IMG/VR virus record: IMGVR_UViG_2061766007_002077
Length of the DNA: 64,000 bases
Direction: 5' to 3' (one strand)
DNA from: an uncultured virus (IMG/VR IMGVR_UViG_2061766007_002077)
Lineage: Duplodnaviria > Heunggongvirae > Uroviricota > Caudoviricetes
Shown here: one piece after another, positions 1-64,000 of the stretch
How the letters are laid out: every line of letters begins with the position of its first letter
Position numbering within the stretch: the first letter of the stretch is position 1
Position numbers and translations under genes: made by a program
The notes under the pieces: model-generated
The model's input: only the letters and a program-made list of their open reading frames with translations
The model's database searches: none
What the model was told of the DNA's origin: nothing

Positions 1-81
1 CTGGCTGACAGGAATCTGCTCATTGTCCAATGTGACCTTTCTCTCATCATTTTCTTCAAGTTTAGTTGTCTGATATGCCAT
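1..81 (-). CDS. Partial hypothetical protein (N-terminus MAYQTTKLEE..., runs off the window)
   Basis: ATG at 81 overlaps the stop of the upstream gene; AAGGAG upstream; frame is open to the window edge. Confidence 0.6.
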   Translation of the reverse strand, partial: MAYQTTKLEENDERKVTLDNEQIPVSQ

Positions 82-464
82 CATTTGTCTCCTTTTAACA
101 GCCCATTATTTTCCAAGAAAGAATATTGTTCCTTATTGGAAGATAATATCCTTCTCCACCACCTTTCAACATCTTCAGCTGAAATGGGTTGACCAGTTAT
201 AGGGTCTTTGAAGTCATCCAAGTTGGAATGACTATACCTGTTCAGCAATACAATGTTGTTGGGTTCATATATGAGGTCAGGTCTTTCGGATACGGACCTA
301 TAATGGGCTGGGTCGGTCTTATCCAAAAAACTTCCCGCGTTTCTTTTCAACATGAAAGTTTCAGATATGGAAAGAATACGCAGAAGTCTGCAAGTATTCT
401 TATCCCTATCCTTAACTTTCTCCTTTACCTTCTTCCACTCTGAATCGTTACTGTCTCTTTTCAT
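81..464 (-). CDS. HNH endonuclease-like protein
   Basis: WKKVKEKVKDRD..C, PAH...PDL.YEPNN.VLLNR.SH pattern typical of small phage HNH proteins. Confidence 0.65.
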   Translation of the reverse strand: MKRDSNDSEWKKVKEKVKDRDKNTCRLLRILSISETFMLKRNAGSFLDKTDPAHYRSVSERPDLIYEPNNIVLLNRYSHSNLDDFKDPITGQPISAEDVERWWRRILSSNKEQYSFLENNGLLKGDK

Positions 465-1027
465 TCAGCCAATTTATTCAGTTTGTTTATAAGAACGCAT
501 TTCTTGAAGAAAACATCGCCAGCATCTTCCATGCTCTTGAACTCACCGGAACGGTAACTTCTGAGGTAAGAGAAAGCCGAGCCATTCATCTTATAACAAT
601 ACTGCTCATTTGTTTCCTCATTGACGATAATGAACTCATCTTTCATAACGAGAATTTTATCAATCCTATAAACCTCATGAACATCCTCAATAACTGTTGT
701 TGGCAGGCTATCAAGGTCAGTTCCCTTGGCGATAAGTTCAGCATGCTCGTCAGCTGTCAAGGGTCTCTCAACCTTCAGTGTCCTTGAAATCCTTGGATAA
801 TGATTATAGGACAAATCCCTCTTTATGTCATGAATGAATGACTTGATAGGGACAACGAAATCCCAGGGATAGAAATACTTCTTTCCTGAGTTCTCATGAA
901 TGACTGAAACACCCAAATCGTCTGTTGCGAAAGAAATGACAATAGGAGCCTTGTCGGCGAANNNNNNNNNNNNNNNNNNNNNNNNNNNNNCCTTGTATTC
1001 CTCAGAATCCACTTTCTGTAAAATCAT
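461..1027 (-). CDS. Hypothetical protein
   Basis: ~188-aa ORF tightly packed in the minus-strand operon. Confidence 0.7.
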   Translation of the reverse strand: MILQKVDSEEYKXXXXXXXXXXFADKAPIVISFATDDLGVSVIHENSGKKYFYPWDFVVPIKSFIHDIKRDLSYNHYPRISRTLKVERPLTADEHAELIAKGTDLDSLPTTVIEDVHEVYRIDKILVMKDEFIIVNEETNEQYCYKMNGSAFSYLRSYRSGEFKSMEDAGDVFFKKCVLINKLNKLAE

Positions 1028-1029
1028 AT

Positions 1030-1297
1030 TCAAACACCCTTGCTATCATCAGAAGCGAAATAATTCTCAATTATACCACTTAGTTCTGCATAATCTTCAC
1101 ATTCAACANNNNNNNNNNNNNNNNNNNNNNNNNNNNNTCTTGAACAATGAATAGGCTGTCTTCATAGCCTTGGGGTTTATCTCATTATTTTCAGCGTATG
1201 ACTTTAAATCGTCAGAAATCCCCTTCTTGATTTCATCAGCTTCTAATTCGTTGTTATACTCTGCTTCAAAGAACTTGATTAAATTCTGTTCATCCAT
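1030..1297 (-). CDS. T4 DsbA/GapR-like dsDNA-binding protein
   Basis: Rejoined across the N-run to ~89 aa ending ...SKGV*; helical EIKKGISDDLKSYAENNEINPKAMKTAYSLFK resembles the DsbA/DUF2312 pattern. Confidence 0.45.
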
Positions 1298-1357
1298 TTC
1301 TTCATTTTCTCCATTTATTCATTAAAATTTTTTTATCTATGTAATTAGTAATATTTT

Positions 1358-2389
<1,032 letters not shown>

Positions 2390-2770
2390 TTACTTGGAAG
2401 AAAAACGATTTTCCTTTACAAAAAACGGATTCATTTTATTTATCTCAGATGTGAGGTGCTCCTGTGAGCTCTGCGGCCTCATCTGCTTTATGCTGGAATT
2501 TGATACATCCCAAAGATATATGCAAGAAGTGTCAAGACAATCCTTGACTTTATAGATAACCTCATATGGAGCGCCTATCTTCTCAAAGAGATTTATGAAA
2601 TCCTTGACGGTAAAATAGGTATAATTCTCCGACCCATCTATCCAACACTTTACAAATCCAGTAAATGTAGTCTGGAAAAGGACATAATAATATCCTAATA
2701 TTTCAGAGGGCGTCTTTTGGGGTTCTTCGTTATCTTTCTTGAATAAGGCCATAGAAAATTTAGTATTCAT
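2390..2770 (-). CDS. Hypothetical protein
   Basis: ORF directly upstream of the primase; start uncertain (2770 or 2815). Confidence 0.55.
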   Translation of the reverse strand: MNTKFSMALFKKDNEEPQKTPSEILGYYYVLFQTTFTGFVKCWIDGSENYTYFTVKDFINLFEKIGAPYEVIYKVKDCLDTSCIYLWDVSNSSIKQMRPQSSQEHLTSEINKMNPFFVKENRFSSK

Positions 2771-3196
2771 ATATGAAAGTCCAAGTCGAAGGCAGCCGCG
2801 GGGTACTGGGGCCATTTTTAGTATTTTTTGTATAAGTGTAGATAGANNNNNNNNNNNNNNNNNNNNNNNNNNNNNNNNNNNNNNNNNNNNNNNNNNNNNN
2901 NNNNNNNNNNNNNNNNNNNNNNNNNNNNNNNNNNNNNNNNNNNNNNNNNNNNNNNNNNNNNNNNNNNNNNNNNNNNNNNNNNNNNNNNNNNNNNNNNNNN
3001 NNNNNNNNNNNNNNNNNNNNNNNNNNNNNNNNNNNNNNNNNNNNNNNNNNNNNNNNNNNNNNNNNNNNNNNNNNNNNNNNNNNNNNNNNNNNNNNNNNNN
3101 NNNNNNNNNNNNNNNNNNNNNNNNNNNNNNNGGCTCATTGGAGTCTCTTTGGACTTATGCTGCACCTTAGGGTGATTATTATAGAACGGAGATTTT

Positions 3197-4195
3197 ATGG
3201 AAGATACACAGAGAAAATATGATGTGATTCTTGTGGACAGCGTTAACTTCGCATACAGGACTTTCAGACCTAAGGGAGAAACACCTTTACAGTTATCCAA
3301 GAAATCCATTTATAGGGATTCGGTCTGTAGGTTCATTGATTCCGTCAAGGAGATTGAGGATAAGTATCTTAAGAGTGATGGACAGATTTACTTCCTCTTT
3401 GACAATTACTTCTCAAAGGCAGACCTCAGGACAACCTATATGTTCGTGGACAGGAAGAAACTTGATGAATCCTACAAGGCCACAAGGAAGAAGAACACAA
3501 AGGAGTTCTACAATTCCATAAATTTCCTCAGATATTATTATCTCATAGGTCCTTCCAAATATCATACACTCAGAGTTGATAATCTTGAAGCAGATGATTT
3601 GGTTGAACCACTCTTTAAAAAGCTTGACATCTTCAATGGAAGTAAGGATGTTCTTATGGTCACCACCGATGAGGACTGGACAAGATATCTTCTTCCGAAT
3701 GTCGATTGGTTACCGGATTTGTCAGAGGCTCCTGAAGGAGTCAAGGGGTTTGAAAACAGAAAAGGATTCAAACCTACCAAGAACAATGTTATATTGTATA
3801 AGTCAATGTTCGGCGATGAATCCGATGATATTGAAGGCATTGTTCCCAGGAATGAGAAGAATTTCAGAAATTTCCAGGAACTTCTTGAGGTCATAAAGGA
3901 TCCTTCCGATGTTCTGATGCTTTTCAGGTCAAAGGATAACTGGGAGAGATTCCCAATTCTCAAATACTTTGCCCAGAAGGATAAAAGAGACCAGAGAAAG
4001 TATGAGACAAAGGAGCCTTTGTTTGAGATAAATCTTCAGCTGGTTTCACCTATACCTTGTGGTCAGGGAGTGATTGACAGTTCCCTTACAACAGGAAGAA
4101 ATGACAGCACTCTGTATCATACGGTCAGAAATGCAATCGGACTTGACATGACTAAGGAGTTCACTTTCGGAAATATCAGAAGGAGTAGGGTATAA
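3197..4195 (+). CDS. 5'-3' exonuclease/flap endonuclease (T4 RNase H / T5 D15-like)
   Basis: ILVDSVN, YKATR, EADDL, TTDEDW and GDESDDIEG acidic FEN motifs. Confidence 0.85.
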   Translation: MEDTQRKYDVILVDSVNFAYRTFRPKGETPLQLSKKSIYRDSVCRFIDSVKEIEDKYLKSDGQIYFLFDNYFSKADLRTTYMFVDRKKLDESYKATRKKNTKEFYNSINFLRYYYLIGPSKYHTLRVDNLEADDLVEPLFKKLDIFNGSKDVLMVTTDEDWTRYLLPNVDWLPDLSEAPEGVKGFENRKGFKPTKNNVILYKSMFGDESDDIEGIVPRNEKNFRNFQELLEVIKDPSDVLMLFRSKDNWERFPILKYFAQKDKRDQRKYETKEPLFEINLQLVSPIPCGQGVIDSSLTTGRNDSTLYHTVRNAIGLDMTKEFTFGNIRRSRV

Positions 4196-5203
4196 TGGCA
4201 TTGGTTTTCATGGGTGATATTCACCTTAGGGACGATAAGGATTATTTCAGACAGGTAGGTGAGGATTTCCTTAACTGGTATAGGGATTGGGAATACAATA
4301 ATCCAGACAATTGTCTTTGTCTTGCTGGAGACCTCGTTGAGAATCCTCTTTTGTCCGGAACTGTTGCAGATTACCTTGAGAAATTTGCCCTTTACTCCAA
4401 GTTCAAGGAAGTTCATATCTGTGTCGGAAACCATGATATCAGAAAGTTCAANNNNNNNNNNNNNNNNNNNNNNNNNNNNNNNNNNNNNNNNNNNNNNNNN
4501 NNATGAGGAAATCACCAAGGTCACAATAGATGGAAGAAGAGGACTTATCCTTCCATATTACAAGGGCTCAAATTTCTATGGGGCCACCATGACGGATTAC
4601 TACAGTAATCTTCATAACAACAAGCTTTATCAGGAACATTTTGATTTTCTTCTAGGGCATTTCAATGAGGACAGCATGATGTTCGGCGGTGATGTCACCC
4701 CAGTGAGAAACCTTGATAAGCTTGATGTTGACAAGATTATTCTTGGACATATCCATACAAGATACATAAGACCTGATATTTATATCGGTTCAGTATTTGC
4801 AGGTAAGAAGGGTGAGAATGACAGTTCCCGTGCTGCATGGATTCTTGATGATAATGGATGGCATGAGGAGAAGTATCCTCTGTTCAATGAGTTCATCACT
4901 TTCCAGTATCCGGAGAAACTTCCCAAGTCTGACAGTAAGGTTCCAATCTATACAATTCTCAACTGCAGCTCAGAGCATGTGGCAAGAGCCAAGTATGGAA
5001 GAATCTTCATAAGAAAGACCACCACAGAGCTTGTTGATACTGTTTCAAGAAGAAAGATAAGCACTGATAGGGTCTTTGATAACATCAAGAATCTTGATTT
5101 CCTCACTTACTTTGATTCATTTGTCAAGACTCAGAATCCTCCTTTGAGTACTGAGGTCATAGAGGAATGTAGGGTTCTTCTTAAGAACAGGTCAGTATCT
5201 TGA
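4195..5203 (+). CDS. Metallophosphoesterase recombination nuclease (SbcD/Mre11/gp47-like)
   Basis: GDIH, AGDL, GNHD, GHF and GHIH motifs; the frame change falls inside N-run 4452-4502. Confidence 0.8.
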
Positions 5204-5224
5204 TATAATTAAGATGTTTAGGTT

Positions 5225-6628
5225 ATGACTAATTACCCTATGGGTATACCTCAGTCTTATAGTTCTGGAGAATTGAGGGCTTCGCAGTATTATATACACA
5301 GAAGCTATGTCAATTCTTACTATCACATATATAAATACATTGAAAAATGGTTTGCCTCAAATATATTCAGAAATGACTTGTCAAGGGTTTTTCTAGCTTC
5401 TGATGAATACTGCTTCAGANNNNNNNNNNNNNNNNNNNNNNNNNNNNNNNNNNNNNNNNNNNNNNNNNNNNNNNNNNNNNNNNNNNNNNNNNNNNNNNNN
5501 NNNNNNNNNNNNNNNNNNNNNNNNNNNNNNNNNNNNNNNNNNNNNNNNGTGGGAAACACCAAAGTCAGAGCAGCTTCTGGAATCATGGATATTCCTGTAA
5601 CCTTATGGTTCGATAGGGAAGATGATGCCCGATTTGCCTATGACAGACTCTATTTTTACAGCTTCAACGAGCATAATGATTCTGTCAATGTTCCTTATGG
5701 AAGAAATAACACAATTGATACATCATCTCATGAGCAGGTCACCGATGTCCTGGCACTTCCTATGGTTCTTGAATTGAAGGACCTTGAGTTCAATCCTAGT
5801 TTCAAGGAAACGGATTGGCTTAAAAAGCAAAGGGTGTTTGTTGTCAAATGTACTGTTCAGATGAGAACATACCTCATATATCCTCCAGAGCAGCCCAACT
5901 ATGATTTGACAATGGATGCCAACGGAGTTCTCTCCGATGGAAGCATATATGAGGATGGAATCAATTTCTATTACATTGTCGATGATGTGATTCTTAATCT
6001 GTCTAATGATAAGAGTACCAAGGTTCAGACATTTGACGCTGGATTTGACCCTGTAACCCAAGAGTTTAGCGGAACAAAGAGATTCCCAGAAGTCGGAGAA
6101 TGGGGAGTTGTTTATGTAGATTCTCATTATGAGGATGAGGACTGCTGGCGGATAGATGACAAGGGAGAGAAGCACTGGAGAACTCCTAAGTTGAGATTAT
6201 ATGTATGGGATGAGGTGAACAATAAATATATTGTTCCGGACTATGAACTTGATTGTCATTCCATAAGATATAACGGAACTTATAATGAATCCTTGGTTGA
6301 TATCTCCAAACTTGACTATATAACTCAGGTCTCTCCGTTCTCAAATACAATATCCTGGGAGTATGGAGAGGATACTGATTCCTCTGACATTGAGAGGATA
6401 GAACTTCATCTATATAATTATAAGGATATAATTAATATAAGTCCTGAAAAAACTTACTATACCCTTGAAGGACTTAAGTCCAATAGTCAGTATTATGGGT
6501 ACATGGTCTTTATATCCAAAGAAGGCTCATCCAAGAGATTCGTGATTAATTTCATTACACCGATGTCAAAGGAAGATGAATTACAGAGGAGCGGGACTCT
6601 GAATTCCCTTGTGGGAATCACTTGGTAA
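5225..6628 (+). CDS. Virion structural protein, possible tail-completion/neck protein with C-terminal FN3-like domain
   Basis: Immediately upstream of the sheath; C-terminal YYTLEGLKSNSQYY FN3-like pattern; true start may be ATG 5240. Confidence 0.45.
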   Translation: MTNYPMGIPQSYSSGELRASQYYIHRSYVNSYYHIYKYIEKWFASNIFRNDLSRVFLASDEYCFRXXXXXXXXXXXXXXXXXXXXXXXXXXXXXXXXXXXXXXXXXXXVGNTKVRAASGIMDIPVTLWFDREDDARFAYDRLYFYSFNEHNDSVNVPYGRNNTIDTSSHEQVTDVLALPMVLELKDLEFNPSFKETDWLKKQRVFVVKCTVQMRTYLIYPPEQPNYDLTMDANGVLSDGSIYEDGINFYYIVDDVILNLSNDKSTKVQTFDAGFDPVTQEFSGTKRFPEVGEWGVVYVDSHYEDEDCWRIDDKGEKHWRTPKLRLYVWDEVNNKYIVPDYELDCHSIRYNGTYNESLVDISKLDYITQVSPFSNTISWEYGEDTDSSDIERIELHLYNYKDIINISPEKTYYTLEGLKSNSQYYGYMVFISKEGSSKRFVINFITPMSKEDELQRSGTLNSLVGITW

Positions 6629-6639
6629 NNNNNNNNNNN

Positions 6640-8844
6640 NNNNNNNNNNNNNNNNNNNNNNNNNNNNNNNNNNNNNNNNNNNNNNNNNNNNNNNNNNNNT
6701 GGATACCTCAAGAGCAATAATAAATATTTATGATAATTCCAGCACTTCTGTTGAGCAGGTTACCCCTAGAGTAGGTTTTACTGTTGTAAAAGCAGCCAAA
6801 GGCCCTTGCAGACCAGTCAGAATAGGAAAGGGTGGTCAGGCCAAGATAAAGGATATCTTCGGAGTGTCTTCTAAGGATTATCCAGAGCTTTTTGAAGTCG
6901 AGACTTTCAATCGTGAATATGATGTATATGTGTCAGCCCCTTATACCACTGCTGAAGTTCCAGTGGCCTATCTGACAAAGAACGGAGTGGTGCTAGGTGC
7001 AAGTAATGCTTCTTATGAGCCCGATGGTTTGGAAGCTTATGCAATAGGTGAACTCGATGCCTATGACCTCACTGATAAGACCATCGCAAATGTGACCTCA
7101 TTTACAGGAACTAAAGTTCTTTGGGATGTCAGATATACTGGTGACTTTGATTCTACAGCTGATAACCTTGATATCTCCACAGACGGACCTTATTATGACA
7201 CAGTTCCCAAGGCTCTTGTCGTAAAGACTGGATATAAGACTAATGTCCCTCTTCCTGGCAGTTTCAGACTTCAGTATGGAAATACCAAATGGGATATAGC
7301 TTGTTCAGACAGTACCCTCAAGATAGGTGAAGTAGTAGTTGGTTCTGTTTCATCAGATGATGGATATAAGATGCTTGTTATCACAGGCTCTACTGAGACT
7401 GCTCTCAGTAACCTTCCTGCCACATATGTTCAGGGATACTTCGATAATGAAGAGGAAATCAAGAAAATATCAGTTTACTGGTTAAAGGATATCTCAGGTG
7501 ATGATATCTATGCAGTAATCTTCCCCAAGTATCCAAGTGATAGGAATCTCCATATTTCATTCCAGTCATTCAGCACCATTTCAAATTATGACGGTAAGGT
7601 TCCTGAGAACAGGAACATTCTTAAGATGAGTGTCTATGAAGAGGGTGCTTTCAGAGATGAGGGTCATTCAATCTTCATTAATGGTTCTATTGATTTGACT
7701 GCCAAGGATGGCTCAGGTGCTCTTATCGGATTCTGTAATGGAAACAGCTCATATTCAAGTCAGGACCTTTTCTGTATTTATCCTAGAAAGAAATTCAATT
7801 CTCAGACTGAAGTCAATACGAAAATAGAAGGATATCATCCAATTGTTCTTTCTGGTGGAAAGAGAGAGTTCGGAGAGGATACTACAGCCAAGGACATAGA
7901 ACTCCATAACAAGGGTTGGAAGATGGCTGGAGAATCTGAGTTCTCTGATGTTGATATCTTCTTTGACTCAGCTAACCATGATGGTTGCATTCTGACCGAT
8001 TTGAAGAGTTCTTACTTCTTTGATTTGGCAGAAGATGATATCACAAGTCATGAGTTAGCAGGATATATCTTCAACTATACACTCAAACCTGAAGAACTCA
8101 TAGATGATAATGGTTTTGTAAAGACTGACCTTGTAAACAAGAAGCTCACTATGGGTAGAAATTACTGGAATATCTGTAATGTAGGAATCGTTGAGGATTC
8201 TTCCAATGGTTCAAGATATTCAGTAGCCATGACCGGTGCCNNNNNNNNNNNNNNNNNNNNNNNNNNNNNNNNTTCTGGAACAGAAGCGTGGTGGTGCCGC
8301 TCCTATGTGGAACAATGTAGGAACCGGAACAACCTCTATCGGTGGTCAGCTGAACATGATGAGCCTTTCAAAGCTCAAATATAAATATAACAAGAAGATG
8401 CTTGACCTTCTTGATGAACTTAATTACAACCCAGTTATCAATGACAGACAGTATGGAATCATGGTTACAGGACAAAAGACCTGTAAGGACGGAGACTTAA
8501 CAGACTGGTCATATATTGGTCATGCTTCAGCTTTCCTTGATTTCCTCAAGGAAGTCAGAGCCAATGTCATGATTCCTCAGATTGGTAAGCCAAACAATCC
8601 TTATTACAGAACTCTCAGAAAAGACCAGGTTGACAGATACCTTGCTGAGAGACTTAACGGTGAGGATAGGATTTGGGCAGAGGCTGAATGTGATACTTCA
8701 ACAGCTGATGGAATCAATGATGTCTATGCACTCAAGGCCAGAAAGTTTATCATTAACGTAAGAGTTAAAGTTGATATTTTCTCTGAGAAAGTTGTTCTTA
8801 ACTTCACCAATGAAGACCAGGAAAGCAAGATATACGCAGAGTAA
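6640..8844 (+). CDS. Tail sheath protein (start lies in the N-run; coordinate approximate)
   Basis: Rejoined across N-run 8241-8272; C-terminal LDLLDELNYNPV..YGIMVTGQKT..WSYIG sheath-like motif; followed by tube genes. Confidence 0.8.
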
Positions 8845-8863
8845 TCCCAGGAGGATTTTATAG

Positions 8864-9469
8864 ATGTCTCTGACAGGAACTACAAATGATTATGTACAGA
8901 GCCTAATAAGTGTAGGTGCTGATGCAATGACCAACCTTTTCTACCTTGAGTTCGTAGGTGGAAAAATGGGTTCTGAGTACAGTTCTCAGCACCTCAAGGT
9001 AAGGTCTGGAAACTTCAAGGCACCTACCTTTACACAGGGTACAAATGAGTTTCATCACATGACAGTCTCTGTGAATATGCCTAAGGCTGAAATCACAGGA
9101 ACAAAGGAACTTTCCTTTACATTCAGAGTTGATGAGAACTTCTTAGTCTATAAGACCCTTCTGGCTCAGAAGAAGGTAACATCAATATCCAACTTAGGAT
9201 ATGCAGTTAATGATATTCCATCTGATACAGGAAATGATGGTTCTTTTATCACAAAAGTGTATGCTTATGATGGAAAGGGTATTATAGGAGACCCTGATTC
9301 CACTTCATTCAAGCTTTTATATCAGTTCAATCATTGCTGGGTCAAGAATGTGAAAGGCCTTACTTTCGGTTATGACAGTTCTAATCCTATCACTGCTCAG
9401 GCTACAGTAGGATTCCTTGATTTTGATGACCCTCAGAATCTTCTTGCATCATCTGGATTTGGAAAATAA
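8864..9469 (+). CDS. Tail tube-like protein 1
   Basis: 201 aa directly after the sheath; NLF, FTFRVDE and YQFNHCW pattern like gp19-type tubes; GGAGG RBS. Confidence 0.7.
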   Translation: MSLTGTTNDYVQSLISVGADAMTNLFYLEFVGGKMGSEYSSQHLKVRSGNFKAPTFTQGTNEFHHMTVSVNMPKAEITGTKELSFTFRVDENFLVYKTLLAQKKVTSISNLGYAVNDIPSDTGNDGSFITKVYAYDGKGIIGDPDSTSFKLLYQFNHCWVKNVKGLTFGYDSSNPITAQATVGFLDFDDPQNLLASSGFGK

Positions 9470-9479
9470 AGGATAGTAT

Positions 9480-10100
9480 ATGGCTTTAAATACTTCTAAT
9501 AATTATCTTCAGAATCTGATTATAGCAGGTAATGATGCCCATAGCAATCTCTATGAAATCGTATTCTCAGGAGGGGAGTTCGACAAGGACACCAATCTTG
9601 CCAGTGCGATGTCTGTGAGAACAAGCGGATTCACAGCACCTGATACAAAGCAGGACACATATCCGGTCAAGTATATCACTGCTTATATAGACAGACCTAA
9701 GACAAAGGTCAATGTGACTAGAAACTTCAATCTGGATTTCAGATTGGATTCCTATTGGGAAGTCTATAAGTTATTGGTGAATCAGCAGAAGGTCACCATG
9801 AACGCCGCTCATTCCTTTGTGGCTACAGACATGGATGTTATAAAGAGCAAGATGTTCCATATAACAGTCTATGCTTTACATGAGGGACTTTCCAGCGAGA
9901 CTATCTCCACTATTGACAGAAAAAAACTCTATGAATTCAAGTACTGTTGGATTACCAATCTTAGTCCTTCTGAGTTCTCAAATACAGATTCCAATCCATT
10001 GAAAGTGACGGCTGCCATCAGCTTCCTTGAGATGTATGATTTGGAGTCAGGATTCCCTGGGGATTCTGGTACTACAACTGAAGATACCAGTAGCACTTGA
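9480..10100 (+). CDS. Tail tube-like protein 2
   Basis: Paralog of 8864 (YLQNLIIAGNDAHSNLY, FRLDSY, YEFKYCW). Confidence 0.65.
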   Translation: MALNTSNNYLQNLIIAGNDAHSNLYEIVFSGGEFDKDTNLASAMSVRTSGFTAPDTKQDTYPVKYITAYIDRPKTKVNVTRNFNLDFRLDSYWEVYKLLVNQQKVTMNAAHSFVATDMDVIKSKMFHITVYALHEGLSSETISTIDRKKLYEFKYCWITNLSPSEFSNTDSNPLKVTAAISFLEMYDLESGFPGDSGTTTEDTSST

Positions 10101-10129
10101 TAATCTACATTTAGATATGGTGATATGAT

Positions 10130-10736
10130 ATGAATCTTAACACTAAGGATTTATTATCTAATTTGATTCAGACTGGTGCAGATGCCAGTCTGAATTTATT
10201 TAAGATANNNNNNNNNNNNNNNNNNNNNNNNNNNNNNNNNNNNNNNNNNNNNNNNNNCTACAAGGGATTCTGGCTCAGTGCAGGTTCCATTTCAGAATAC
10301 ATCAATAGATATTCCGTCATCAGGGGCTACAATAAACAAGCAGATAACATTTCAGACAAGACTTGATGCCAATTATGAGATTCTTAAGACATTGAGGAAA
10401 TATCAGCNNNNNNNNNNNNNNNNNNNNNNNNNNNNAATTAATGATAGTAAGAAGATTCCTCTTATAACAGTTGAAGCCTATAAACCTCAGGATGGAGACC
10501 TTCTTGTTCCTGTCTATGAATGGAAGTTCCATAATAATTACATATTGAAGGTAACTCCTTTATCATATTCCTCAGATGCAACCAGTGCCGCAACTGTCAA
10601 TATTACTTTTGTATGGGGTACTTATGAGGAGACATCTGATATATTTAATTTTGAGGATTTACTACAAAACACACCGTTTGCTGGACTATTACCTTTATTT
10701 GAAAATGGTACATTTTCCAGTAATGATAATGGTTGA
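10130..10736 (+). CDS. Tail tube-like protein 3
   Basis: Rejoined across an N-run; LIQTGADASLNLF, TRLDANY and YEWKF match the paralogs. Confidence 0.6.
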
Positions 10737-10785
10737 ATCCTATCCCTAATTTCTTGCAGCATTTACAATATATACTAATTTTCAT

Positions 10786-11345
10786 ATGTCTAAGCTGTTT
10801 CTTACTCCAAATTCCAACACTATTACGGAGATATATGAAAATTACTCACCAGCTTTTAATAATCTCTACACGGTAGAGATATTCGCTCTATCAAATTATG
10901 ATGACAGTATTGCCTCTTATCTGAGATATCACTCTCCTTCCGTGAACTTCAACGGAGAGAGCCTTTCGCTCAAAAGAAATGAGGTCACAAAGAAATTCTC
11001 ATTTGAGGAGAACGGGTCATATAAAAGGTCAGATAACCTTNNNNNNNNNNNNNNNNNNNNNNNNNNNNNNNNNNNNNNNNNNNNNNNNNNNNNNNNNNNN
11101 NNNNNNNNNNNNNNNNNNNNNNNNNNNNNNNNNNNNNNNNNNNNNNNNNNNNNNNNNNNNNNNNNNNNNNNNNNNNNNNNNNNNNGTAATAAATGAAAAG
11201 TGTACGATAAAATTCAGGATTCTCCCTAATAATTCAGGTAATGTACCGTTGGCTTGGGGAACATCACCTACAATAATATCTCATTCAATGACCTATTATG
11301 TTGAGGATTGGGAATGGGAAAATGCCGTGGAGGCAGGTGAATNNN
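10786..11345 (+). CDS. Tail tube-like/tube-initiator protein 4 (end lies in the N-run)
   Basis: PAFNNLYTVEIF N-terminal motif similar to the tube paralogs; located between tubes and baseplate. Confidence 0.45.
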
Positions 11346-11392
11346 NNNNNNNNNNNNNNNNNNNNNNNNNNNNNNNNNNNNNNNNNNNNNNN

Positions 11393-11810
11393 AGATTTAC
11401 AGACCTATAATCTCCAAGAGAAAATAGAATTAGCTTCCAATGAAGTGGATTTGAATTATAACGGATATGATGTTCAGAATCCTAAAAGTGTTTTCACGCA
11501 AGTAGGATATGCCGCTCATGTCAATAGGGTTCTCTTCTGGATAACCTCAAAGAGAAACGATTATGTCAGAAGCTCCTTCAAAGGGGGAGTTATCTATGAT
11601 ATTTTAGGAAAACTTGCCACTGAGAGCAATCTTGAGTATTGGGAGAAGAACATACTCCAGAGATTCAATATGGAGTTCTCAAATGACCTCACACTCCTTT
11701 CAGTGAAGTTGTCAACGGATAAGAACAAAAGATATTTGAAGATAAATATGGTTGTCCAGGATAAGATGTCCAATCATACCTTTACAGTAAATACAGAGGC
11801 CAGACTATGA
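11393..11810 (+). CDS. Baseplate gp25-like protein (start lies in the N-run)
   Basis: VLFWITSKRNDYVRSSFKGG gp25-like pattern; size; position before the wedge gene. Confidence 0.55.
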
Positions 11811-14377
11811 TAAGATTTGATTCTGATTCTATATATGACAGAATAATATCCAAATTACAACAGAGCCATGAATGGAGAGCTCTTGTAAACAACAGTGTTA
11901 TACAGTCTCTAGTGAGAAGTAACTCTGAAGCAGATGCCGAGACAGCAAGATATGCAGAATATCTGTTCAAGGAATCAAGGTGGGATACCGCTCAGAACAC
12001 AACCTCAGTTGTGGCCATGGCCAATATGCTTGGATACCAGCCCAAGAGAAAGATATCATCTCAAGGAAAGATATACGTTTCCTTTGATGCTAAGACCACA
12101 TCAGTAGGTAATTCCATAACAATGGAATCTTTCCTTAATCTGAACAAGGACACTCCTTTTGAGAACGCATTGAGGAACAGCTGGAGAAAACCAAGTAGTC
12201 CGGTCATAATAAATGCCACCACAAAGGTAAAGGATAGTGAGGGAGTATCCTATGTGGTTACCAGTCCTGCAATAATAGAGGCTAATGACTATTACACCTC
12301 TGTGGATATCATGCAGGGTGAAATAAAAAGCAAATTCATTGACATTGATACCATAAGGTCAACTTACTCCATAAGTAAGCTTAATCCTTATATGTATATA
12401 CCTGTATCAATAAGNNNNNNNNNNCGCTGCTTCAAAGCAGTTCCTCTCAGTGAATCTCATATATCCTGACAACAGTAATTCCACACAGAACGAAGAGAAC
12501 AATTCCTCCGAGACCCGATACAGATATGAGCCCTATAGGGTTGTTGATAGCCTTCTTCTTTCCGCTGAGGGTGATAAGGATGTTGAGTTCTATAATGACC
12601 TTTACAATCAGAATCTCTTTTATCTGAAATTCAAGAATGACCCTCTTACAGAGAATGTCATAGACCTCTCACAGAACTCAAGTCTTATNNNNNNNNNNNT
12701 GAATCCTTAGGTAAGGAATCCAATAAAGAGGACCTTCACAAGGCCTTCTATCTTGAAGATGCCACAATGGGTTCTGCAAGAGTGAAACTTTACGGAATAA
12801 ACTATACTGCTCTCAGTGGTGGTTCAGATGAGGAATCCGTTACAGATATCAAGAAAAATGCGGTAAAGGAATATACGAAGTATTATAGCATAGGGACAAA
12901 GGAAGCTTATCAGAACNNNNNNNNNNNNNNNNNTGAATATAGGTGGAGTCTCCAAGAACATAATTCCCAAGAAAGTACAGGTCTATGGTGGAGTTGACTC
13001 AAGTACCAACTCATCAATTCCTGTCACTTATGTATCTTTCATCGCTGGAGGTCTTGATGATATTTCAATCAAGTCATCATCAGATAATCCATATGAGGAT
13101 ATAGAGACATCCTTGAACTATGCTTTGGCAAGATTGAAGTCACCTCAGGATACATTGAGATTTGCTCCTCCTTCATATACTTCATTCGCATTGGGAATTG
13201 AATGTACCATAAACAGTAATAGCTCAAATGAGATAAGCAGTCTCTCCAATCAGATATCTGATTTCATAGACCTTAAATGGGGTCCTAACTCCAATGACAT
13301 AGATTTCGGAAGAAACTTCTCAGTATCTTCTGAGACTACTGCTCTGACCAGTAAATTTGATATTGAGATAACAAGTCTTGAGGTCGAGGCTGTGAAGAAG
13401 CTTGAATGGGAGAACGCTATGCTCGAGTCTCCTAATGGTGACCAGAACTCAGCTATTCACACATTCAGAATTCCGTTTGAGTTCAGTACTGTATTCCTTG
13501 GAAACCAGGTCATAAAGGGATTCAAGGACTATGATATGGGCGCCAAATATGTGATGAGAGTTGATTTCCTTTACAAGACCCCATCCACATTGGGTACAAT
13601 CACCAATCTGAGTAAGAGTCTGTTCATAAGCACAAAGCCCGCAGTCACACAGGATACCATAAATGTAAATGCAGTGTCAAGAGGAAGTAAATCTTTCTGT
13701 ATCTTATCAGAGGGTTCTGATTCAGAGTCCACATGGCCTGATATAAACAATCTCATGGTGATGGACGATTATAATGACCTTGCTGATGCAGATGTTCTCT
13801 CAACGGCATATCTCGTGGATTTCAAGAAGAAGGTATATACCGATAATGGATTCACTCTCTTGGAGAATGATATAAAGAATCATAAGGTTGCCTTAAGAAA
13901 CTCCACCTCTAAAGGTGCTATTGACAACTATCTGATTTACTTCTCTGGTAACTATGATACCGAGCAAGGTGGTGAGGGTAACATAGGTGCTGGTTGGATT
14001 GAATTGACCTTCGATGAGATTTACAGTGTCATTCAGACATTCGCTCTCTATGACAGTAAATTGGCCAGTAAACTCAACACCTGTACCTTAAACGCCCTTA
14101 AATGTAATGTAAGTGACCAAAACGCTTTCATGATATTCAAGGATATAATGTCAAATTATCTTGACATTTATGTAAGCATGAGACCTGTTGACCAGAACCT
14201 CAGTCTTATATCCAATTCTTTGTCAGATGAGAAGGGATACAACGGAAGTAATGAGATTCTTTATATAGATTCCTATGATTCCGAGATTCTGGAGACCGGT
14301 GCTCAAGGAGAGAAAGTCACTAACCTGACTTCCGATAAGAAAGCAAGATTCATNNNNNNNNNNNNNNNNNNNNNTAA
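11807..14377 (+). CDS. Baseplate wedge protein (T4 gp6/baseplate J-like)
   Basis: ESRWDTAQ..SV..MA.MLGYQPKR and GGSDEES...IKKNA motifs; fragments rejoined across short N-runs; TAA overlaps the next ATG. Confidence 0.75.
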
Positions 14378-17300
14378 TGAATACCTCCATTAAACAAGAT
14401 TTGGAAAATTATTTAATCAGACTCAGAGAAGAACATAAGATAGGACCTTATTCATTCGGTAGTGTCTCCGAAATTCTTAAAGAAGGCTCATATCTTCTTT
14501 ATGAATTTGAAGATTGCACTGTTGAGGTTCCTCTTGAGGTGGAAGAAGGTAATTCAGAACACGGATACTATACAAGAGAGATATCTCCTCTTTTTTATGA
14601 TAAAGTTATCAACGAAAGAGGGAACTGGGAGTTTCTTGATATAGTGACCGAAGAGGTTCCTTTTTACTATATGGAGCCTACCATAAATCTCGATGAAGAT
14701 GACATTCTCTTTCAGAGTACAAGAGACATTGGAATAAACAATGTCCCTTCCTCTTTGCAGGATAATGATTTCTATCAGGTGTGGTTCAGAGATGCTATCG
14801 GATACATTAAGAATCTCCTGATACTAGATGTATACAATAAGCTCAGATATCCATATATCCTTGAAAACCAGTATCTCAATTCAAAGATTTTCAATAAGAT
14901 GGCAATGGAGAATTTTGCCAATATATTTGATTCTGAGGGATATATAGGATTCAAGGCCACAGAGGAAGAGAACTCTGAGGTCTATGACCCCAATTATAAG
15001 TATTATGGACATGAAGTCGGATGTCTTGATTATATGACAGATATAGTCTCACAGAAGGTGGATTCCAACTATTCTCTGATAGACTTCAATCCAGAGCAAT
15101 CTAGCTTCTTATCCAACTGGATTGAATCCATGTATCAGAGTGGTATGATATCCTACTCTGAATGTGAGGAAGAGAGACTCCTCTTTAAGTTACAGGATAT
15201 CAAAAGTGAGCTCCTGAGAAGAAAGTTCTCAGGCTCATACAGCCTCTATATGCTTATGTTGGCTTCCATCGGAAGAACTGGAAGCTATCTTGGAATAGTG
15301 ACCGCTGGAGATGTCAATGTTCAGGCAACTGGATATTATGATGAATATGGTAACATTAAGGGATATATCAAGTCATTCAATGATACAAGACCTATAAGAA
15401 TCCCCAGCCTTCCTGGAATAACAACAAAGTTCACTGCAAGTCTTGATGAGTCCGTAAGTCCGGTAAACATTTATCATGTTAAGCCTGAGGAACCTAAGAA
15501 GATGCCTTTGNNNNNNNNNNNNNNNNNNNNNNNNNNNCCTATTATATAGGTTCAGAGACCGGAGATGAGGAAAAGGGATATGTTCCTTTCCAGAGCGGAG
15601 CCTTCTATCAGTCACTTCTCTGTTCAGATGAGAACTTGGATGATACAACCAATAAAATCGGATATATAAGTCCCTATGACTGTTCAGAATATGTAACAAC
15701 AGGATTAGGACCATCCGCTTATAGAAACACTTTTTACAGAGATAACACCAACATAATTCCTTGGGATAACCTTTCTGGAGTTCTTTCACAGAAATCAATA
15801 CTTGAGCATTATGATACTCTTGATATGCTTGTATTGAGAAAGAGTTCCACTGGAAATGACCAGTATAGTCCTAGAACCTTGGATGAGATAAATCCCAATC
15901 TCAATGAATCTGATGTAGGTTCGACTCCTTATTATACTTTGGATTCAAAGAGCTCTTCTGTTGATTTGTCAAACATCTATGGAAGTGTACTTGATATAAC
16001 TGCCAACCATATCCTATATCATAGGAATGACATACAAAAGAGTGCTGATGAGTATCCTTATGTTACTTATCCTATATCTGATGGAAACAGTCTTTCTCTT
16101 ATGGATACTTCATGGCTTGATTATGTGGAATATCATTCCAACATGAAATCCAAGGTCAATGAGGACGTAAGTTTCGGTGCTCAGGTAAGCACATATCTTG
16201 AAGTGGATGATGCTTTGGCTGTCCCTTGTGAGTTCTTCGCTTATGAGGTGGTAACTCCAGAAACAGGATTAAGTGCTTCTGAGAATAGTGGATTCCTGAA
16301 TCTTTATTATTGCAGATTCAGATATGAAGCTGATTCATTCAAGATTTCATATATAGAGACAGATACCATACTTGAAAAAATACTTATTTCCTCAATAAGA
16401 CTCAGACATCAAGGACCTAGCGAGTTCTATGAGGATGGTGTCCTTAAATCAGAATATAAGGAATTTGAGAAATTTGTCAATTATAATATAGGTCTCATTC
16501 CTCTCACATATAAGGGAATGATAAATGACAAGATAAAGACTCTGAGAATGGGAAGTTACAGGGATGGAAGTGCTTCAGGTTCCTGGTACGATGATGTAGA
16601 GAACAACNNNNNNNNNNNNNNNNNNNNNNNNNNNNNNNNNNNNNNNNNNNNNNNNNNNNNNNNNNNNNNNNNNNNNNNNNNNNNNNNNNNNNNNNNNNNN
16701 NNNNNNNNNNNNNNNNNNNNNNNNNNNNNNNNNNNNNNNNNNNNNNNNNNNNNNNNNNNNNNNNNNNNNNNNNNNNNNNNNNNNNNNNNNNNNNNNNNNN
16801 NNNNNNNNNNNNNNNNNNNNNNNNNNNNNNNNNNNNNNNNNNNNNNNNNNNNNNNNNNNNNNNNNNNNNNNNNNNNNNNNNNNNNNNNNNNNNNNNNNNN
16901 NNNNNNNNNNAATCTCTCATTCAGAAGGATGTAATCTATAAGCCTGACTGGAAGAACCTTGGATATCATCTTAATCCATATCTTAATTTCACTGAGGAAA
17001 GTGCAAGTGCTCTCAGACATAAGAAGGTCATAGGAAACAGAGTATGGTACAATGCTAATCTCAATAATGGAACATACACTTTCCTTGAAGGACCTTCCAA
17101 TAGAACAGGNNNNNNNNNNNNNNNNNNNNNATGGATTTTGTCTGTGAAGATTCTTTGGATTCTAAAATAAAGAATACAGAGGGATACTGGAGTGGTTGGT
17201 CAAAGGGTGACCATTCTATCTCGGGTATTTATCTTAGAAAGATACAAGAGGACTCTGAAAACAGCGGATTCTCCAATCAGAACATATACGGAGATAACAG

Positions 17301-20300
17301 ATATGATGATATCTTTGATGTCTATTATGACAGAGTAGTTCAGTATGCCTCAGAAGAAGATTTCCCTAAGCCTGGTGAAAAGAATGTTCTTTATGTGGCT
17401 GATGGAAGATATTATCTGTATATCCCTGGGTTATCCTCAGATAATGCCTATAAGAGAATATATAACCTTAAAATCAATAAGAACAGGTCAGATATCTATG
17501 ACTCCAATCTTCTCAGAGTTCCTTCTCTTCATATAGAGAGGGCTCAGAGTATGGATGATTTGTCAATCGGGACTAACATATCCTTAGGATATACCATAAT
17601 GAATCTGGTATCAGAGAATTACAATAACTGGTACTGGAATCAACCTTCCGATGGTATAACCATATGTATCAATGTACTGTTTGACAAGATTCCGGAAGGT
17701 TCGGCAATATTTGCACAGAGAGACGGTGAGTTCTCATTGATATATGAGGATGGGTCCATTCAGTTTTCCGTGGGGTCTGATACCATATCAAAGGAAGTCA
17801 ACATTTCCTTGGATAAGAACTATAGAATATCTGCTACTGTAAAAGGAAAGAACGCTGTTCTCATTGTAAATGAGGATATCGTTGAAATGGAATTCTCGAC
17901 AGAATATTCCAAGGTGTCCAGTTCAGAGCCTATCTATCTGTTCTCAGATACAAGCGGAAATCACTTCTTGGAAGGTGATATCCTTGATTTGAGATTATAT
18001 AATGAAGGAAAATCAAAGGCCAACCTATATATCCTTAATGCTGGATTGTTCAGAGAACTATATTCATATTCTCCATCATCATATAAACTTGCCCATTCCC
18101 TTTATGTGGATTATGGACTTATAAGGATGGTTGATAACTCAGCTGATAACTCCACAGACTACGGAATCAAGAAGATTGGTTCAATTAGGGTATTCAACAG
18201 GGGTGTATGGGATTCAATAATGACAGACTTGTATCCTGTCTCATTGGATGAATCTGACCCTGATAATCCTCAATATTATGAATACTATAAGAATCCCCAG
18301 GATGATACAGATGTCTATGCCTCCTATGTAGAGGATGGGGTCAAAAAAGTATATCTTAATGATTGTGTTGAGCAGACTCTCATTGAAGGAATGGAGGTGT
18401 TCAACGGAAGAGCTATTCTTCAGGATACTGTATTTGCTTATAATGGAAAAAAATATAAGTTCCCTGAGAACAGTTATGTAACTGNNNNNNNNNNNNNNNN
18501 NNNNNNNNNNNNNNNNNNNNNNNNNNNNNNNNNNNNNNNNNNNNNNNNNNNNNNNNNNNNNNNTTCCAACTCCACTGTTGACATTGAGATGAAGGCGGAT
18601 GCAAGTGATGACTATTTCAAGTTTGCTACTGACCTTAATCCTAATTTTGAGATAACTCCAGAATCCAGCCTTTCAAGATTCCTTACAAGGGGAACAAATA
18701 TAGCTCTCAAATACTATAACTCACTAGATGACTCCCTTATAATCCTCAAGAACTCTGAGGTTAGAAAGTCCTCTGAGAACCATGTCCTTATTCCTCTTTG
18801 TATCCCAGATTCAGAGAACTCAAAATTAGAGGGAACTCTGGATAGATTCTATCTTAGGAATTTCGTGTTCGGAGAGACTTTCTCCAAATTCTTGAGAGCA
18901 TCTTCATATTATACCGAAGTCAAGATACCTGTACCTTGTCAGATTTCAGCTCCTGGATATTCTCTGATTATCTTGGAAGAAACCGAATCCACTCTGATAT
19001 CTGAATGGAGAGAGAATCATAATGGTCTTTCCGTATATATTCAGTCAGGTTCAGGAGAATATGAGGAAATAGATACAGATGCTCATCCAGATATTCATTT
19101 CCAGCCCAATAAGGAATATTTCTTCTTTGATATGGAAAAGAAGGTAATGACCTATTATAACAAGTGGGATGGAATAAGGATGCTCAGAGAAGGATACTAT
19201 GTATTCACTTGCAAATATCCTTTGAAGATTCTTCCTTTCCTTGATTCTGATTTCAATTCACAGGTCAAGAGCAATTACAATACTCTCTATGGAACAATGA
19301 GATTCCTTGTTGAAGTCAAGGGAACTCCTAAGGAAATCACCATAGATGAATATAAGAAGTATGAGATAGATGGAACTCCTGCTGACCTTAGATTTGATAA
19401 GGTCAAGGGAACATTGCAGTCATCAGAGATGAAGGTATCTCCGGAAGATAATAAAACCTTCCCTCATAGGTCTATGTCAATAAGATTGTATGCCTATGAT
19501 GTGGACGGAACTGCTGGAGCCATGAACGGAAACACTGAGGCATATACCTTCAAGTGGTCATTGATGGCAAGTAACAATTATGAGGATTGTTTCATTGATA
19601 CATTTGTTCCCGCTACGGAGTATTCATCTGATGAGGAATATTATACCAAGGCTTCTGAGTCCAATATCTATACAAAGGTTACTGAACCTAATGAGGAGGA
19701 TTTAGACAGATATTATGTCAAGACCTCTGTCTCCAAAGATGGGATAACCTATATAGACAAGGATGCCCTTGATTCCGGAGTCATAATAGAGAAAAATACT
19801 CCTATGTTCCTGATGAAGAATTATGTGGAGGGATTCTTTGTCAATAAGATGGACAGAAGTAATCCTGAGGAGTTCGTCATAGGCTCAAACGATGATGATA
19901 TAATAGACCCTATACGGATACTTCCTTATTCAATGAAANNNNNNNNNNNNNNNNNNNNNNNNNNNAACGGAAAAAGGAATTGATAAATTATCCCTTATTG
20001 CAGGAAAGTCTTATAAGATACTCTTTGACTATACTTCCAAAACCACAGAAATGAAATACTTTAAGGATGGAAGTACCACAGGGTCTGAATCCAGCTTCAT
20101 AGAAGGTGGTGTGGATATCCTCAGTAATTCAGTCATGGCTCCTTCTTCAAATTACATCTATACAACAGCTGGAGAGAACGTTGAGAACTCAACCAGATTG
20201 TATAATTACAGTTTGGGGTATCATTATGACTGTGAGAATTCAAAATGGTTGGATAATGATATCAAGAAGAATGACATCACTATCGGATGCTATCTTGGTG

Positions 20301-22165
20301 ACCCTTACAGCAATAGCAGAGATAAGAACAGACTCATCAATCAGGTAGGAATAAGCTCCAATCAAGGTATATCATCGGAGGACAACACCGAGGATATATC
20401 CAACTCCTATCAGATAAAATATATGGATAAGAAAGCAATCTATAATAGTNNNNNNNNNNNNNNNNNNNNNNNNNNNNNNNNNNNNNNNNNNNGCTATGGA
20501 AATGATTTAATCTATCATCTCAGATTTGATAAATCCATACCTTACCCTGCTTTAGATGATAACGGGTCGGCTAGGGCTACGGATTTCGTTGAGAAGGATT
20601 TGATAAAATATCATTATAATTCAATCAATCCATTGAACATATCCAATTCTCTGATTCAGTCATCCTATGGTATTGTAGGCGGATTCTCCTTAATCACTCC
20701 TAATATCAAGTATCCTGGTTCTCCTATTGTAAAATTCAATATAGATAGCAAGAATTATGACNNNNNNNNNNNNNNNNNNNNNNNNNNNNNNNNNNNNNNN
20801 NNNNNNNNNNNNNNNNNNNNNNNNNNNNNNNNNNNNNNNNNNNNNNNNNNNNNNNNNNTACTATCTGTAAGTAATATGAGATATCAGAATATAGATGAAC
20901 CTAAGATATCAGCCGAATATCCTCAAAGAACCCTTAAATGTAAGGTATATCCTTATACACAGAACGGACATTTCAAGATAAGATATGTCGGAGGAAACGG
21001 AACATCTATAAATTCTGTTTATAAGACATCTCTTAAAGTGGAGACTCAATTTGATGAAGCTGCTAGAGCAGCTGGATGCAGCATTGATTTCTCCATCAAG
21101 GCAAGATTCTATGATAAGGATAATCAGGAAGTGGAGACCTGTGACCTCTCAAGAGTAGGGACAAGTTCCATGTTCTGTGGATATACAGATGACCCTATAG
21201 TGGCTGAATCTGTGGAATTTGATATTGATGTAACCCATAATTTCACAAGTCAAAGTTCCATAGATGCAGATATCATAGAGACTGAATCCTATATACTGTT
21301 ATCCAATTTCTCCGTACAGAGTCAAGAGGCCAAGAAGTATACAATAGGCCTTTCTGAGGTGTATAATGAGGGAACATCCTATGGTTCATCAATGGTTGTG
21401 GCTTCTCATATTGTTCCCGTGTTCAGGAACAAGGAGACACAGGAGATTGTACCTATACAGTTCAAGAATGGTGTCATATCTTCTCAAGGAATAACAAGGC
21501 CAGAACCTGGAATGAACAGGTCTATCTCATTCATAAGCAAATGTGCTTTAGATGACCAGACCAATGATTCTAGGGCAAGAAAATTGAAAGCTCCTTGGAT
21601 AAGAAGACTTTACCTATATTATAGAGGTAATACTCCGGAAATAGAGTTCCATAAGTATTCAATGAGGAGAAATTCTCTTAAAATAAATACTTATAAAGAG
21701 ATATACTCAAATATAAATGATTTGTATTCAGTTCCTGATGCAGCAAATTCAGTAAAAGTGACTTACAACAAGAATGAAGAGAAGTTCAAGGTCTCATTTG
21801 TAGGTGGAATAAAGATGAATCTTGCTGATGATGGAACGTTGGCATATTTTGGAAACAATCTCATTGTAAAGAGGACCAATGCCATATCATTCAATGACAG
21901 TAGATGTTCATTCACATATAACTGCTTTGATTTGACCCGTTTCAGACAAGGATTGAGAAGTCCTGTTGCGGTGACAAACATACAGCTCTTGAATAAGACT
22001 CTTATAGAGGATAAAGGAGCCTTTGACAACAGAGAGGTGGTCTATGAGATAGAATATCTTCCTATCGTATATGATGAGACAAAGAATCATGTTTCATTCA
22101 ACATAATGCTCCATCATAAGGCTTTGGATATATCTGCGGAAATATCAGGTACTGAAACTAATTAA
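14377..22165 (+). CDS. Giant (~2,600 aa) baseplate/tail protein with a LamG/ConA-like domain
   Basis: An open frame continues after each N-run (15538, 16911, 17131, 19966); ITICINV...EGDILDLRLYN LamG-like segment at ~17650-18005. Confidence 0.6.
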
Positions 22166-22180
22166 CTATAAGGATTTACT

Positions 22181-23647
22181 ATGGCTATAATATCTAGCGN
22201 NNNNNNNNNNNNNNNNNNNNNNNNNNNNTATGAACAACGTTCTCAGGTCTGCAATAAGACCAGGAGTATACAATGCTAATTTGGCCGTCTATTACGGAAG
22301 GCCATCTGCTCCTGCTCAGCAATCTTCACAGAATAAGATGTGGTGCCTTACCATAAAGAAAGGTACTACGTTTGTGTTCTCAAATGATTATACCTTAGGA
22401 TATGAAGGTAAATTCAGAAGAAATTTCAATTTGATTGAAAGCAATGGTTTCAGTCCTATGACCGGAGATTCAAACAGAGTTGCCTTGATAAAGAGTGTTG
22501 CTCTCTATGATATGAGCATACCTATCACGGATACCATTTCCAATGATTCTGGGATTATTCCTATATTTGCTTATCTGTATTACAACCCTCAGACAAGCAA
22601 TGAAAGGTCGCTGTCATCACCTTCATTTTTCATAGGAACGGAGGCTCCCAGTACGGAATCTTACTTGTATAAGACAAATACTGTAATGTATGAGTCAGGA
22701 AGTGGTGCCCCGTCTTCAATCTCTGATTTGGGATTTGTAAAGGATGGGTCAACTGATAGCATAGCCACTATGGAGAATGACCACGGTTCTATCTTGAATC
22801 AGTACTTCCTTAACTTGGGATTTCTTGTGAATACCGGAAGAACTGAAAACGGAAAAGCTGTTTTGGCTTTTACAGGAAGGGGTCTCCCTGAATACAGACA
22901 TTCAATCACAATGAATACCAATACATTGATGCCTGATGTGATACCTTCCGCCTTGATTAAATCTGGAAATCAGACCTTCAGCAGAGTCTTCTTTGATATT
23001 CCATCTTCCTTTATAGGAAATACCATTTATGAGGACATAATGAAGTCAGCTCATACCAGAGACTTTGAGAATAGCTGGGAGTCAGCATATCTTGGAAAGA
23101 TGGCTCCTTCTGATTTTGGAAGTTCCTATGTGGATGTGACAGGAACCTCAAGTGGTATAGATATAATTTATGCCACTGTGTCCAATATCAAATCATATTC
23201 TGAAGATGTCAGTGATGTCACCATATCCAAGGATAATGGAATAAAATATCATATAATGAATCTGACATTACCTGGAGGAGTAACTCCCGAAGGTTTGAAT
23301 CTTGCAGATTGGATAGATACAAGAGACAGGGCTGGAAATACTCTGAGTGAGATAGACCAGTTCGCAGTTCTTGACATCTCACCTATGAATGTCAAGAGAC
23401 TTTCAGATTCTCTCATAGGAGTGGATATCTGGGACAAGGTGATGGATAATGTAAGAGAGGATTCTGAAATGGACCCCAATGAAATAACTGATATAATTCC
23501 TATATCTGTNNNNNNNNNNNNNNNNNNNNNNNNNNNNNNNNNNNNNNNNNNNNNAGTTATTTCGGATTACAGAATCAAATGTCAAAGATAAATTCTCTTA
23601 ATGTAAGGGAACATAATATATACAACATCATTCCTGTGATTGATTGA
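22181..23647 (+). CDS. Putative tail/baseplate structural protein
   Basis: ATG at 22181 after AAGGA; rejoined across N-runs; ends ...IIPVID*. Confidence 0.55.
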
Positions 23648-23659
23648 GGAGATTGGTAA

Positions 23660-24680
23660 ATGCCAAATATTAGACAGAGAGCTGAAGGTCAGCTTTGGAT
23701 AGACAGAAAGAAACCTCATGGATTAAGATATAGAGTAGATGGGGAAACCTTTCAAGTAGAAACCGTAAAGTCATNNNNNNNNNNNNNNNNNNNNNNNNNN
23801 NNNNNNNNNNNNNNNNNNNNNNNNNNNNNNNNNNNNNNNNNNNNNNNNNNNNNNNNNNNNNNNNNNNNNNNTAGGAAGTGTCTTGGGAGTATGTCCTAGA
23901 ACGGTTGTGGAAGGGGACGAAGTTACAATTCTTCAGAACGGATTCATTACTTTGGATTCCTCTGATTTATCCAACATTCTTGTTCAAAGAAGTGGTGACT
24001 TCGATAATGGAATAAATTATAAAGGGGCTCCTGTTTACTGGTTCATAGGANNNNNNNNNNNNNNNNNNNNNNNNNNNNNNNNNNNNNNNNNNNNNNNNNN
24101 NNNNNNNNNNNNNNNNNNNNNNNNNNNNNNNNNNNNNNNNNNNNNNNNNNNNNNATGTAGGTTATTCCAATCTTCCTATGATAGGAACTGTAGCTGATTT
24201 GGAATTATCAAATGGTAGCATCAGCTCCTTGAAGATAAGTCTGAATGTAAATTCCTTTGATTCCATTTTGGAATGGTACTGGCCTTATTCAATAAATATA
24301 ACCGGGGAGTCCTCTGATATATCAGCTTCATTAATAAATACCTATACAGACCCAACAACTTCTGATGACCAGTCAACATCACTGATAGATGAAAGTAAGG
24401 AAAAGAGAATCATAATAAGACATGGACTATTTCCTGGTATTATTCCCAGTGAGGAGCCATATTATGCTTTCAGGTCAAGATGTTTCTGTGATATCATAGC
24501 ATTGAATAAATCTGANNNNNNNNNNNNNNNNNNNNNNNNNNNNNNNNNNNNNNAGAGGGAGCTGTCGATGGAAGTAACAGGAGAACGGAAATAATATTCA
24601 AGAACTCAACGGAATCAGAAGAAAAGAGAATAAATGTTTTCGGTAAAGTGTCCTATGGATATGTTAAACAATATAATTAA
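23660..24680 (+). CDS. Putative virion structural protein
   Basis: GAGGAG RBS; three ORF fragments rejoined across N-runs; ends ...VKQYN*. Confidence 0.5.
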
Positions 24681-24690
24681 GGATTGAGAG

Positions 24691-27471
24691 ATGCCAAGAG
24701 AATATGATTTATTAGTATATCAGGATTTAAATCTCCATGGAAATAAAATAAAGAATCTTACTGAAGTGGATTCAAAGCAGAATGTTTATGTTCATACCAC
24801 TAAGGAAGAGTCCATTGAGTCCGGTGAAGGTCTGAGTATTCTTAACAAGACTACTGGAAATCTAAGTATTGCCAATAATGCGAGCACTTCCAATAGTGGT
24901 GGAAAGGTATCCATAGAGAGTAAGAACTCATCAGCTTCCCTTAAAGCTAAAGAAGGAATCTCCATAGAGAATACATCTTCCAATAATATTGTGATAGAAA
25001 ACAAGGCATCTGTGGTAGGAAATACCGGAGTACTTGTCTTAAAGAGCAAAGGTGATGCCTCTCTTACAAGTTCTGAAGGAACCGCTAAGGTATCTGGTAA
25101 TGGGGATGTGGCTCTCACCAGTACAGGAAATAACGGAAAAGCCGATATATCAGCTGCTAAGGCAGTTACAGTTAAAAGCACAAATGATACCCTTACTTTA
25201 CAAGGAGCAGGAGATACCAAATTAGAGAGCACTGGAGCTAACAGTGACCTCTATCTGAGAGGTAAATGTAATGCCAGTCTTGAGTCCGAAGGAGGAGATT
25301 TATCCCTTACCTCATCTGGAAATATAAGTGAAAGCGCATATTCCGGAATAACTGTTACAAATAGTACTTCCGGAAATATAAGTATAATGAATAATGCTTC
25401 AAATGGAGAAATAAGTACCTCCAGTAAAGGAAAGACCTCTATTTCTTCAGATAAGAAGATTGAATTAAGCGCTTCTGATGATGTTTTCATAACAAGCAGT
25501 AAGGATATATCAATATCCTCAGGAGGATATCCAAGGGGAGTTTCCATAAACACCACATCTGGTGATGTCCTAATAGGAAATTCCAGTAACAGTACTAAGA
25601 TTCTAGGAGATAACCTTAAGATTCAGAGCGGTAGGACAAGTCCTATGATTTCCAATGGGGTTGAGACGGATTCGGGGTCTGGAATAGAGACCTTCAAGGT
25701 GGACATAGATAAAGCTGTGAGAATAAGATGGGATGAATCCACTACANNNNNNNNNNNNNNNNNNNNNNNNNNNNNNAATATTCCAATTGTAAAGTCCAAG
25801 ATGGGATGCACATATTTTAAGAGTCTCTTTGAGAAAGGCTTTAATAAAAGCCCCACGCCTGATGGATATTCAGGGAGATATTTTCCTCTTGTGGACGGAA
25901 GAGTGCCTGAAAGTGAGCCTGAGAATATTCAATGTGTTGATAATTCCACTATTCCAAGTGTGGATAAGAGTTTCAGTGCTTATTTTGCCGAGAGACTTCC
26001 TAATATAGGAAGATTCAAGAATTCAAATTCAAGATATTATCCTCTTTCCAATGATTTAAGATATTATAGCACCAATGATTCCACTCATACTATTTTTTCA
26101 GGTGAAGAATTTCCACAAGAGAACAGTCTGATATCATGGTTGAGTAATGATATGCCAGATGGACCATCCAGAATAACAGACAGTGAATTCTATTTTGATA
26201 ATGAGTGCTCAGATGCTCCGGGATTCTCTTGGGATGGAGTGTTTTCCACGATATCAAGTCAACTTGGAAATCTTATGACAGGTTTGACAACATATCCTAT
26301 TATGGAATCTGAATCCAAGTCTATAGTATGGAAAGATGGAAATGGAAATGTGCTTTCTCCTGTTTATTATGAGAGAAGTGATGCATCATCAGCGCCTATC
26401 ACTTTTGGAAGCTATTCCCATCTCAATACTCAAGACAGATTTATTATAAAGGACTTTGCATCAATAGGTACTTCCTGTGAGATAGTTCAGGAGAACCTTG
26501 AAGTAGGGGAATATTATAATTTCTCAATGTTCATAAAGATACTGTCTAAGGATAGAATAGCTTTGTCTGAATTCACTATGGAATCAGATGACGAATATAC
26601 CTATTCTTCTAATGGGATGGTTCCTGTAAGTAATCTTCCAGACCATTATATAAGACTAGTCATTTACGGAAAAGTTCCTGATAGTGGAAAATTGAAAGTG
26701 AAGTTCTCCTTTGATGAACCGGATAATCAGAACAGCGCTGGTTCTGAAATCAGTATTTGTGGATTATCATTCTCAAAGGGAAGTGCTCCCTTGGACATAG
26801 ATACAAGAACTGCTGGAAAGACCCATGCTGTTTTCATTGGAGCTGATTCCGGACTATATACTAATGGTCTGTTAAATAATAGCAGTACATGGACTGTCAG
26901 ATATACAAGACACTATACTTATATGTACAGTAAGGATACCGAAGTTTCCTTTGTGGAAAATATTGGAAATCTGATTCTAGGGTATCATGGAAATCTTGTT
27001 CAGACTTTAAGTTCCAATCCAGAGGGACTTACTGATATAAACGATTTCATGAATCACGATGAATTTGTTACTGTGGTCAAGGACGGAAATAGCATAAAGG
27101 TATATGTTAGGAACGAGAATGATGAAAAATATTCCTATGATATAACTCCGACAGGAGGGACATTCAATGGAAATATCACCATGGGAACAATAGATTCTGA
27201 CCCTTTGAAAGGTCAGAGAACAAGAAGTATACTTTTAGGTGGGTATAATGACAACAGTGGATTCCATCCTACACATGGAAAGTACAGGGACCTGATTATT
27301 TTATTAGGAACAGCTCTTTCAGAGAAGGATATAAATTTACTGGATAAGTCAATGATAGCTGCCACACAATCCNNNNNNNNNNNNNNNAACGGCAGCAATG
27401 AAGATGGAAAAAACAGAACATTCATTAAGGATGAAGTGATTAGAGCCCCTTTGTTTGGGGAGTTCATATAA
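24691..27471 (+). CDS. Tail fibre/spike protein with Ser/Gly-rich beta-helix repeats (may be two genes split in N-run 25747-25776)
   Basis: Periodic hydrophobic-x-hydrophobic-x-S-x-G repeats (ISIENTSSN, VALTSTGN, LSLTSSGN) in the N-terminal third; beta-rich C-terminal part. Confidence 0.55.
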   Translation: MPREYDLLVYQDLNLHGNKIKNLTEVDSKQNVYVHTTKEESIESGEGLSILNKTTGNLSIANNASTSNSGGKVSIESKNSSASLKAKEGISIENTSSNNIVIENKASVVGNTGVLVLKSKGDASLTSSEGTAKVSGNGDVALTSTGNNGKADISAAKAVTVKSTNDTLTLQGAGDTKLESTGANSDLYLRGKCNASLESEGGDLSLTSSGNISESAYSGITVTNSTSGNISIMNNASNGEISTSSKGKTSISSDKKIELSASDDVFITSSKDISISSGGYPRGVSINTTSGDVLIGNSSNSTKILGDNLKIQSGRTSPMISNGVETDSGSGIETFKVDIDKAVRIRWDESTTXXXXXXXXXXNIPIVKSKMGCTYFKSLFEKGFNKSPTPDGYSGRYFPLVDGRVPESEPENIQCVDNSTIPSVDKSFSAYFAERLPNIGRFKNSNSRYYPLSNDLRYYSTNDSTHTIFSGEEFPQENSLISWLSNDMPDGPSRITDSEFYFDNECSDAPGFSWDGVFSTISSQLGNLMTGLTTYPIMESESKSIVWKDGNGNVLSPVYYERSDASSAPITFGSYSHLNTQDRFIIKDFASIGTSCEIVQENLEVGEYYNFSMFIKILSKDRIALSEFTMESDDEYTYSSNGMVPVSNLPDHYIRLVIYGKVPDSGKLKVKFSFDEPDNQNSAGSEISICGLSFSKGSAPLDIDTRTAGKTHAVFIGADSGLYTNGLLNNSSTWTVRYTRHYTYMYSKDTEVSFVENIGNLILGYHGNLVQTLSSNPEGLTDINDFMNHDEFVTVVKDGNSIKVYVRNENDEKYSYDITPTGGTFNGNITMGTIDSDPLKGQRTRSILLGGYNDNSGFHPTHGKYRDLIILLGTALSEKDINLLDKSMIAATQSXXXXXNGSNEDGKNRTFIKDEVIRAPLFGEFI

Positions 27472-27484
27472 AGGAGAACAGTAT

Positions 27485-27919
27485 ATGGCTTACTTAAGAG
27501 GCGGAACTGTAGTAGATGGTCCTCTTTATGTAGAAGGGGATGTAAAGGTCAAGAGAGTAGTCATAAGAGATGGAGAAGGATATTTCCCTTATGTAGTTGA
27601 TGGAAGTGGAAATAACCCTGATGTCCTTGTCAAATTCAATGGAACTTCCGGTGACCTTGCCGACAGCAATATTAAGCAGGAGTATATAAACAATTCCAAT
27701 AATAAGGATGTCAAGATTACTTTAACTTCTGGAAATAATAATATTGTTGACAGTACCAGTNNNNNNNNNNNNNNNNNNNNNNNNNNNNNNNNNNNNNNNA
27801 TAACCAGCTTCTTATAGATGTTGACCCAGTTAAGGTTAAAGTTCAGACAGGAAGTTTTAAGGCTTATGACAGTTCAAATACTGAAGTTTCCAATCCTACT
27901 GAAAGTGGAGAAGTAGGTG
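27485..27919 (+). CDS. Tail fibre-associated protein (end lies in the N-run)
   Basis: AAGGAG RBS; MAYLRGGTVVDGPLYVEG fibre-like start; LVKFNGTSG.LADS motif. Confidence 0.45.
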
Positions 27920-27970
27920 NNNNNNNNNNNNNNNNNNNNNNNNNNNNNNNNNNNNNNNNNAAGATTTGAT

Positions 27971-29888
27971 ATGGAAGATAATATTCAAGAAATCGAAGTG
28001 ACCCCTGTTTCCATAACTGCAAGAGGAACATGGAACAAGCAGATATCAGGAGAGGTGCCTGATTTTACAAATTTAAAGTTCTCTGTGAAATACTCAGATA
28101 AAAGTACTCTGAAATATGAGGACTGGGATTCCTTTAATAAAGAGGGCGGAAGATACTCAGTTCCTTATGGAACAAAATGGGCACCCTTAGAGGATACTCA
28201 GNNNNNNNNNNNNNNNNNNNNNNNNNNNNNNNNNNNTATTCGGTTCAGAAGTCTGTATCTCTTCCAGTGGTAAGAAAAGTCAAGGAGATATCTCTGGTAT
28301 CCCAGGACAGGAGACTGGATGCAGGAAAGCCTGTTGATTTAGGATACTTGAATCTGAGAGTGAGATACACTGATAATTCATATAAGGAAGGTAAAGAGGT
28401 AAATCATAGTCTTATAACTGTAAACCCTCAGATTATACCTATTGATTCATCTGATTCCTATCCTTGTGAAATCATCTATACTGAAAATGATTTTGAGATA
28501 TCTTCCGTAATAAATATCCTTGTTGAGCCTAAGGTTTATACTGCTACCATAACTTCTGATGGTAACAAGGGGTCAGCTTATTTCATAAGAAATGGAAAGA
28601 AGGTCACGAAATTCAGTTTCGGACCTAAAGATATTCCTTTTGAGGTTGAGCTTCTTGCTGAGCCTATTGATGATTCACACAGAATATCCTCTTGGTGGTC
28701 TTCTATTTTTTGTGAAATTTCAGGATTATGTGAAAATCATGCTTTTCTTAAAATTCCTAAGGAACTTACATCAGATGATGTAAATGTGTCAGTTATATGG
28801 GATAAGAAAAGATATGATAAGTATGGTAATATCTTCCTTATTGAGGATAAGGAACTTAAAGAAGTCACTTTGAATCACAGTAATANNNNNNNNNNNNNNN
28901 NNNNNNNNNNNNNNNNNNNNNAAAAAGGGATGTATTCAAAGAACTGGAGATATCCAGTATTAAATTCAATAATCATCTGAGATTTATAGAGGACAGTGCA
29001 TTTGAAAGATGCTCCATAACCAATATTGAATTTCCTGCTTCACTTGAATCCATCGGAGAATCTTCCTTTGAGGGGTGTACTAATCTTAAATCTATTGTAT
29101 TTAAGAGCACAAACCCTATAGTTATAGGAAAAGCAGCTTTCAGAGGATGCAGAGCACTTTCCACTTTGGATTTCTTGTCTATGGGAAGAAGATTCAAGGA
29201 ATGTGTGTTTGGTGACGGAGTGAACAAAGATGTATGGGAAGGATGCAGTCTTCGCAGAATACTTCTTACCAAAGAGAACTTTTCTTCTGTGATAAGAGAA
29301 AAATATTCAGATAAGAATATTACATCAAGGTCTGCTGGAGGCTTTAAGGTAAGATTCAGAAGTCCAGAAGATAAATTCTATATAAGAGTTATAGGAACTA
29401 CTGAAAAAGGATATTCAGATGAAATATCCTCCGATTTGGATAGAGGGTACTCCTATGAATCTGATAAGACTCTTAAAGAAATATCCTTTAAATCTTATAG
29501 TCATATAGATGATGTGGATTTCAGAGAATCCTGCGGGGTATATCTTACCAGTCAAGGAGCACATGAAATGTGGGTGGAGTCCTTAGGATTGGGTTATCCA
29601 GATTTTAATTATGACCCCATGATAACCTTTTACAGTAACTACAGGTTCACCACTAATGGTGGGGATGATGTAATCCATGAGGATGATAGTATCCTTATAG
29701 GAAATGGATTTGATAACTGGAACATGATGTCCTATGTCAATGATGTTCTTTATCCTAACATCAAATTAGGTGAGGATTCCCTTTCTGACAAAGATTTTGA
29801 TGAGTCAACAGGGTCTCATGAACTGGATAAGACAGTCGGAACATTGATAGACCTTATGATTCCAATATACAACCTGAGGTTATTATGA
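27971..29888 (+). CDS. Bacterial Ig-like + BspA/TpLRR (LRR_5) repeat protein
   Basis: L.F.VKYSD and L.L.VRYTD Ig-like motifs; frame after 28921 reads LRFIEDSAFERCSITNIEFPASLESIGESSFEGCTNLKSIVF...IGKAAFRGCRAL. Confidence 0.7.
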
Positions 29889-30263
29889 ATTCCATAGAGC
29901 TTACCCTATATGTCCTTCTTGTCACTGGAATCGTCTTTCTTACTTCCTTCCTCATGGAGATTTACAAGAAACTCATAAGGAAGGATAAATTCAAGAGATG
30001 GGAGTGCTGGATTATAGGGGCAATTCTGTCGGCTGTCGGAATAGAGATTCTTCATCTGAGCGGTGCTCTCTACCTTGTGTTCCATAATATGCTCAATGCT
30101 NNNNNNNNNNNNNNNNNNNNNNNNNNNNNNNNNGCTTAAAGTGGACATGAAACTGATAAAGGCCCTCATAAAGAGTCTGTCCATAAATCTTATAAGGAAA
30201 TCTGGCCTGTCAAAGGAACAGACAGAAATAATAGTCTCAGCTTTAGATAAAAAAGATAATTAA
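29885..30263 (+). CDS. Holin-like membrane protein
   Basis: Two or more hydrophobic helices and a basic C-terminus; end of the tail module; rejoined across an N-run. Confidence 0.4.
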
Positions 30264-30314
30264 ATCTCCTGAAAACGCTTTATATTAAAGGTGTATATAC
30301 AGGAGATTTTATCA

Positions 30315-30560
30315 ATGAAAGTTCTTAACGATTATGTCCTTATTGAAGAGCCAATTGTGGCCGAGAAGAAGTCCGAGTCAGNNNNNNNNNNNNNNNNNNN
30401 NNNNNNNNNNNNNNNAGCTAAGGTTCTTGAGGTAGGAATCAATGTCAAGGAAATCTCAAAGGGAGATACTGTTCTTTATATGCCTAAGACCGGAATCCGC
30501 ATGAAGCAGGATGATAACATCCANNNNNNNNNNNNNNNNNNNNNNNNNNNNNNNNNNNNN
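30315..30560 (+). CDS. groES: Co-chaperonin GroES (Cpn10)-like; end lies in the N-run
   Basis: MKVLNDYVLIE...AKVLEVG..VKEISKGDTVLY; AGGAG RBS. Confidence 0.75.
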
Positions 30561-30648
30561 NNNNNNNNNNNNNNNNNNNNNNNNNNNNNNNNNNNNNNNN
30601 NNNNNNNNNNNNNNNNNNNNNNNNNNNNNNNNNNNNNNNNNNNNNNNN

Positions 30649-31048
30649 GGTTCATGTCTGTGATGCCCTTGGATTAAGGGATGTACCAGAGATTCTTTTT
30701 CTGGAGTATGAGGATGGAGAGTGCTATGCAAATCTTTATAACTTAAAGAAAAGTTCAAGGAATTCCCCTTACAAGACAAAAAGGATACAATTGGATGATT
30801 TGATAAGTCTCTTTATTGAGTTCCTTAGAAGCGGTGATATGCCTTATCCTGATACGGTTGGAACAAACAGAAAGAGCCTCTATGATTCCATAACCCATAG
30901 GGAAGTCAAGCGTATGAGAGTTGTTTTACCGTCTTGTTTCCTTCAGATAGAATATGAGGATGAGAATCAGAATCTTGACTTTTCATTTCTGGCCACAGAC
31001 AAGATAAGGGAGTGTTTCAGGGTTGTAGAGCCCGAGGAGATTGACTAA
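30649..31048 (+). CDS. Hypothetical protein (start lies in the N-run)
   Basis: Frame of ORF 30791..31048 is open back to the N-run (VHVCDALGL...). Confidence 0.5.
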
Positions 31049-31177
31049 TTAAGGTATATGATGAGAAGTGATTTTACATGCCATTATATGTTTCTTTGAT
31101 TAGTTTTCTCTATAAGGGATTTCCCTTTCAGCAAGACCTTGTAAGGGNNNNNNNNNNNNNNNNNNNNNNNNNNNNNN

Positions 31178-31379
31178 GATTATTTTGTATTCCACTGGTT
31201 GTCCTAAGTGCAATGTTCTGGAAAAGAAACTCAAGGCCAAGGATATTGACTTTGTAGTTGTGGAAGGTGATGAGCCTATCGCAGAAAAGGGATTCTCAGA
31301 GGCTCCCCTTNNNNNNNNNNNNNNNNNNNNNNNNNNNNNNNNNNNNNNAGCAGTTCAGTGGGTAAATACAAGGAGATAA
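31178..31379 (+). CDS. nrdH: Glutaredoxin-like NrdH redoxin (start lies in the N-run)
   Basis: LYSTGCPKC.VL.KKL...APL CxxC motif, directly upstream of nrdD. Confidence 0.7.
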
Positions 31380-31382
31380 TAT

Positions 31383-33356
31383 ATGGATATTACAATAAGC
31401 CTTAACAAAGACTTTGAAAGATGCTTGGATGATTTGAGAATCAAGTATGGTGAGGATTTTNNNNNNNNNNNNNNNNNNNNNNNNNNNNNNNNNNNNNNTC
31501 CTTGGTAAGTTCGCCAATAAGAAGACTCTGGCAGATTCCACCATTGACCCCAATGCCAATGCTTTCCATAGGGATTTGAAGAGTTTTACCACAGAAAAGA
31601 GCAAACCAGAGGATAAGGTATTTGCTCTTAACAAGATATTCTATGAGATTAAGAAGAAGTGGGGACTCAAGACAGCAAAGAAGTGGTTGGACTTGGAGTT
31701 CAGCAAGGCTCTGTATCTGAATGACGCATCAACGGCAAGTTATTTCCCATATTGTTGGGCTAATGATCTGACAAGACTTGCCACAGAGGGTCTGTTCTTC
31801 ATCGGTGAGAACTACAACAATGAGCCTCCCAAGCATCTTGAAACATATTTCGATGATGTGATTGAACTTATCTCTTTCCTTTCCAACAGACAGAGTGGTG
31901 CTGTCGGTATCCCCAATGTTCTCATTTGGGCATATTACTTCTGGAAGAAAGATGTGGAAGATGGATATTTCCTCAAGACCCCTGAGATTTATCTCAGGCA
32001 GGTTCTCCAGAAGTTCATTTTCAGACTTAATCAGCCTTTCATCAGAATAGACCAGTCTGCTTTCACAAATGTAAGTATCTTTGACCGAAAGTATCTTGAA
32101 GCTCTCTTTGGTGGAGTGGAGTTCCCTGATGGTTCATTCGCCATTGACCAGATTGAAGATATTCTTGAAGTACAGAAAGTCTTTATGGAAGTTGTTGCTG
32201 AGACAAGAAGCAGACAGATGTTCACGTTCCCTGTAATCACAACAAGTCTTCTTTACAATTACAAGACCTTTACATTTGAAGATGAGGATTTTGCAAGATG
32301 GGCTTGCAGGCACAACATCAAGTGGTCAGATACCAATTTCTTCATCAGTGATAATGTCGGTGTTCTTTCCAACTGCTGCAGATTGCTGAGTGATACAAAG
32401 GAACTTGACCCGTTCATCAACTCAATCGGTGGAACTGCTCTGTCAGTAGGTTCTTGTAGGGTTTCCACAATCAACTTGGTGAGAATCGCCTATGAGGTTC
32501 TTAACCTTGACAAGCCGCTTGATGATAAGTATNNNNNNNNNNNNNNNNNNNNNNGCTTCTCAAGGAGAGAGTTGAACTTGATTGCAAGGCTCTTTACTCA
32601 ATGAGACATATCATCAAGAGAAACATCGAGAAGGGTTTCCTTCCCAACTATCAGGATGGCGCTCTGGAGCTTGAGAAGCAGTTCTGTACAATCGGTGGTA
32701 TGGGTCTGTTTGAGGTTATGGACTTGTTCGGTCTTATCAAGACTGATGAGTTCGGATATAAGTCCTATTCTGATGAGGCCATTGAGTTCTCTTTGAGGAT
32801 TCTTGAAGCAATGAATGAGGTCAAGGACAATTTCACCAAGGAGCAGGAGTGTGATTTCAAGTACAACATCGAGTTCATTCCTGGTGAGAATGTCGCAGGT
32901 GTTCTCTGTACCGCTGATAATCTTCTCTTTGAGCAGAACAGATATTTCATCTATTCTAACCAGTGGATACCTCTTATGGCCAAATGCACAATCCAAGAGA
33001 AGTGTAAGCTGAGTGGTCTGTTTGACAAGAAGTGTGGTGGTGGTTCAATCGCCCATATCAACATTGAGGGTAGATTCCCCAATGAAGATGCCGCCTGGGA
33101 TATGTTGAATTATGTTGCAAAGCAGGGAGTCATTTACTTCGCTTTCACAACGAAGATTTCAGTATGTAAGCACAGACACGCTTTCATAGGTACAAGCACT
33201 TGTCCTGTTTGTGGAGAGCCTATTGCTGATACATTTATGAGAATTGTAGGTTTCTATACTCCACAGAGTGCCTATTCAGCCATAAGGAAAAAGGAGTCCA
33301 ATTTGAGAGAATGGTATCTTGATTTGAGAGGTGATAGTCTTGGATACGCAGTTTGA
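31383..33356 (+). CDS. nrdD: Anaerobic (class III) ribonucleoside-triphosphate reductase
   Basis: QSGAVG, FTFPV, SNCCRL, IPGE, SNQWIPL, C-terminal CxxH..CPVCG and RIVGF glycyl-radical motif; rejoined across N-runs. Confidence 0.9.
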
Positions 33357-33849
33357 CAATGCCATAAGACTTAAAGGTGTGGTGATGGATGACTTCTGCA
33401 ATTACAAGAGGCCATCCATGTTCCTCATTTCCTCTTTCTGTGATTGGAAGTGCTGTATCGAACAGAAACTTCCTCTTACAAGTTGCCAGAATGAGCCGTT
33501 ACACGAATATGAATCCAAGAAATTCACTTATAAGTCATTGTACAATGCCTATAAGGACAACAACATAACTGAAGCAGTTGTCATAGGTGGTCTTGAGCCA
33601 TTCATTCAGGATACAGAGGTGTATGGACTTATGAAGTATTTCAGGAGTAAGGGGTGTAAGGACAAGTTCGTGATTTACTCCGGTTATACCGAAGATGAAC
33701 TGAGGGACAACCCTTTGTTCCTTGAAATGATTAAGTTAGGGAACTTGGTGATTAAGTTCGGCAGATTTGTTCCCAATCAGAAACCCCATTTTGATGAGGT
33801 GTTGGGTGTCAATCTGATATCTGATAACCAGTATGGTAAAGAATATTGA
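33331..33849 (+). CDS. nrdG: Anaerobic RNR activating protein (radical SAM-like)
   Basis: CDWKCC...CQN cluster motif, GGLEP, IYSGYT, KFGRF...SDNQ; follows nrdD. Confidence 0.8.
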   Translation: MIVLDTQFDNAIRLKGVVMDDFCNYKRPSMFLISSFCDWKCCIEQKLPLTSCQNEPLHEYESKKFTYKSLYNAYKDNNITEAVVIGGLEPFIQDTEVYGLMKYFRSKGCKDKFVIYSGYTEDELRDNPLFLEMIKLGNLVIKFGRFVPNQKPHFDEVLGVNLISDNQYGKEY

Positions 33850-33874
33850 CCTTGAAAAAGGTCAATTTTTTTTT
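33845..33874 (+). terminator. Rho-independent terminator
   Basis: ATTGACCTT-GAAA-AAGGTCAAT followed by a T-run. Confidence 0.75.
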
Positions 33875-33884
33875 ATTTTAGGTA

Positions 33885-33913
33885 TTGACAGATTATTGAA
33901 ATGATAGTATCAT
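33885..33913 (+). promoter_or_regulatory. Sigma70-type early promoter
   Basis: TTGACA-N17-TATCAT followed by AAGGAGG RBS. Confidence 0.75.
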
Positions 33914-33936
33914 ATAGATGTAAGGAGGAACAGAGT

Positions 33937-34338
33937 ATGTTCAAGAGTAAGTTTGTAAGAATCCTCAATNNNNNNNNNNATTCCCAGAAAGGACCTCTAT
34001 GAGCCTATCGCCAATCAGATGGATGAGGAACAGGTCCCTGAGTTTTTCTGGAAGTTTCTCAGCTATGTGGAGACACTGGGTGTAGGAACAGTGGAGGCTG
34101 NNNNNNNNNNNNNNNNNNNNNNNNNNNNNNNNNNNNNNNNNNNNNNNNNNNNNNNNTTGACAACCTCAATGGGAGACCCAACAGGTTCCTTGGTATCCTT
34201 AACTCCAACACCAACTGCTTCGGAGTAGTGGATTGGGGCTCCTTCTTGTCTGAGACAGAAGTGGAAAAAGCTCTTGAAGAGGCCAAGAGAGAAGTATTGT
34301 CAATGTCAGGAATCAACTTTTCCGCCAAGGGCTATTGA
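33937..34338 (+). CDS. Hypothetical early protein
   Basis: RBS and ATG at 33937; rejoined across N-runs; ends KGY*. Confidence 0.55.
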
Positions 34339-34363
34339 CAAATATCCTCAGTTATGGTATCAT
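34335..34363 (+). promoter_or_regulatory. Sigma70-type early promoter
   Basis: TTGACA-N17-TATCAT, then ATGTAAGGAG as at 33885. Confidence 0.75.
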
Positions 34364-34386
34364 AAGAATGTAAGGAGATAAGAACT

Positions 34387-34779
34387 ATGACAAGAACAGA
34401 AGCAAAGACATTTCAGAAGGAGCTCACTTCCGCAATCCAGTCTGTACTTAATAAGTACAATCTGACACTCACACAGAACGGAGTCACTTTCGGTGAGACA
34501 GAAGTGAAGGTCAGCCTTAAGATGAAGCAGCTCAACACTGACGGGACTCATAAGTTTGATGATATCACAGAGAGACTGCTGAGCTTCGAGCTCAGGTCTT
34601 CCGGAGTTCAGAACATTCCCTCCACAATCGTTGGTTCTAAGGTTCAGCACAGAATCAGCGGAAAGACCTTCATCATCACGGGCTACAACAGAAAGGCTCA
34701 GAAGTATCCTATCGAGGCCCAGGAAGTTCCAACTGGTCAGATGTACAAGATGAGGGCTGATGGACTGATGTTCATCTGA
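34387..34779 (+). CDS. Hypothetical early protein
   Basis: Promoter and AAGGAG RBS; 130-aa ORF. Confidence 0.7.
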   Translation: MTRTEAKTFQKELTSAIQSVLNKYNLTLTQNGVTFGETEVKVSLKMKQLNTDGTHKFDDITERLLSFELRSSGVQNIPSTIVGSKVQHRISGKTFIITGYNRKAQKYPIEAQEVPTGQMYKMRADGLMFI

Positions 34780-34795
34780 TTATATTAGGTAGTAT

Positions 34796-35173
34796 ATGAA
34801 GAAAGAACAGACCGAAGCAATTCTTGGTGGAATGGTTCAGATAGTGGCGCTGCTCAACTTCTACAAGGAAATGAGCGGTGACATTGCCCAAGGAATATTG
34901 AACTCAAAATCTTCCCGCAGGAAGTCAAAAATGACGCAGGAAATGGTTTTGGCACAGATGGGTCATACATCTTTGATGTCCTCAATTAACCTGCTGGCAC
35001 CCTTCCTTGTGAGTATCGGAATAAATCTTGCAGAGACCGAAGATGGTGAGTATGTATTGATGTACAAAGGAGACTTTGTAGAAATGACAGACCTGGGAAG
35101 GGAGAAGTTCCTTGCCAATCTTATGAAAAAAGTAGAGGAATCAAATGGACTTCAAGAAAGCGACGATAATTGA
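34796..35173 (+). CDS. Hypothetical protein
   Basis: ORF in the operon. Confidence 0.65.
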   Translation: MKKEQTEAILGGMVQIVALLNFYKEMSGDIAQGILNSKSSRRKSKMTQEMVLAQMGHTSLMSSINLLAPFLVSIGINLAETEDGEYVLMYKGDFVEMTDLGREKFLANLMKKVEESNGLQESDDN

Positions 35174-35747
35174 TTTGATTAGGTATCTTGAGGATTTGGA
35201 GCAGGATACCATGATTCTCCATGTGAATATGGAAGAGGCCCTTGACAAGAGATACAAGAGCAAGGTGATTCCCAAGGATATCTACACCATTCTTTTCAAT
35301 ACAATCAAGTCAACTACTGAGGGTTCAATCAAGGTAAACAATATTGTTCTGACAGAGCCCGATTCAATGGACAAGAGTACCTATACCGGAAGGGTTGTAA
35401 GTCCTATGGACAATATGACCATCTGTGACACCAAGTCACCTAAGGAACTGGGTGCCTGGATTATGGACAGACCTGAATGGACACTTGATAGGGTCAACTC
35501 TGAATTGGGTGCTGAGTTCCTTGGTAAAGAGGTATCTGACACATTCAGTTACAATGTCAACAACGGAATGGTTGTCATTGTGGGTGAAGGAAGTTCAAGA
35601 AAGTATTTCTTCAAGAAGGACTTCACAGCCCTTGGTTATGAGAACGGAAATATCCTTCTCCTTAAACCTTGGTATAGTGAGAAAAATTATTATGAAGTAA
35701 TTGATTCTGTACATTATAATAGTAATGAGGAGACGGAAATTGCCTGA
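35145..35747 (+). CDS. Hypothetical protein
   Basis: GAGGA RBS; 200-aa ORF. Confidence 0.65.
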   Translation: MDFKKATIIDLIRYLEDLEQDTMILHVNMEEALDKRYKSKVIPKDIYTILFNTIKSTTEGSIKVNNIVLTEPDSMDKSTYTGRVVSPMDNMTICDTKSPKELGAWIMDRPEWTLDRVNSELGAEFLGKEVSDTFSYNVNNGMVVIVGEGSSRKYFFKKDFTALGYENGNILLLKPWYSEKNYYEVIDSVHYNSNEETEIA

Positions 35748-36036
35748 ACTTTATGTGATTGAGACATTTGAGACACTGCCTTGTGAGACTGACACCTTCA
35801 CCATTAAGGGAAGAAGGGCTGACAAGGATGATTTCGGGGAGTCCTTTGAGGGTAACAGACATTGTGATTCATATTGCAGGAAGTCTCCTTGCAAGAACCA
35901 CAGATTCAAGACATTTCCTTACAAGGATAATGTTGATGTGGCCAAGAAGTACGGATTGGACGAGAGGGAATACAAGAGGGTGTGTGAAGCCCTTGAAGAT
36001 AAACTTAGTGTAGGGGAGTGCAAGTGGTGCGGTTGA
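35740..36036 (+). CDS. Cys-containing hypothetical protein, paralog of 52660..52986
   Basis: GAGGAG RBS and TTG start; LPCE..FTI.G..AD..DFG ... G.C.WC shared with the paralog. Confidence 0.65.
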   Translation: MPELYVIETFETLPCETDTFTIKGRRADKDDFGESFEGNRHCDSYCRKSPCKNHRFKTFPYKDNVDVAKKYGLDEREYKRVCEALEDKLSVGECKWCG

Positions 36037-36353
36037 AGAAGAAGAATAACAATGTTCCTGTTGAGTGGACGATTGAGGACCAGAAGGTTGCTCTTGAGTG
36101 GAAGGTCAATCAGATTTTCGGTGACAGAATCACCATCTGTGATAAGGACTACTCTGTATCTGTGGTTGTGTCTGACAACATTCATGAGGTCTATGTCAAG
36201 ATGATTTATGAGGGTTCAGCCAGCGTGAATAATCTCAATGACCTTTTCACAGAGGTTCATGACAAGCTCTTTGACATCGGATACAAGTTCTATGGAATCA
36301 GAGAGTACAAGGACAATCATGAGGTCTGTGTATATTACACAAGAAGGGGCTGA
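36033..36353 (+). CDS. Hypothetical protein
   Basis: Overlapping operon gene. Confidence 0.6.
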   Translation: MKKKNNNVPVEWTIEDQKVALEWKVNQIFGDRITICDKDYSVSVVVSDNIHEVYVKMIYEGSASVNNLNDLFTEVHDKLFDIGYKFYGIREYKDNHEVCVYYTRRG

Positions 36354-36357
36354 TTGG

Positions 36358-36650
36358 ATGTTGTATGTGCCCAGAAATCCCATGCTTATAAATGCCATTC
36401 AATTCAATTCATGGAATGATGAATACAAGGGAAAATTCATATCCATGGGATTGAAACAGGTTCCTCAGGGGACCAACGGAAGGTGTGATTGCGGCAGACC
36501 CATGACAGACCACGCCCTGATGAACAATCAGCTGGTCTGTCCAGGACTTTATCTCCTTTATGAGGGTAATGTCATAACTTCCGTAATGAGACCTGATGAT
36601 TTCAAGNNNNNNNNNNGAGGATTTTGTAGATGCTAAAGCAGAGGTAGTTA
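36358..36650 (+). CDS. Small phage protein resembling the P.VIEAIQF...PGDY...KPDIF family (end approximate)
   Basis: PMLINAIQF...VCPGLYLL...RPDDFK pattern. Confidence 0.4.
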
Positions 36651-36653
36651 AGG

Positions 36654-37247
36654 ATGCCAAAAAAGAAAGCGGAGAAGGTGGAAACTCCTAAAAAAACCAC
36701 AAAGACCACAAAGACCGAGACAAAGAAAGATACCTTCTCTTTCGGTGGAGCAAACGGAAGGATGTCCAAAGAGGAAAGAGAGGAAATCATAAGACAGGCC
36801 ATCACTCCACCAAAACCCAAGATGGAGTATACTTTGGATGAAACCCAGTACACTCCTAAGGAATGGGTGGTTGTTGTCACTCCCAAAGGACAGATTTATC
36901 AGGAGCCCGTTCCAAGATACTTTCCGTTCAGTACATTCGTGGCAATCCTTGCTGGTTGTCCGTCAGACCCTATTGTAAGCAACAATATTGATTTTCAGGC
37001 TGACTTGAACTACACCTCCTTTGATGTTTCCGGAGTTGATTGCAGGATTGTTACCACAACCTTCGATGGACATAGAAAGGAGAATACCTATTCTTGTGTC
37101 TTTGATATAAAGAATACAACACAGAAGATTGGCGGGAACATCGTTTTCTCCGGTTCTGAAAAGGGGTTCACGGAGAAGCAGGCCCAGTCGGTTGTCAAGG
37201 CGATTATTAAAAAATTTGATAAATATGAGGAGAATGTGAAATGGTAG
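36654..37247 (+). CDS. Hypothetical protein with Lys/Thr-rich N-terminus
   Basis: 197-aa ORF with AAGG upstream. Confidence 0.65.
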   Translation: MPKKKAEKVETPKKTTKTTKTETKKDTFSFGGANGRMSKEEREEIIRQAITPPKPKMEYTLDETQYTPKEWVVVVTPKGQIYQEPVPRYFPFSTFVAILAGCPSDPIVSNNIDFQADLNYTSFDVSGVDCRIVTTTFDGHRKENTYSCVFDIKNTTQKIGGNIVFSGSEKGFTEKQAQSVVKAIIKKFDKYEENVKW

Positions 37248-37477
37248 AATTTTTGACAGAGAAAAGCAGTAATCTCCAGCTTGTCCGTTACAATGAGAGC
37301 ACAAGCACCCTTTCGGTTGTATTCCGTAATGGTGGTGAGTATGAGTATGAGAACGTTCCTGAGAAGGTTTATGAGGAACTTACTCATGCTGATTCAGCAG
37401 GAAAATATTTCATCGCAAATGTAAGGAACGCTTTTCCTTGCAAGAAAGTATCTGGTGCTCCTAGAATCCATAAGTGA
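37241..37477 (+). CDS. KTSC domain protein
   Basis: SSNL..V.YN....TL.V.FRNG..YEY.NVP..VY..L..A.S.GKYF...VR..FP is the canonical KTSC pattern. Confidence 0.85.
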   Translation: MVEFLTEKSSNLQLVRYNESTSTLSVVFRNGGEYEYENVPEKVYEELTHADSAGKYFIANVRNAFPCKKVSGAPRIHK

Positions 37478-37729
37478 TTAATGTTCTCCTGAATTGACAC
37501 TAATTATATACTATATAAATAATGTCGATTTAGGAGAGTTCTTATATGTACGCAGCTGTNNNNNNNNNNNNNNNNNNNNNNNNNNNNNNNNNNNNNNNNN
37601 NNNNNNNNNNNNNNNNNNNNNNNNNNNNNNNNNNNNNNNNNNNNNNNNNNNNNNNNNNNNNNNNNACATGCTTGGTCCTTCAAAAACATGGATTAAGTAT
37701 GCAGGCGTCAGCATAATGAACTGAGCCTC

Positions 37730-37880
37730 CTATCCCAAATCACTTGTTGGGATATTTACATATATGGTCATAAACCCCACGGGCTTCGGCGGACACAGGG
37801 GTTNNNNNNNNNNNNNNNNNNNNNNNNNNNNNNNNNNNNNNNNNNNNNNNCGTAGAAAATAATATCCCTACAAGTGGGAA
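37730..37880 (+). ncRNA. Candidate structured RNA of unknown class
   Basis: 16-bp inverted repeat with 1 mismatch (37741-37756 / 37861-37876) enclosing an AACCCC...GGGGTT stem; no ORF; followed by a terminator. Confidence 0.35.
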
Positions 37881-37912
37881 CAGGCCTCCTCATAGGGGGT
37901 CTGTATTTTTTT
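37880..37912 (+). terminator. Rho-independent terminator
   Basis: ACAGGCCTCCT-CAT-AGGGGGTCTGT plus a T-run. Confidence 0.7.
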
Positions 37913-38112
37913 AGACTTGTATTTCAGGAGTTATTAAGCCACTATTCTTATAAGCACCAACTAATTATTATGTATCTATAAAGGAGAACGCCCTACCCTT
38001 GTTTTAGATACAATCTTTTAATAGATAGAATTGTAATTATTGGAGCCAATGTCGCTCATAAATTGTGTTTGTGTTATATGGGTAAATATGAAATGAAATT
38101 GAGGATAGACAA

Positions 38113-38517
38113 GTGGCTAACGAGTTTGACCCAAAAGAGTGCCCCGTGGGAATAACTAACTCCAAGGATATACAATATCTAGGAGAGAGACTGGATATGG
38201 CGATTGAAGTACTCACTGAGAAAGTGAGTGATATGAAGCAGGACATTGAGACTCTTAACACCAATATGAACGATAAGTTTGAAAAGGTGGATAAGAGATT
38301 TGACTCGATGGATAAGAAAATTGATTCATTCAAGAAGGAAATGGATTCCAAGATTGAAGGACTCAAAAACGAGATGCCCCAGCAGATTGATGATGAAGTC
38401 ACTAAACTCAAAGGAAAGACAGCAGCAAAGGCATGGGCATGGATTTTTGTCGGTGTTGGTGGTTCAGCCGTTATTTACGTTGTATCAAGAATAGTGGCCA
38501 AACTACTTGGATTATGA
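38113..38517 (+). CDS. Coiled-coil protein with C-terminal transmembrane helix (XhlA/Bdr-like architecture)
   Basis: GAGG RBS and GTG start; DKFEKVDKRFDSMDKKID heptads; hydrophobic C-terminal segment. Confidence 0.55.
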   Translation: MANEFDPKECPVGITNSKDIQYLGERLDMAIEVLTEKVSDMKQDIETLNTNMNDKFEKVDKRFDSMDKKIDSFKKEMDSKIEGLKNEMPQQIDDEVTKLKGKTAAKAWAWIFVGVGGSAVIYVVSRIVAKLLGL

Positions 38518-38629
38518 TATAAAGAAGTAACTTTCCTAAGGTAAGGTAGGGGAGTGAAAATGAGGACTGGCTCCTTGTCTGGAGATAAAAAGATTTGGAG
38601 CCAATATATTTTGGTATATACCAACTTAT

Positions 38630-38661
38630 CTTAAAGCTCTTGGCTTTAAGATTTTTTTTTT
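38630..38661 (+). terminator. Rho-independent terminator
   Basis: CTTAAAGC-TCTTG-GCTTTAAG followed by A and a T-run. Confidence 0.6.
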
Positions 38662-38687
38662 GCTTTTTAAGCATTATAATATATAAT

Positions 38688-39680
38688 ATGAGAGAATATC
38701 AGGAAACAGATGTATGTTCTTTCCCTACGGAAGAAGATGCAGTGAAATATTACAAAGAATGGTACAGAAAATACGGTTATCCGGACTATGATGAGGATAA
38801 CTACAATCCGTTCAATGAGATAGATTCACTGGTCAGATTTGATGAGAAGAGCATACGGAAAGGGGATACGCTTGACCAGACGATGCATAGTTGCGGTTAT
38901 NNNNNNNNNNNNNNNNNNTGGGTAAACACCAAGCCTGCGGGTGGAAGGTCATTCATGGAGTGCTGGAATGATGATAAGTTGTTCTCAGAACTCATAAGGA
39001 AGGCCGTTCCTTGGGTGAAGAAGCATGACAACGGAAAATGGACTACAAACAGGATAAGACAACTTGCCAAGGTTTATTGTTCAAAGCAGTCCGTCAGTAA
39101 CTTCCGTCCATCAGTTGCCAAGTATATCTATAATATATATGGCAACAAGGGGAAGGTTCTTGACCCTTGTGGTGGTTGGGGTGGTAGGATGTTCGGATTC
39201 CTTGCAAGCAAATGTAAGGAGTATGAATGTTGTGACCCCAATACTCTTACCTGTGATGGGTTGAGGAAGTTGGCTTCAACCTACTCTTTCCTTGGTAAGG
39301 AAGTCAAGNNNNNNNNNNNNNNNNNNNNNNNNCTCACCGAGGAAGGACTACTTTGATTTGGCCTTTACTTCTCCTCCATATTTCAATACAGAGGAATATG
39401 CGGAGGAGGATACACAGAGTTATATAAGATATCCGGAATATGACCAGTGGATTGAGGGTTTCCTAAGACCTATGATAACCAAGTGCCATGAAGCAGTGAA
39501 GTCCAACGGATATGCTATANNNNNNNNNNNNNNNNNNNNNGTGTTTCCCTTGAAGAGGACACCCTGAGGATTGCAGAGGAAGTGGGGTTGACCCATGACC
39601 ATACATTGAAGATGGTTCTCAGCAGTATAGCTGGGAAGGGGATTAAATATGAACCGATATTTGTGTTCAAGAAGTTGTAA
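38688..39680 (+). CDS. DNA amino-methyltransferase (m4C/m6A)
   Basis: NFRP, DPCGGWGGR (motif I) and FTSPPYF (motif IV); rejoined across N-runs; ends YEPIFVFKKL*. Confidence 0.8.
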
Positions 39681-39704
39681 TTTATTTGTAGAGAGGTTTG
39701 TAGT

Positions 39705-40040
39705 ATGAGAAACATTAGGAATCCTTTGTGTGGTGAGAAATACACCTATGTCACAGGAGAAAGCGCACTTGGTAATGATAATCCTACCAATCATATTTTT
39801 GAAGTAAGAAGAACCTATGATGATGCCCTTGTATCCAAGGTTATTTTTCATAGTGGTCCATTCAGCGTAAATACAATCAATGGTCTTTTGAATGAGGACT
39901 TGATAATTATGTTGATTGACAGACTTGAAAGTTTTCAGAAGAGCAAGTTGAAGTGTAGGGAGAATGAGTTTGCACTTGAGAAGCTCTATGAAGCATTGTT
40001 CTGGATGAATCAGAGACAGATAAACAAGAAAGGTGAATAA
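39705..40040 (+). CDS. tad1: Tad1-like anti-defence (immune-signal sponge) protein
   Basis: IFHSGP...NG...EDL...LIDRLESFQ....CREN..AL.KL.EALFWMNQR matches the recalled Tad1 core DRL.SFQ...SREN..AL...EEAL.WMN.R. Confidence 0.6.
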   Translation: MRNIRNPLCGEKYTYVTGESALGNDNPTNHIFEVRRTYDDALVSKVIFHSGPFSVNTINGLLNEDLIIMLIDRLESFQKSKLKCRENEFALEKLYEALFWMNQRQINKKGE

Positions 40041-40168
40041 AAAAATTTTCAACTAATTTAAAAAAGAAGTTAAAAACCTTTTTAGATTGCTTATACTAAT
40101 TATNNNNNNNNNNCTCAATTTTTTAAACCCTAAAAATGAAAAATTATTTTATTGGGAGTATATTAAAA

Positions 40169-40765
40169 TTGAAAAAAATATTTATACTAACTATTTTGAC
40201 AATAATGATACTTCCATTAATGGCATATACCTATCAGACTGATACAGTGGTCATAAGGTCTACGGTATCCAAGATAACACTGAGTCAAGCAGCTGTTAGC
40301 GGTGACGGAATGTTAGGACTGTATAGGTTATATGGAGGTCTTGAATCTGCCAGCGATGCTAAGTTGGATTCATTGATAGCTGAAGACATATCAGAAAGGG
40401 ATGTGACCATATACTTCAGGATTGCTCAGCTGGCCAAGACAAGGACAGATGAATCCATAAGTATTTCAGTGGAAGCTGATAGTCTGGTGAATGTGGATTC
40501 AGACTTTCTGACTTCACAGGATTCCACAACGGTGGTAAGTACACCAACTCCTGTGATTTCAGATGTGAATTGTTTGAGTATGGATTACTTACAAGTGACC
40601 TATGCTCCCGAAGGAAATGGAATATCTTTTCACTTGGCCTATTCGTCGGGTAGGCCAATTGAGAATATAAATCTGGCTTTCTTCACAGCAACATGGAAGA
40701 AGACAGAAGGCTTAGCTCCTGGTGAGTATATATCAAATATCACCATGAGTTATATCACAAATTGA
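40169..40765 (+). CDS. Secreted pilin-like protein A
   Basis: Signal peptide (L/M)KKIFILTILTIMILPLMA; C-terminal PGEYISNITMSY; alternative start at 40136. Confidence 0.55.
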   Translation: MKKIFILTILTIMILPLMAYTYQTDTVVIRSTVSKITLSQAAVSGDGMLGLYRLYGGLESASDAKLDSLIAEDISERDVTIYFRIAQLAKTRTDESISISVEADSLVNVDSDFLTSQDSTTVVSTPTPVISDVNCLSMDYLQVTYAPEGNGISFHLAYSSGRPIENINLAFFTATWKKTEGLAPGEYISNITMSYITN

Positions 40766-40797
40766 AAAAATTTAAATCCTATAGGAGAATAAAAATT

Positions 40798-41404
40798 ATG
40801 AAGAAAATTCTTATCGCACTTTTGATGATGGCAGTTGTTCTTGTTGGTGTTTTCGCAGACCCCACAGTTGCTGGTTCTCAGGCATCCAACGGTACAGCCA
40901 CACTTCAGATTACCACAAAGGTTACTGAAGAGTTCCCCACATTCGCTATGAAGGTTACTTCTGGTGCAGCACTTTCAAGTGTTACAATTGGTACAGTAGC
41001 CCCTGTTGTAGCAGCTACTGCTAATGATGCTCTTATCGGTGATGATACTTATACTGTAGCTTTTGGTATTTATCAGACTAACAAATCAAAGACTTCTGCA
41101 TTGTATCAGTTCACAGTTGCAGCTACTGACCTCGTTCTCATCACAAAGGCTGATGGAACAGCAGTTCATTCTGTAGGTGACACAGTTTCTGAGGATACTG
41201 AAAAGTTTGTTTGCACAACTTATACTCCTGCAGTTACAGTTGGAGCAACAGCTGGTAAGTTTGGTCAGGGCACTTCTGCTAACATCATTCACTATCATGG
41301 AAGTAGCGTTCTTGCTAACACAGACCTTGCTACATTCAGTGNNNNNNNNNNNNNNNNNNNNNNNNNNNNNNNNNNNNNNNNNNNNNNNNNNNATCACTGA
41401 ATAA
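40798..41404 (+). CDS. Secreted pilin-like protein B (putative major subunit)
   Basis: AGGAG RBS; signal MKKILIALLMMAVVLVGVFA; Thr/Ala/Val-rich; strongly NNT/NNA-biased codons; followed by hairpins. Confidence 0.6.
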
Positions 41405-41430
41405 GGTTCTTATAAGAACCTGCGTTTTAT

Positions 41431-41480
41431 AAGGGCCATAATTTAATTAAAAGAAGTTGGATTATGGCCCTTAAATTTTT
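41431..41480 (+). terminator. Hairpin/terminator after the putative major subunit
   Basis: AGGGCCATAAT...ATTATGGCCCT inverted repeat; also palindrome AGGTTCTTATAAGAACCT at 41404-41421. Confidence 0.5.
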
Positions 41481-41521
41481 ATCTTGTATATATAATTTTT
41501 TTACAAATGTTGGAGAAATAT

Positions 41522-42057
41522 ATGAAAAAAGTATTAACAATTCTGATGTTGTTTGTTATGGCTCTCTCATATATTTATGCTTCTTCAGAAAATATCCAGT
41601 TCAATGTACACTGGGTTATCTCCAACATAAAAACAACAACCATACANNNNNNNNNNNNNNNNNNNNNNNNNNNNNNTCCTTGCCACAGGACTTGAATGAT
41701 AGATACCTTAAGGAAATCTACCCAGTCGATACCACTCCCTGTAGTGTCTGTCTGATTAAATACACAACAAACGTAAAGGGTACTCATAAGCTAGAGTTCT
41801 CAGCTACTCCAATGGAGAGTCAGCTGACATCTGAAGAGCACCCTTATTCTTTATACATTACTTATGGAAGTGGATTCCCAGTCATTCTTGATGTAGACCC
41901 TAGTGAATCTGACAATTCAAAGGCTCTTACCTTTTCTGTAATAGGTTCAGGTGAGACCACAGCCAATATTTACTTGGATGCAGTTCTCACTGACATAGAT
42001 GAGATGATGATTGGTGACTATACCTCAACAGTGACAATAGCGAGGATTTCAGAATGA
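41522..42057 (+). CDS. Secreted pilin-like protein C
   Basis: GGAG RBS; signal MKKVLTILMLFVMALSYIYA; rejoined; C-terminal GDYTSTVTIARISE. Confidence 0.55.
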
Positions 42058-42640
42058 AGAAGATTTTGATTTTCGTGTTCTTACTGATATCCCTTAATCT
42101 CTTTGCTACCTCAACTACTGGATATGTATATATAAACGGATACTTTGAGGAGCAGGAGTCCACTGTTATCTTCAAGGTATGGAGAGAAACCTATTCCACA
42201 GAATCAGACAGAATCTATCATGCTGGTGATATATACATGGCGGGTGATCCTACCACTGGGGAAGAGACCATTTTCAATTGGTTACTCTCAGGCAACAAAA
42301 GTATGACAGTGAATCTTACGTTCACAATCACTCCTTTGCAGGCCTTTTCCAATGGAACATACTATATTCCAAAACATACAGTCAAGATGTACGATGGTGT
42401 CTTGACAAAGACCCATGATTTTGCCACATCTACAACTGGAACATCACCTTATCCAGAATACAGACAGTCCAGTTCTGGAGCGGGTGCATTTATTATCAAT
42501 TCAGCGGTATTCACTTATATTGAAAGTATAAGNNNNNNNNNNNNNNTTATTGCACTTTTGAGATACTTGAATATGATGAAGATACTGCTGGTAACTTTGA
42601 TTATGTCAGTTATGTGACAGTGGAGTTCAGCCCCGTATGA
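42054..42640 (+). CDS. Secreted pilin-like protein D
   Basis: Signal MKKILIFVFLLISLNLFA; rejoined; C-terminal AGNFDYVSYVTVEFSPV*. Confidence 0.55.
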
Positions 42641-43172
42641 AGAAAGTCTTAGTTTCAATTATAATTCTATTTGTAACTTTCTCATTGTTCGCTTGGAAAG
42701 AACTCAACTATGCAGCTTCAAATCAAGANNNNNNNNNNNNNNNNNNNNNNNNNNNNNNNNNNNNNNNNNNNNNNNNNNNNNNNNNNNNNNNNNNNNNNNN
42801 NNNNNNNNNNNNNNNNNNNNNNNNNNNNNNAAAACTGTTCCAGGACTTCTGATTGCCAATTTCTCTCTGATTTCTTCAAGTTCAGATTACAGACTGACAA
42901 TCACCCATGATAAACTTGTAAATACCGCAAATCATAATCTTGTCTATGATTATGAACTTTGTACAGTATATTCTGTTTTAAGGGATTCCACAATGATTCA
43001 GCATACTGTCTATTGCACTTCCAATCCAGACAGCTCAGTTCTGAATTTTGATGAAATCCATGGTATTCTGATGTTGCAGAACGCTGGACTCTATTTCAGA
43101 CTCTGCACTGAAGTCCAGGATGCTGGACTTTATAATTCTACCGTCACTTTAGTATTGGAGAGCCTGCAATGA
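42637..43172 (+). CDS. Secreted pilin-like protein E
   Basis: Signal MKKVLVSIIILFVTFSLFA; rejoined; C-terminal AGLYNSTVTLVLESLQ. Confidence 0.55.
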
Positions 43173-44382
43173 AAAGAGTACTTATACTTCTGATAATTCT
43201 TCTGTGTTCTCCTTTACTTTTCGGTGCTGAGCAGGTCTGGTTCATGCACTCCACAAGAATGACGGACAACATCAATCTTGAGGATACCTATTATCTTCCT
43301 AACTATACGAAGACATGGACACAAGACAAGAGCTTAGGTGACCCTATCAAGGGAACCTACAGTACGATAAATACCCTTGGTAACTTCGGTGTCATGTCTT
43401 GTGACCATAAGCTTTGTTTCACCATTACAACAGACGGAAGATTCACTTCTCAATCAGACCCGTCCAAATACAGAGAATACTATTTGGCCATGAGACCAAG
43501 ATGCAGAATCAAAGGTGGAAGTGATACTGACTATAACAGAGGTTCAAATGGTGTCAGAGTAGAGACCTCTGAAAGACTTATCAACACAAAGTTGACAGGT
43601 TATATGTCTTATATTACTCCACCAGTATCTTCTTCTGGTAGTGCTGTTCCCATTGACGCAGCAGGTACAATAAAGACAATAGACAGATTCCATGCTGACC
43701 TGATTGTTTGTATGGATGAACTTACATCAGCAGACCGTCAACATTTGTCTGAGAAAGATGATTATTTCACAACATTCACAATAGAATGGCACTGTGAAGA
43801 AAATGGCTGTGACAATCCAAATCATACCGGTCATTATACAATGACCTTGAAGGGATACTACGGAGAGGATGACCCTCAGTACAGTCTTGTATCTCTGTTT
43901 GTCAATCCAACAGTTCAGGCAAGAAACCTTGATATACTTGNNNNNNNNNNNNNNNNNNNNNNNNAGTCATTGCCAATATGTCTTTCTATTGTGCATCCAA
44001 AGCCAAGTTCAATTGGAAAGACAAGGTTTATGTCTATCTGTCAGCCAGTGACAACTCAAAGACCTCTAATTCAAACGGCTTTGTTCTCAGAAACAGGGTA
44101 ACCACACAAGGCATACCTTACACATTAAATNNNNNNNNNNNNNNNNNNNNNNNNNNTAATGGAAAGAAACCTGTTCATTATATAGATTTCACAAGTTCTC
44201 AGACAAGTCTGTTGGACAGAGAGGGAAATACAAGTTATTCCATTGTTTTCAATGGTGAGGTACAGATAGATTTCGGTGACTTGACAGAAGCTGAGATAAA
44301 TGCCAATCTGTTGATGTATGGTGGTGTATATACTTCAAATATCTACTACTATGTGGTGACTTCAGAGAACAATTATCTTTAA
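43169..44382 (+). CDS. Secreted ~400-aa two-domain protein F (putative tip adhesin)
   Basis: Signal MKRVLILLIILLCSPLLFG; rejoined across N-runs; C-terminal GGVYTSNIYYYVVT. Confidence 0.55.
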
Positions 44383-44420
44383 GAATTTCGAACCTATAGG
44401 ATTTGGTTTCGTTATATATC

Positions 44421-44448
44421 AGCCCCTAGAAATAGGGGCTACCTTTTG
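44421..44448 (+). terminator. Terminator after the secreted-protein operon
   Basis: AGCCCCTA-GAAA-TAGGGGCT hairpin. Confidence 0.6.
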
Positions 44449-44510
44449 CCCTGAAAAGGTTTGGAGTTCCCCCATTATTGACTAACTTTATATAAGGAAA
44501 ATAAAAATAT

Positions 44511-44969
44511 GTGTTTGAAGANNNNNNNNNNNNNNNNNNNNNNNNNNNNNNNNNNNNNNTCAGCAGTACTGAGGAGAATCACTGGGTAAATCATATCTGT
44601 GATGAATATGTCAATGCAGACCAGAAATCAGTAGGCGGTTATGCCAATCTTCACGGATTCCAGGAAGGTTGCGAGGGTAACTGGACATATTGGGTCGGAG
44701 TTGACATGAGATGGCTTGGAATCAGAATAGCTGATGTGGTCATTAAGTGCAAGACTAAGAGTATGTATGACTATTACATTAATCTTGTCAAGCATGGTAA
44801 TGAGTTCCACAGTGGGGTCAATCTGATTGCCCAGGCAGTGAGGGAGGATTCAAGACTCTGGTGCCGTGATGGGGATGATGTTGAGACAGAGTTCATCTTC
44901 AAGTGGGGTGATGAGGATAAGAGCTTTGACGTCCATTTGGGCGGTGACAGATACGCAGAAGAAAAATAG
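44511..44969 (+). CDS. Hypothetical protein
   Basis: ORF with AAGGA RBS; start near 44509-44511. Confidence 0.6.
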   Translation: MFEXXXXXXXXXXXXXXSSTEENHWVNHICDEYVNADQKSVGGYANLHGFQEGCEGNWTYWVGVDMRWLGIRIADVVIKCKTKSMYDYYINLVKHGNEFHSGVNLIAQAVREDSRLWCRDGDDVETEFIFKWGDEDKSFDVHLGGDRYAEEK

Positions 44970-45036
44970 ATTATCTTTTTAGAGTATTGTAATCAAGACT
45001 AATTTTGTATATTCTATATATAGGAGAAATAAACAT

Positions 45037-45570
45037 ATGAGTACAAATGGATTTAAGCTTTCACCTCCTTGGACAACCTATTGGAGACAGCTTGAAGCAC
45101 TTTTCAATGGAGACCCTGACATTGAAATAGGTCAGCTTTATGACACAGACGACAAGAAGGAAATCTGGATTTATGTTTCCAACGAAAAGAAGTTCAGAGC
45201 TCTCAACAATCTTCTTCCTAAGTATCATACTTTCGGTAATGTGAAGGTCAAGAATGTCCTGAAGCTCAAGGGAGCTCCAGAGGCAGATCCTTTCCAGGAC
45301 CTCAAGGACCTCTTTGAGGGTAATCCTAGAGTNNNNNNNNNNNNNNNNNNNNNNNATTTTGCTAATGTCAAGCATCTCTTTGTCAACTTTAAGCCTGAAG
45401 TCATTCAGTTTCCTAATGATGATACTTCTGATTACTATGGTCTCTACACGGGCCTCGCAGAAGACATTGCTAGAGAGGTTTTCGAGATGGACTACAACGG
45501 AGCTCACTTCTCAACAGCTCCTATCAGAAAAGAGGAAAATGTAAATAAGCCTCTTGGAGAGTGGCCCTGA
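45037..45570 (+). CDS. Hypothetical phage protein (LSPPW N-terminal motif)
   Basis: AGGAG RBS; 177 aa; terminator downstream. Confidence 0.7.
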   Translation: MSTNGFKLSPPWTTYWRQLEALFNGDPDIEIGQLYDTDDKKEIWIYVSNEKKFRALNNLLPKYHTFGNVKVKNVLKLKGAPEADPFQDLKDLFEGNPRXXXXXXXXXFANVKHLFVNFKPEVIQFPNDDTSDYYGLYTGLAEDIAREVFEMDYNGAHFSTAPIRKEENVNKPLGEWP

Positions 45571-45592
45571 TTCCTTAATCATATAAGACAAT

Positions 45593-45619
45593 ACCCTTCC
45601 ATTTTGGAAGGGTTTTTTT
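45593..45619 (+). terminator. Rho-independent terminator
   Basis: ACCCTTCCA-TTT-TGGAAGGGT plus a T-run. Confidence 0.7.
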
Positions 45620-45654
45620 GTAACCATTTATCTATATGTTTGTTTAATATATAG

Positions 45655-46331
45655 ATGGATAGGATGACGATTATGTGCGTAGATGACCAGATTTTAAGTG
45701 CATATATAGATGGCGAATTAAGCGAGCCTTGGAGAACTCAGATAGATGAACATCTTGAATGGTGCGAAGCCTGTAAAAAGAGATTGGAAGATTTGAAGAA
45801 AGTTCATAATGTGGTGAGTAATGCCGTTCTTGATGATAGTTCAATCGGACTTTCACAGAACAGAGTTATGAGGTATCTCAATGCCAATGTTCTCAATAAG
45901 GAGAAGCACACCTGGTTACAGAAACTTCATAAGATTGTCAGTAAAAAGGTTTTACTGCCGATATGCTCAGCAGCACTTACTTTNNNNNNNNNNNNNNNNN
46001 NNNNNNNNNNNNNNNTGAGAAGGTCAATGAGATTGCCCCTATTGAGAATACTCCCTCTCTTACCATAGAGAACATAACACCAGTCAGACTTACAGACAAT
46101 TACACAACGAATGAGACCCTTGATAAATACTCTCTTGATGATATATTGAGATATCTTGATGAATCAGGATATGATGTTTCAATAAGAGTCAAATCAATCA
46201 ATCCGATTGAAACTGGAGAAGTCATAAAAAGTGATTATAATCCTCTTCCGACTTTAAAGTTTCCTGTTACTGGGTCTTCTGAATTCAAATTGACAAATAA
46301 ATCTTATTTCACATTCAGAGGAGATTTATAA
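45655..46331 (+). CDS. Zinc-binding (zf-HC2/ZAS) membrane-anchored anti-sigma factor
   Basis: LSAYIDGEL...EHLEWCEAC HxxxCxxC motif, then a hydrophobic segment; rejoined across the N-run with 45963..46331. Confidence 0.75.
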
Positions 46332-46419
46332 GAAGTACATTGACTCCGATTTTTGACATTTGAAATAATTCTTACCCCTTTCTTATTATATTATATATGT
46401 AGGAAAGGGGTTCATTTTT

Positions 46420-46880
46420 ATGAGTCAAGAAATTTTCAGATACTATCATGATGGGCTGGAATATTTAGCTCACACAGACCCCTTTGATGAGTTCAAGAAG
46501 CCGAAAGGATATGAGGATTGTGATAGTCTATGGCTCTGTATAGGAATCTCCAATAAGTCCTGTAAGAAGAACATCGGTCCAATTAACAGAGAATGTGTGG
46601 GATATGACAACCGATTCAAGAGCGGTAATGTCAAAGATGGAATAAACATTTATTATGATATACTCTCTTTACTTAAAAAATGGGTGGATAAGAAGAAGCC
46701 TCCTTTCCTGACTGTCAGTCCCTATAAAGATAATAATGAAGAAAAACGTGGTAGAATCTATGACCGTGCCATGAACAAACTTGGTTATGAGATATATGAG
46801 GCCAATTATGATTATGAGCAGATTGTCCTTACATATATAANNNNNNNNNNNNNNNNNNNNNNNNNNNNNNNNNNNNNTAG
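46420..46880 (+). CDS. Hypothetical protein (end uncertain)
   Basis: ORF with upstream AT-rich -10-like element. Confidence 0.55.
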
Positions 46881-46899
46881 GAAGATAGTAGAATATCTA

Positions 46900-46928
46900 T
46901 TGACAATAATTATTTTTTATGTTATAGT
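46900..46928 (+). promoter_or_regulatory. Sigma70-type early promoter
   Basis: TTGACA-N17-TATAGT, then ATGTAAAGGAG. Confidence 0.7.
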
Positions 46929-46950
46929 GTGGATGTAAAGGAGAAAAGGT

Positions 46951-47149
46951 ATGACAACGAAACAGAAAAGGGAAATGACCGAGACTCTTGGATACCTCAA
47001 TGACATTATTGAGAACAACGTTTNNNNNNNNNNNNNNNNNNNNNNNNNNNNNNNNNNNNNNNNNNNNNNNNNNNNNNNNNNNNNNNNNNNNNNNNNNNNN
47101 NNNNNNNNNNNNNNNNNNNNNNGATGAAGACTTATCCAAAGGGTATTGA
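46951..47149 (+). CDS. Small hypothetical early protein
   Basis: MTTKQKREM...SKGY*; mostly masked. Confidence 0.45.
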
Positions 47150-47174
47150 CAAAAGAAAAATAATATTGTACATT
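47146..47174 (+). promoter_or_regulatory. Sigma70-type early promoter
   Basis: TTGACA-N17-TACATT, then GTGTAGAGGAG. Confidence 0.6.
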
Positions 47175-47198
47175 ATAAGTGTAGAGGAGATTTGAGGT

Positions 47199-47403
47199 AT
47201 GGCAAACGTTCCAAGATATTCCGTTTATTGTAAGCNNNNNNNNNNNNNNNNNNNNNNNNNNNNNNNNNNNNNNNNNNNNNNNNNNNNNNNNTGTGGATAA
47301 TATGAGAAAATCCTGGCACGGACAGAACGGCATTTATAACTGGATTAAGATTAAGGATACCAGTGTGAATAAATATATCTATGAATATAGGTATAATAAT
47401 TGA
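47199..47403 (+). CDS. Small hypothetical early protein
   Basis: GAGG RBS; MANVPRYSVYCK...YRYNN*. Confidence 0.45.
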
Positions 47404-47417
47404 GAGGAGACAGCATA

Positions 47418-48023
47418 ATGAAGAAGATCCTTGTTGTAGTTGATATGCAGAATGATTTCATCACCGGAAGTCTTGGTTCAGAGTATGCAAAGAATGTGGT
47501 TCTTCCCAATGTGGAGAAGAAGCTGATTCAACATGGTGACTATGTTATCTTCACCATGGACACCCACTTCGATAAGCCCAATGCTTATATTCCGTCTTAT
47601 AATGAATCACTGGAAGGACATAAGCTTCCTGTCAAGCATTGTGTTGTCGGAACAGAGGGATATGAGATTGCCCAGTCCCTCAAGAACTGGTATGCCTCTG
47701 TGGGTTGGAAGCATAAGAGCATTGTCCATAAGTACACCTTCGGAAGCTTTGATGAGCTCCCCAAGATTGTAAAGAAGTATCTTGAGGTTCATTCCAATAG
47801 GGGTGAGAAGGCAGTCTATGACAACATTGAGGATGCTGAGATTGAGATTGTAGGTCTCTGTACAGACATCTGTGTTGTGTCCAATGCTCTCATTCTCAGA
47901 GCAGCTTTTCCTAATGTCAGGATTGTCTGTGATGCAAGTTGTTGTGGAGGAACTTCAAAAGAGGCTCATGACGCAGCACTTGCAGTCATGAGAAGTTGTC
48001 AGATTGATGTTATAGGAGATTGA
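47418..48023 (+). CDS. pncA: Nicotinamidase/isochorismatase-family cysteine hydrolase
   Basis: VVDMQNDF, DTH, HC, K.TFGS and GLCTDICV catalytic motifs. Confidence 0.85.
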   Translation: MKKILVVVDMQNDFITGSLGSEYAKNVVLPNVEKKLIQHGDYVIFTMDTHFDKPNAYIPSYNESLEGHKLPVKHCVVGTEGYEIAQSLKNWYASVGWKHKSIVHKYTFGSFDELPKIVKKYLEVHSNRGEKAVYDNIEDAEIEIVGLCTDICVVSNALILRAAFPNVRIVCDASCCGGTSKEAHDAALAVMRSCQIDVIGD

Positions 48024-48027
48024 TTAT

Positions 48028-48282
48028 ATGTCTGGATTTAAGAGTGAGAAAGAAGTGAAGACCATCCAGGAGCTGTATGATTGGGCCAAGTCAAAAGGCT
48101 TGGAGAACGCACCTTTTGGTCTGATTTATCAGGATGAGGAGAATTGGGGGGATGAGGATACCTTCGCCTGGGAGAGGTGGTGTCTCAACTATTCTGCTGA
48201 GGTGGAGGTCAGGCAAAAGGATTACTTTGACAGACTTCATGACAAGTCAAAAAAGACCATTGAGTATATTTGTTTGAGATAG
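48028..48282 (+). CDS. Hypothetical protein
   Basis: AGGAG RBS; operon gene. Confidence 0.6.
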   Translation: MSGFKSEKEVKTIQELYDWAKSKGLENAPFGLIYQDEENWGDEDTFAWERWCLNYSAEVEVRQKDYFDRLHDKSKKTIEYICLR

Positions 48283-48292
48283 GAGGCCTATA

Positions 48293-48553
48293 ATGTATTT
48301 TATCGGATTCGGTGTTATTTTGGCAATGTATATTCCGTCAATGATACTTGCCTATCATTACAATGATGAGTTCCTTGTCAAGGTATTGAATAAGATTTAT
48401 TGGATGCTTCTAGGAACGTGGAGTGTGATTCTTGGAGTTTTCTTACTGGAAGGTGAGACTAACAAGTATTCCTATACGATTTTAGGACTTATATGGTTCT
48501 GGGTAGGGTTTATTTCTCTGCTGGTGAATTATTGTAAGAAGGGGAAGAAATGA
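48293..48553 (+). CDS. Small membrane protein (3 predicted TM helices)
   Basis: AGGAGG RBS; three hydrophobic segments. Confidence 0.6.
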   Translation: MYFIGFGVILAMYIPSMILAYHYNDEFLVKVLNKIYWMLLGTWSVILGVFLLEGETNKYSYTILGLIWFWVGFISLLVNYCKKGKK

Positions 48554-48780
48554 TTAGGGAAGGTGATAAGGTAAGGATTATAGGTAATCCGATGAAATCA
48601 AATCATCCCTTTTATAAGGATTATGAGGGTATGATTGGGAAGGAAGGTATCGTCCTTTCAAGGAAATCTGACCCATATACTTATCCTGATATTATGGTGA
48701 GGATTGATGATGCAGATTCAAGGAAGGAGTATGGGTTCTATTTNNNNNNNNNNNNNNNNNNNNNNNNNNNNNNNNNNNNA
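48550..48780 (+). CDS. KOW/SH3-like small protein (end lies in the N-run)
   Basis: IREGDKVRII...IGKEGIV motif. Confidence 0.45.
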
Positions 48781-49105
48781 ATGAAAAGAAGATTACCAGT
48801 TACATTATTTATGGATTCAAGAAAAGTGATTTTTCTTTGAACGATTATACACAATTCTCTGATTACATACCCTGGAATTATTTCCATTATATAAATAATG
48901 NNNNNNNNNNNNNNNNNNNNNNNNNNNNNNNNNNNNNNNNNNNNNNNNGATTATGAGGACAAGGTGGATGTCAAGTTTGATACCCTTGCCTATCTCCGTA
49001 GAATGTTTCAGGAATCCATCATGAAGGCCTCCGGGGTATATCTTCCAGATGGTATTTTCCGTGTAATCCATATGACCATTGAGGAATCCATATAAGGAGA
49101 AGTAT

Positions 49106-49561
49106 ATGAAGTTCAGAAACGGTTTTGTATCCAATTCAAGTTCAAGCTCATTCATTCTGAGAAACCTGCCAGAATCAGTAAAGACATGGGAAGATGTCTA
49201 TGACTTCTATGGAATGTCAGAAGGAAGTGACGGAAAGTGGAAGCAGGACCCTGAGACCATTGAGTTCTGCAAGATGATTCTGAGGGATTGGGAACACAGG
49301 AATGACGAGGACTATGACGATATGTATGGTGGGTTCATTCCAGAGTATTTCAAGGACAACCCCAATGGGCTTGAGGAATTCCTGCATTACTATGATTTCT
49401 GCTTCAAGAACGGATATTATAGGGATGAACTTGACAAGGTGATTGCTCATCCCGAGAATTACTGGGAGACCAGTGTGGATGATACCTATTTGGGTGGTCC
49501 AGGTTGTGCCTATATGGGTTCATATATCACAAAGAACGGAATTGAGATAAATTGTCATTGA
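49106..49561 (+). CDS. GFVSNSSS-leader family protein 1
   Basis: AAGGAG RBS; starts MKFRNGFVSNSSSSSF. Confidence 0.75.
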   Translation: MKFRNGFVSNSSSSSFILRNLPESVKTWEDVYDFYGMSEGSDGKWKQDPETIEFCKMILRDWEHRNDEDYDDMYGGFIPEYFKDNPNGLEEFLHYYDFCFKNGYYRDELDKVIAHPENYWETSVDDTYLGGPGCAYMGSYITKNGIEINCH

Positions 49562-49571
49562 GGAGGCAGTT

Positions 49572-49952
49572 ATGACACATAAGATTATAGACAATCAGTT
49601 TTTAAGGGATTTTGCTGAGAAGTTCAGTAAAGATGAGGCAGACAGAGAGAACATACAGAAATGTGATGAGTTCTATGTAGATTACTATGATGGTGTAGGT
49701 GCTCTGTATTTCAAAGGCTTCTATGGAGATAATTGGGAATATCATTTCAGCATCGGAAACAATGGCAATATCTTTGAATGTGAGGATTACAGATTCCTTT
49801 GGGACAATCTTATTTCAAAGAATGAGGATTTCATTGAGTGGCTTAAGGACCATAGACTGACAGAGGAAGACCTTATGTCAATAAGCGGTGAGATTTATGA
49901 TAATGGAGCAGATTTCCATACAGACTTCTCGTTCTATGGTAAGGAAGATTGA
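49572..49952 (+). CDS. Acidic hypothetical protein
   Basis: GAGGAGG RBS. Confidence 0.65.
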   Translation: MTHKIIDNQFLRDFAEKFSKDEADRENIQKCDEFYVDYYDGVGALYFKGFYGDNWEYHFSIGNNGNIFECEDYRFLWDNLISKNEDFIEWLKDHRLTEEDLMSISGEIYDNGADFHTDFSFYGKED

Positions 49953-50151
49953 ATGATTTCAAAAGAGACTTTCAATCAGATTATAGAGAACGGACCTAAT
50001 GATGTCTTTATTGACAATGCTGGTATCATTTGGGAGNNNNNNNNNNNNNNNNNNNNNNNNNNNNNNNAAATTCTGGGTCATAGAAGGAAAGAAATACCCT
50101 TATACAGAAGATTATCAGAGTCTTGTCAAAGAGATAGAGGAGAAAAGATAA
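49953..50151 (+). CDS. Small hypothetical protein
   Basis: After the N-run it reads ...KEIEEKR* with TAA overlapping the next ATG. Confidence 0.5.
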
Positions 50152-50408
50152 TGAAGATTAGAAAAGGATTTGTATCTAATTCTTCATCATCTTCTTTTGT
50201 AATTACAGAAGAGAAACTGGAAGATTTAAAGAGTCTTAAAGATGCCATTGAGTGCTTCTTTGAGGACTATGATAATGACAGCAGTGAGTATTTCTGGTTC
50301 ACGGAACATAGTGATGGAACAAAGGAAATTGAGCTTACTACTGAAACAGACAATAGAGGGGAAAGATTACTTTATGAAGTCTTTTCTACTCTAAGTTGGA
50401 GAGATTAA
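50151..50408 (+). CDS. GFVSNSSS-leader family protein 2
   Basis: GAGGAG RBS; starts MKIRKGFVSNSSSSSF. Confidence 0.75.
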   Translation: MKIRKGFVSNSSSSSFVITEEKLEDLKSLKDAIECFFEDYDNDSSEYFWFTEHSDGTKEIELTTETDNRGERLLYEVFSTLSWRD

Positions 50409-51437
50409 ATGAAAATCAGGAATGGGTTTGTAAGCAATTCATCATCTTCAAGTTTTATTTTATTCAAGGAATATCTTACTCCTGAGCAGATTAAACAGAT
50501 AAGGAACTGGAAGGATTTCTGTCTGTCAGATGAATACAAGGAGATGCTTGATAAATATGAGGGGAATCTTTATCCTCATGAGACTGAGAACTTTGTCTAT
50601 GATAAAGACTCAGATGAGATGGTCTCAGTCCATGTGGAGCCTTTTGATGAAGGGGACTATGCCTATTATCCAACGGGGTGGGAAGTCAAGGAAGGCCCCA
50701 ATGTCTTTGACTTCTATACGGACATGGACAACTTCGATATGGAGCAGTTCCTCAAGGTAATTGGAGTTGATATTGATAAGTGTGGTATTTGGGAAAGTTA
50801 TTCTGGAAGTTATAGGAGTACTTTGGGTCTGAACGATGCAAGAACTGATTTACAGAATTATGCAAATGACAAGTACTTCATGGATGATTATGATAACAAT
50901 TACTATTATACCAGTAAATTGTATAAAGAGAAGATATATCCTGCTTTAAAAGAGTGGTATGATAAACAGCCCGATAATGAATTCAAGGGGTGGCCACCTC
51001 ATCCACCAGTAGAACCTAAGAAGTGGATTTGTGAGGATGCTGGCAAGGCACTAAGGGAAGTCAAGCACAATATCGAGGAACTGGCAAAAAAGAATGGTTG
51101 TTATTTCCTTGAAACAATGGCTAATGGGGAATACTATAATGAGAAGTGTAAGCTGTATGCTGAGGTTCTTGATACCATTAGAGAGGTAGAAGATAACTGG
51201 CAGGCAGTTGATGAGTTTGAAGAACCACAGGTCTATACTGCACCTTTTGACCTTGAAAGATGGAACAAGAAGAAAGAGGACGATAGCCAGAGAGTAGTAG
51301 CTGCTTTAGAGGGTGAAGGTAATTACAATGNNNNNNNNNNNNNNNNNNNNNNNNNNNNNNNNNNNNNNNNNNNNNNNNNNNNNNNNNNNNNNNNNNNNNN
51401 NNNNNNNNNNNNNNNGATTATCAATTTTGATGAATGA
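50409..51437 (+). CDS. GFVSNSSS-leader family protein 3
   Basis: Starts MKIRNGFVSNSSSSSF; end passes through an N-run. Confidence 0.75.
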   Translation: MKIRNGFVSNSSSSSFILFKEYLTPEQIKQIRNWKDFCLSDEYKEMLDKYEGNLYPHETENFVYDKDSDEMVSVHVEPFDEGDYAYYPTGWEVKEGPNVFDFYTDMDNFDMEQFLKVIGVDIDKCGIWESYSGSYRSTLGLNDARTDLQNYANDKYFMDDYDNNYYYTSKLYKEKIYPALKEWYDKQPDNEFKGWPPHPPVEPKKWICEDAGKALREVKHNIEELAKKNGCYFLETMANGEYYNEKCKLYAEVLDTIREVEDNWQAVDEFEEPQVYTAPFDLERWNKKKEDDSQRVVAALEGEGNYNXXXXXXXXXXXXXXXXXXXXXXXXXXXXXIINFDE

Positions 51438-51479
51438 TAAAGGCTTAGATTTGACTAATTTCCTGTTAGGTGGCGTATT

Positions 51480-52236
51480 ATGTTTGATGAATACAATTTG
51501 GAAGAATCCATAAATGACAAGAACTTGCTCAAAGCAGTCTTTATGGCAGGNNNNNNNNNNNNNNNNNNNNNNNNNNNNNNNNNNNNNNNNNNNNNTCGGA
51601 AAGGACAAGATATCCTTTTCGGGTGCAATGTTGGTCAATACTGATATTTTCTTTGAATTGGGATTGAGGAAGGCTGATTTGCCTATGGTGGTTAATCCAG
51701 ATAACAGAAGCATATACGCCAGACAGATGGAAATCAGAGATAAAGCCACTAATCTGACAAAGACCAAGCAGGGATTTTGGATTAACTCAATGCTTCCTCT
51801 TGTCATAGATGGAACAGGTAAGGACTTTGAGAAAATCAGAAATCAGTCAGATGTCCTTAGGTCTTTCGGTTACGATACCTATATGGTGTTTGTCAACACT
51901 TCTCTTGATACTGCACAGAAAAGGAACTCTGAAAGGGAAAGAAGTTTAAGTCCGAATATGATTGAGCAGATGTGGAATATGGTTCAGTTCAATATCGGTA
52001 AGTTCCAGGAGTATTTTACTCCATCTAACTTCTGGATTATAGACAACAATGAGACTTATGAGCCTGGTGCTGAGGATACTTTGGAGTTTGAGAGAAATCT
52101 CTATAAGATTGGAAGAACTATTCTGACTTCTCCTTTGAAGAACAGAATAGGTCAGGCCANNNNNNNNNNNNNNNNNNNNNNNNNNNNNNNNNNNNNNNNN
52201 NNNNNNNCTGGAGAAGAGGGAGAAGAAAAAGCTTGA
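51480..52236 (+). CDS. Zeta-toxin/AAA_33-like P-loop kinase
   Basis: MFDEYNLEESINDKNLLKAVFMAG[masked P-loop]; VNTD, IDGTG and GYDTYMVFVNTSLDTAQKRN.ER.R motifs. Confidence 0.65.
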
Positions 52237-52279
52237 CAAGCAGAAAAGAATAAGATAAATAAAAATAAGATAAATATAT

Positions 52280-52318
52280 AATCACCCTATTGACAATGGG
52301 GTGATTTTATTTTATAAT
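52280..52318 (+). promoter_or_regulatory. Hairpin overlapping a consensus sigma70 promoter
   Basis: AATCACCCTATTG/AATGGGGTGATT inverted repeat containing TTGACA (52290); TATAAT 17 nt downstream. Confidence 0.7.
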
Positions 52319-52352
52319 ATAGATGTATCAAAAAAGTAGGGAAGGTAGTTAT

Positions 52353-52655
52353 ATGACAGTTAAAGAGCTAATCGAGAGACTTAACGATTTCAATTCTAAT
52401 GATGAAGTAAAGATATTCAATGGAATGTCTGTTGAATACAGCGATGTCGGAGTAGGTGATGCTCCTAATGTTGTGTTCATCGGTTGTGGTATCAAGGGTC
52501 TTGATGAAATCATTAATGAACTCAATGATAATATTTATGACCTTGATAGTGCTCTTGACGATTTGGAAGATGATGGGGCTGACACTATCGAAGCTGAAAG
52601 CGCTCTTGATTCCATCAGACTCTCCGTCAGCGATTTAGAAGATTTGGAATATTAA
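52353..52655 (+). CDS. Highly acidic protein, paralog-like to 57261..57623
   Basis: MTVKELIERL start; D/E-rich coiled-coil C-terminus. Confidence 0.6.
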   Translation: MTVKELIERLNDFNSNDEVKIFNGMSVEYSDVGVGDAPNVVFIGCGIKGLDEIINELNDNIYDLDSALDDLEDDGADTIEAESALDSIRLSVSDLEDLEY

Positions 52656-52659
52656 AGAT

Positions 52660-52986
52660 ATGTTGATTGGAGCTAAAGCAGTAAAAGGAACATTCTTTGA
52701 GGTAAAGCCTTATAATGCTCTTCCTTGTGAAGCAAGGGTCTTTACCATAAATGGTAAAGATGCTGACTTGTATGACTTTGGTGATTATGAACATGGTGAC
52801 TATGACGAGTGTGACGATGAAGACATCTGTCGCTGGGGTTGTTTTGAAAAGTACTTTGTGACACTTCCTTATTCTGAGAATGAAAAGGCTGCTAAGAAGT
52901 ACAATCTGACAGAAGCAGACTATAATGAAGTTACATCTGAACTTGAAGATGTGTTCGCCATAGGCACTTGCGGGTGGTGTGTATGA
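52660..52986 (+). CDS. Cys-containing hypothetical protein, paralog of 35740..36036
   Basis: LPCE..FTING..AD..DFG...AKKY.L...Y..V...LED....G.C.WC. Confidence 0.65.
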   Translation: MLIGAKAVKGTFFEVKPYNALPCEARVFTINGKDADLYDFGDYEHGDYDECDDEDICRWGCFEKYFVTLPYSENEKAAKKYNLTEADYNEVTSELEDVFAIGTCGWCV

Positions 52987-53561
52987 CAAGAAGATTACCG
53001 AAGTTATTAAGTAAGATATTCACAAAGTTGTTTGCCAATGAGAAACAGCCTTATCTTACCGAGATAGGTATTGATAGCTGGCCTGGCAACCATTGGGGTG
53101 GGGTTGATTTCTTTGGTTCTATCAGTTCAGCCATAAGAGCTAAGAGAAAGAAAAGAAAGTATGGTGTTGACCCCAGAAACGCTTGGGAACTTGATGATGC
53201 TTTCTACAGATGGTTGNNNNNNNNNNNNNNNNNNNNNNNNNNNNNNCTCAAAGACACAAATGCTGATTTGTCTTGTAGGAAGTTTAAGCATAACGGACAG
53301 ACTTACACAGAGGAAGAATATATAAGATACCTGCAGAAACTCTGTGTGGAAATGATGACTTTTGATGAGTTTGCTGGTTGTCCTGACCTTGAATATCATA
53401 CGGAGAAGGTTGAAGGTGGAAGCACACTTGTCTGTGATAGTTCAAAGGAAGACCAGGAATTACTGCTTAGAAAGCATGAGGAGAACTTCAAGAAGAACGA
53501 AGATTTAAGAAAAGAATTATGTGATGTGTTCTGTGAATTACTGCCTTATCTCTGGTGGTAG
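52983..53561 (+). CDS. Hypothetical protein
   Basis: Operon gene ending LPYLWW; terminator follows. Confidence 0.65.
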   Translation: MTRRLPKLLSKIFTKLFANEKQPYLTEIGIDSWPGNHWGGVDFFGSISSAIRAKRKKRKYGVDPRNAWELDDAFYRWLXXXXXXXXXXLKDTNADLSCRKFKHNGQTYTEEEYIRYLQKLCVEMMTFDEFAGCPDLEYHTEKVEGGSTLVCDSSKEDQELLLRKHEENFKKNEDLRKELCDVFCELLPYLWW

Positions 53562-53580
53562 ATTATATGCATATTGTTTT

Positions 53581-53612
53581 AAAGCCCTCTCGCAAGAGAG
53601 GGTTTTTCTTTT
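53581..53612 (+). terminator. Rho-independent terminator
   Basis: AAGCCCTCTC-GCAA-GAGAGGGTTT plus a T-run. Confidence 0.75.
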
Positions 53613-53639
53613 ATATTATAGGTATAAAGGTTTAAGGAT

Positions 53640-53912
53640 ATGAAAACAAAACAAGTGTATGAACTAGCAAAGCTATTTGAGGGGAAGGTTGATACTCCTA
53701 TTACATATGCGTATATTCTTTCATATTTACAAGATAAAGCAAGAAAAGGAAAGAAGACCATTGATGGAAGGGCTCTTTATAAGTATAATCCGTCCTTAAA
53801 GACAACTTATAAGGTGATATTGAGGAACTTACAGACAATGGGATTCATTAAGGTTCTTAGATTGCCTGAATTGGAATATAGAGTTTATTTTGAATTGAAT
53901 GAAGGAATATGA
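53640..53912 (+). CDS. Small basic protein, possible winged-helix DNA binder
   Basis: AAGGA RBS; KTTYKVILRNLQTMGFIKV wHTH-like segment. Confidence 0.45.
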   Translation: MKTKQVYELAKLFEGKVDTPITYAYILSYLQDKARKGKKTIDGRALYKYNPSLKTTYKVILRNLQTMGFIKVLRLPELEYRVYFELNEGI

Positions 53913-54147
53913 TAGTATGCTTGATAGTATGGATATAACATTTTGCAGAGGTATGGCTGAGCAGGAGATAAACGGGAACAAGGTTTCCGTGATATGTCCG
54001 GTAAGGGATAACTGTCATAGGTTCTGGACAGAGGAACACTCAAAGGAAGCATTAAGAACAGGTGACATATACCATTCATTCTTTGTTATGGATAATGTAG
54101 ATTATATTAAAGAAGATGGTTGTGAGAATTTTTGGAGAGAAAGATAA
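53909..54147 (+). CDS. Small Cys-containing hypothetical protein
   Basis: DITFC...CPVRDNCHRF...CENFW motif; start uncertain. Confidence 0.5.
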
Positions 54148-54791
54148 TGAGCTTTTTTAAGAGGAAGAATAAGGAAGTGAAAATGGCTTTGGGACAGGAT
54201 AATCTCAAACCTATTGGTGGGATTATCTATTATATAAACAATGCTTCAGATGGAAAGTATAAGCTCTATGACAAGAACAAGATAGAGATACAGGACCCAT
54301 CAAAGGCAGCTTATTATGAGATAATTAAGCAGGGTTCAATACCCAAGTATTATGTGGTTGATATAAAGACAGGTCTCACTGGACCTTACAGATGGTGTCA
54401 TATGGACCAGGACCTTGGAATCAAGGGAACAAGCATTGGTGATGGCAAACACAATACCCAGGTTGCTCTGAATACACCTGATTCAAGTGTATATAAAGAC
54501 CATAATCTTTGGGATGAAGTTCTCAGACATAATGCAGATGCTGTCGGGGGACAGGCTGATTGGTTCATCGGTTCAAAAGATGAGATAGAAGCGCTGATTA
54601 AGTCGGGTCTGGTGGATAAGTGGTTTGAGAAGAAAAAGAAGAAGAGAGACTACATCCTGATTTGGTCTTCTTCTGAGAGAAATCACCCCAACACTGTATG
54701 GTATTGGGATGAAAAGCTGACAGATAGGAACCACTGGTATAGACAGATAAAGGATTGGGGTTGTAGTGCCTGCTTCATAAGGTCATTCTGA
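54147..54791 (+). CDS. DUF1566/Lcl-like C-type-lectin-fold protein
   Basis: GGIIYY, G..NT, GGQADWFIGSKDE...L, WSSSE and C-terminal ACFIRSF motifs. Confidence 0.55.
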   Translation: MSFFKRKNKEVKMALGQDNLKPIGGIIYYINNASDGKYKLYDKNKIEIQDPSKAAYYEIIKQGSIPKYYVVDIKTGLTGPYRWCHMDQDLGIKGTSIGDGKHNTQVALNTPDSSVYKDHNLWDEVLRHNADAVGGQADWFIGSKDEIEALIKSGLVDKWFEKKKKKRDYILIWSSSERNHPNTVWYWDEKLTDRNHWYRQIKDWGCSACFIRSF

Positions 54792-54815
54792 TATGAAGAT
54801 AAGAAATGAGGATAA

Positions 54816-55163
54816 ATGATGAGCACGAAGGAACAGATACTTAGCAACATGAAAGTTCTCGCCAACAGATTAGCCCCACTTATTAGCTTCAGATATCTCG
54901 TACTTGAATGGGATGTCAGAGATAAGACCAAAGTAATTAAGATTTATAAGGATGAACCCAGATTTATTAAATTCCATGCTTTCTTTTACGGATTTGGTAG
55001 CAAGTGGGAAGGAAGGGAATACCCCGCTCAAGATAATAGCCTTATAATTCAAGCTCCAGTCTGTACTATTCAAGTGAGCGACCTTGTAGGTATCTCTTTC
55101 GATGGGTTGTCAGGAGAGGATGATTATTCTGAGTTTATTGTAATTAATGGAAATGAAGAATAA
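54816..55163 (+). CDS. Hypothetical protein
   Basis: GAGGA RBS. Confidence 0.6.
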   Translation: MMSTKEQILSNMKVLANRLAPLISFRYLVLEWDVRDKTKVIKIYKDEPRFIKFHAFFYGFGSKWEGREYPAQDNSLIIQAPVCTIQVSDLVGISFDGLSGEDDYSEFIVINGNEE

Positions 55164-55165
55164 AA

Positions 55166-55813
55166 ATGAAGATAAGAAACGGTTTTGTAAGCAATTCAAG
55201 TTCAGCATCATTTGTCTTGGCTTTCCCCAAGGACAATCCTGTTGAATTGAAGGACATTGAGGATTACTTCGGTGGGTTCTGTATGGTCAATGGGTATAAT
55301 GAGGAATTAGGCCCTGAGTATAAAGATATGTTTGTCTTTGAGTTGTGGAGGTCACAGTACTTCAATGGTGATGGAGACAGAAGGACAGAAAACAGATACC
55401 TCTTCCGTGATGATGATGGAAAGGTTCTTCCTGTTGAGTACACCCATTATCAATGTGATGCTGAATGGAAATACACAAAAGAAAATTTCTGTGGGTTCAA
55501 TGGTGCTGACACTACTGAAGATGATGATATAGAGATACCACCGAGGGCTTGTAAAAAGTGTCCGCATCTTCATAGTGAAAAAAGAATCCAGCGTGATGAT
55601 GATTATTACTATGTCCTTGAAAACAACAAATGGAACGATGATTTGAAGGCTTGGCTTGAGGAACATAAGGGAGACAGAATCATTGAGTTGGAGATTGATG
55701 ATAATGAGCCTCCCAGAGAGTTGCCCTATGAGGTTGCCAGTGAGATTACAAGTTCAGCATATCATATATTCCAGAAGTATAAGGACAAGGCTTATTGCTT
55801 AGGAGGCAAGTGA
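55166..55813 (+). CDS. GFVSNSSS-leader family protein 4
   Basis: Starts MKIRNGFVSNSSSASF; internal C..C / CxxC. Confidence 0.75.
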   Translation: MKIRNGFVSNSSSASFVLAFPKDNPVELKDIEDYFGGFCMVNGYNEELGPEYKDMFVFELWRSQYFNGDGDRRTENRYLFRDDDGKVLPVEYTHYQCDAEWKYTKENFCGFNGADTTEDDDIEIPPRACKKCPHLHSEKRIQRDDDYYYVLENNKWNDDLKAWLEEHKGDRIIELEIDDNEPPRELPYEVASEITSSAYHIFQKYKDKAYCLGGK

Positions 55814-56007
55814 TGGATAAAGAGAAATTGAAGAAGTTCATTTCAGAGGAGCTTCTCAAGAGAACCAATGGGAATGGCAGAGTTCCTCTCATTGACCATT
55901 TCGGAATAAGCGGGTATATGTGTGAGCCTGAGAGGATTGAGAGACTCATCTTTCCTATCATAGACAAGGCTTATGACAGTCAGAGGATAGAGACAGATGA
56001 GTGTTGA
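55813..56007 (+). CDS. Small hypothetical protein
   Basis: GGAGG RBS; overlaps its neighbours. Confidence 0.5.
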   Translation: MDKEKLKKFISEELLKRTNGNGRVPLIDHFGISGYMCEPERIERLIFPIIDKAYDSQRIETDEC

Positions 56008-56614
56008 GAGAGTGGATTACAGACATATCTGCAGGGATGAGAAGAACAATCCCAAGGTGGTGGGAGCTGTGATGGCAGAGGCCGTCAAGGTGTTCATGCA
56101 GAAAACAAGAGGGATAAACGGAGCAGAGTTTCGTTATAATGAAGGGCACCCTGTCACTCTAAATGACCTTGCTGAGATAGGGACATATTTCGAGAAGNNN
56201 NNNNNNNNNNNNNNNNNNNNNNNNNNNNNNNNNNNNNNNNNNNNNNNNNNNNNNNNNNNNNNNNNNNNNNNNNNNNNNNNNNNNNNNNNNNNNNNNNNNN
56301 NNNNNNNNNNNNNNNNNNNNNNNNNNNNNNNNAGAAGCAGAAGAATCATGTACAGGCTTTACGGATTAGCTGAAGTAGTCTATTGGGACTCTTGGAACAG
56401 AAACTGGAAGAAAGACAGGTCAGAGATAGAGAAGTTGAGCATAGTTGTCAATGAAGAGCCTGAGGATAATTATGGTGATGAATGGACTATGTTTGAGAAA
56501 GACTATAAAATCATAAGGGAAGTTATGGAAGTCTATGATGATAATACGGATTGGGCCACCATTAAAATTTCAGAAGATAATCCCTTTGTCAGCATTGTGG
56601 AGGTTGAGGAATGA
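55997..56614 (+). CDS. Hypothetical protein(s); the N-run may hide a gene boundary
   Basis: ORF with a 135-nt mask. Confidence 0.45.
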   Translation: MSVERVDYRHICRDEKNNPKVVGAVMAEAVKVFMQKTRGINGAEFRYNEGHPVTLNDLAEIGTYFEKXXXXXXXXXXXXXXXXXXXXXXXXXXXXXXXXXXXXXXXXXXXXXRSRRIMYRLYGLAEVVYWDSWNRNWKKDRSEIEKLSIVVNEEPEDNYGDEWTMFEKDYKIIREVMEVYDDNTDWATIKISEDNPFVSIVEVEE

Positions 56615-56946
56615 AGATAAGAAACGGATTTGTGAGCAATAGCTCAAGTTCAAGTTATATCATCTATGGATTCCCCTCAGAGATGCTTGAGGATGAGTCC
56701 TGTGAGAAATGGGATGAGGCCAAGAGTGACCGTAACAGGGATTATNNNNNNNNNNNNNNNNNNGAGGATGAGATAATAGGGGAGTCTCTTTCCTATTGGA
56801 GCGATGGAGCAGAGAATATCAGCCTTGATGTCAGTCCTGAGAATCTCTGGAGATGCAGGGAGAAGGTAAAGAAGATTATCAAGGATTCACTGGGATTTGA
56901 TGTACCTGATGAATGGTTCAGACTTATGGGCGCCACATGGTATTGA
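56611..56946 (+). CDS. GFVSNSSS-leader family protein 5
   Basis: Starts MKIRNGFVSNSSSSSY. Confidence 0.75.
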   Translation: MKIRNGFVSNSSSSSYIIYGFPSEMLEDESCEKWDEAKSDRNRDYXXXXXXEDEIIGESLSYWSDGAENISLDVSPENLWRCREKVKKIIKDSLGFDVPDEWFRLMGATWY

Positions 56947-56952
56947 GGGCTT

Positions 56953-57258
56953 ATGGATACGAATGAGTATGTGAAGACCTTCCACATAGACGGAAAAGAC
57001 ATAAGGCTTGGTCTCAATGATTATGGTCAGTGCTATTTCGTGGAATGGGAAGATGATGAGGGTAAGATACAGGATGTAGGTCTTGGAGCATATAATTTCG
57101 ATTATATGGAAGAGGTCTATTATATGTTTGACCCTGTTTATAAGGAACTTATGAGAAAATCTTTCAGAGGCGAATTGACCGATGAAGAGGAATCCAAGTT
57201 TGAAGAATATCAGAAGATGTTCGCAAAGGAATATGGAACATACTATGGGGAGGAGTGA
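56953..57258 (+). CDS. Acidic hypothetical protein
   Basis: GAGGG RBS. Confidence 0.6.
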   Translation: MDTNEYVKTFHIDGKDIRLGLNDYGQCYFVEWEDDEGKIQDVGLGAYNFDYMEEVYYMFDPVYKELMRKSFRGELTDEEESKFEEYQKMFAKEYGTYYGEE

Positions 57259-57260
57259 TT

Positions 57261-57623
57261 ATGGATATCAAAGAGCTTATTGAGGAACTGAACAGCTGGA
57301 ACGCACCTTATGCTGACATCACAGTATGCGGTCTGGGTATCGAGGGAATAGAGAATATCGGTGCAAATACTTTCTCTATTGTTCCTGAGACAGATTATAC
57401 TATTGATGATAAGATAGAGGAACTTGAGAGAGATATTAATGACAAGGACTCAGAGATAAATGACCTTGAGGATAAGGTCAGTGATTATGAGGATTTTGTT
57501 GAGGATTTGAAGGCTGATATGCAAGCGGCAATCAGTATCCTTGAGGATTTGGAAGATGCAGACCCAAGGATTCTCAAGATAATTGATAAGTTTGAGGATG
57601 ATATAGACAAAGAGATTTACTGA
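57261..57623 (+). CDS. Highly acidic coiled-coil protein
   Basis: GGAGGAG RBS; MDIKELIEEL start; D/E-rich heptads. Confidence 0.6.
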   Translation: MDIKELIEELNSWNAPYADITVCGLGIEGIENIGANTFSIVPETDYTIDDKIEELERDINDKDSEINDLEDKVSDYEDFVEDLKADMQAAISILEDLEDADPRILKIIDKFEDDIDKEIY

Positions 57624-57668
57624 TGAAAAAATTTGTGAACAGATTCATGGTGACAGAGAGGAAGATAA

Positions 57669-58172
57669 ATGACATATAAGACATTTGAACAGACAACTTG
57701 TGAACCTGTAACTTATCATTTTAAAGAAGAGGGTAAGTCAAGGCTTACTCCTTTCCAGGCCATGTATCTTGTGGAACTGTGGTGTTCCTTTCCAGAGAAG
57801 GAAGGATATCAGATAAATTCTGTCTACAGAATGAAGGTCTGTGATGTACTCAAGGAAGTTGAGTATAGGAAAAGTGACTGGTCCTTTGATGATTATGAGA
57901 AATGGATAACTGACAGATTCAGTAAGTTCACCAGAAAAGACTGGAGAAAATACTACAGAGACGTCAGGAAANNNNNNNNNNNNNNNNNNNNNNNNNNNNN
58001 NNNNNNNGGGGGTTATGACCTGATTGTTAATACAGATACCATAAACGGTGTTGAGAGAAATCCAAACAATAGAGAAGGTTCTGTTTGGATTTGGACAACA
58101 TGGTATGTCAATGGGCAGATGGTTGTGAATGAGAGCTTTGAGAGCTTCATGTCAAGGTTGGATTGTAAATGA
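57669..58172 (+). CDS. Hypothetical protein
   Basis: GAGGA RBS. Confidence 0.6.
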   Translation: MTYKTFEQTTCEPVTYHFKEEGKSRLTPFQAMYLVELWCSFPEKEGYQINSVYRMKVCDVLKEVEYRKSDWSFDDYEKWITDRFSKFTRKDWRKYYRDVRKXXXXXXXXXXXXGGYDLIVNTDTINGVERNPNNREGSVWIWTTWYVNGQMVVNESFESFMSRLDCK

Positions 58173-58675
58173 AGATAAGAAATGGTTTTGTATCAAACTC
58201 AAGTTCAAGTTCTTTTGCCCTTTTTTATAAGAAAGAGGATATACTTCTCAATGGGCATGATTTGGAGACTTGGTTAAAGAACAACAAGTTTGAGGACCAT
58301 GACCTCTGGACTATAATGAGAGGTGGCCCTGATGGAGATTTCTTCAGATGTGAGGTCAACAAGTCCATATTGAAGGTTCTCCTCAAGCACAAGACAGATT
58401 GGACGAAGTGGAGAGATTATGTGGATGATAGGAATCTCATGATTCTGATTGACCCAGTTTGGAAGGATGAAGAGGACTATGAATATGGTCTGTGTATCCG
58501 TGACCCCGAGTACAGAAAGGACTATGACAAATATGAGGGTGACGGATATGAGTGGTCAGAAGTGAGTGTAGACTACCATGGTCCAAAGACAGAAAGAGAC
58601 TGGAAGTATGAGTTCGGTGACATGACTTTTGAACAGTATTGGGGACATCCACAACCACAATGGGGGCATAAATGA
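58169..58675 (+). CDS. GFVSNSSS-leader family protein 6
   Basis: Starts MKIRNGFVSNSSSSSF. Confidence 0.75.
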   Translation: MKIRNGFVSNSSSSSFALFYKKEDILLNGHDLETWLKNNKFEDHDLWTIMRGGPDGDFFRCEVNKSILKVLLKHKTDWTKWRDYVDDRNLMILIDPVWKDEEDYEYGLCIRDPEYRKDYDKYEGDGYEWSEVSVDYHGPKTERDWKYEFGDMTFEQYWGHPQPQWGHK

Positions 58676-58951
58676 CATTTAAGGAATTTGTAGAAAGTAA
58701 GNNNNNNNNNNNNNNNNNNNNNNNNNNNNNNNNNNNNNNNNNNNNNNNNNNNNNNNNNNNNNNNNNNNNNNNNNNNNNCTAATATTTCAGAAGGAAAGAT
58801 ACCTCTTGTAGTAGAACAGGATGTTCCTAATAAGATAAATGAAAATCCAGATACAGTGGGTTGTGTAGAACTTTTGGTCTTTAATGCCCCTGAGGAACAA
58901 ATATCAGATTTGGATGAATTAGGATATGTATATATTTCAAGGAATTAAAAA

Positions 58952-59754
58952 ATGAAAATCAGAAATGGTTTTGTATCTAATTCAAGTTCAGCATCCTTTG
59001 TCCTTATAGGTAATACTGAGCCTACTAACAGCGCCCAATATGGAAGGACATTCACAAGGATTTCTACAGGAGCCAGCGGAAACTCCACTGCCCATCCTGA
59101 TTATGAGATACTTCATGTCCCTCATTATGAGGATGAGACCAACTTTTGCAGAAGTGATATCATGTGGGTGTCATCCATTGAGGGAAAGATATGGTATATC
59201 ATGGCTCTTTATGCAAGATGGTATGAGGGAGACCCTGATTACTTCAAGAAGGTCCTTGATGCTGAGAGTAAGATATTTAAGTTAGGCATTTCTCACTGGT
59301 ATTCCATCGGTATTCAGATTCCTCCACTTTTTGCCCGTTATGAGAGGGACTGGGATTCAGAGAATCATAAATTCCTTGATACCAAGCACATTGAGACCTA
59401 TGTGAATGTATATACTGAGTGTGATTACTCCAAGCAGATTGTGGATATGATTGAAGATGAGGATACCTCACTTCTTGACAGATTCATATTCAGCAATCAT
59501 AGTTTCTGTGTTCTTGGTGGTGACGAGTATGANNNNNNNNNNNNNNNNNNNNNNNNNNNNNNNNAAGGAAGGATAATCCGGATTTCTCCTATGTGATGTT
59601 CGCCGACTATGAGGACCATGACAAGGATGATGCCTGGGTTGATAGCCAAGGTGTTGAGCACAAGTGGGGATATGACAGTCATTGGGAAAAGGATTGCTTC
59701 ACCCATGAGAATTGGAATGATGATGAGGATTGGATAGAGGCGAAATATATATAA
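58952..59754 (+). CDS. GFVSNSSS-leader family protein 7
   Basis: AAGGA RBS; starts MKIRNGFVSNSSSASF; rejoined across the N-run to ...WIEAKYI*. Confidence 0.75.
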
Positions 59755-59810
59755 CCAAAAGATGTACGGGATTTAGGAAGATTGGTGAAAATATCTTAAA
59801 TAAATGTGAA

Positions 59811-59840
59811 AGGAGGCCATAAAGCCTCCTATTTTCTTTT
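59811..59840 (+). terminator. Rho-independent terminator
   Basis: AGGAGGC-CATAAA-GCCTCCT plus ATTTTCTTTT. Confidence 0.7.
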
Positions 59841-59966
59841 ATAATAGAATTATGGACAGAGAAGAGCTTGTTGATGATGAGATTGTTGTACCAGTTAAGG
59901 ATGATGATAAGTCCGATAAGGGTTTTGATTATCAGCCTTATGTGAATATGGTGTTGGAGGCTGATT

Positions 59967-60335
59967 ATGACTTATGATTTCAGCCAAATGAAAATGTGTG
60001 AGGTCCTCCCTGGATTCTGGTATGATGCTGATCTCAAAACAGACCCCACCATGTATTCACAGATTAAGCTGACAAAGGACAATTTCTTTGATGTGAATGG
60101 ATGGCAGATTATGGCCCGTTGTGATAAAGGAAACAGTGTCACCATTTTTCACGCTCATACCCTTGAGGAATGTAGGGATTATGTTAAGGAGACTTTTATA
60201 TGGGGAAGACCCTATAATTCTCTGAGAAAGGAACTTACAGAGGATTATGAGTTCCTTAAGAAAGATTGCCATTCAAGAAGTTGGGAGATTGCCCAGCATA
60301 TAGATTATATTTTGAATCATATAATCGGTGATTAA
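59967..60335 (+). CDS. Hypothetical protein
   Basis: GGAGG RBS. Confidence 0.6.
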   Translation: MTYDFSQMKMCEVLPGFWYDADLKTDPTMYSQIKLTKDNFFDVNGWQIMARCDKGNSVTIFHAHTLEECRDYVKETFIWGRPYNSLRKELTEDYEFLKKDCHSRSWEIAQHIDYILNHIIGD

Positions 60336-60468
60336 AGGTATGGAAAAATTCAGAAGGAATGGACGCATTTGGTATTGTTTACCATAAATCCATTTGTAAA
60401 AAATGCGNNNNNNNNNNNNNNNNNNNNNNNNNNNNNNNNNNNTGTAATTTCTTTCAGGTATTTAATAT

Positions 60469-60819
60469 ATGATAATATTGAACATAGAGCATCTTCCTAA
60501 GGGATGCTATGAATGTGAATGTGAACTGGACAGTCACTTTGAGAATGGAGTGATGCATTATGTGTGTCCTTTCATTGAAGGAGAAGTCCCAGACAGAGGA
60601 GTTTATGGAGAGGTCTTCAACAATGGCGGCAGGCATGAGAAATGTCCGATGATTGATGAGCTCACTGAGAAGGAATATGAGTTGTTCCTCCGTAGAAGGG
60701 AAGTGGACAGACACTTTGAATCAAGAAAGAAGTGGAGACAGGAACATGGTATTCCGGAGCCTAAGTCTGATTATTCAGACTTTGGTGTTCCAGTCTATTT
60801 AAGTGAGCACGATGACTAA
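60469..60819 (+). CDS. Cys-rich hypothetical protein
   Basis: LPKGCYEC...CPF...RHEKCPM pattern. Confidence 0.6.
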   Translation: MIILNIEHLPKGCYECECELDSHFENGVMHYVCPFIEGEVPDRGVYGEVFNNGGRHEKCPMIDELTEKEYELFLRRREVDRHFESRKKWRQEHGIPEPKSDYSDFGVPVYLSEHDD

Positions 60820-60854
60820 GGGGTGAATCCCCCTTTTATAATAAAGGAGAATGA

Positions 60855-61127
60855 ATGGTGGACTCTTATAATAATTTAACTTATAGTTTAAGTTCCTTAA
60901 TTACTTCATCAAAGATTCATGAGATACTGGATGAACATTGGAGTGAAGCCAACGAGAAGGTTCTTTCAACTGACCCTCTTGAAAGAGAAAAGGCTGCCAG
61001 AGACTTTGGAATCCAGGAATTTGATGGAATCTGTAAGAATTGTGAACATTGCTTTAAATGTAATATGAAAAAGAAACAGGTATCGGAATGTACATTCTTC
61101 CACGGAAGTTATGCGGTGTATTGCTGA
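60855..61127 (+). CDS. Hypothetical protein with C-terminal Cys cluster
   Basis: AAGGAG RBS; CKNCEHCFKC. Confidence 0.55.
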   Translation: MVDSYNNLTYSLSSLITSSKIHEILDEHWSEANEKVLSTDPLEREKAARDFGIQEFDGICKNCEHCFKCNMKKKQVSECTFFHGSYAVYC

Positions 61128-61391
61128 TAGTGAGGTATACTGATTATGGCAGATAATATGACTCACAGACAACTGGCTGAGTTGATGGCTNNNNNNNNNN
61201 NNNNNNNNNNNNNGTGTATATTCTTCTTATAAATATACACTTATAGATGCTGACAGACCATTGGGAAAGAATGATGAAGGTCAGGAGATTGTTGTAAGAG
61301 CATTTGGGGAGACAGATTGGCAATTTCCCACAAAGGAATTATACGGCAGGGCTCTTATGGCAAGAAGGGTCACGAATCTTATGGGGTTCTA

Positions 61392-61984
61392 ATTATNNNN
61401 NNNNNNNNNNNTGTAAGTATTGCTGGCCTATCGGAAAGGAAGGTGAACGTATTTATTGCACACCAAGAGAAAGGGAGTGTGGCGAGCATTTCGCAGGTTA
61501 TAGGGATAAGGAATGTGGTCTTGTCGAGGCTATTTCCATAGGTAATCTCAGAAAACTCCTTGAAGGACTTGATGATAGTATTTTAGTTGATGTATGGTTT
61601 CATAAAAGCTTGCTTTTCTTAGGGAAGGACGAGTTCTTTGGTACTGGTACTCTTGACGAGTTATACACTTGGAAGAGATATGAGGATTTTACGGAACAGG
61701 AGAAAAAGGAATTTCGTGAAATGTTCTTACAGAGAAATCCCATTAAGGAATCAAAGAAAGTGGAGATTAAGACTTTACCTAAGGCACATGCTGTCCTTGA
61801 TGGTGATGAGGATAAGCCCTTGACCCAAGAGGAGTTTGATGCTGACCCTGATTTACCCGCTTACCTTGACCCTAGATATAATCTGACGGAAGAGGAATCC
61901 CAGAAGTATCTTGACTCAATCCTGTCAAGAGAGGAGCAGGAGGACTTGCTCAGACAGTTCAGCGAATCAAGGAAGGAAAAATGA
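61392..61984 (+). CDS. Hypothetical protein (start uncertain, in or near N-run 61397-61411)
   Basis: Long open frame from CKYC to RKEK*. Confidence 0.5.
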
Positions 61985-62172
61985 CCCTTGAGGAAATAAT
62001 CAACAGACATTCCTATGTCATAATTGACAGCGAGAGATACCCTGGTAAAGAGGTTGTCTATGACATGGCTACCGGACATGAGTATGTGGTCAATATAGGA
62101 TTCACGGAGGCTTTTAAGAATTTGCTTGAATTGACGAAGGAGATTGAATCTGATGGTCAGATTGATAAATGA
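61981..62172 (+). CDS. Small hypothetical protein
   Basis: AAGGA RBS; overlaps its neighbours. Confidence 0.5.
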   Translation: MTLEEIINRHSYVIIDSERYPGKEVVYDMATGHEYVVNIGFTEAFKNLLELTKEIESDGQIDK

Positions 62173-62869
62173 TGATTTCAGGAACTTTGTCCCCACATTA
62201 GAGGATGAATCCGTTGATGCCATCATAACAGACCTTCCATATTGTATCTCCAAGGACAACAGCTTCTCCACAATGAAGAACAGACCCTTCAGACAAGGGA
62301 TAGACTTCGGTGAATGGGACAAGGACTTTGACATAGGAAGTCTAAAGATACTTGTTCCGAAGTTGAAGAAGGGTGGGACACTTCTTGTGTTCCATTCATT
62401 TGAGCAATACATGGATTTGCTGAATGTCCTTGATGGACTGGAACTCAAAGACAGGATTGTGTGGAGAAAGACCAATCCCATGCCGAGAAACAGAGACAGA
62501 AGGTATATCTGCAATATAGAGATAGCCTCCTGGTATGTGAAGCCCGGAGATAAATGGATTTTTAATAGGCAATCAGACNNNNNNNNNNNNNNNAGCTATC
62601 CCACAGAAAGCAATGACCAGAGGATTCATCCCACACAGAAGAACCTTAATCTCATGATGGATTTGGTCAAGAGACATACCGACAAGGGTGACCTTGTTCT
62701 TGACTGCTTCATGGGAAGTGGTGTGACCGGTGTAGCTTGTGTCACCAATGACAGAAGCTTCATAGGTGTGGAGAGGAACACGGAATATTTCGATAAGGCG
62801 GTCAAAAGGATAAGGAATGAGACCCCCATGTTCCTCAAAGGAAAGATAGAAGTGATTAAGCCCTCTTGA
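62153..62869 (+). CDS. DNA methyltransferase, N6A/N4C beta class
   Basis: IITDLPY (motif IV variant), W.K.NP, HPTQK and VLDCFMGSG.TG (motif I). Confidence 0.85.
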   Translation: MVRLINDDFRNFVPTLEDESVDAIITDLPYCISKDNSFSTMKNRPFRQGIDFGEWDKDFDIGSLKILVPKLKKGGTLLVFHSFEQYMDLLNVLDGLELKDRIVWRKTNPMPRNRDRRYICNIEIASWYVKPGDKWIFNRQSDXXXXXSYPTESNDQRIHPTQKNLNLMMDLVKRHTDKGDLVLDCFMGSGVTGVACVTNDRSFIGVERNTEYFDKAVKRIRNETPMFLKGKIEVIKPS

Positions 62870-62890
62870 AAAGAGGGTTATTTTTTTTTT
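62857..62890 (+). terminator. Rho-independent terminator
   Basis: AGCCCTCTT-GAA-AAGAGGGTT plus a T-run. Confidence 0.7.
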
Positions 62891-62895
62891 GCCTA

Positions 62896-62925
62896 TTGAC
62901 AAAAGATAAAATTATATCGTATAAT
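62896..62925 (+). promoter_or_regulatory. Sigma70-type early promoter
   Basis: TTGACA-N18-TATAAT followed by AAGGAG RBS. Confidence 0.65.
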
Positions 62926-62950
62926 AATATTGTAATAGAAGGAGAAAGAT

Positions 62951-63286
62951 ATGAGAAGAGCCCTANNNNNNNNNNNNNNNNNNNNNNNNNNNNNNNNNNN
63001 NNNNNNNNNNNNNNNNNNNNNNNNNNNNNNNNNNNNNNNNNNNNNNNNNNNNNNNNNNNNNNNNNNNNNNNNNNNNNNNNNNNNNNNNNNNNNNNNNNNN
63101 NNNNNNNNNACAGATGGACAGAGAACAAGACTGACCCGTGCACAGGCCTACAATAAGTATCCTCATTTGAAAGAGGATGTTGAATCTGAATTGAAGCAGT
63201 TTAAAAAGGAAGATTGTCGGTCTATAAAATTGTCTTATATGGATGGACTTCAAGTCTGGGCAGAGAAAAATGAGGGAGAAAGATAA
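62951..63286 (+). CDS. Hypothetical early protein (partly masked)
   Basis: Promoter, RBS and ATG at 62951. Confidence 0.5.
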   Translation: MRRALXXXXXXXXXXXXXXXXXXXXXXXXXXXXXXXXXXXXXXXXXXXXXXXXTDGQRTRLTRAQAYNKYPHLKEDVESELKQFKKEDCRSIKLSYMDGLQVWAEKNEGER

Positions 63287-63288
63287 GA

Positions 63289-63629
63289 ATGAGTGTAGTA
63301 ATCAAGACCATGATTGACCCGCCTCCTTNNNNNNNNNNNNNNNNNNNNNNNNNNNNNNNNNNNNNNNNNNTTGCTCAGTAGTAGACAGATATATTGCTGA
63401 CAATGTTGCACCTTATGATAAGAGAATGGAGTGGTGTCCCTTGAGTAAGCCCGCCGCCTTTTATGTGGATTCTCTTCCAGAATGCTGTGATAAGTGTGAT
63501 TATAAGAGCTTTTGTATCCCTTATGACACTCAGCTCAAGAAGATGCAGGAAAGTAAGAGTGAGCAGATATTCGATATATTCGGTGAAATGATATTGAATG
63601 ATTGTCCTCTTAAGGAAAGGGGGAAGTAA
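63289..63629 (+). CDS. Cys-rich hypothetical protein
   Basis: MSVVIKTMIDPPP..., rejoined across an N-run; WCPL and LPECCDKC...DCPL repeats. Confidence 0.45.
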
Positions 63630-63630
63630 T

Positions 63631-63828
63631 ATGACATTTGAGCAGGCTAACAGATGGGCAAATGCCAACAGCTATGGCAAGAATGATAAGGCAAAGGAAG
63701 CCTTCGGAATCAAGTATTATTCTCCGATATGTGAGTCTTGTGACCACAAGAAAATTTGTTTCTTTTATGATTCTCTGACAGAGCAGTGTAATTTCTATCA
63801 GAGTGGAATTGAGAAGGAAAATAAATGA
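63631..63828 (+). CDS. Small hypothetical protein with Cys cluster
   Basis: MTFEQANRWA...CESCDHKKIC. Confidence 0.5.
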   Translation: MTFEQANRWANANSYGKNDKAKEAFGIKYYSPICESCDHKKICFFYDSLTEQCNFYQSGIEKENK

Positions 63829-64000
63829 GTGAAGCGGAGTACATGGCTATTAGTGGGGAGTTTGATGACCCAATTTATATTTGGGATGATTTTGAACTTG
63901 TGAAGAACAGAACTTGGATGCAGAGANNNNNNNNNNNNNNNNNNNNNNNNNNNNNNNNNNNNNNCTCTACCGAAGACACGCAGAAACGGTTGATAGTTGG

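Follow-up and report, generated by a model that had tools for sequence, protein, structure and literature searches.

An N-terminal tag shared by unrelated acidic phage proteins accompanies a radical SAM enzyme and is probably its recognition and modification site

Seven genes of an uncultured tailed phage start with nearly the same 16 residues and then continue into proteins of very different sequence, which raises the question of what a constant N-terminus on variable cargo is for. The genes lie in a 64,000-nucleotide stretch of DNA, all of which is referred to here as the window. In a six-frame scan of the window, the motif MK(I/F)R(N/K)GFVSNSSS(S/A)S(F/Y) was found exactly seven times, always on the + strand (Table 1). 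With a profile of the tag (24 columns, 70 rows, 63 of them from other phages), the seven occurrences scored 42.7–49.7 bits, against 5.1 bits for the next best site elsewhere in the window and 7.9 bits for the best site in five shuffled windows. Positions M1, K2, R4, G6, F7, V8, S9, N10, S11, S12, S13, and S15 are invariant among the seven tags. At the DNA level, 145 of 308 same-residue codon pairs differ in codon, and the 48-nt tags share on average 72% of their nucleotides. In gene order, Ser9 is encoded by TCC/TCT/AGC/AGC/AGC/TCA/TCT and Gly6 by GGT/GGA/GGG/GGT/GGA/GGT/GGT. The common leader, the synonymous scrambling of its DNA (including both codon lists), and the acidic, unrelated bodies had all been described in the initial annotation, and these descriptions are borne out. 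Its interval was drawn to 59,754, but the last tagged gene stops at 59,596. Its conclusion holds that selection acts at the level of the peptide and that a constant tag with variable cargo points to a dedicated system.

Table 1. Tagged genes of the window, with tag positions, scores against the tag profile, sequence context of the start, and counterparts in the related phage G001
Gene	Protein start	Coordinates	Strand	Length (aa)	Masked	Tag	Score (bits)	At or upstream of start	Counterpart in G001
1	MKFRNGFVSNSSSSSF...	49106..49561	+	151		49106–49153	42.7	AAGGAG	Ortholog with 81% identity (locus L001)
2	MKIRKGFVSNSSSSSF...	50151..50408	+	85		50151–50198	49.7	GAGGAG (Shine-Dalgarno-like)	
3	MKIRNGFVSNSSSSSF...	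50409..51437	+	342	29 residues	50409–50456	47.4		75% nucleotide identity to 192181–193096, tag at start there too
4	MKIRNGFVSNSSSASF...	55166..55813	+	215		55166–55213	47.9		
5	MKIRNGFVSNSSSSSY...	56611..56946	+	111	6	56611–56658	47.6	Overlaps stop of upstream ORF (56614)	87% nucleotide identity to 199878–200927
6	MKIRNGFVSNSSSSSF...	58169..58675	+	168		58169–58216	47.9	Overlaps stop of upstream ORF (58172)	
7	MKIRNGFVSNSSSASF...	58952..59596	+	214	12	58952–58999	49.4	AAGGA	

Masked bases lie inside three of the seven genes (genes 3, 5, and 7). The frame of gene 2 is open upstream to 49,953, through a masked run, and its start was placed at 50,151 because of the position of the tag and the Shine-Dalgarno-like site. 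The bodies behind the tags comprise 85–342 aa, with a pI of 4.4–5.1 (4.47 for gene 1), a net charge of −9 to −30, and an F+W+Y content of 13–18%. When the tags were removed, no BLASTP pair within the seven-sequence set was better than E 0.006. In profile–profile comparisons of 12 tagged body families, none of the 66 pairs reached 50% probability, and the maximum of 23.8 was the same as for the controls. The initial annotation had named homology of all seven proteins to one domain as the outcome that would overturn its reading; at the level of sequence profiles such homology is not seen, and the structure of one of the seven proteins was modeled. In this AF2 model of the gene 4 product (pLDDT 79.8), residues 1–10 are unplaced (pLDDT 40, below 50), residues 13–20 form the first strand of the core, and no known fold was matched. 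Gene 4 has 37 metagenome homologs (34 of them at 100% query coverage), all of which begin with the tag, and the ESM Atlas returned only viral hypothetical clusters for gene 6. All seven proteins match phrog_7397 of PHROGs v4 through their N-termini (E 2.3e-7 to 7e-4), with alignments that cover profile positions 1–22 to 1–73 of 170 and the first 22–74 residues of the proteins (residues 1–22 for gene 2 and 1–74 for gene 1, the latter with E 2.7e-5). The tag had therefore already been grouped by automated clustering, in a family of unknown function for which no enzyme partner is recorded. On visual inspection, a late 'hydrophobic-x-hydrophobic-D' strand seems to recur in several of the seven bodies, together with 'hydrophobic-G-G' at the C-terminus.

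The tag is widespread in public data, in which its profile matched 26,926 protein clusters, nearly always starting at residue 1. Tagged ORFs have a median length of 133 aa (range 47–390 aa), and many are present per genome. Among 393 distinct tagged ORFs, K2 is found in 389, R4 in 392, G6 in 386, S15 in 377, and F/Y16 in all, and a Met is located exactly six residues ahead of F7 in 359. The N10-S11-S12 segment never varies. Position 9 is Ala or Gly in two of 378 tags that were found with an independent anchor. The tag is just as invariant in metagenome-assembled genome (MAG) contigs of archaea and diverse bacteria.

A motif profile search and a tabulation of neighbors such as radical SAM enzymes and proteases had been proposed in the initial annotation. 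The tag has a single constant companion, a radical SAM enzyme, and no conserved protease was seen nearby. The enzyme of G001, a close relative of the window phage (about 80–90% DNA identity), was used for a protein search over 34 tag-bearing IMG/VR records, for which 35 of 56 loci were used (L030–L036, L039, L041–L050, and L053–L055, 21 loci, were left out; those of the 21 with listed tags carry the same ones as L028/L029). The enzyme was found in 23 of the 34 records, including all eight that are at least 90% complete, G004 among them. It was not found in the other 11, which include two large records, G002 at 79% and G022 at 88% completeness. In the reverse direction, 70 of 80 loci that were fetched by the enzyme alone contain one or more tagged ORFs at a distance of up to 10 kb, and the remaining 10 have no full tagged gene within this distance. 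All 289 tags are on the strand of the enzyme, and many start directly after its stop codon. According to a hand comparison of contig names, 68 of the 80 loci are on contigs outside the forward set, and 59 of these 68 have tags. Of 20 enzyme loci in MAG contigs from a very wide range of bacteria and archaea, 15 had tags. The lineages are not independent, because near-duplicates are frequent among the loci. As a neutral control, 50 of 80 loci found with NrdD were used, namely those on contigs of 80 kb or more other than G001. Eight of these records contain the tag together with a strong enzyme match, one the tag only, none the enzyme only, and 41 neither (Fisher p = 1.7e-8, with positives that by reading come from about three lineages). 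In the sole tag-only record, whose contig is 80% complete, the tags are located at its extreme end. No further untagged gene family was present in more than 10 of 99 enzyme loci, and no conserved protease or exporter was found near the tags or the enzyme. Position 9 of the tag is uniform within each locus (all Ser in 134 loci, all Thr in 27, mixed in none), and Thr9 is found only alongside a divergent enzyme clade of 28–33% identity. In summary, the tag and the enzyme family co-occur and co-localize in both search directions, and they vary together. We found no paper on this pairing. The pair is present in cultured T4-like phages of Klebsiella, Enterobacter, and Escherichia, which makes bench testing possible; in cultured phiEap-3, the enzyme is gp161, gp113 and gp118 are tagged proteins, and the tags are 19–23 kb away from the enzyme.

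The 64-kb window itself contains no enzyme of this family (best tblastn E 7.2), so its presence in the phage of the window is inferred from relatives. In G001, the enzyme is encoded at 156008–157075, and 11 tags, which share a single strand, are distributed from 131.9 to 200.9 kb. Gene order is rearranged between the window and its relatives, and the enzyme is most probably encoded elsewhere in this phage, as in G001. The phage of the window also encodes NrdD and an NrdG-like protein, which indicates that the phage lives anaerobically.

The partner enzyme is a radical SAM protein of about 330–400 aa, in which a small N-terminal beta domain (∼45 residues, all-beta in the AF2 model) is followed by the radical SAM barrel and then by a C-terminal part that contains four invariant cysteines. 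The three-cysteine motif CxxxCxxC reads CKHGCPFC in G001. Among 88 enzyme sequences, C67 and C74 never change, and C71 is conserved in at least 90%; in some members, up to ∼14 residues are inserted between the first and second cysteines of the motif. The extra invariant cysteines are C254, C274, C293, and C351, and their number would suit a single auxiliary iron-sulfur cluster. Pfam PF04055 met its gathering cut-off narrowly (31.8 versus 29.5 bits), and a genome-wide scan with this profile alone missed the homolog in G004. PF13186 stayed below its cut-off in the sole homolog in which it appeared (16.6 versus 21.5 bits) and is present as a precomputed assignment on many homologs. The enzyme has no sequence match in the PDB and none to a curated family. 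Its AF2 model (pLDDT 96.8) is most similar to SuiB among PDB structures (5v1t_A; Z 24.0, rmsd 3.6, 311 residues aligned over model residues 1–355), with further matches to SkfB (6efn; Z 22.1, rmsd 3.2, 280 aligned), CteB (Z 19.9), anSME (Z 19.7, rmsd 3.4, 277 aligned), and PFL activase (Z 13.5, rmsd 3.1, 196 aligned). The predicted fold is that of peptide-modifying maturases.

In our view, it is likely that a single dedicated radical SAM enzyme of the phage recognizes the 16-residue N-terminus and modifies it. Residues 1–9 (MKxRxGFV-S/T) would bind the enzyme in an extended strand conformation, with the invariant N10-S11-S12 exposed to the SAM-derived radical. The modification would remain on the mature protein because residues 13–20 are the first strand of the modeled fold. 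One enzyme would in this way mark or activate a large and changing set of small acidic accessory proteins. Among the four options listed in the initial annotation, a RiPP-like leader with a modifying enzyme, for which radical SAM was given as one example, is the one with genomic support, which comes from the co-occurrence with the radical SAM enzyme. Nothing in the data speaks positively for the other three, namely a packaging or export signal, an autoproteolytic N-S junction, and a shared docking strand. The removable leader that this option implies fits less well, because the end of the tag forms the first core strand in one model and no conserved protease or exporter is encoded nearby; the tag is probably a retained handle rather than a cleaved leader. 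As to the chemistry, our first guess, a tentative one, is that the enzyme cross-links residues of the tag to each other. The conversion of a serine to an aldehyde by oxidation, known from anSME, seems somewhat less likely, and we give similar weight to a reaction of some other kind; epimerization seems improbable. It is conceivable, if rather doubtful, that the enzyme installs a new chemical group on or around Asn10-Ser11-Ser12 of thousands of unrelated acidic phage proteins as a shared reactive or stabilizing 'warhead'. If so, the accessory proteins, which would probably be early host-takeover or counter-defense factors, would need this group to work, and phages of bacteria and archaea would possess an equivalent of RiPP maturation at the level of proteins.

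The co-occurrence data would fit equally well if the tag were a docking handle and not a substrate, with the tagged proteins serving as interchangeable adaptors that steer the enzyme to host proteins, nucleic acids, or metabolites. The many diverse bodies per enzyme, the retention of the tag in the modeled fold, and the contrast between a near-invariant tag and variable bodies would all suit such a constant interface. However, the nearest structural relatives of the enzyme bind their peptide as a substrate, and a stretch that never varies, such as N-S-S, is seen more typically where a reaction takes place than at an interface, so we regard this explanation as unlikely. The tag could also act independently of the enzyme, as a packaging, export, localization, or degradation signal that the host or the virion machinery reads, with an indirect link because the tag and the enzyme would both be accessory features of the same groups of phages. 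Its position at the extreme N-terminus, its distance of 19–45 kb from the enzyme in some phages, and the 11 tag-bearing records without an enzyme match are compatible with this, and T4 uses N-terminal targeting peptides on diverse cargo. In T4-type capsid targeting, the cargo is found inside virions and the peptide is cut by the prohead protease; we found no virion proteome that bears on tagged cargo in virions. An independent signal is made quite improbable by the neutral set with its single tag-only record and no enzyme-only record, by the strand agreement of all 289 tags, by position 9 following the enzyme clade, and by a tag that is equally invariant across archaeal and bacterial MAG contigs despite their differing host machineries.

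It is very unlikely that the tagged proteins are one highly divergent family whose first strand and loop are conserved as the motif, with the serines perhaps forming a loop that binds a ligand. The first core strand at residues 13–20, the alignment of phrog_7397 with up to 74 residues of one window protein, and the features seen by eye in several bodies would agree with it. The profile–profile and BLASTP comparisons of the bodies speak against it, as do residues 1–10, which are outside the fold in the one model, and the link to the enzyme would be left unexplained. We give least credence to the enzyme being an activase that converts G6 of the tag to a stable glycyl radical, with the tagged proteins as radical enzymes. 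The glycyl radical motif is R-V-x-G-[YF] in a C-terminal loop, and the R-x-G-F of the tag resembles it, G6 being nearly constant and followed by F7; the phage is also anaerobic. However, the spacing differs (R at −2 instead of −3), and the tag is a flexible N-terminus in the one model instead of a buried C-terminal loop. Glycyl radical activases are small and are not known to contain an auxiliary-cluster region, unlike the partner enzyme with its Cys-rich C-terminal part, and the structure of PFL activase matches far less well than that of SuiB.

The reading of the tag as a site of recognition and modification can be compared with several known radical SAM systems. Maturases of three-residue cyclophanes (triceptides) target an aromatic-x-X pattern, which F7-V8-S9 of the tag fits; the rare Ala or Gly at position 9 is weak evidence that a cross-link would not strictly require Ser9. 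FxsB, XyeB, and GrrB are described as radical SAM/SPASM enzymes that form cyclophanes on precursor peptides (PMC10114670). The partner enzyme has no NCBIfam match to FxsB. A precedent for a serine target within a protein is provided by anSMEcpe and AtsB, which act on Ser or Cys of full-length proteins. The targets of anSME are one enzyme family, whereas the tagged proteins are many and unrelated; anSME contains two auxiliary clusters, and the tag MKxRxGFVSNSSSxSF does not contain its sulfatase target motif, (C/S)-x-(P/A)-x-R. As in a classical RiPP system, a conserved N-terminal sequence that would serve recognition is encoded near a putative maturase at many loci, the maturase being absent from the window, but no counterpart is apparent among the tagged genes to the short cleaved precursor, or nearby to the protease or exporter, of such systems. 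The closest structural matches, SuiB with SuiA (the streptide Lys-Trp cyclase) and SkfB with SkfA (a sactipeptide synthase), are radical SAM SPASM/twitch RiPP maturases. They share with the partner enzyme an extra N-terminal part before the barrel and a Cys-rich C-terminal part, which in the phage enzyme would be an auxiliary-cluster region, and in the known as in the proposed phage system a conserved N-terminal sequence for recognition is carried by the substrate, or putative substrate, encoded beside the enzyme. Sequence identity to the partner enzyme is only 15%, and the N-terminal part of SuiB is a winged-helix recognition element, unlike the predicted all-beta domain of the partner enzyme, which has only four invariant auxiliary cysteines. 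In contrast to SuiA and SkfA, the putative substrates of the phage enzyme are folded proteins of 47–390 aa, many per genome, on which the tag is apparently retained.

The seven tagged proteins of the window all open with the 16-aa peptide MK(I/F)R(N/K)GFVSNSSS(S/A)S(F/Y) (the tag). Their starts, at 49106, 50151, 50409, 55166, 56611, 58169 and 58952, all on the + strand, agree exactly in number with the initial annotation. Against a profile of the tag derived largely from other phages, the seven sites scored 42.7–49.7 bits, the runner-up site in the window 5.1 bits and shuffled windows at most 7.9 bits. The codon lists from which selection on the peptide had been proposed were also right, and codons differ in 145 of 308 same-residue pairs, so conservation is at the peptide level and there is no DNA repeat. 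The proteins are aromatic-rich, 85–342 aa long, with pI values of 4.4–5.1. All seven match phrog_7397 (function unknown), through their N-termini only. No Pfam family was found for any of them, NCBIfam (searched with one of the seven) and PADLOC gave no match, the ESM Atlas returned viral hypothetical clusters only (scores 0.88) for a tagged protein, and megablast of window 49000–60000 against cultured phages gave no match. The contig of the window itself was likewise not recovered from viral or metagenome contigs with an exact 48-base search. At the second tagged gene (start 50151), the open frame extends upstream as far as an ATG at 49953 and spans masked bases (50037–50067), and an ORF in another frame (49999–50151) terminates exactly at the ATG of the tagged gene. 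The tagged gene and its upstream neighbor may be coupled or fused.

The window comes from a large phage, has a G+C content of ~36% and contains 4,163 masked bases in 81 runs. Among its recognizable genes are those for a DnaG-type primase, a 5′-3′ exonuclease, large tail-like ORFs and two DNA methyltransferases; further features are listed in the table. The junction of the two NrdD ORFs lies near a masked run (32533–32554), so it may reflect a true split, a frameshift or masking.

Coordinates of additional features recognized in the window
Feature	Window coordinates	Remark
NrdD (anaerobic ribonucleotide reductase), first ORF	31447–32604	Pfam NRDD positions 14–293
NrdD, second ORF	32601–33356	Pfam NRDD positions 319–561
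NrdG-like small radical SAM activase	33331–33849	follows NrdD ORFs
KTSC-domain protein	37241–37477	
zf-HC2 (anti-sigma-type zinc finger) protein	45655–46068	
phrog_12810 / polynucleotide-kinase-like protein	51514–52236	

The bodies behind the tag had been described as dissimilar, and this was upheld at the profile level: with the tag removed, none of the 66 profile–profile pairs among 12 tagged body families reached 50% probability (maximum 23.8), the same as in controls, so sequence profiles show no relationship among the cargo proteins. One body, that of the 55166 protein, was modeled. We found 37 homologs of this protein, 34 at 100% query coverage, and the tag stands at the start of all. 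In its AF2 model (pLDDT 79.8), residues 1–10 are unplaced (mean pLDDT 40), and the first core strand comprises residues 13–20. A Foldseek search of the PDB with this model returned nothing at E ≤0.001, and the best Z in a VIA-align comparison with 48,161 chains was 2.7.

The tag is widespread. A scan of IMG/VR with both tag halves matched at least 662 stretches and returned 56 loci, in which tagged genes are arrayed on one strand, with as many as 15 in 20 kb. The positions left free by the search pattern are near-invariant all the same: among 393 distinct tagged ORFs, K2 is present in 389, R4 in 392, G6 in 386, S15 in 377, and F/Y16 in 393. Met stands exactly six residues ahead of F7 in 359 of these ORFs, and Leu or Val in 29 more, probably from alternative start codons. 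When tags were sought independently, anchored on a basic N-terminus with serine/threonine richness, departures from the core pattern occurred in 5 of 378 true tags (Ala/Gly at position 9 in two, Val at position 13 in three), and N10-S11-S12 showed no variation. The motif profile search that had been proposed was carried out with a 30-column profile against 1.84 billion cluster representatives (50% identity clusters) and gave 26,926 matches at E ≤0.001, located mostly at residue 1 (the best match in ~140 of the best 150, as read by eye from the table). As judged from these searches, a near-invariant N-terminal peptide is carried by thousands of small proteins without mutual relation, and the tagged set is among the largest uncharacterized protein sets that we met in the analysis. 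Ten of the best 150 matches (P0040–P0049) contain two matched stretches each; the six that were read have two complete tags, one at residue 1 and an internal one that retains its Met, and look like natural fusions of neighboring tagged genes. In a recurring subset of tagged proteins (from L005, L010, L012, L017, L022, L024, L026, L038 and L051), a CxxC directly follows the tag (e.g. SSTSFICDVCGE), suggesting that the bodies form a zinc-ribbon family.

The initial annotation had named radical SAM enzymes and proteases as neighbors to look for. A radical SAM partner, referred to here as the enzyme, was found, but a conserved protease or exporter was not. The enzyme gene is absent from the 64-kb window. 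It is present in a close relative, G001 (284.7 kb, 96% complete), as a 356-aa radical SAM protein at 156008–157075, and G001 has 11 tags at 131.9–200.9 kb, every one on the enzyme's strand. In blastn comparisons, the window and G001 share scattered and rearranged blocks with 68–92% nucleotide identity. These include window 47412–48281 and 55805–56197, in a thoroughly shuffled order. An isochorismatase-family gene (window 47400–48023) maps to 166.6–167.5 kb of G001, and its neighbors map 20–30 kb off. By this comparison, the accessory region of the window is a mosaic. Placing the enzyme just beyond the window end by extrapolation of G001 coordinates was dropped, since blastn shows that both phages are rearranged mosaics.

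The tag and this one radical SAM family are tightly coupled at the genome level in both search directions. The forward test drew on 35 of the 56 loci, leaving out L030–L036, L039, L041–L050 and L053–L055; where tags were listed for left-out loci, they were the same as in L028/L029. A homolog of the G001 enzyme was present in 23 of 34 tag-bearing records and in 8/8 of those at least 90% complete; the 11 in which it was missing include G002 (79% complete) and G022 (88% complete). For the reverse test, 80 loci were retrieved by the enzyme alone through an 8-sequence alignment (conservation in an 18-sequence alignment was too low throughout to scan for loci). Of the 80 loci, 70 have one or more tagged ORFs within 10 kb of the enzyme, and all 289 tags share the enzyme's strand, often beginning straight behind its stop codon. 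When contig names were compared by hand, 68 of the 80 loci lay on contigs new relative to the forward set, and 59 of these 68 carried tags. A search of the ten enzyme loci that lack a complete tagged gene found no variant serine-rich N-termini; in one of them, L011, a 24-aa ORF carries a tag. On contigs from MAGs (labeled Bacilli, Treponema, Patescibacteria, Chlorobiaceae, Asgard, Bathy-, Woese- and other archaea), tags were found at 15 of 20 enzyme loci.

As a neutral control, we used 50 of 80 loci selected only for an NrdD like that of the window, on contigs of at least 80 kb and with G001 excluded. Both the tag and a strong enzyme match were present in 8, the tag only in 1, the enzyme only in 0 and neither in 41 (Fisher p = 1.7e-8, which overstates independence because the positives, by reading, come from about three lineages). 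In the lone tag-only record, the tags lie in the final 700 bases of a contig that is 80% complete. Every other untagged gene family was limited to 10 or fewer of the 99 enzyme loci, so the module looks two-part. Position 9 of the tag is uniform within each locus (Ser in 134 loci, Thr in 27, mixed in 0), and the Thr tags observed were confined to records with a divergent enzyme clade of 28–33% identity (G009, G027, G028 and G030). This uniformity fits a single tag reader per genome, but it could be mere shared descent.

The enzyme narrowly passes PF04055 (31.8 versus 29.5 bits), a family too insensitive to serve as the sole probe, as it missed the homolog in G004. NCBIfam has no curated family for it (best TIGR04317, 30 bits versus a cut-off of 380), and a PDB sequence search gave no match. 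The enzyme has matches at E ≤1e-20 in at least 1,982 clusters (90% identity). Across 88 enzyme sequences, the SAM-cluster motif retains C67 and C74 without exception and C71 in at least 90%; in some members, an insertion separates its first and second cysteines. Four extra cysteines (C254, C274, C293 and C351) are also invariant. The AF2 model (pLDDT 96.8) includes an N-terminal beta domain of ~45 residues and five strands. Its predicted fold is that of a peptide maturase, with SuiB (5v1t_A; Z 24.0, rmsd 3.6, 311 aligned) and SkfB (6efn; Z 22.1, rmsd 3.2, 280 aligned) as the nearest solved folds, followed by CteB (Z 19.9), anSME (Z 19.7, rmsd 3.4, 277 aligned) and PFL activase (Z 13.5, rmsd 3.1, 196 aligned). 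Hint/intein Pfam domains are present in some homologs of 484–496 aa (P0206, P0249 and P0301), so the enzyme gene has been invaded by inteins. The enzyme ORFs of L166 (9617–11122), L167 (9740–11140) and L171 (9617–11104) have an additional N-terminal domain of ~100–140 residues (FTLVDDIE...), and tagged genes are absent from the 10 kb around them. A tag fusion was rejected for this domain on inspection, and the long subgroup may act on a different substrate.

The pair ranges over jumbo phages, T4-like phages of Klebsiella, Enterobacter, Cronobacter, Citrobacter and Escherichia, and archaea-binned contigs. Among cultured phages, 172 records contain the enzyme (Klebsiella 110, Enterobacter 20, Cronobacter 14, Citrobacter 11, Escherichia 9, and others). 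In Enterobacter phage phiEap-3, it is gp161, and the tagged gp113 and gp118 lie 19–23 kb away on the same strand. Since both parts are present in cultured phages, the pair is directly testable. The module is also present on contigs assigned by binning to Asgard and other archaea (L183, L180, L182, L184–L187, L191 and L198), which may be proviruses, archaeal viruses or binning errors; in L183, a 793-kb contig of a Promethearchaeota MAG, the sole tag is opposite in strand to the enzyme.

We propose that tag residues 1–9 form a free arm that would dock as a strand on the enzyme, that the invariant N10–S12 would be the reaction site, and that the tag would stay on the mature protein. Among the readings in the initial annotation was a RiPP-like leader recognized by a modifying enzyme. 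The genomic coupling to a radical SAM protein supports its enzymatic part; a classical RiPP with a nearby protease or exporter does not hold, as no such conserved gene is nearby, which sets the pair apart from that class. By analogy with the related folds, candidate reactions are serine oxidation, as in anSME, or a cross-link, as in SuiB. The F7-x-S9 stretch fits a cyclophane motif, an idea weakened by the two tags with Ala/Gly at position 9. Cyclophane-forming enzymes are named in PMC10114670. A glycyl-radical reading of the tag is contradicted by both spacing and fold. If the enzyme modifies the tag, this would be a new virus-made post-translational modification of whole proteins, would provide a one-line substrate rule applicable to every phage genome, and would help to work out what many ‘hypothetical’ early genes do.

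A search of the main texts of openly available literature found neither the tag nor the tag–enzyme pair described, and a term search of one preprint (10.1101/2022.04.06.486684) gave no mention of the pair. Radical SAM maturases that act on leader-tagged substrates are already known. What would be new is that the substrates are whole folded proteins, many per genome, that the tag is retained, and that the range is centered on phages.
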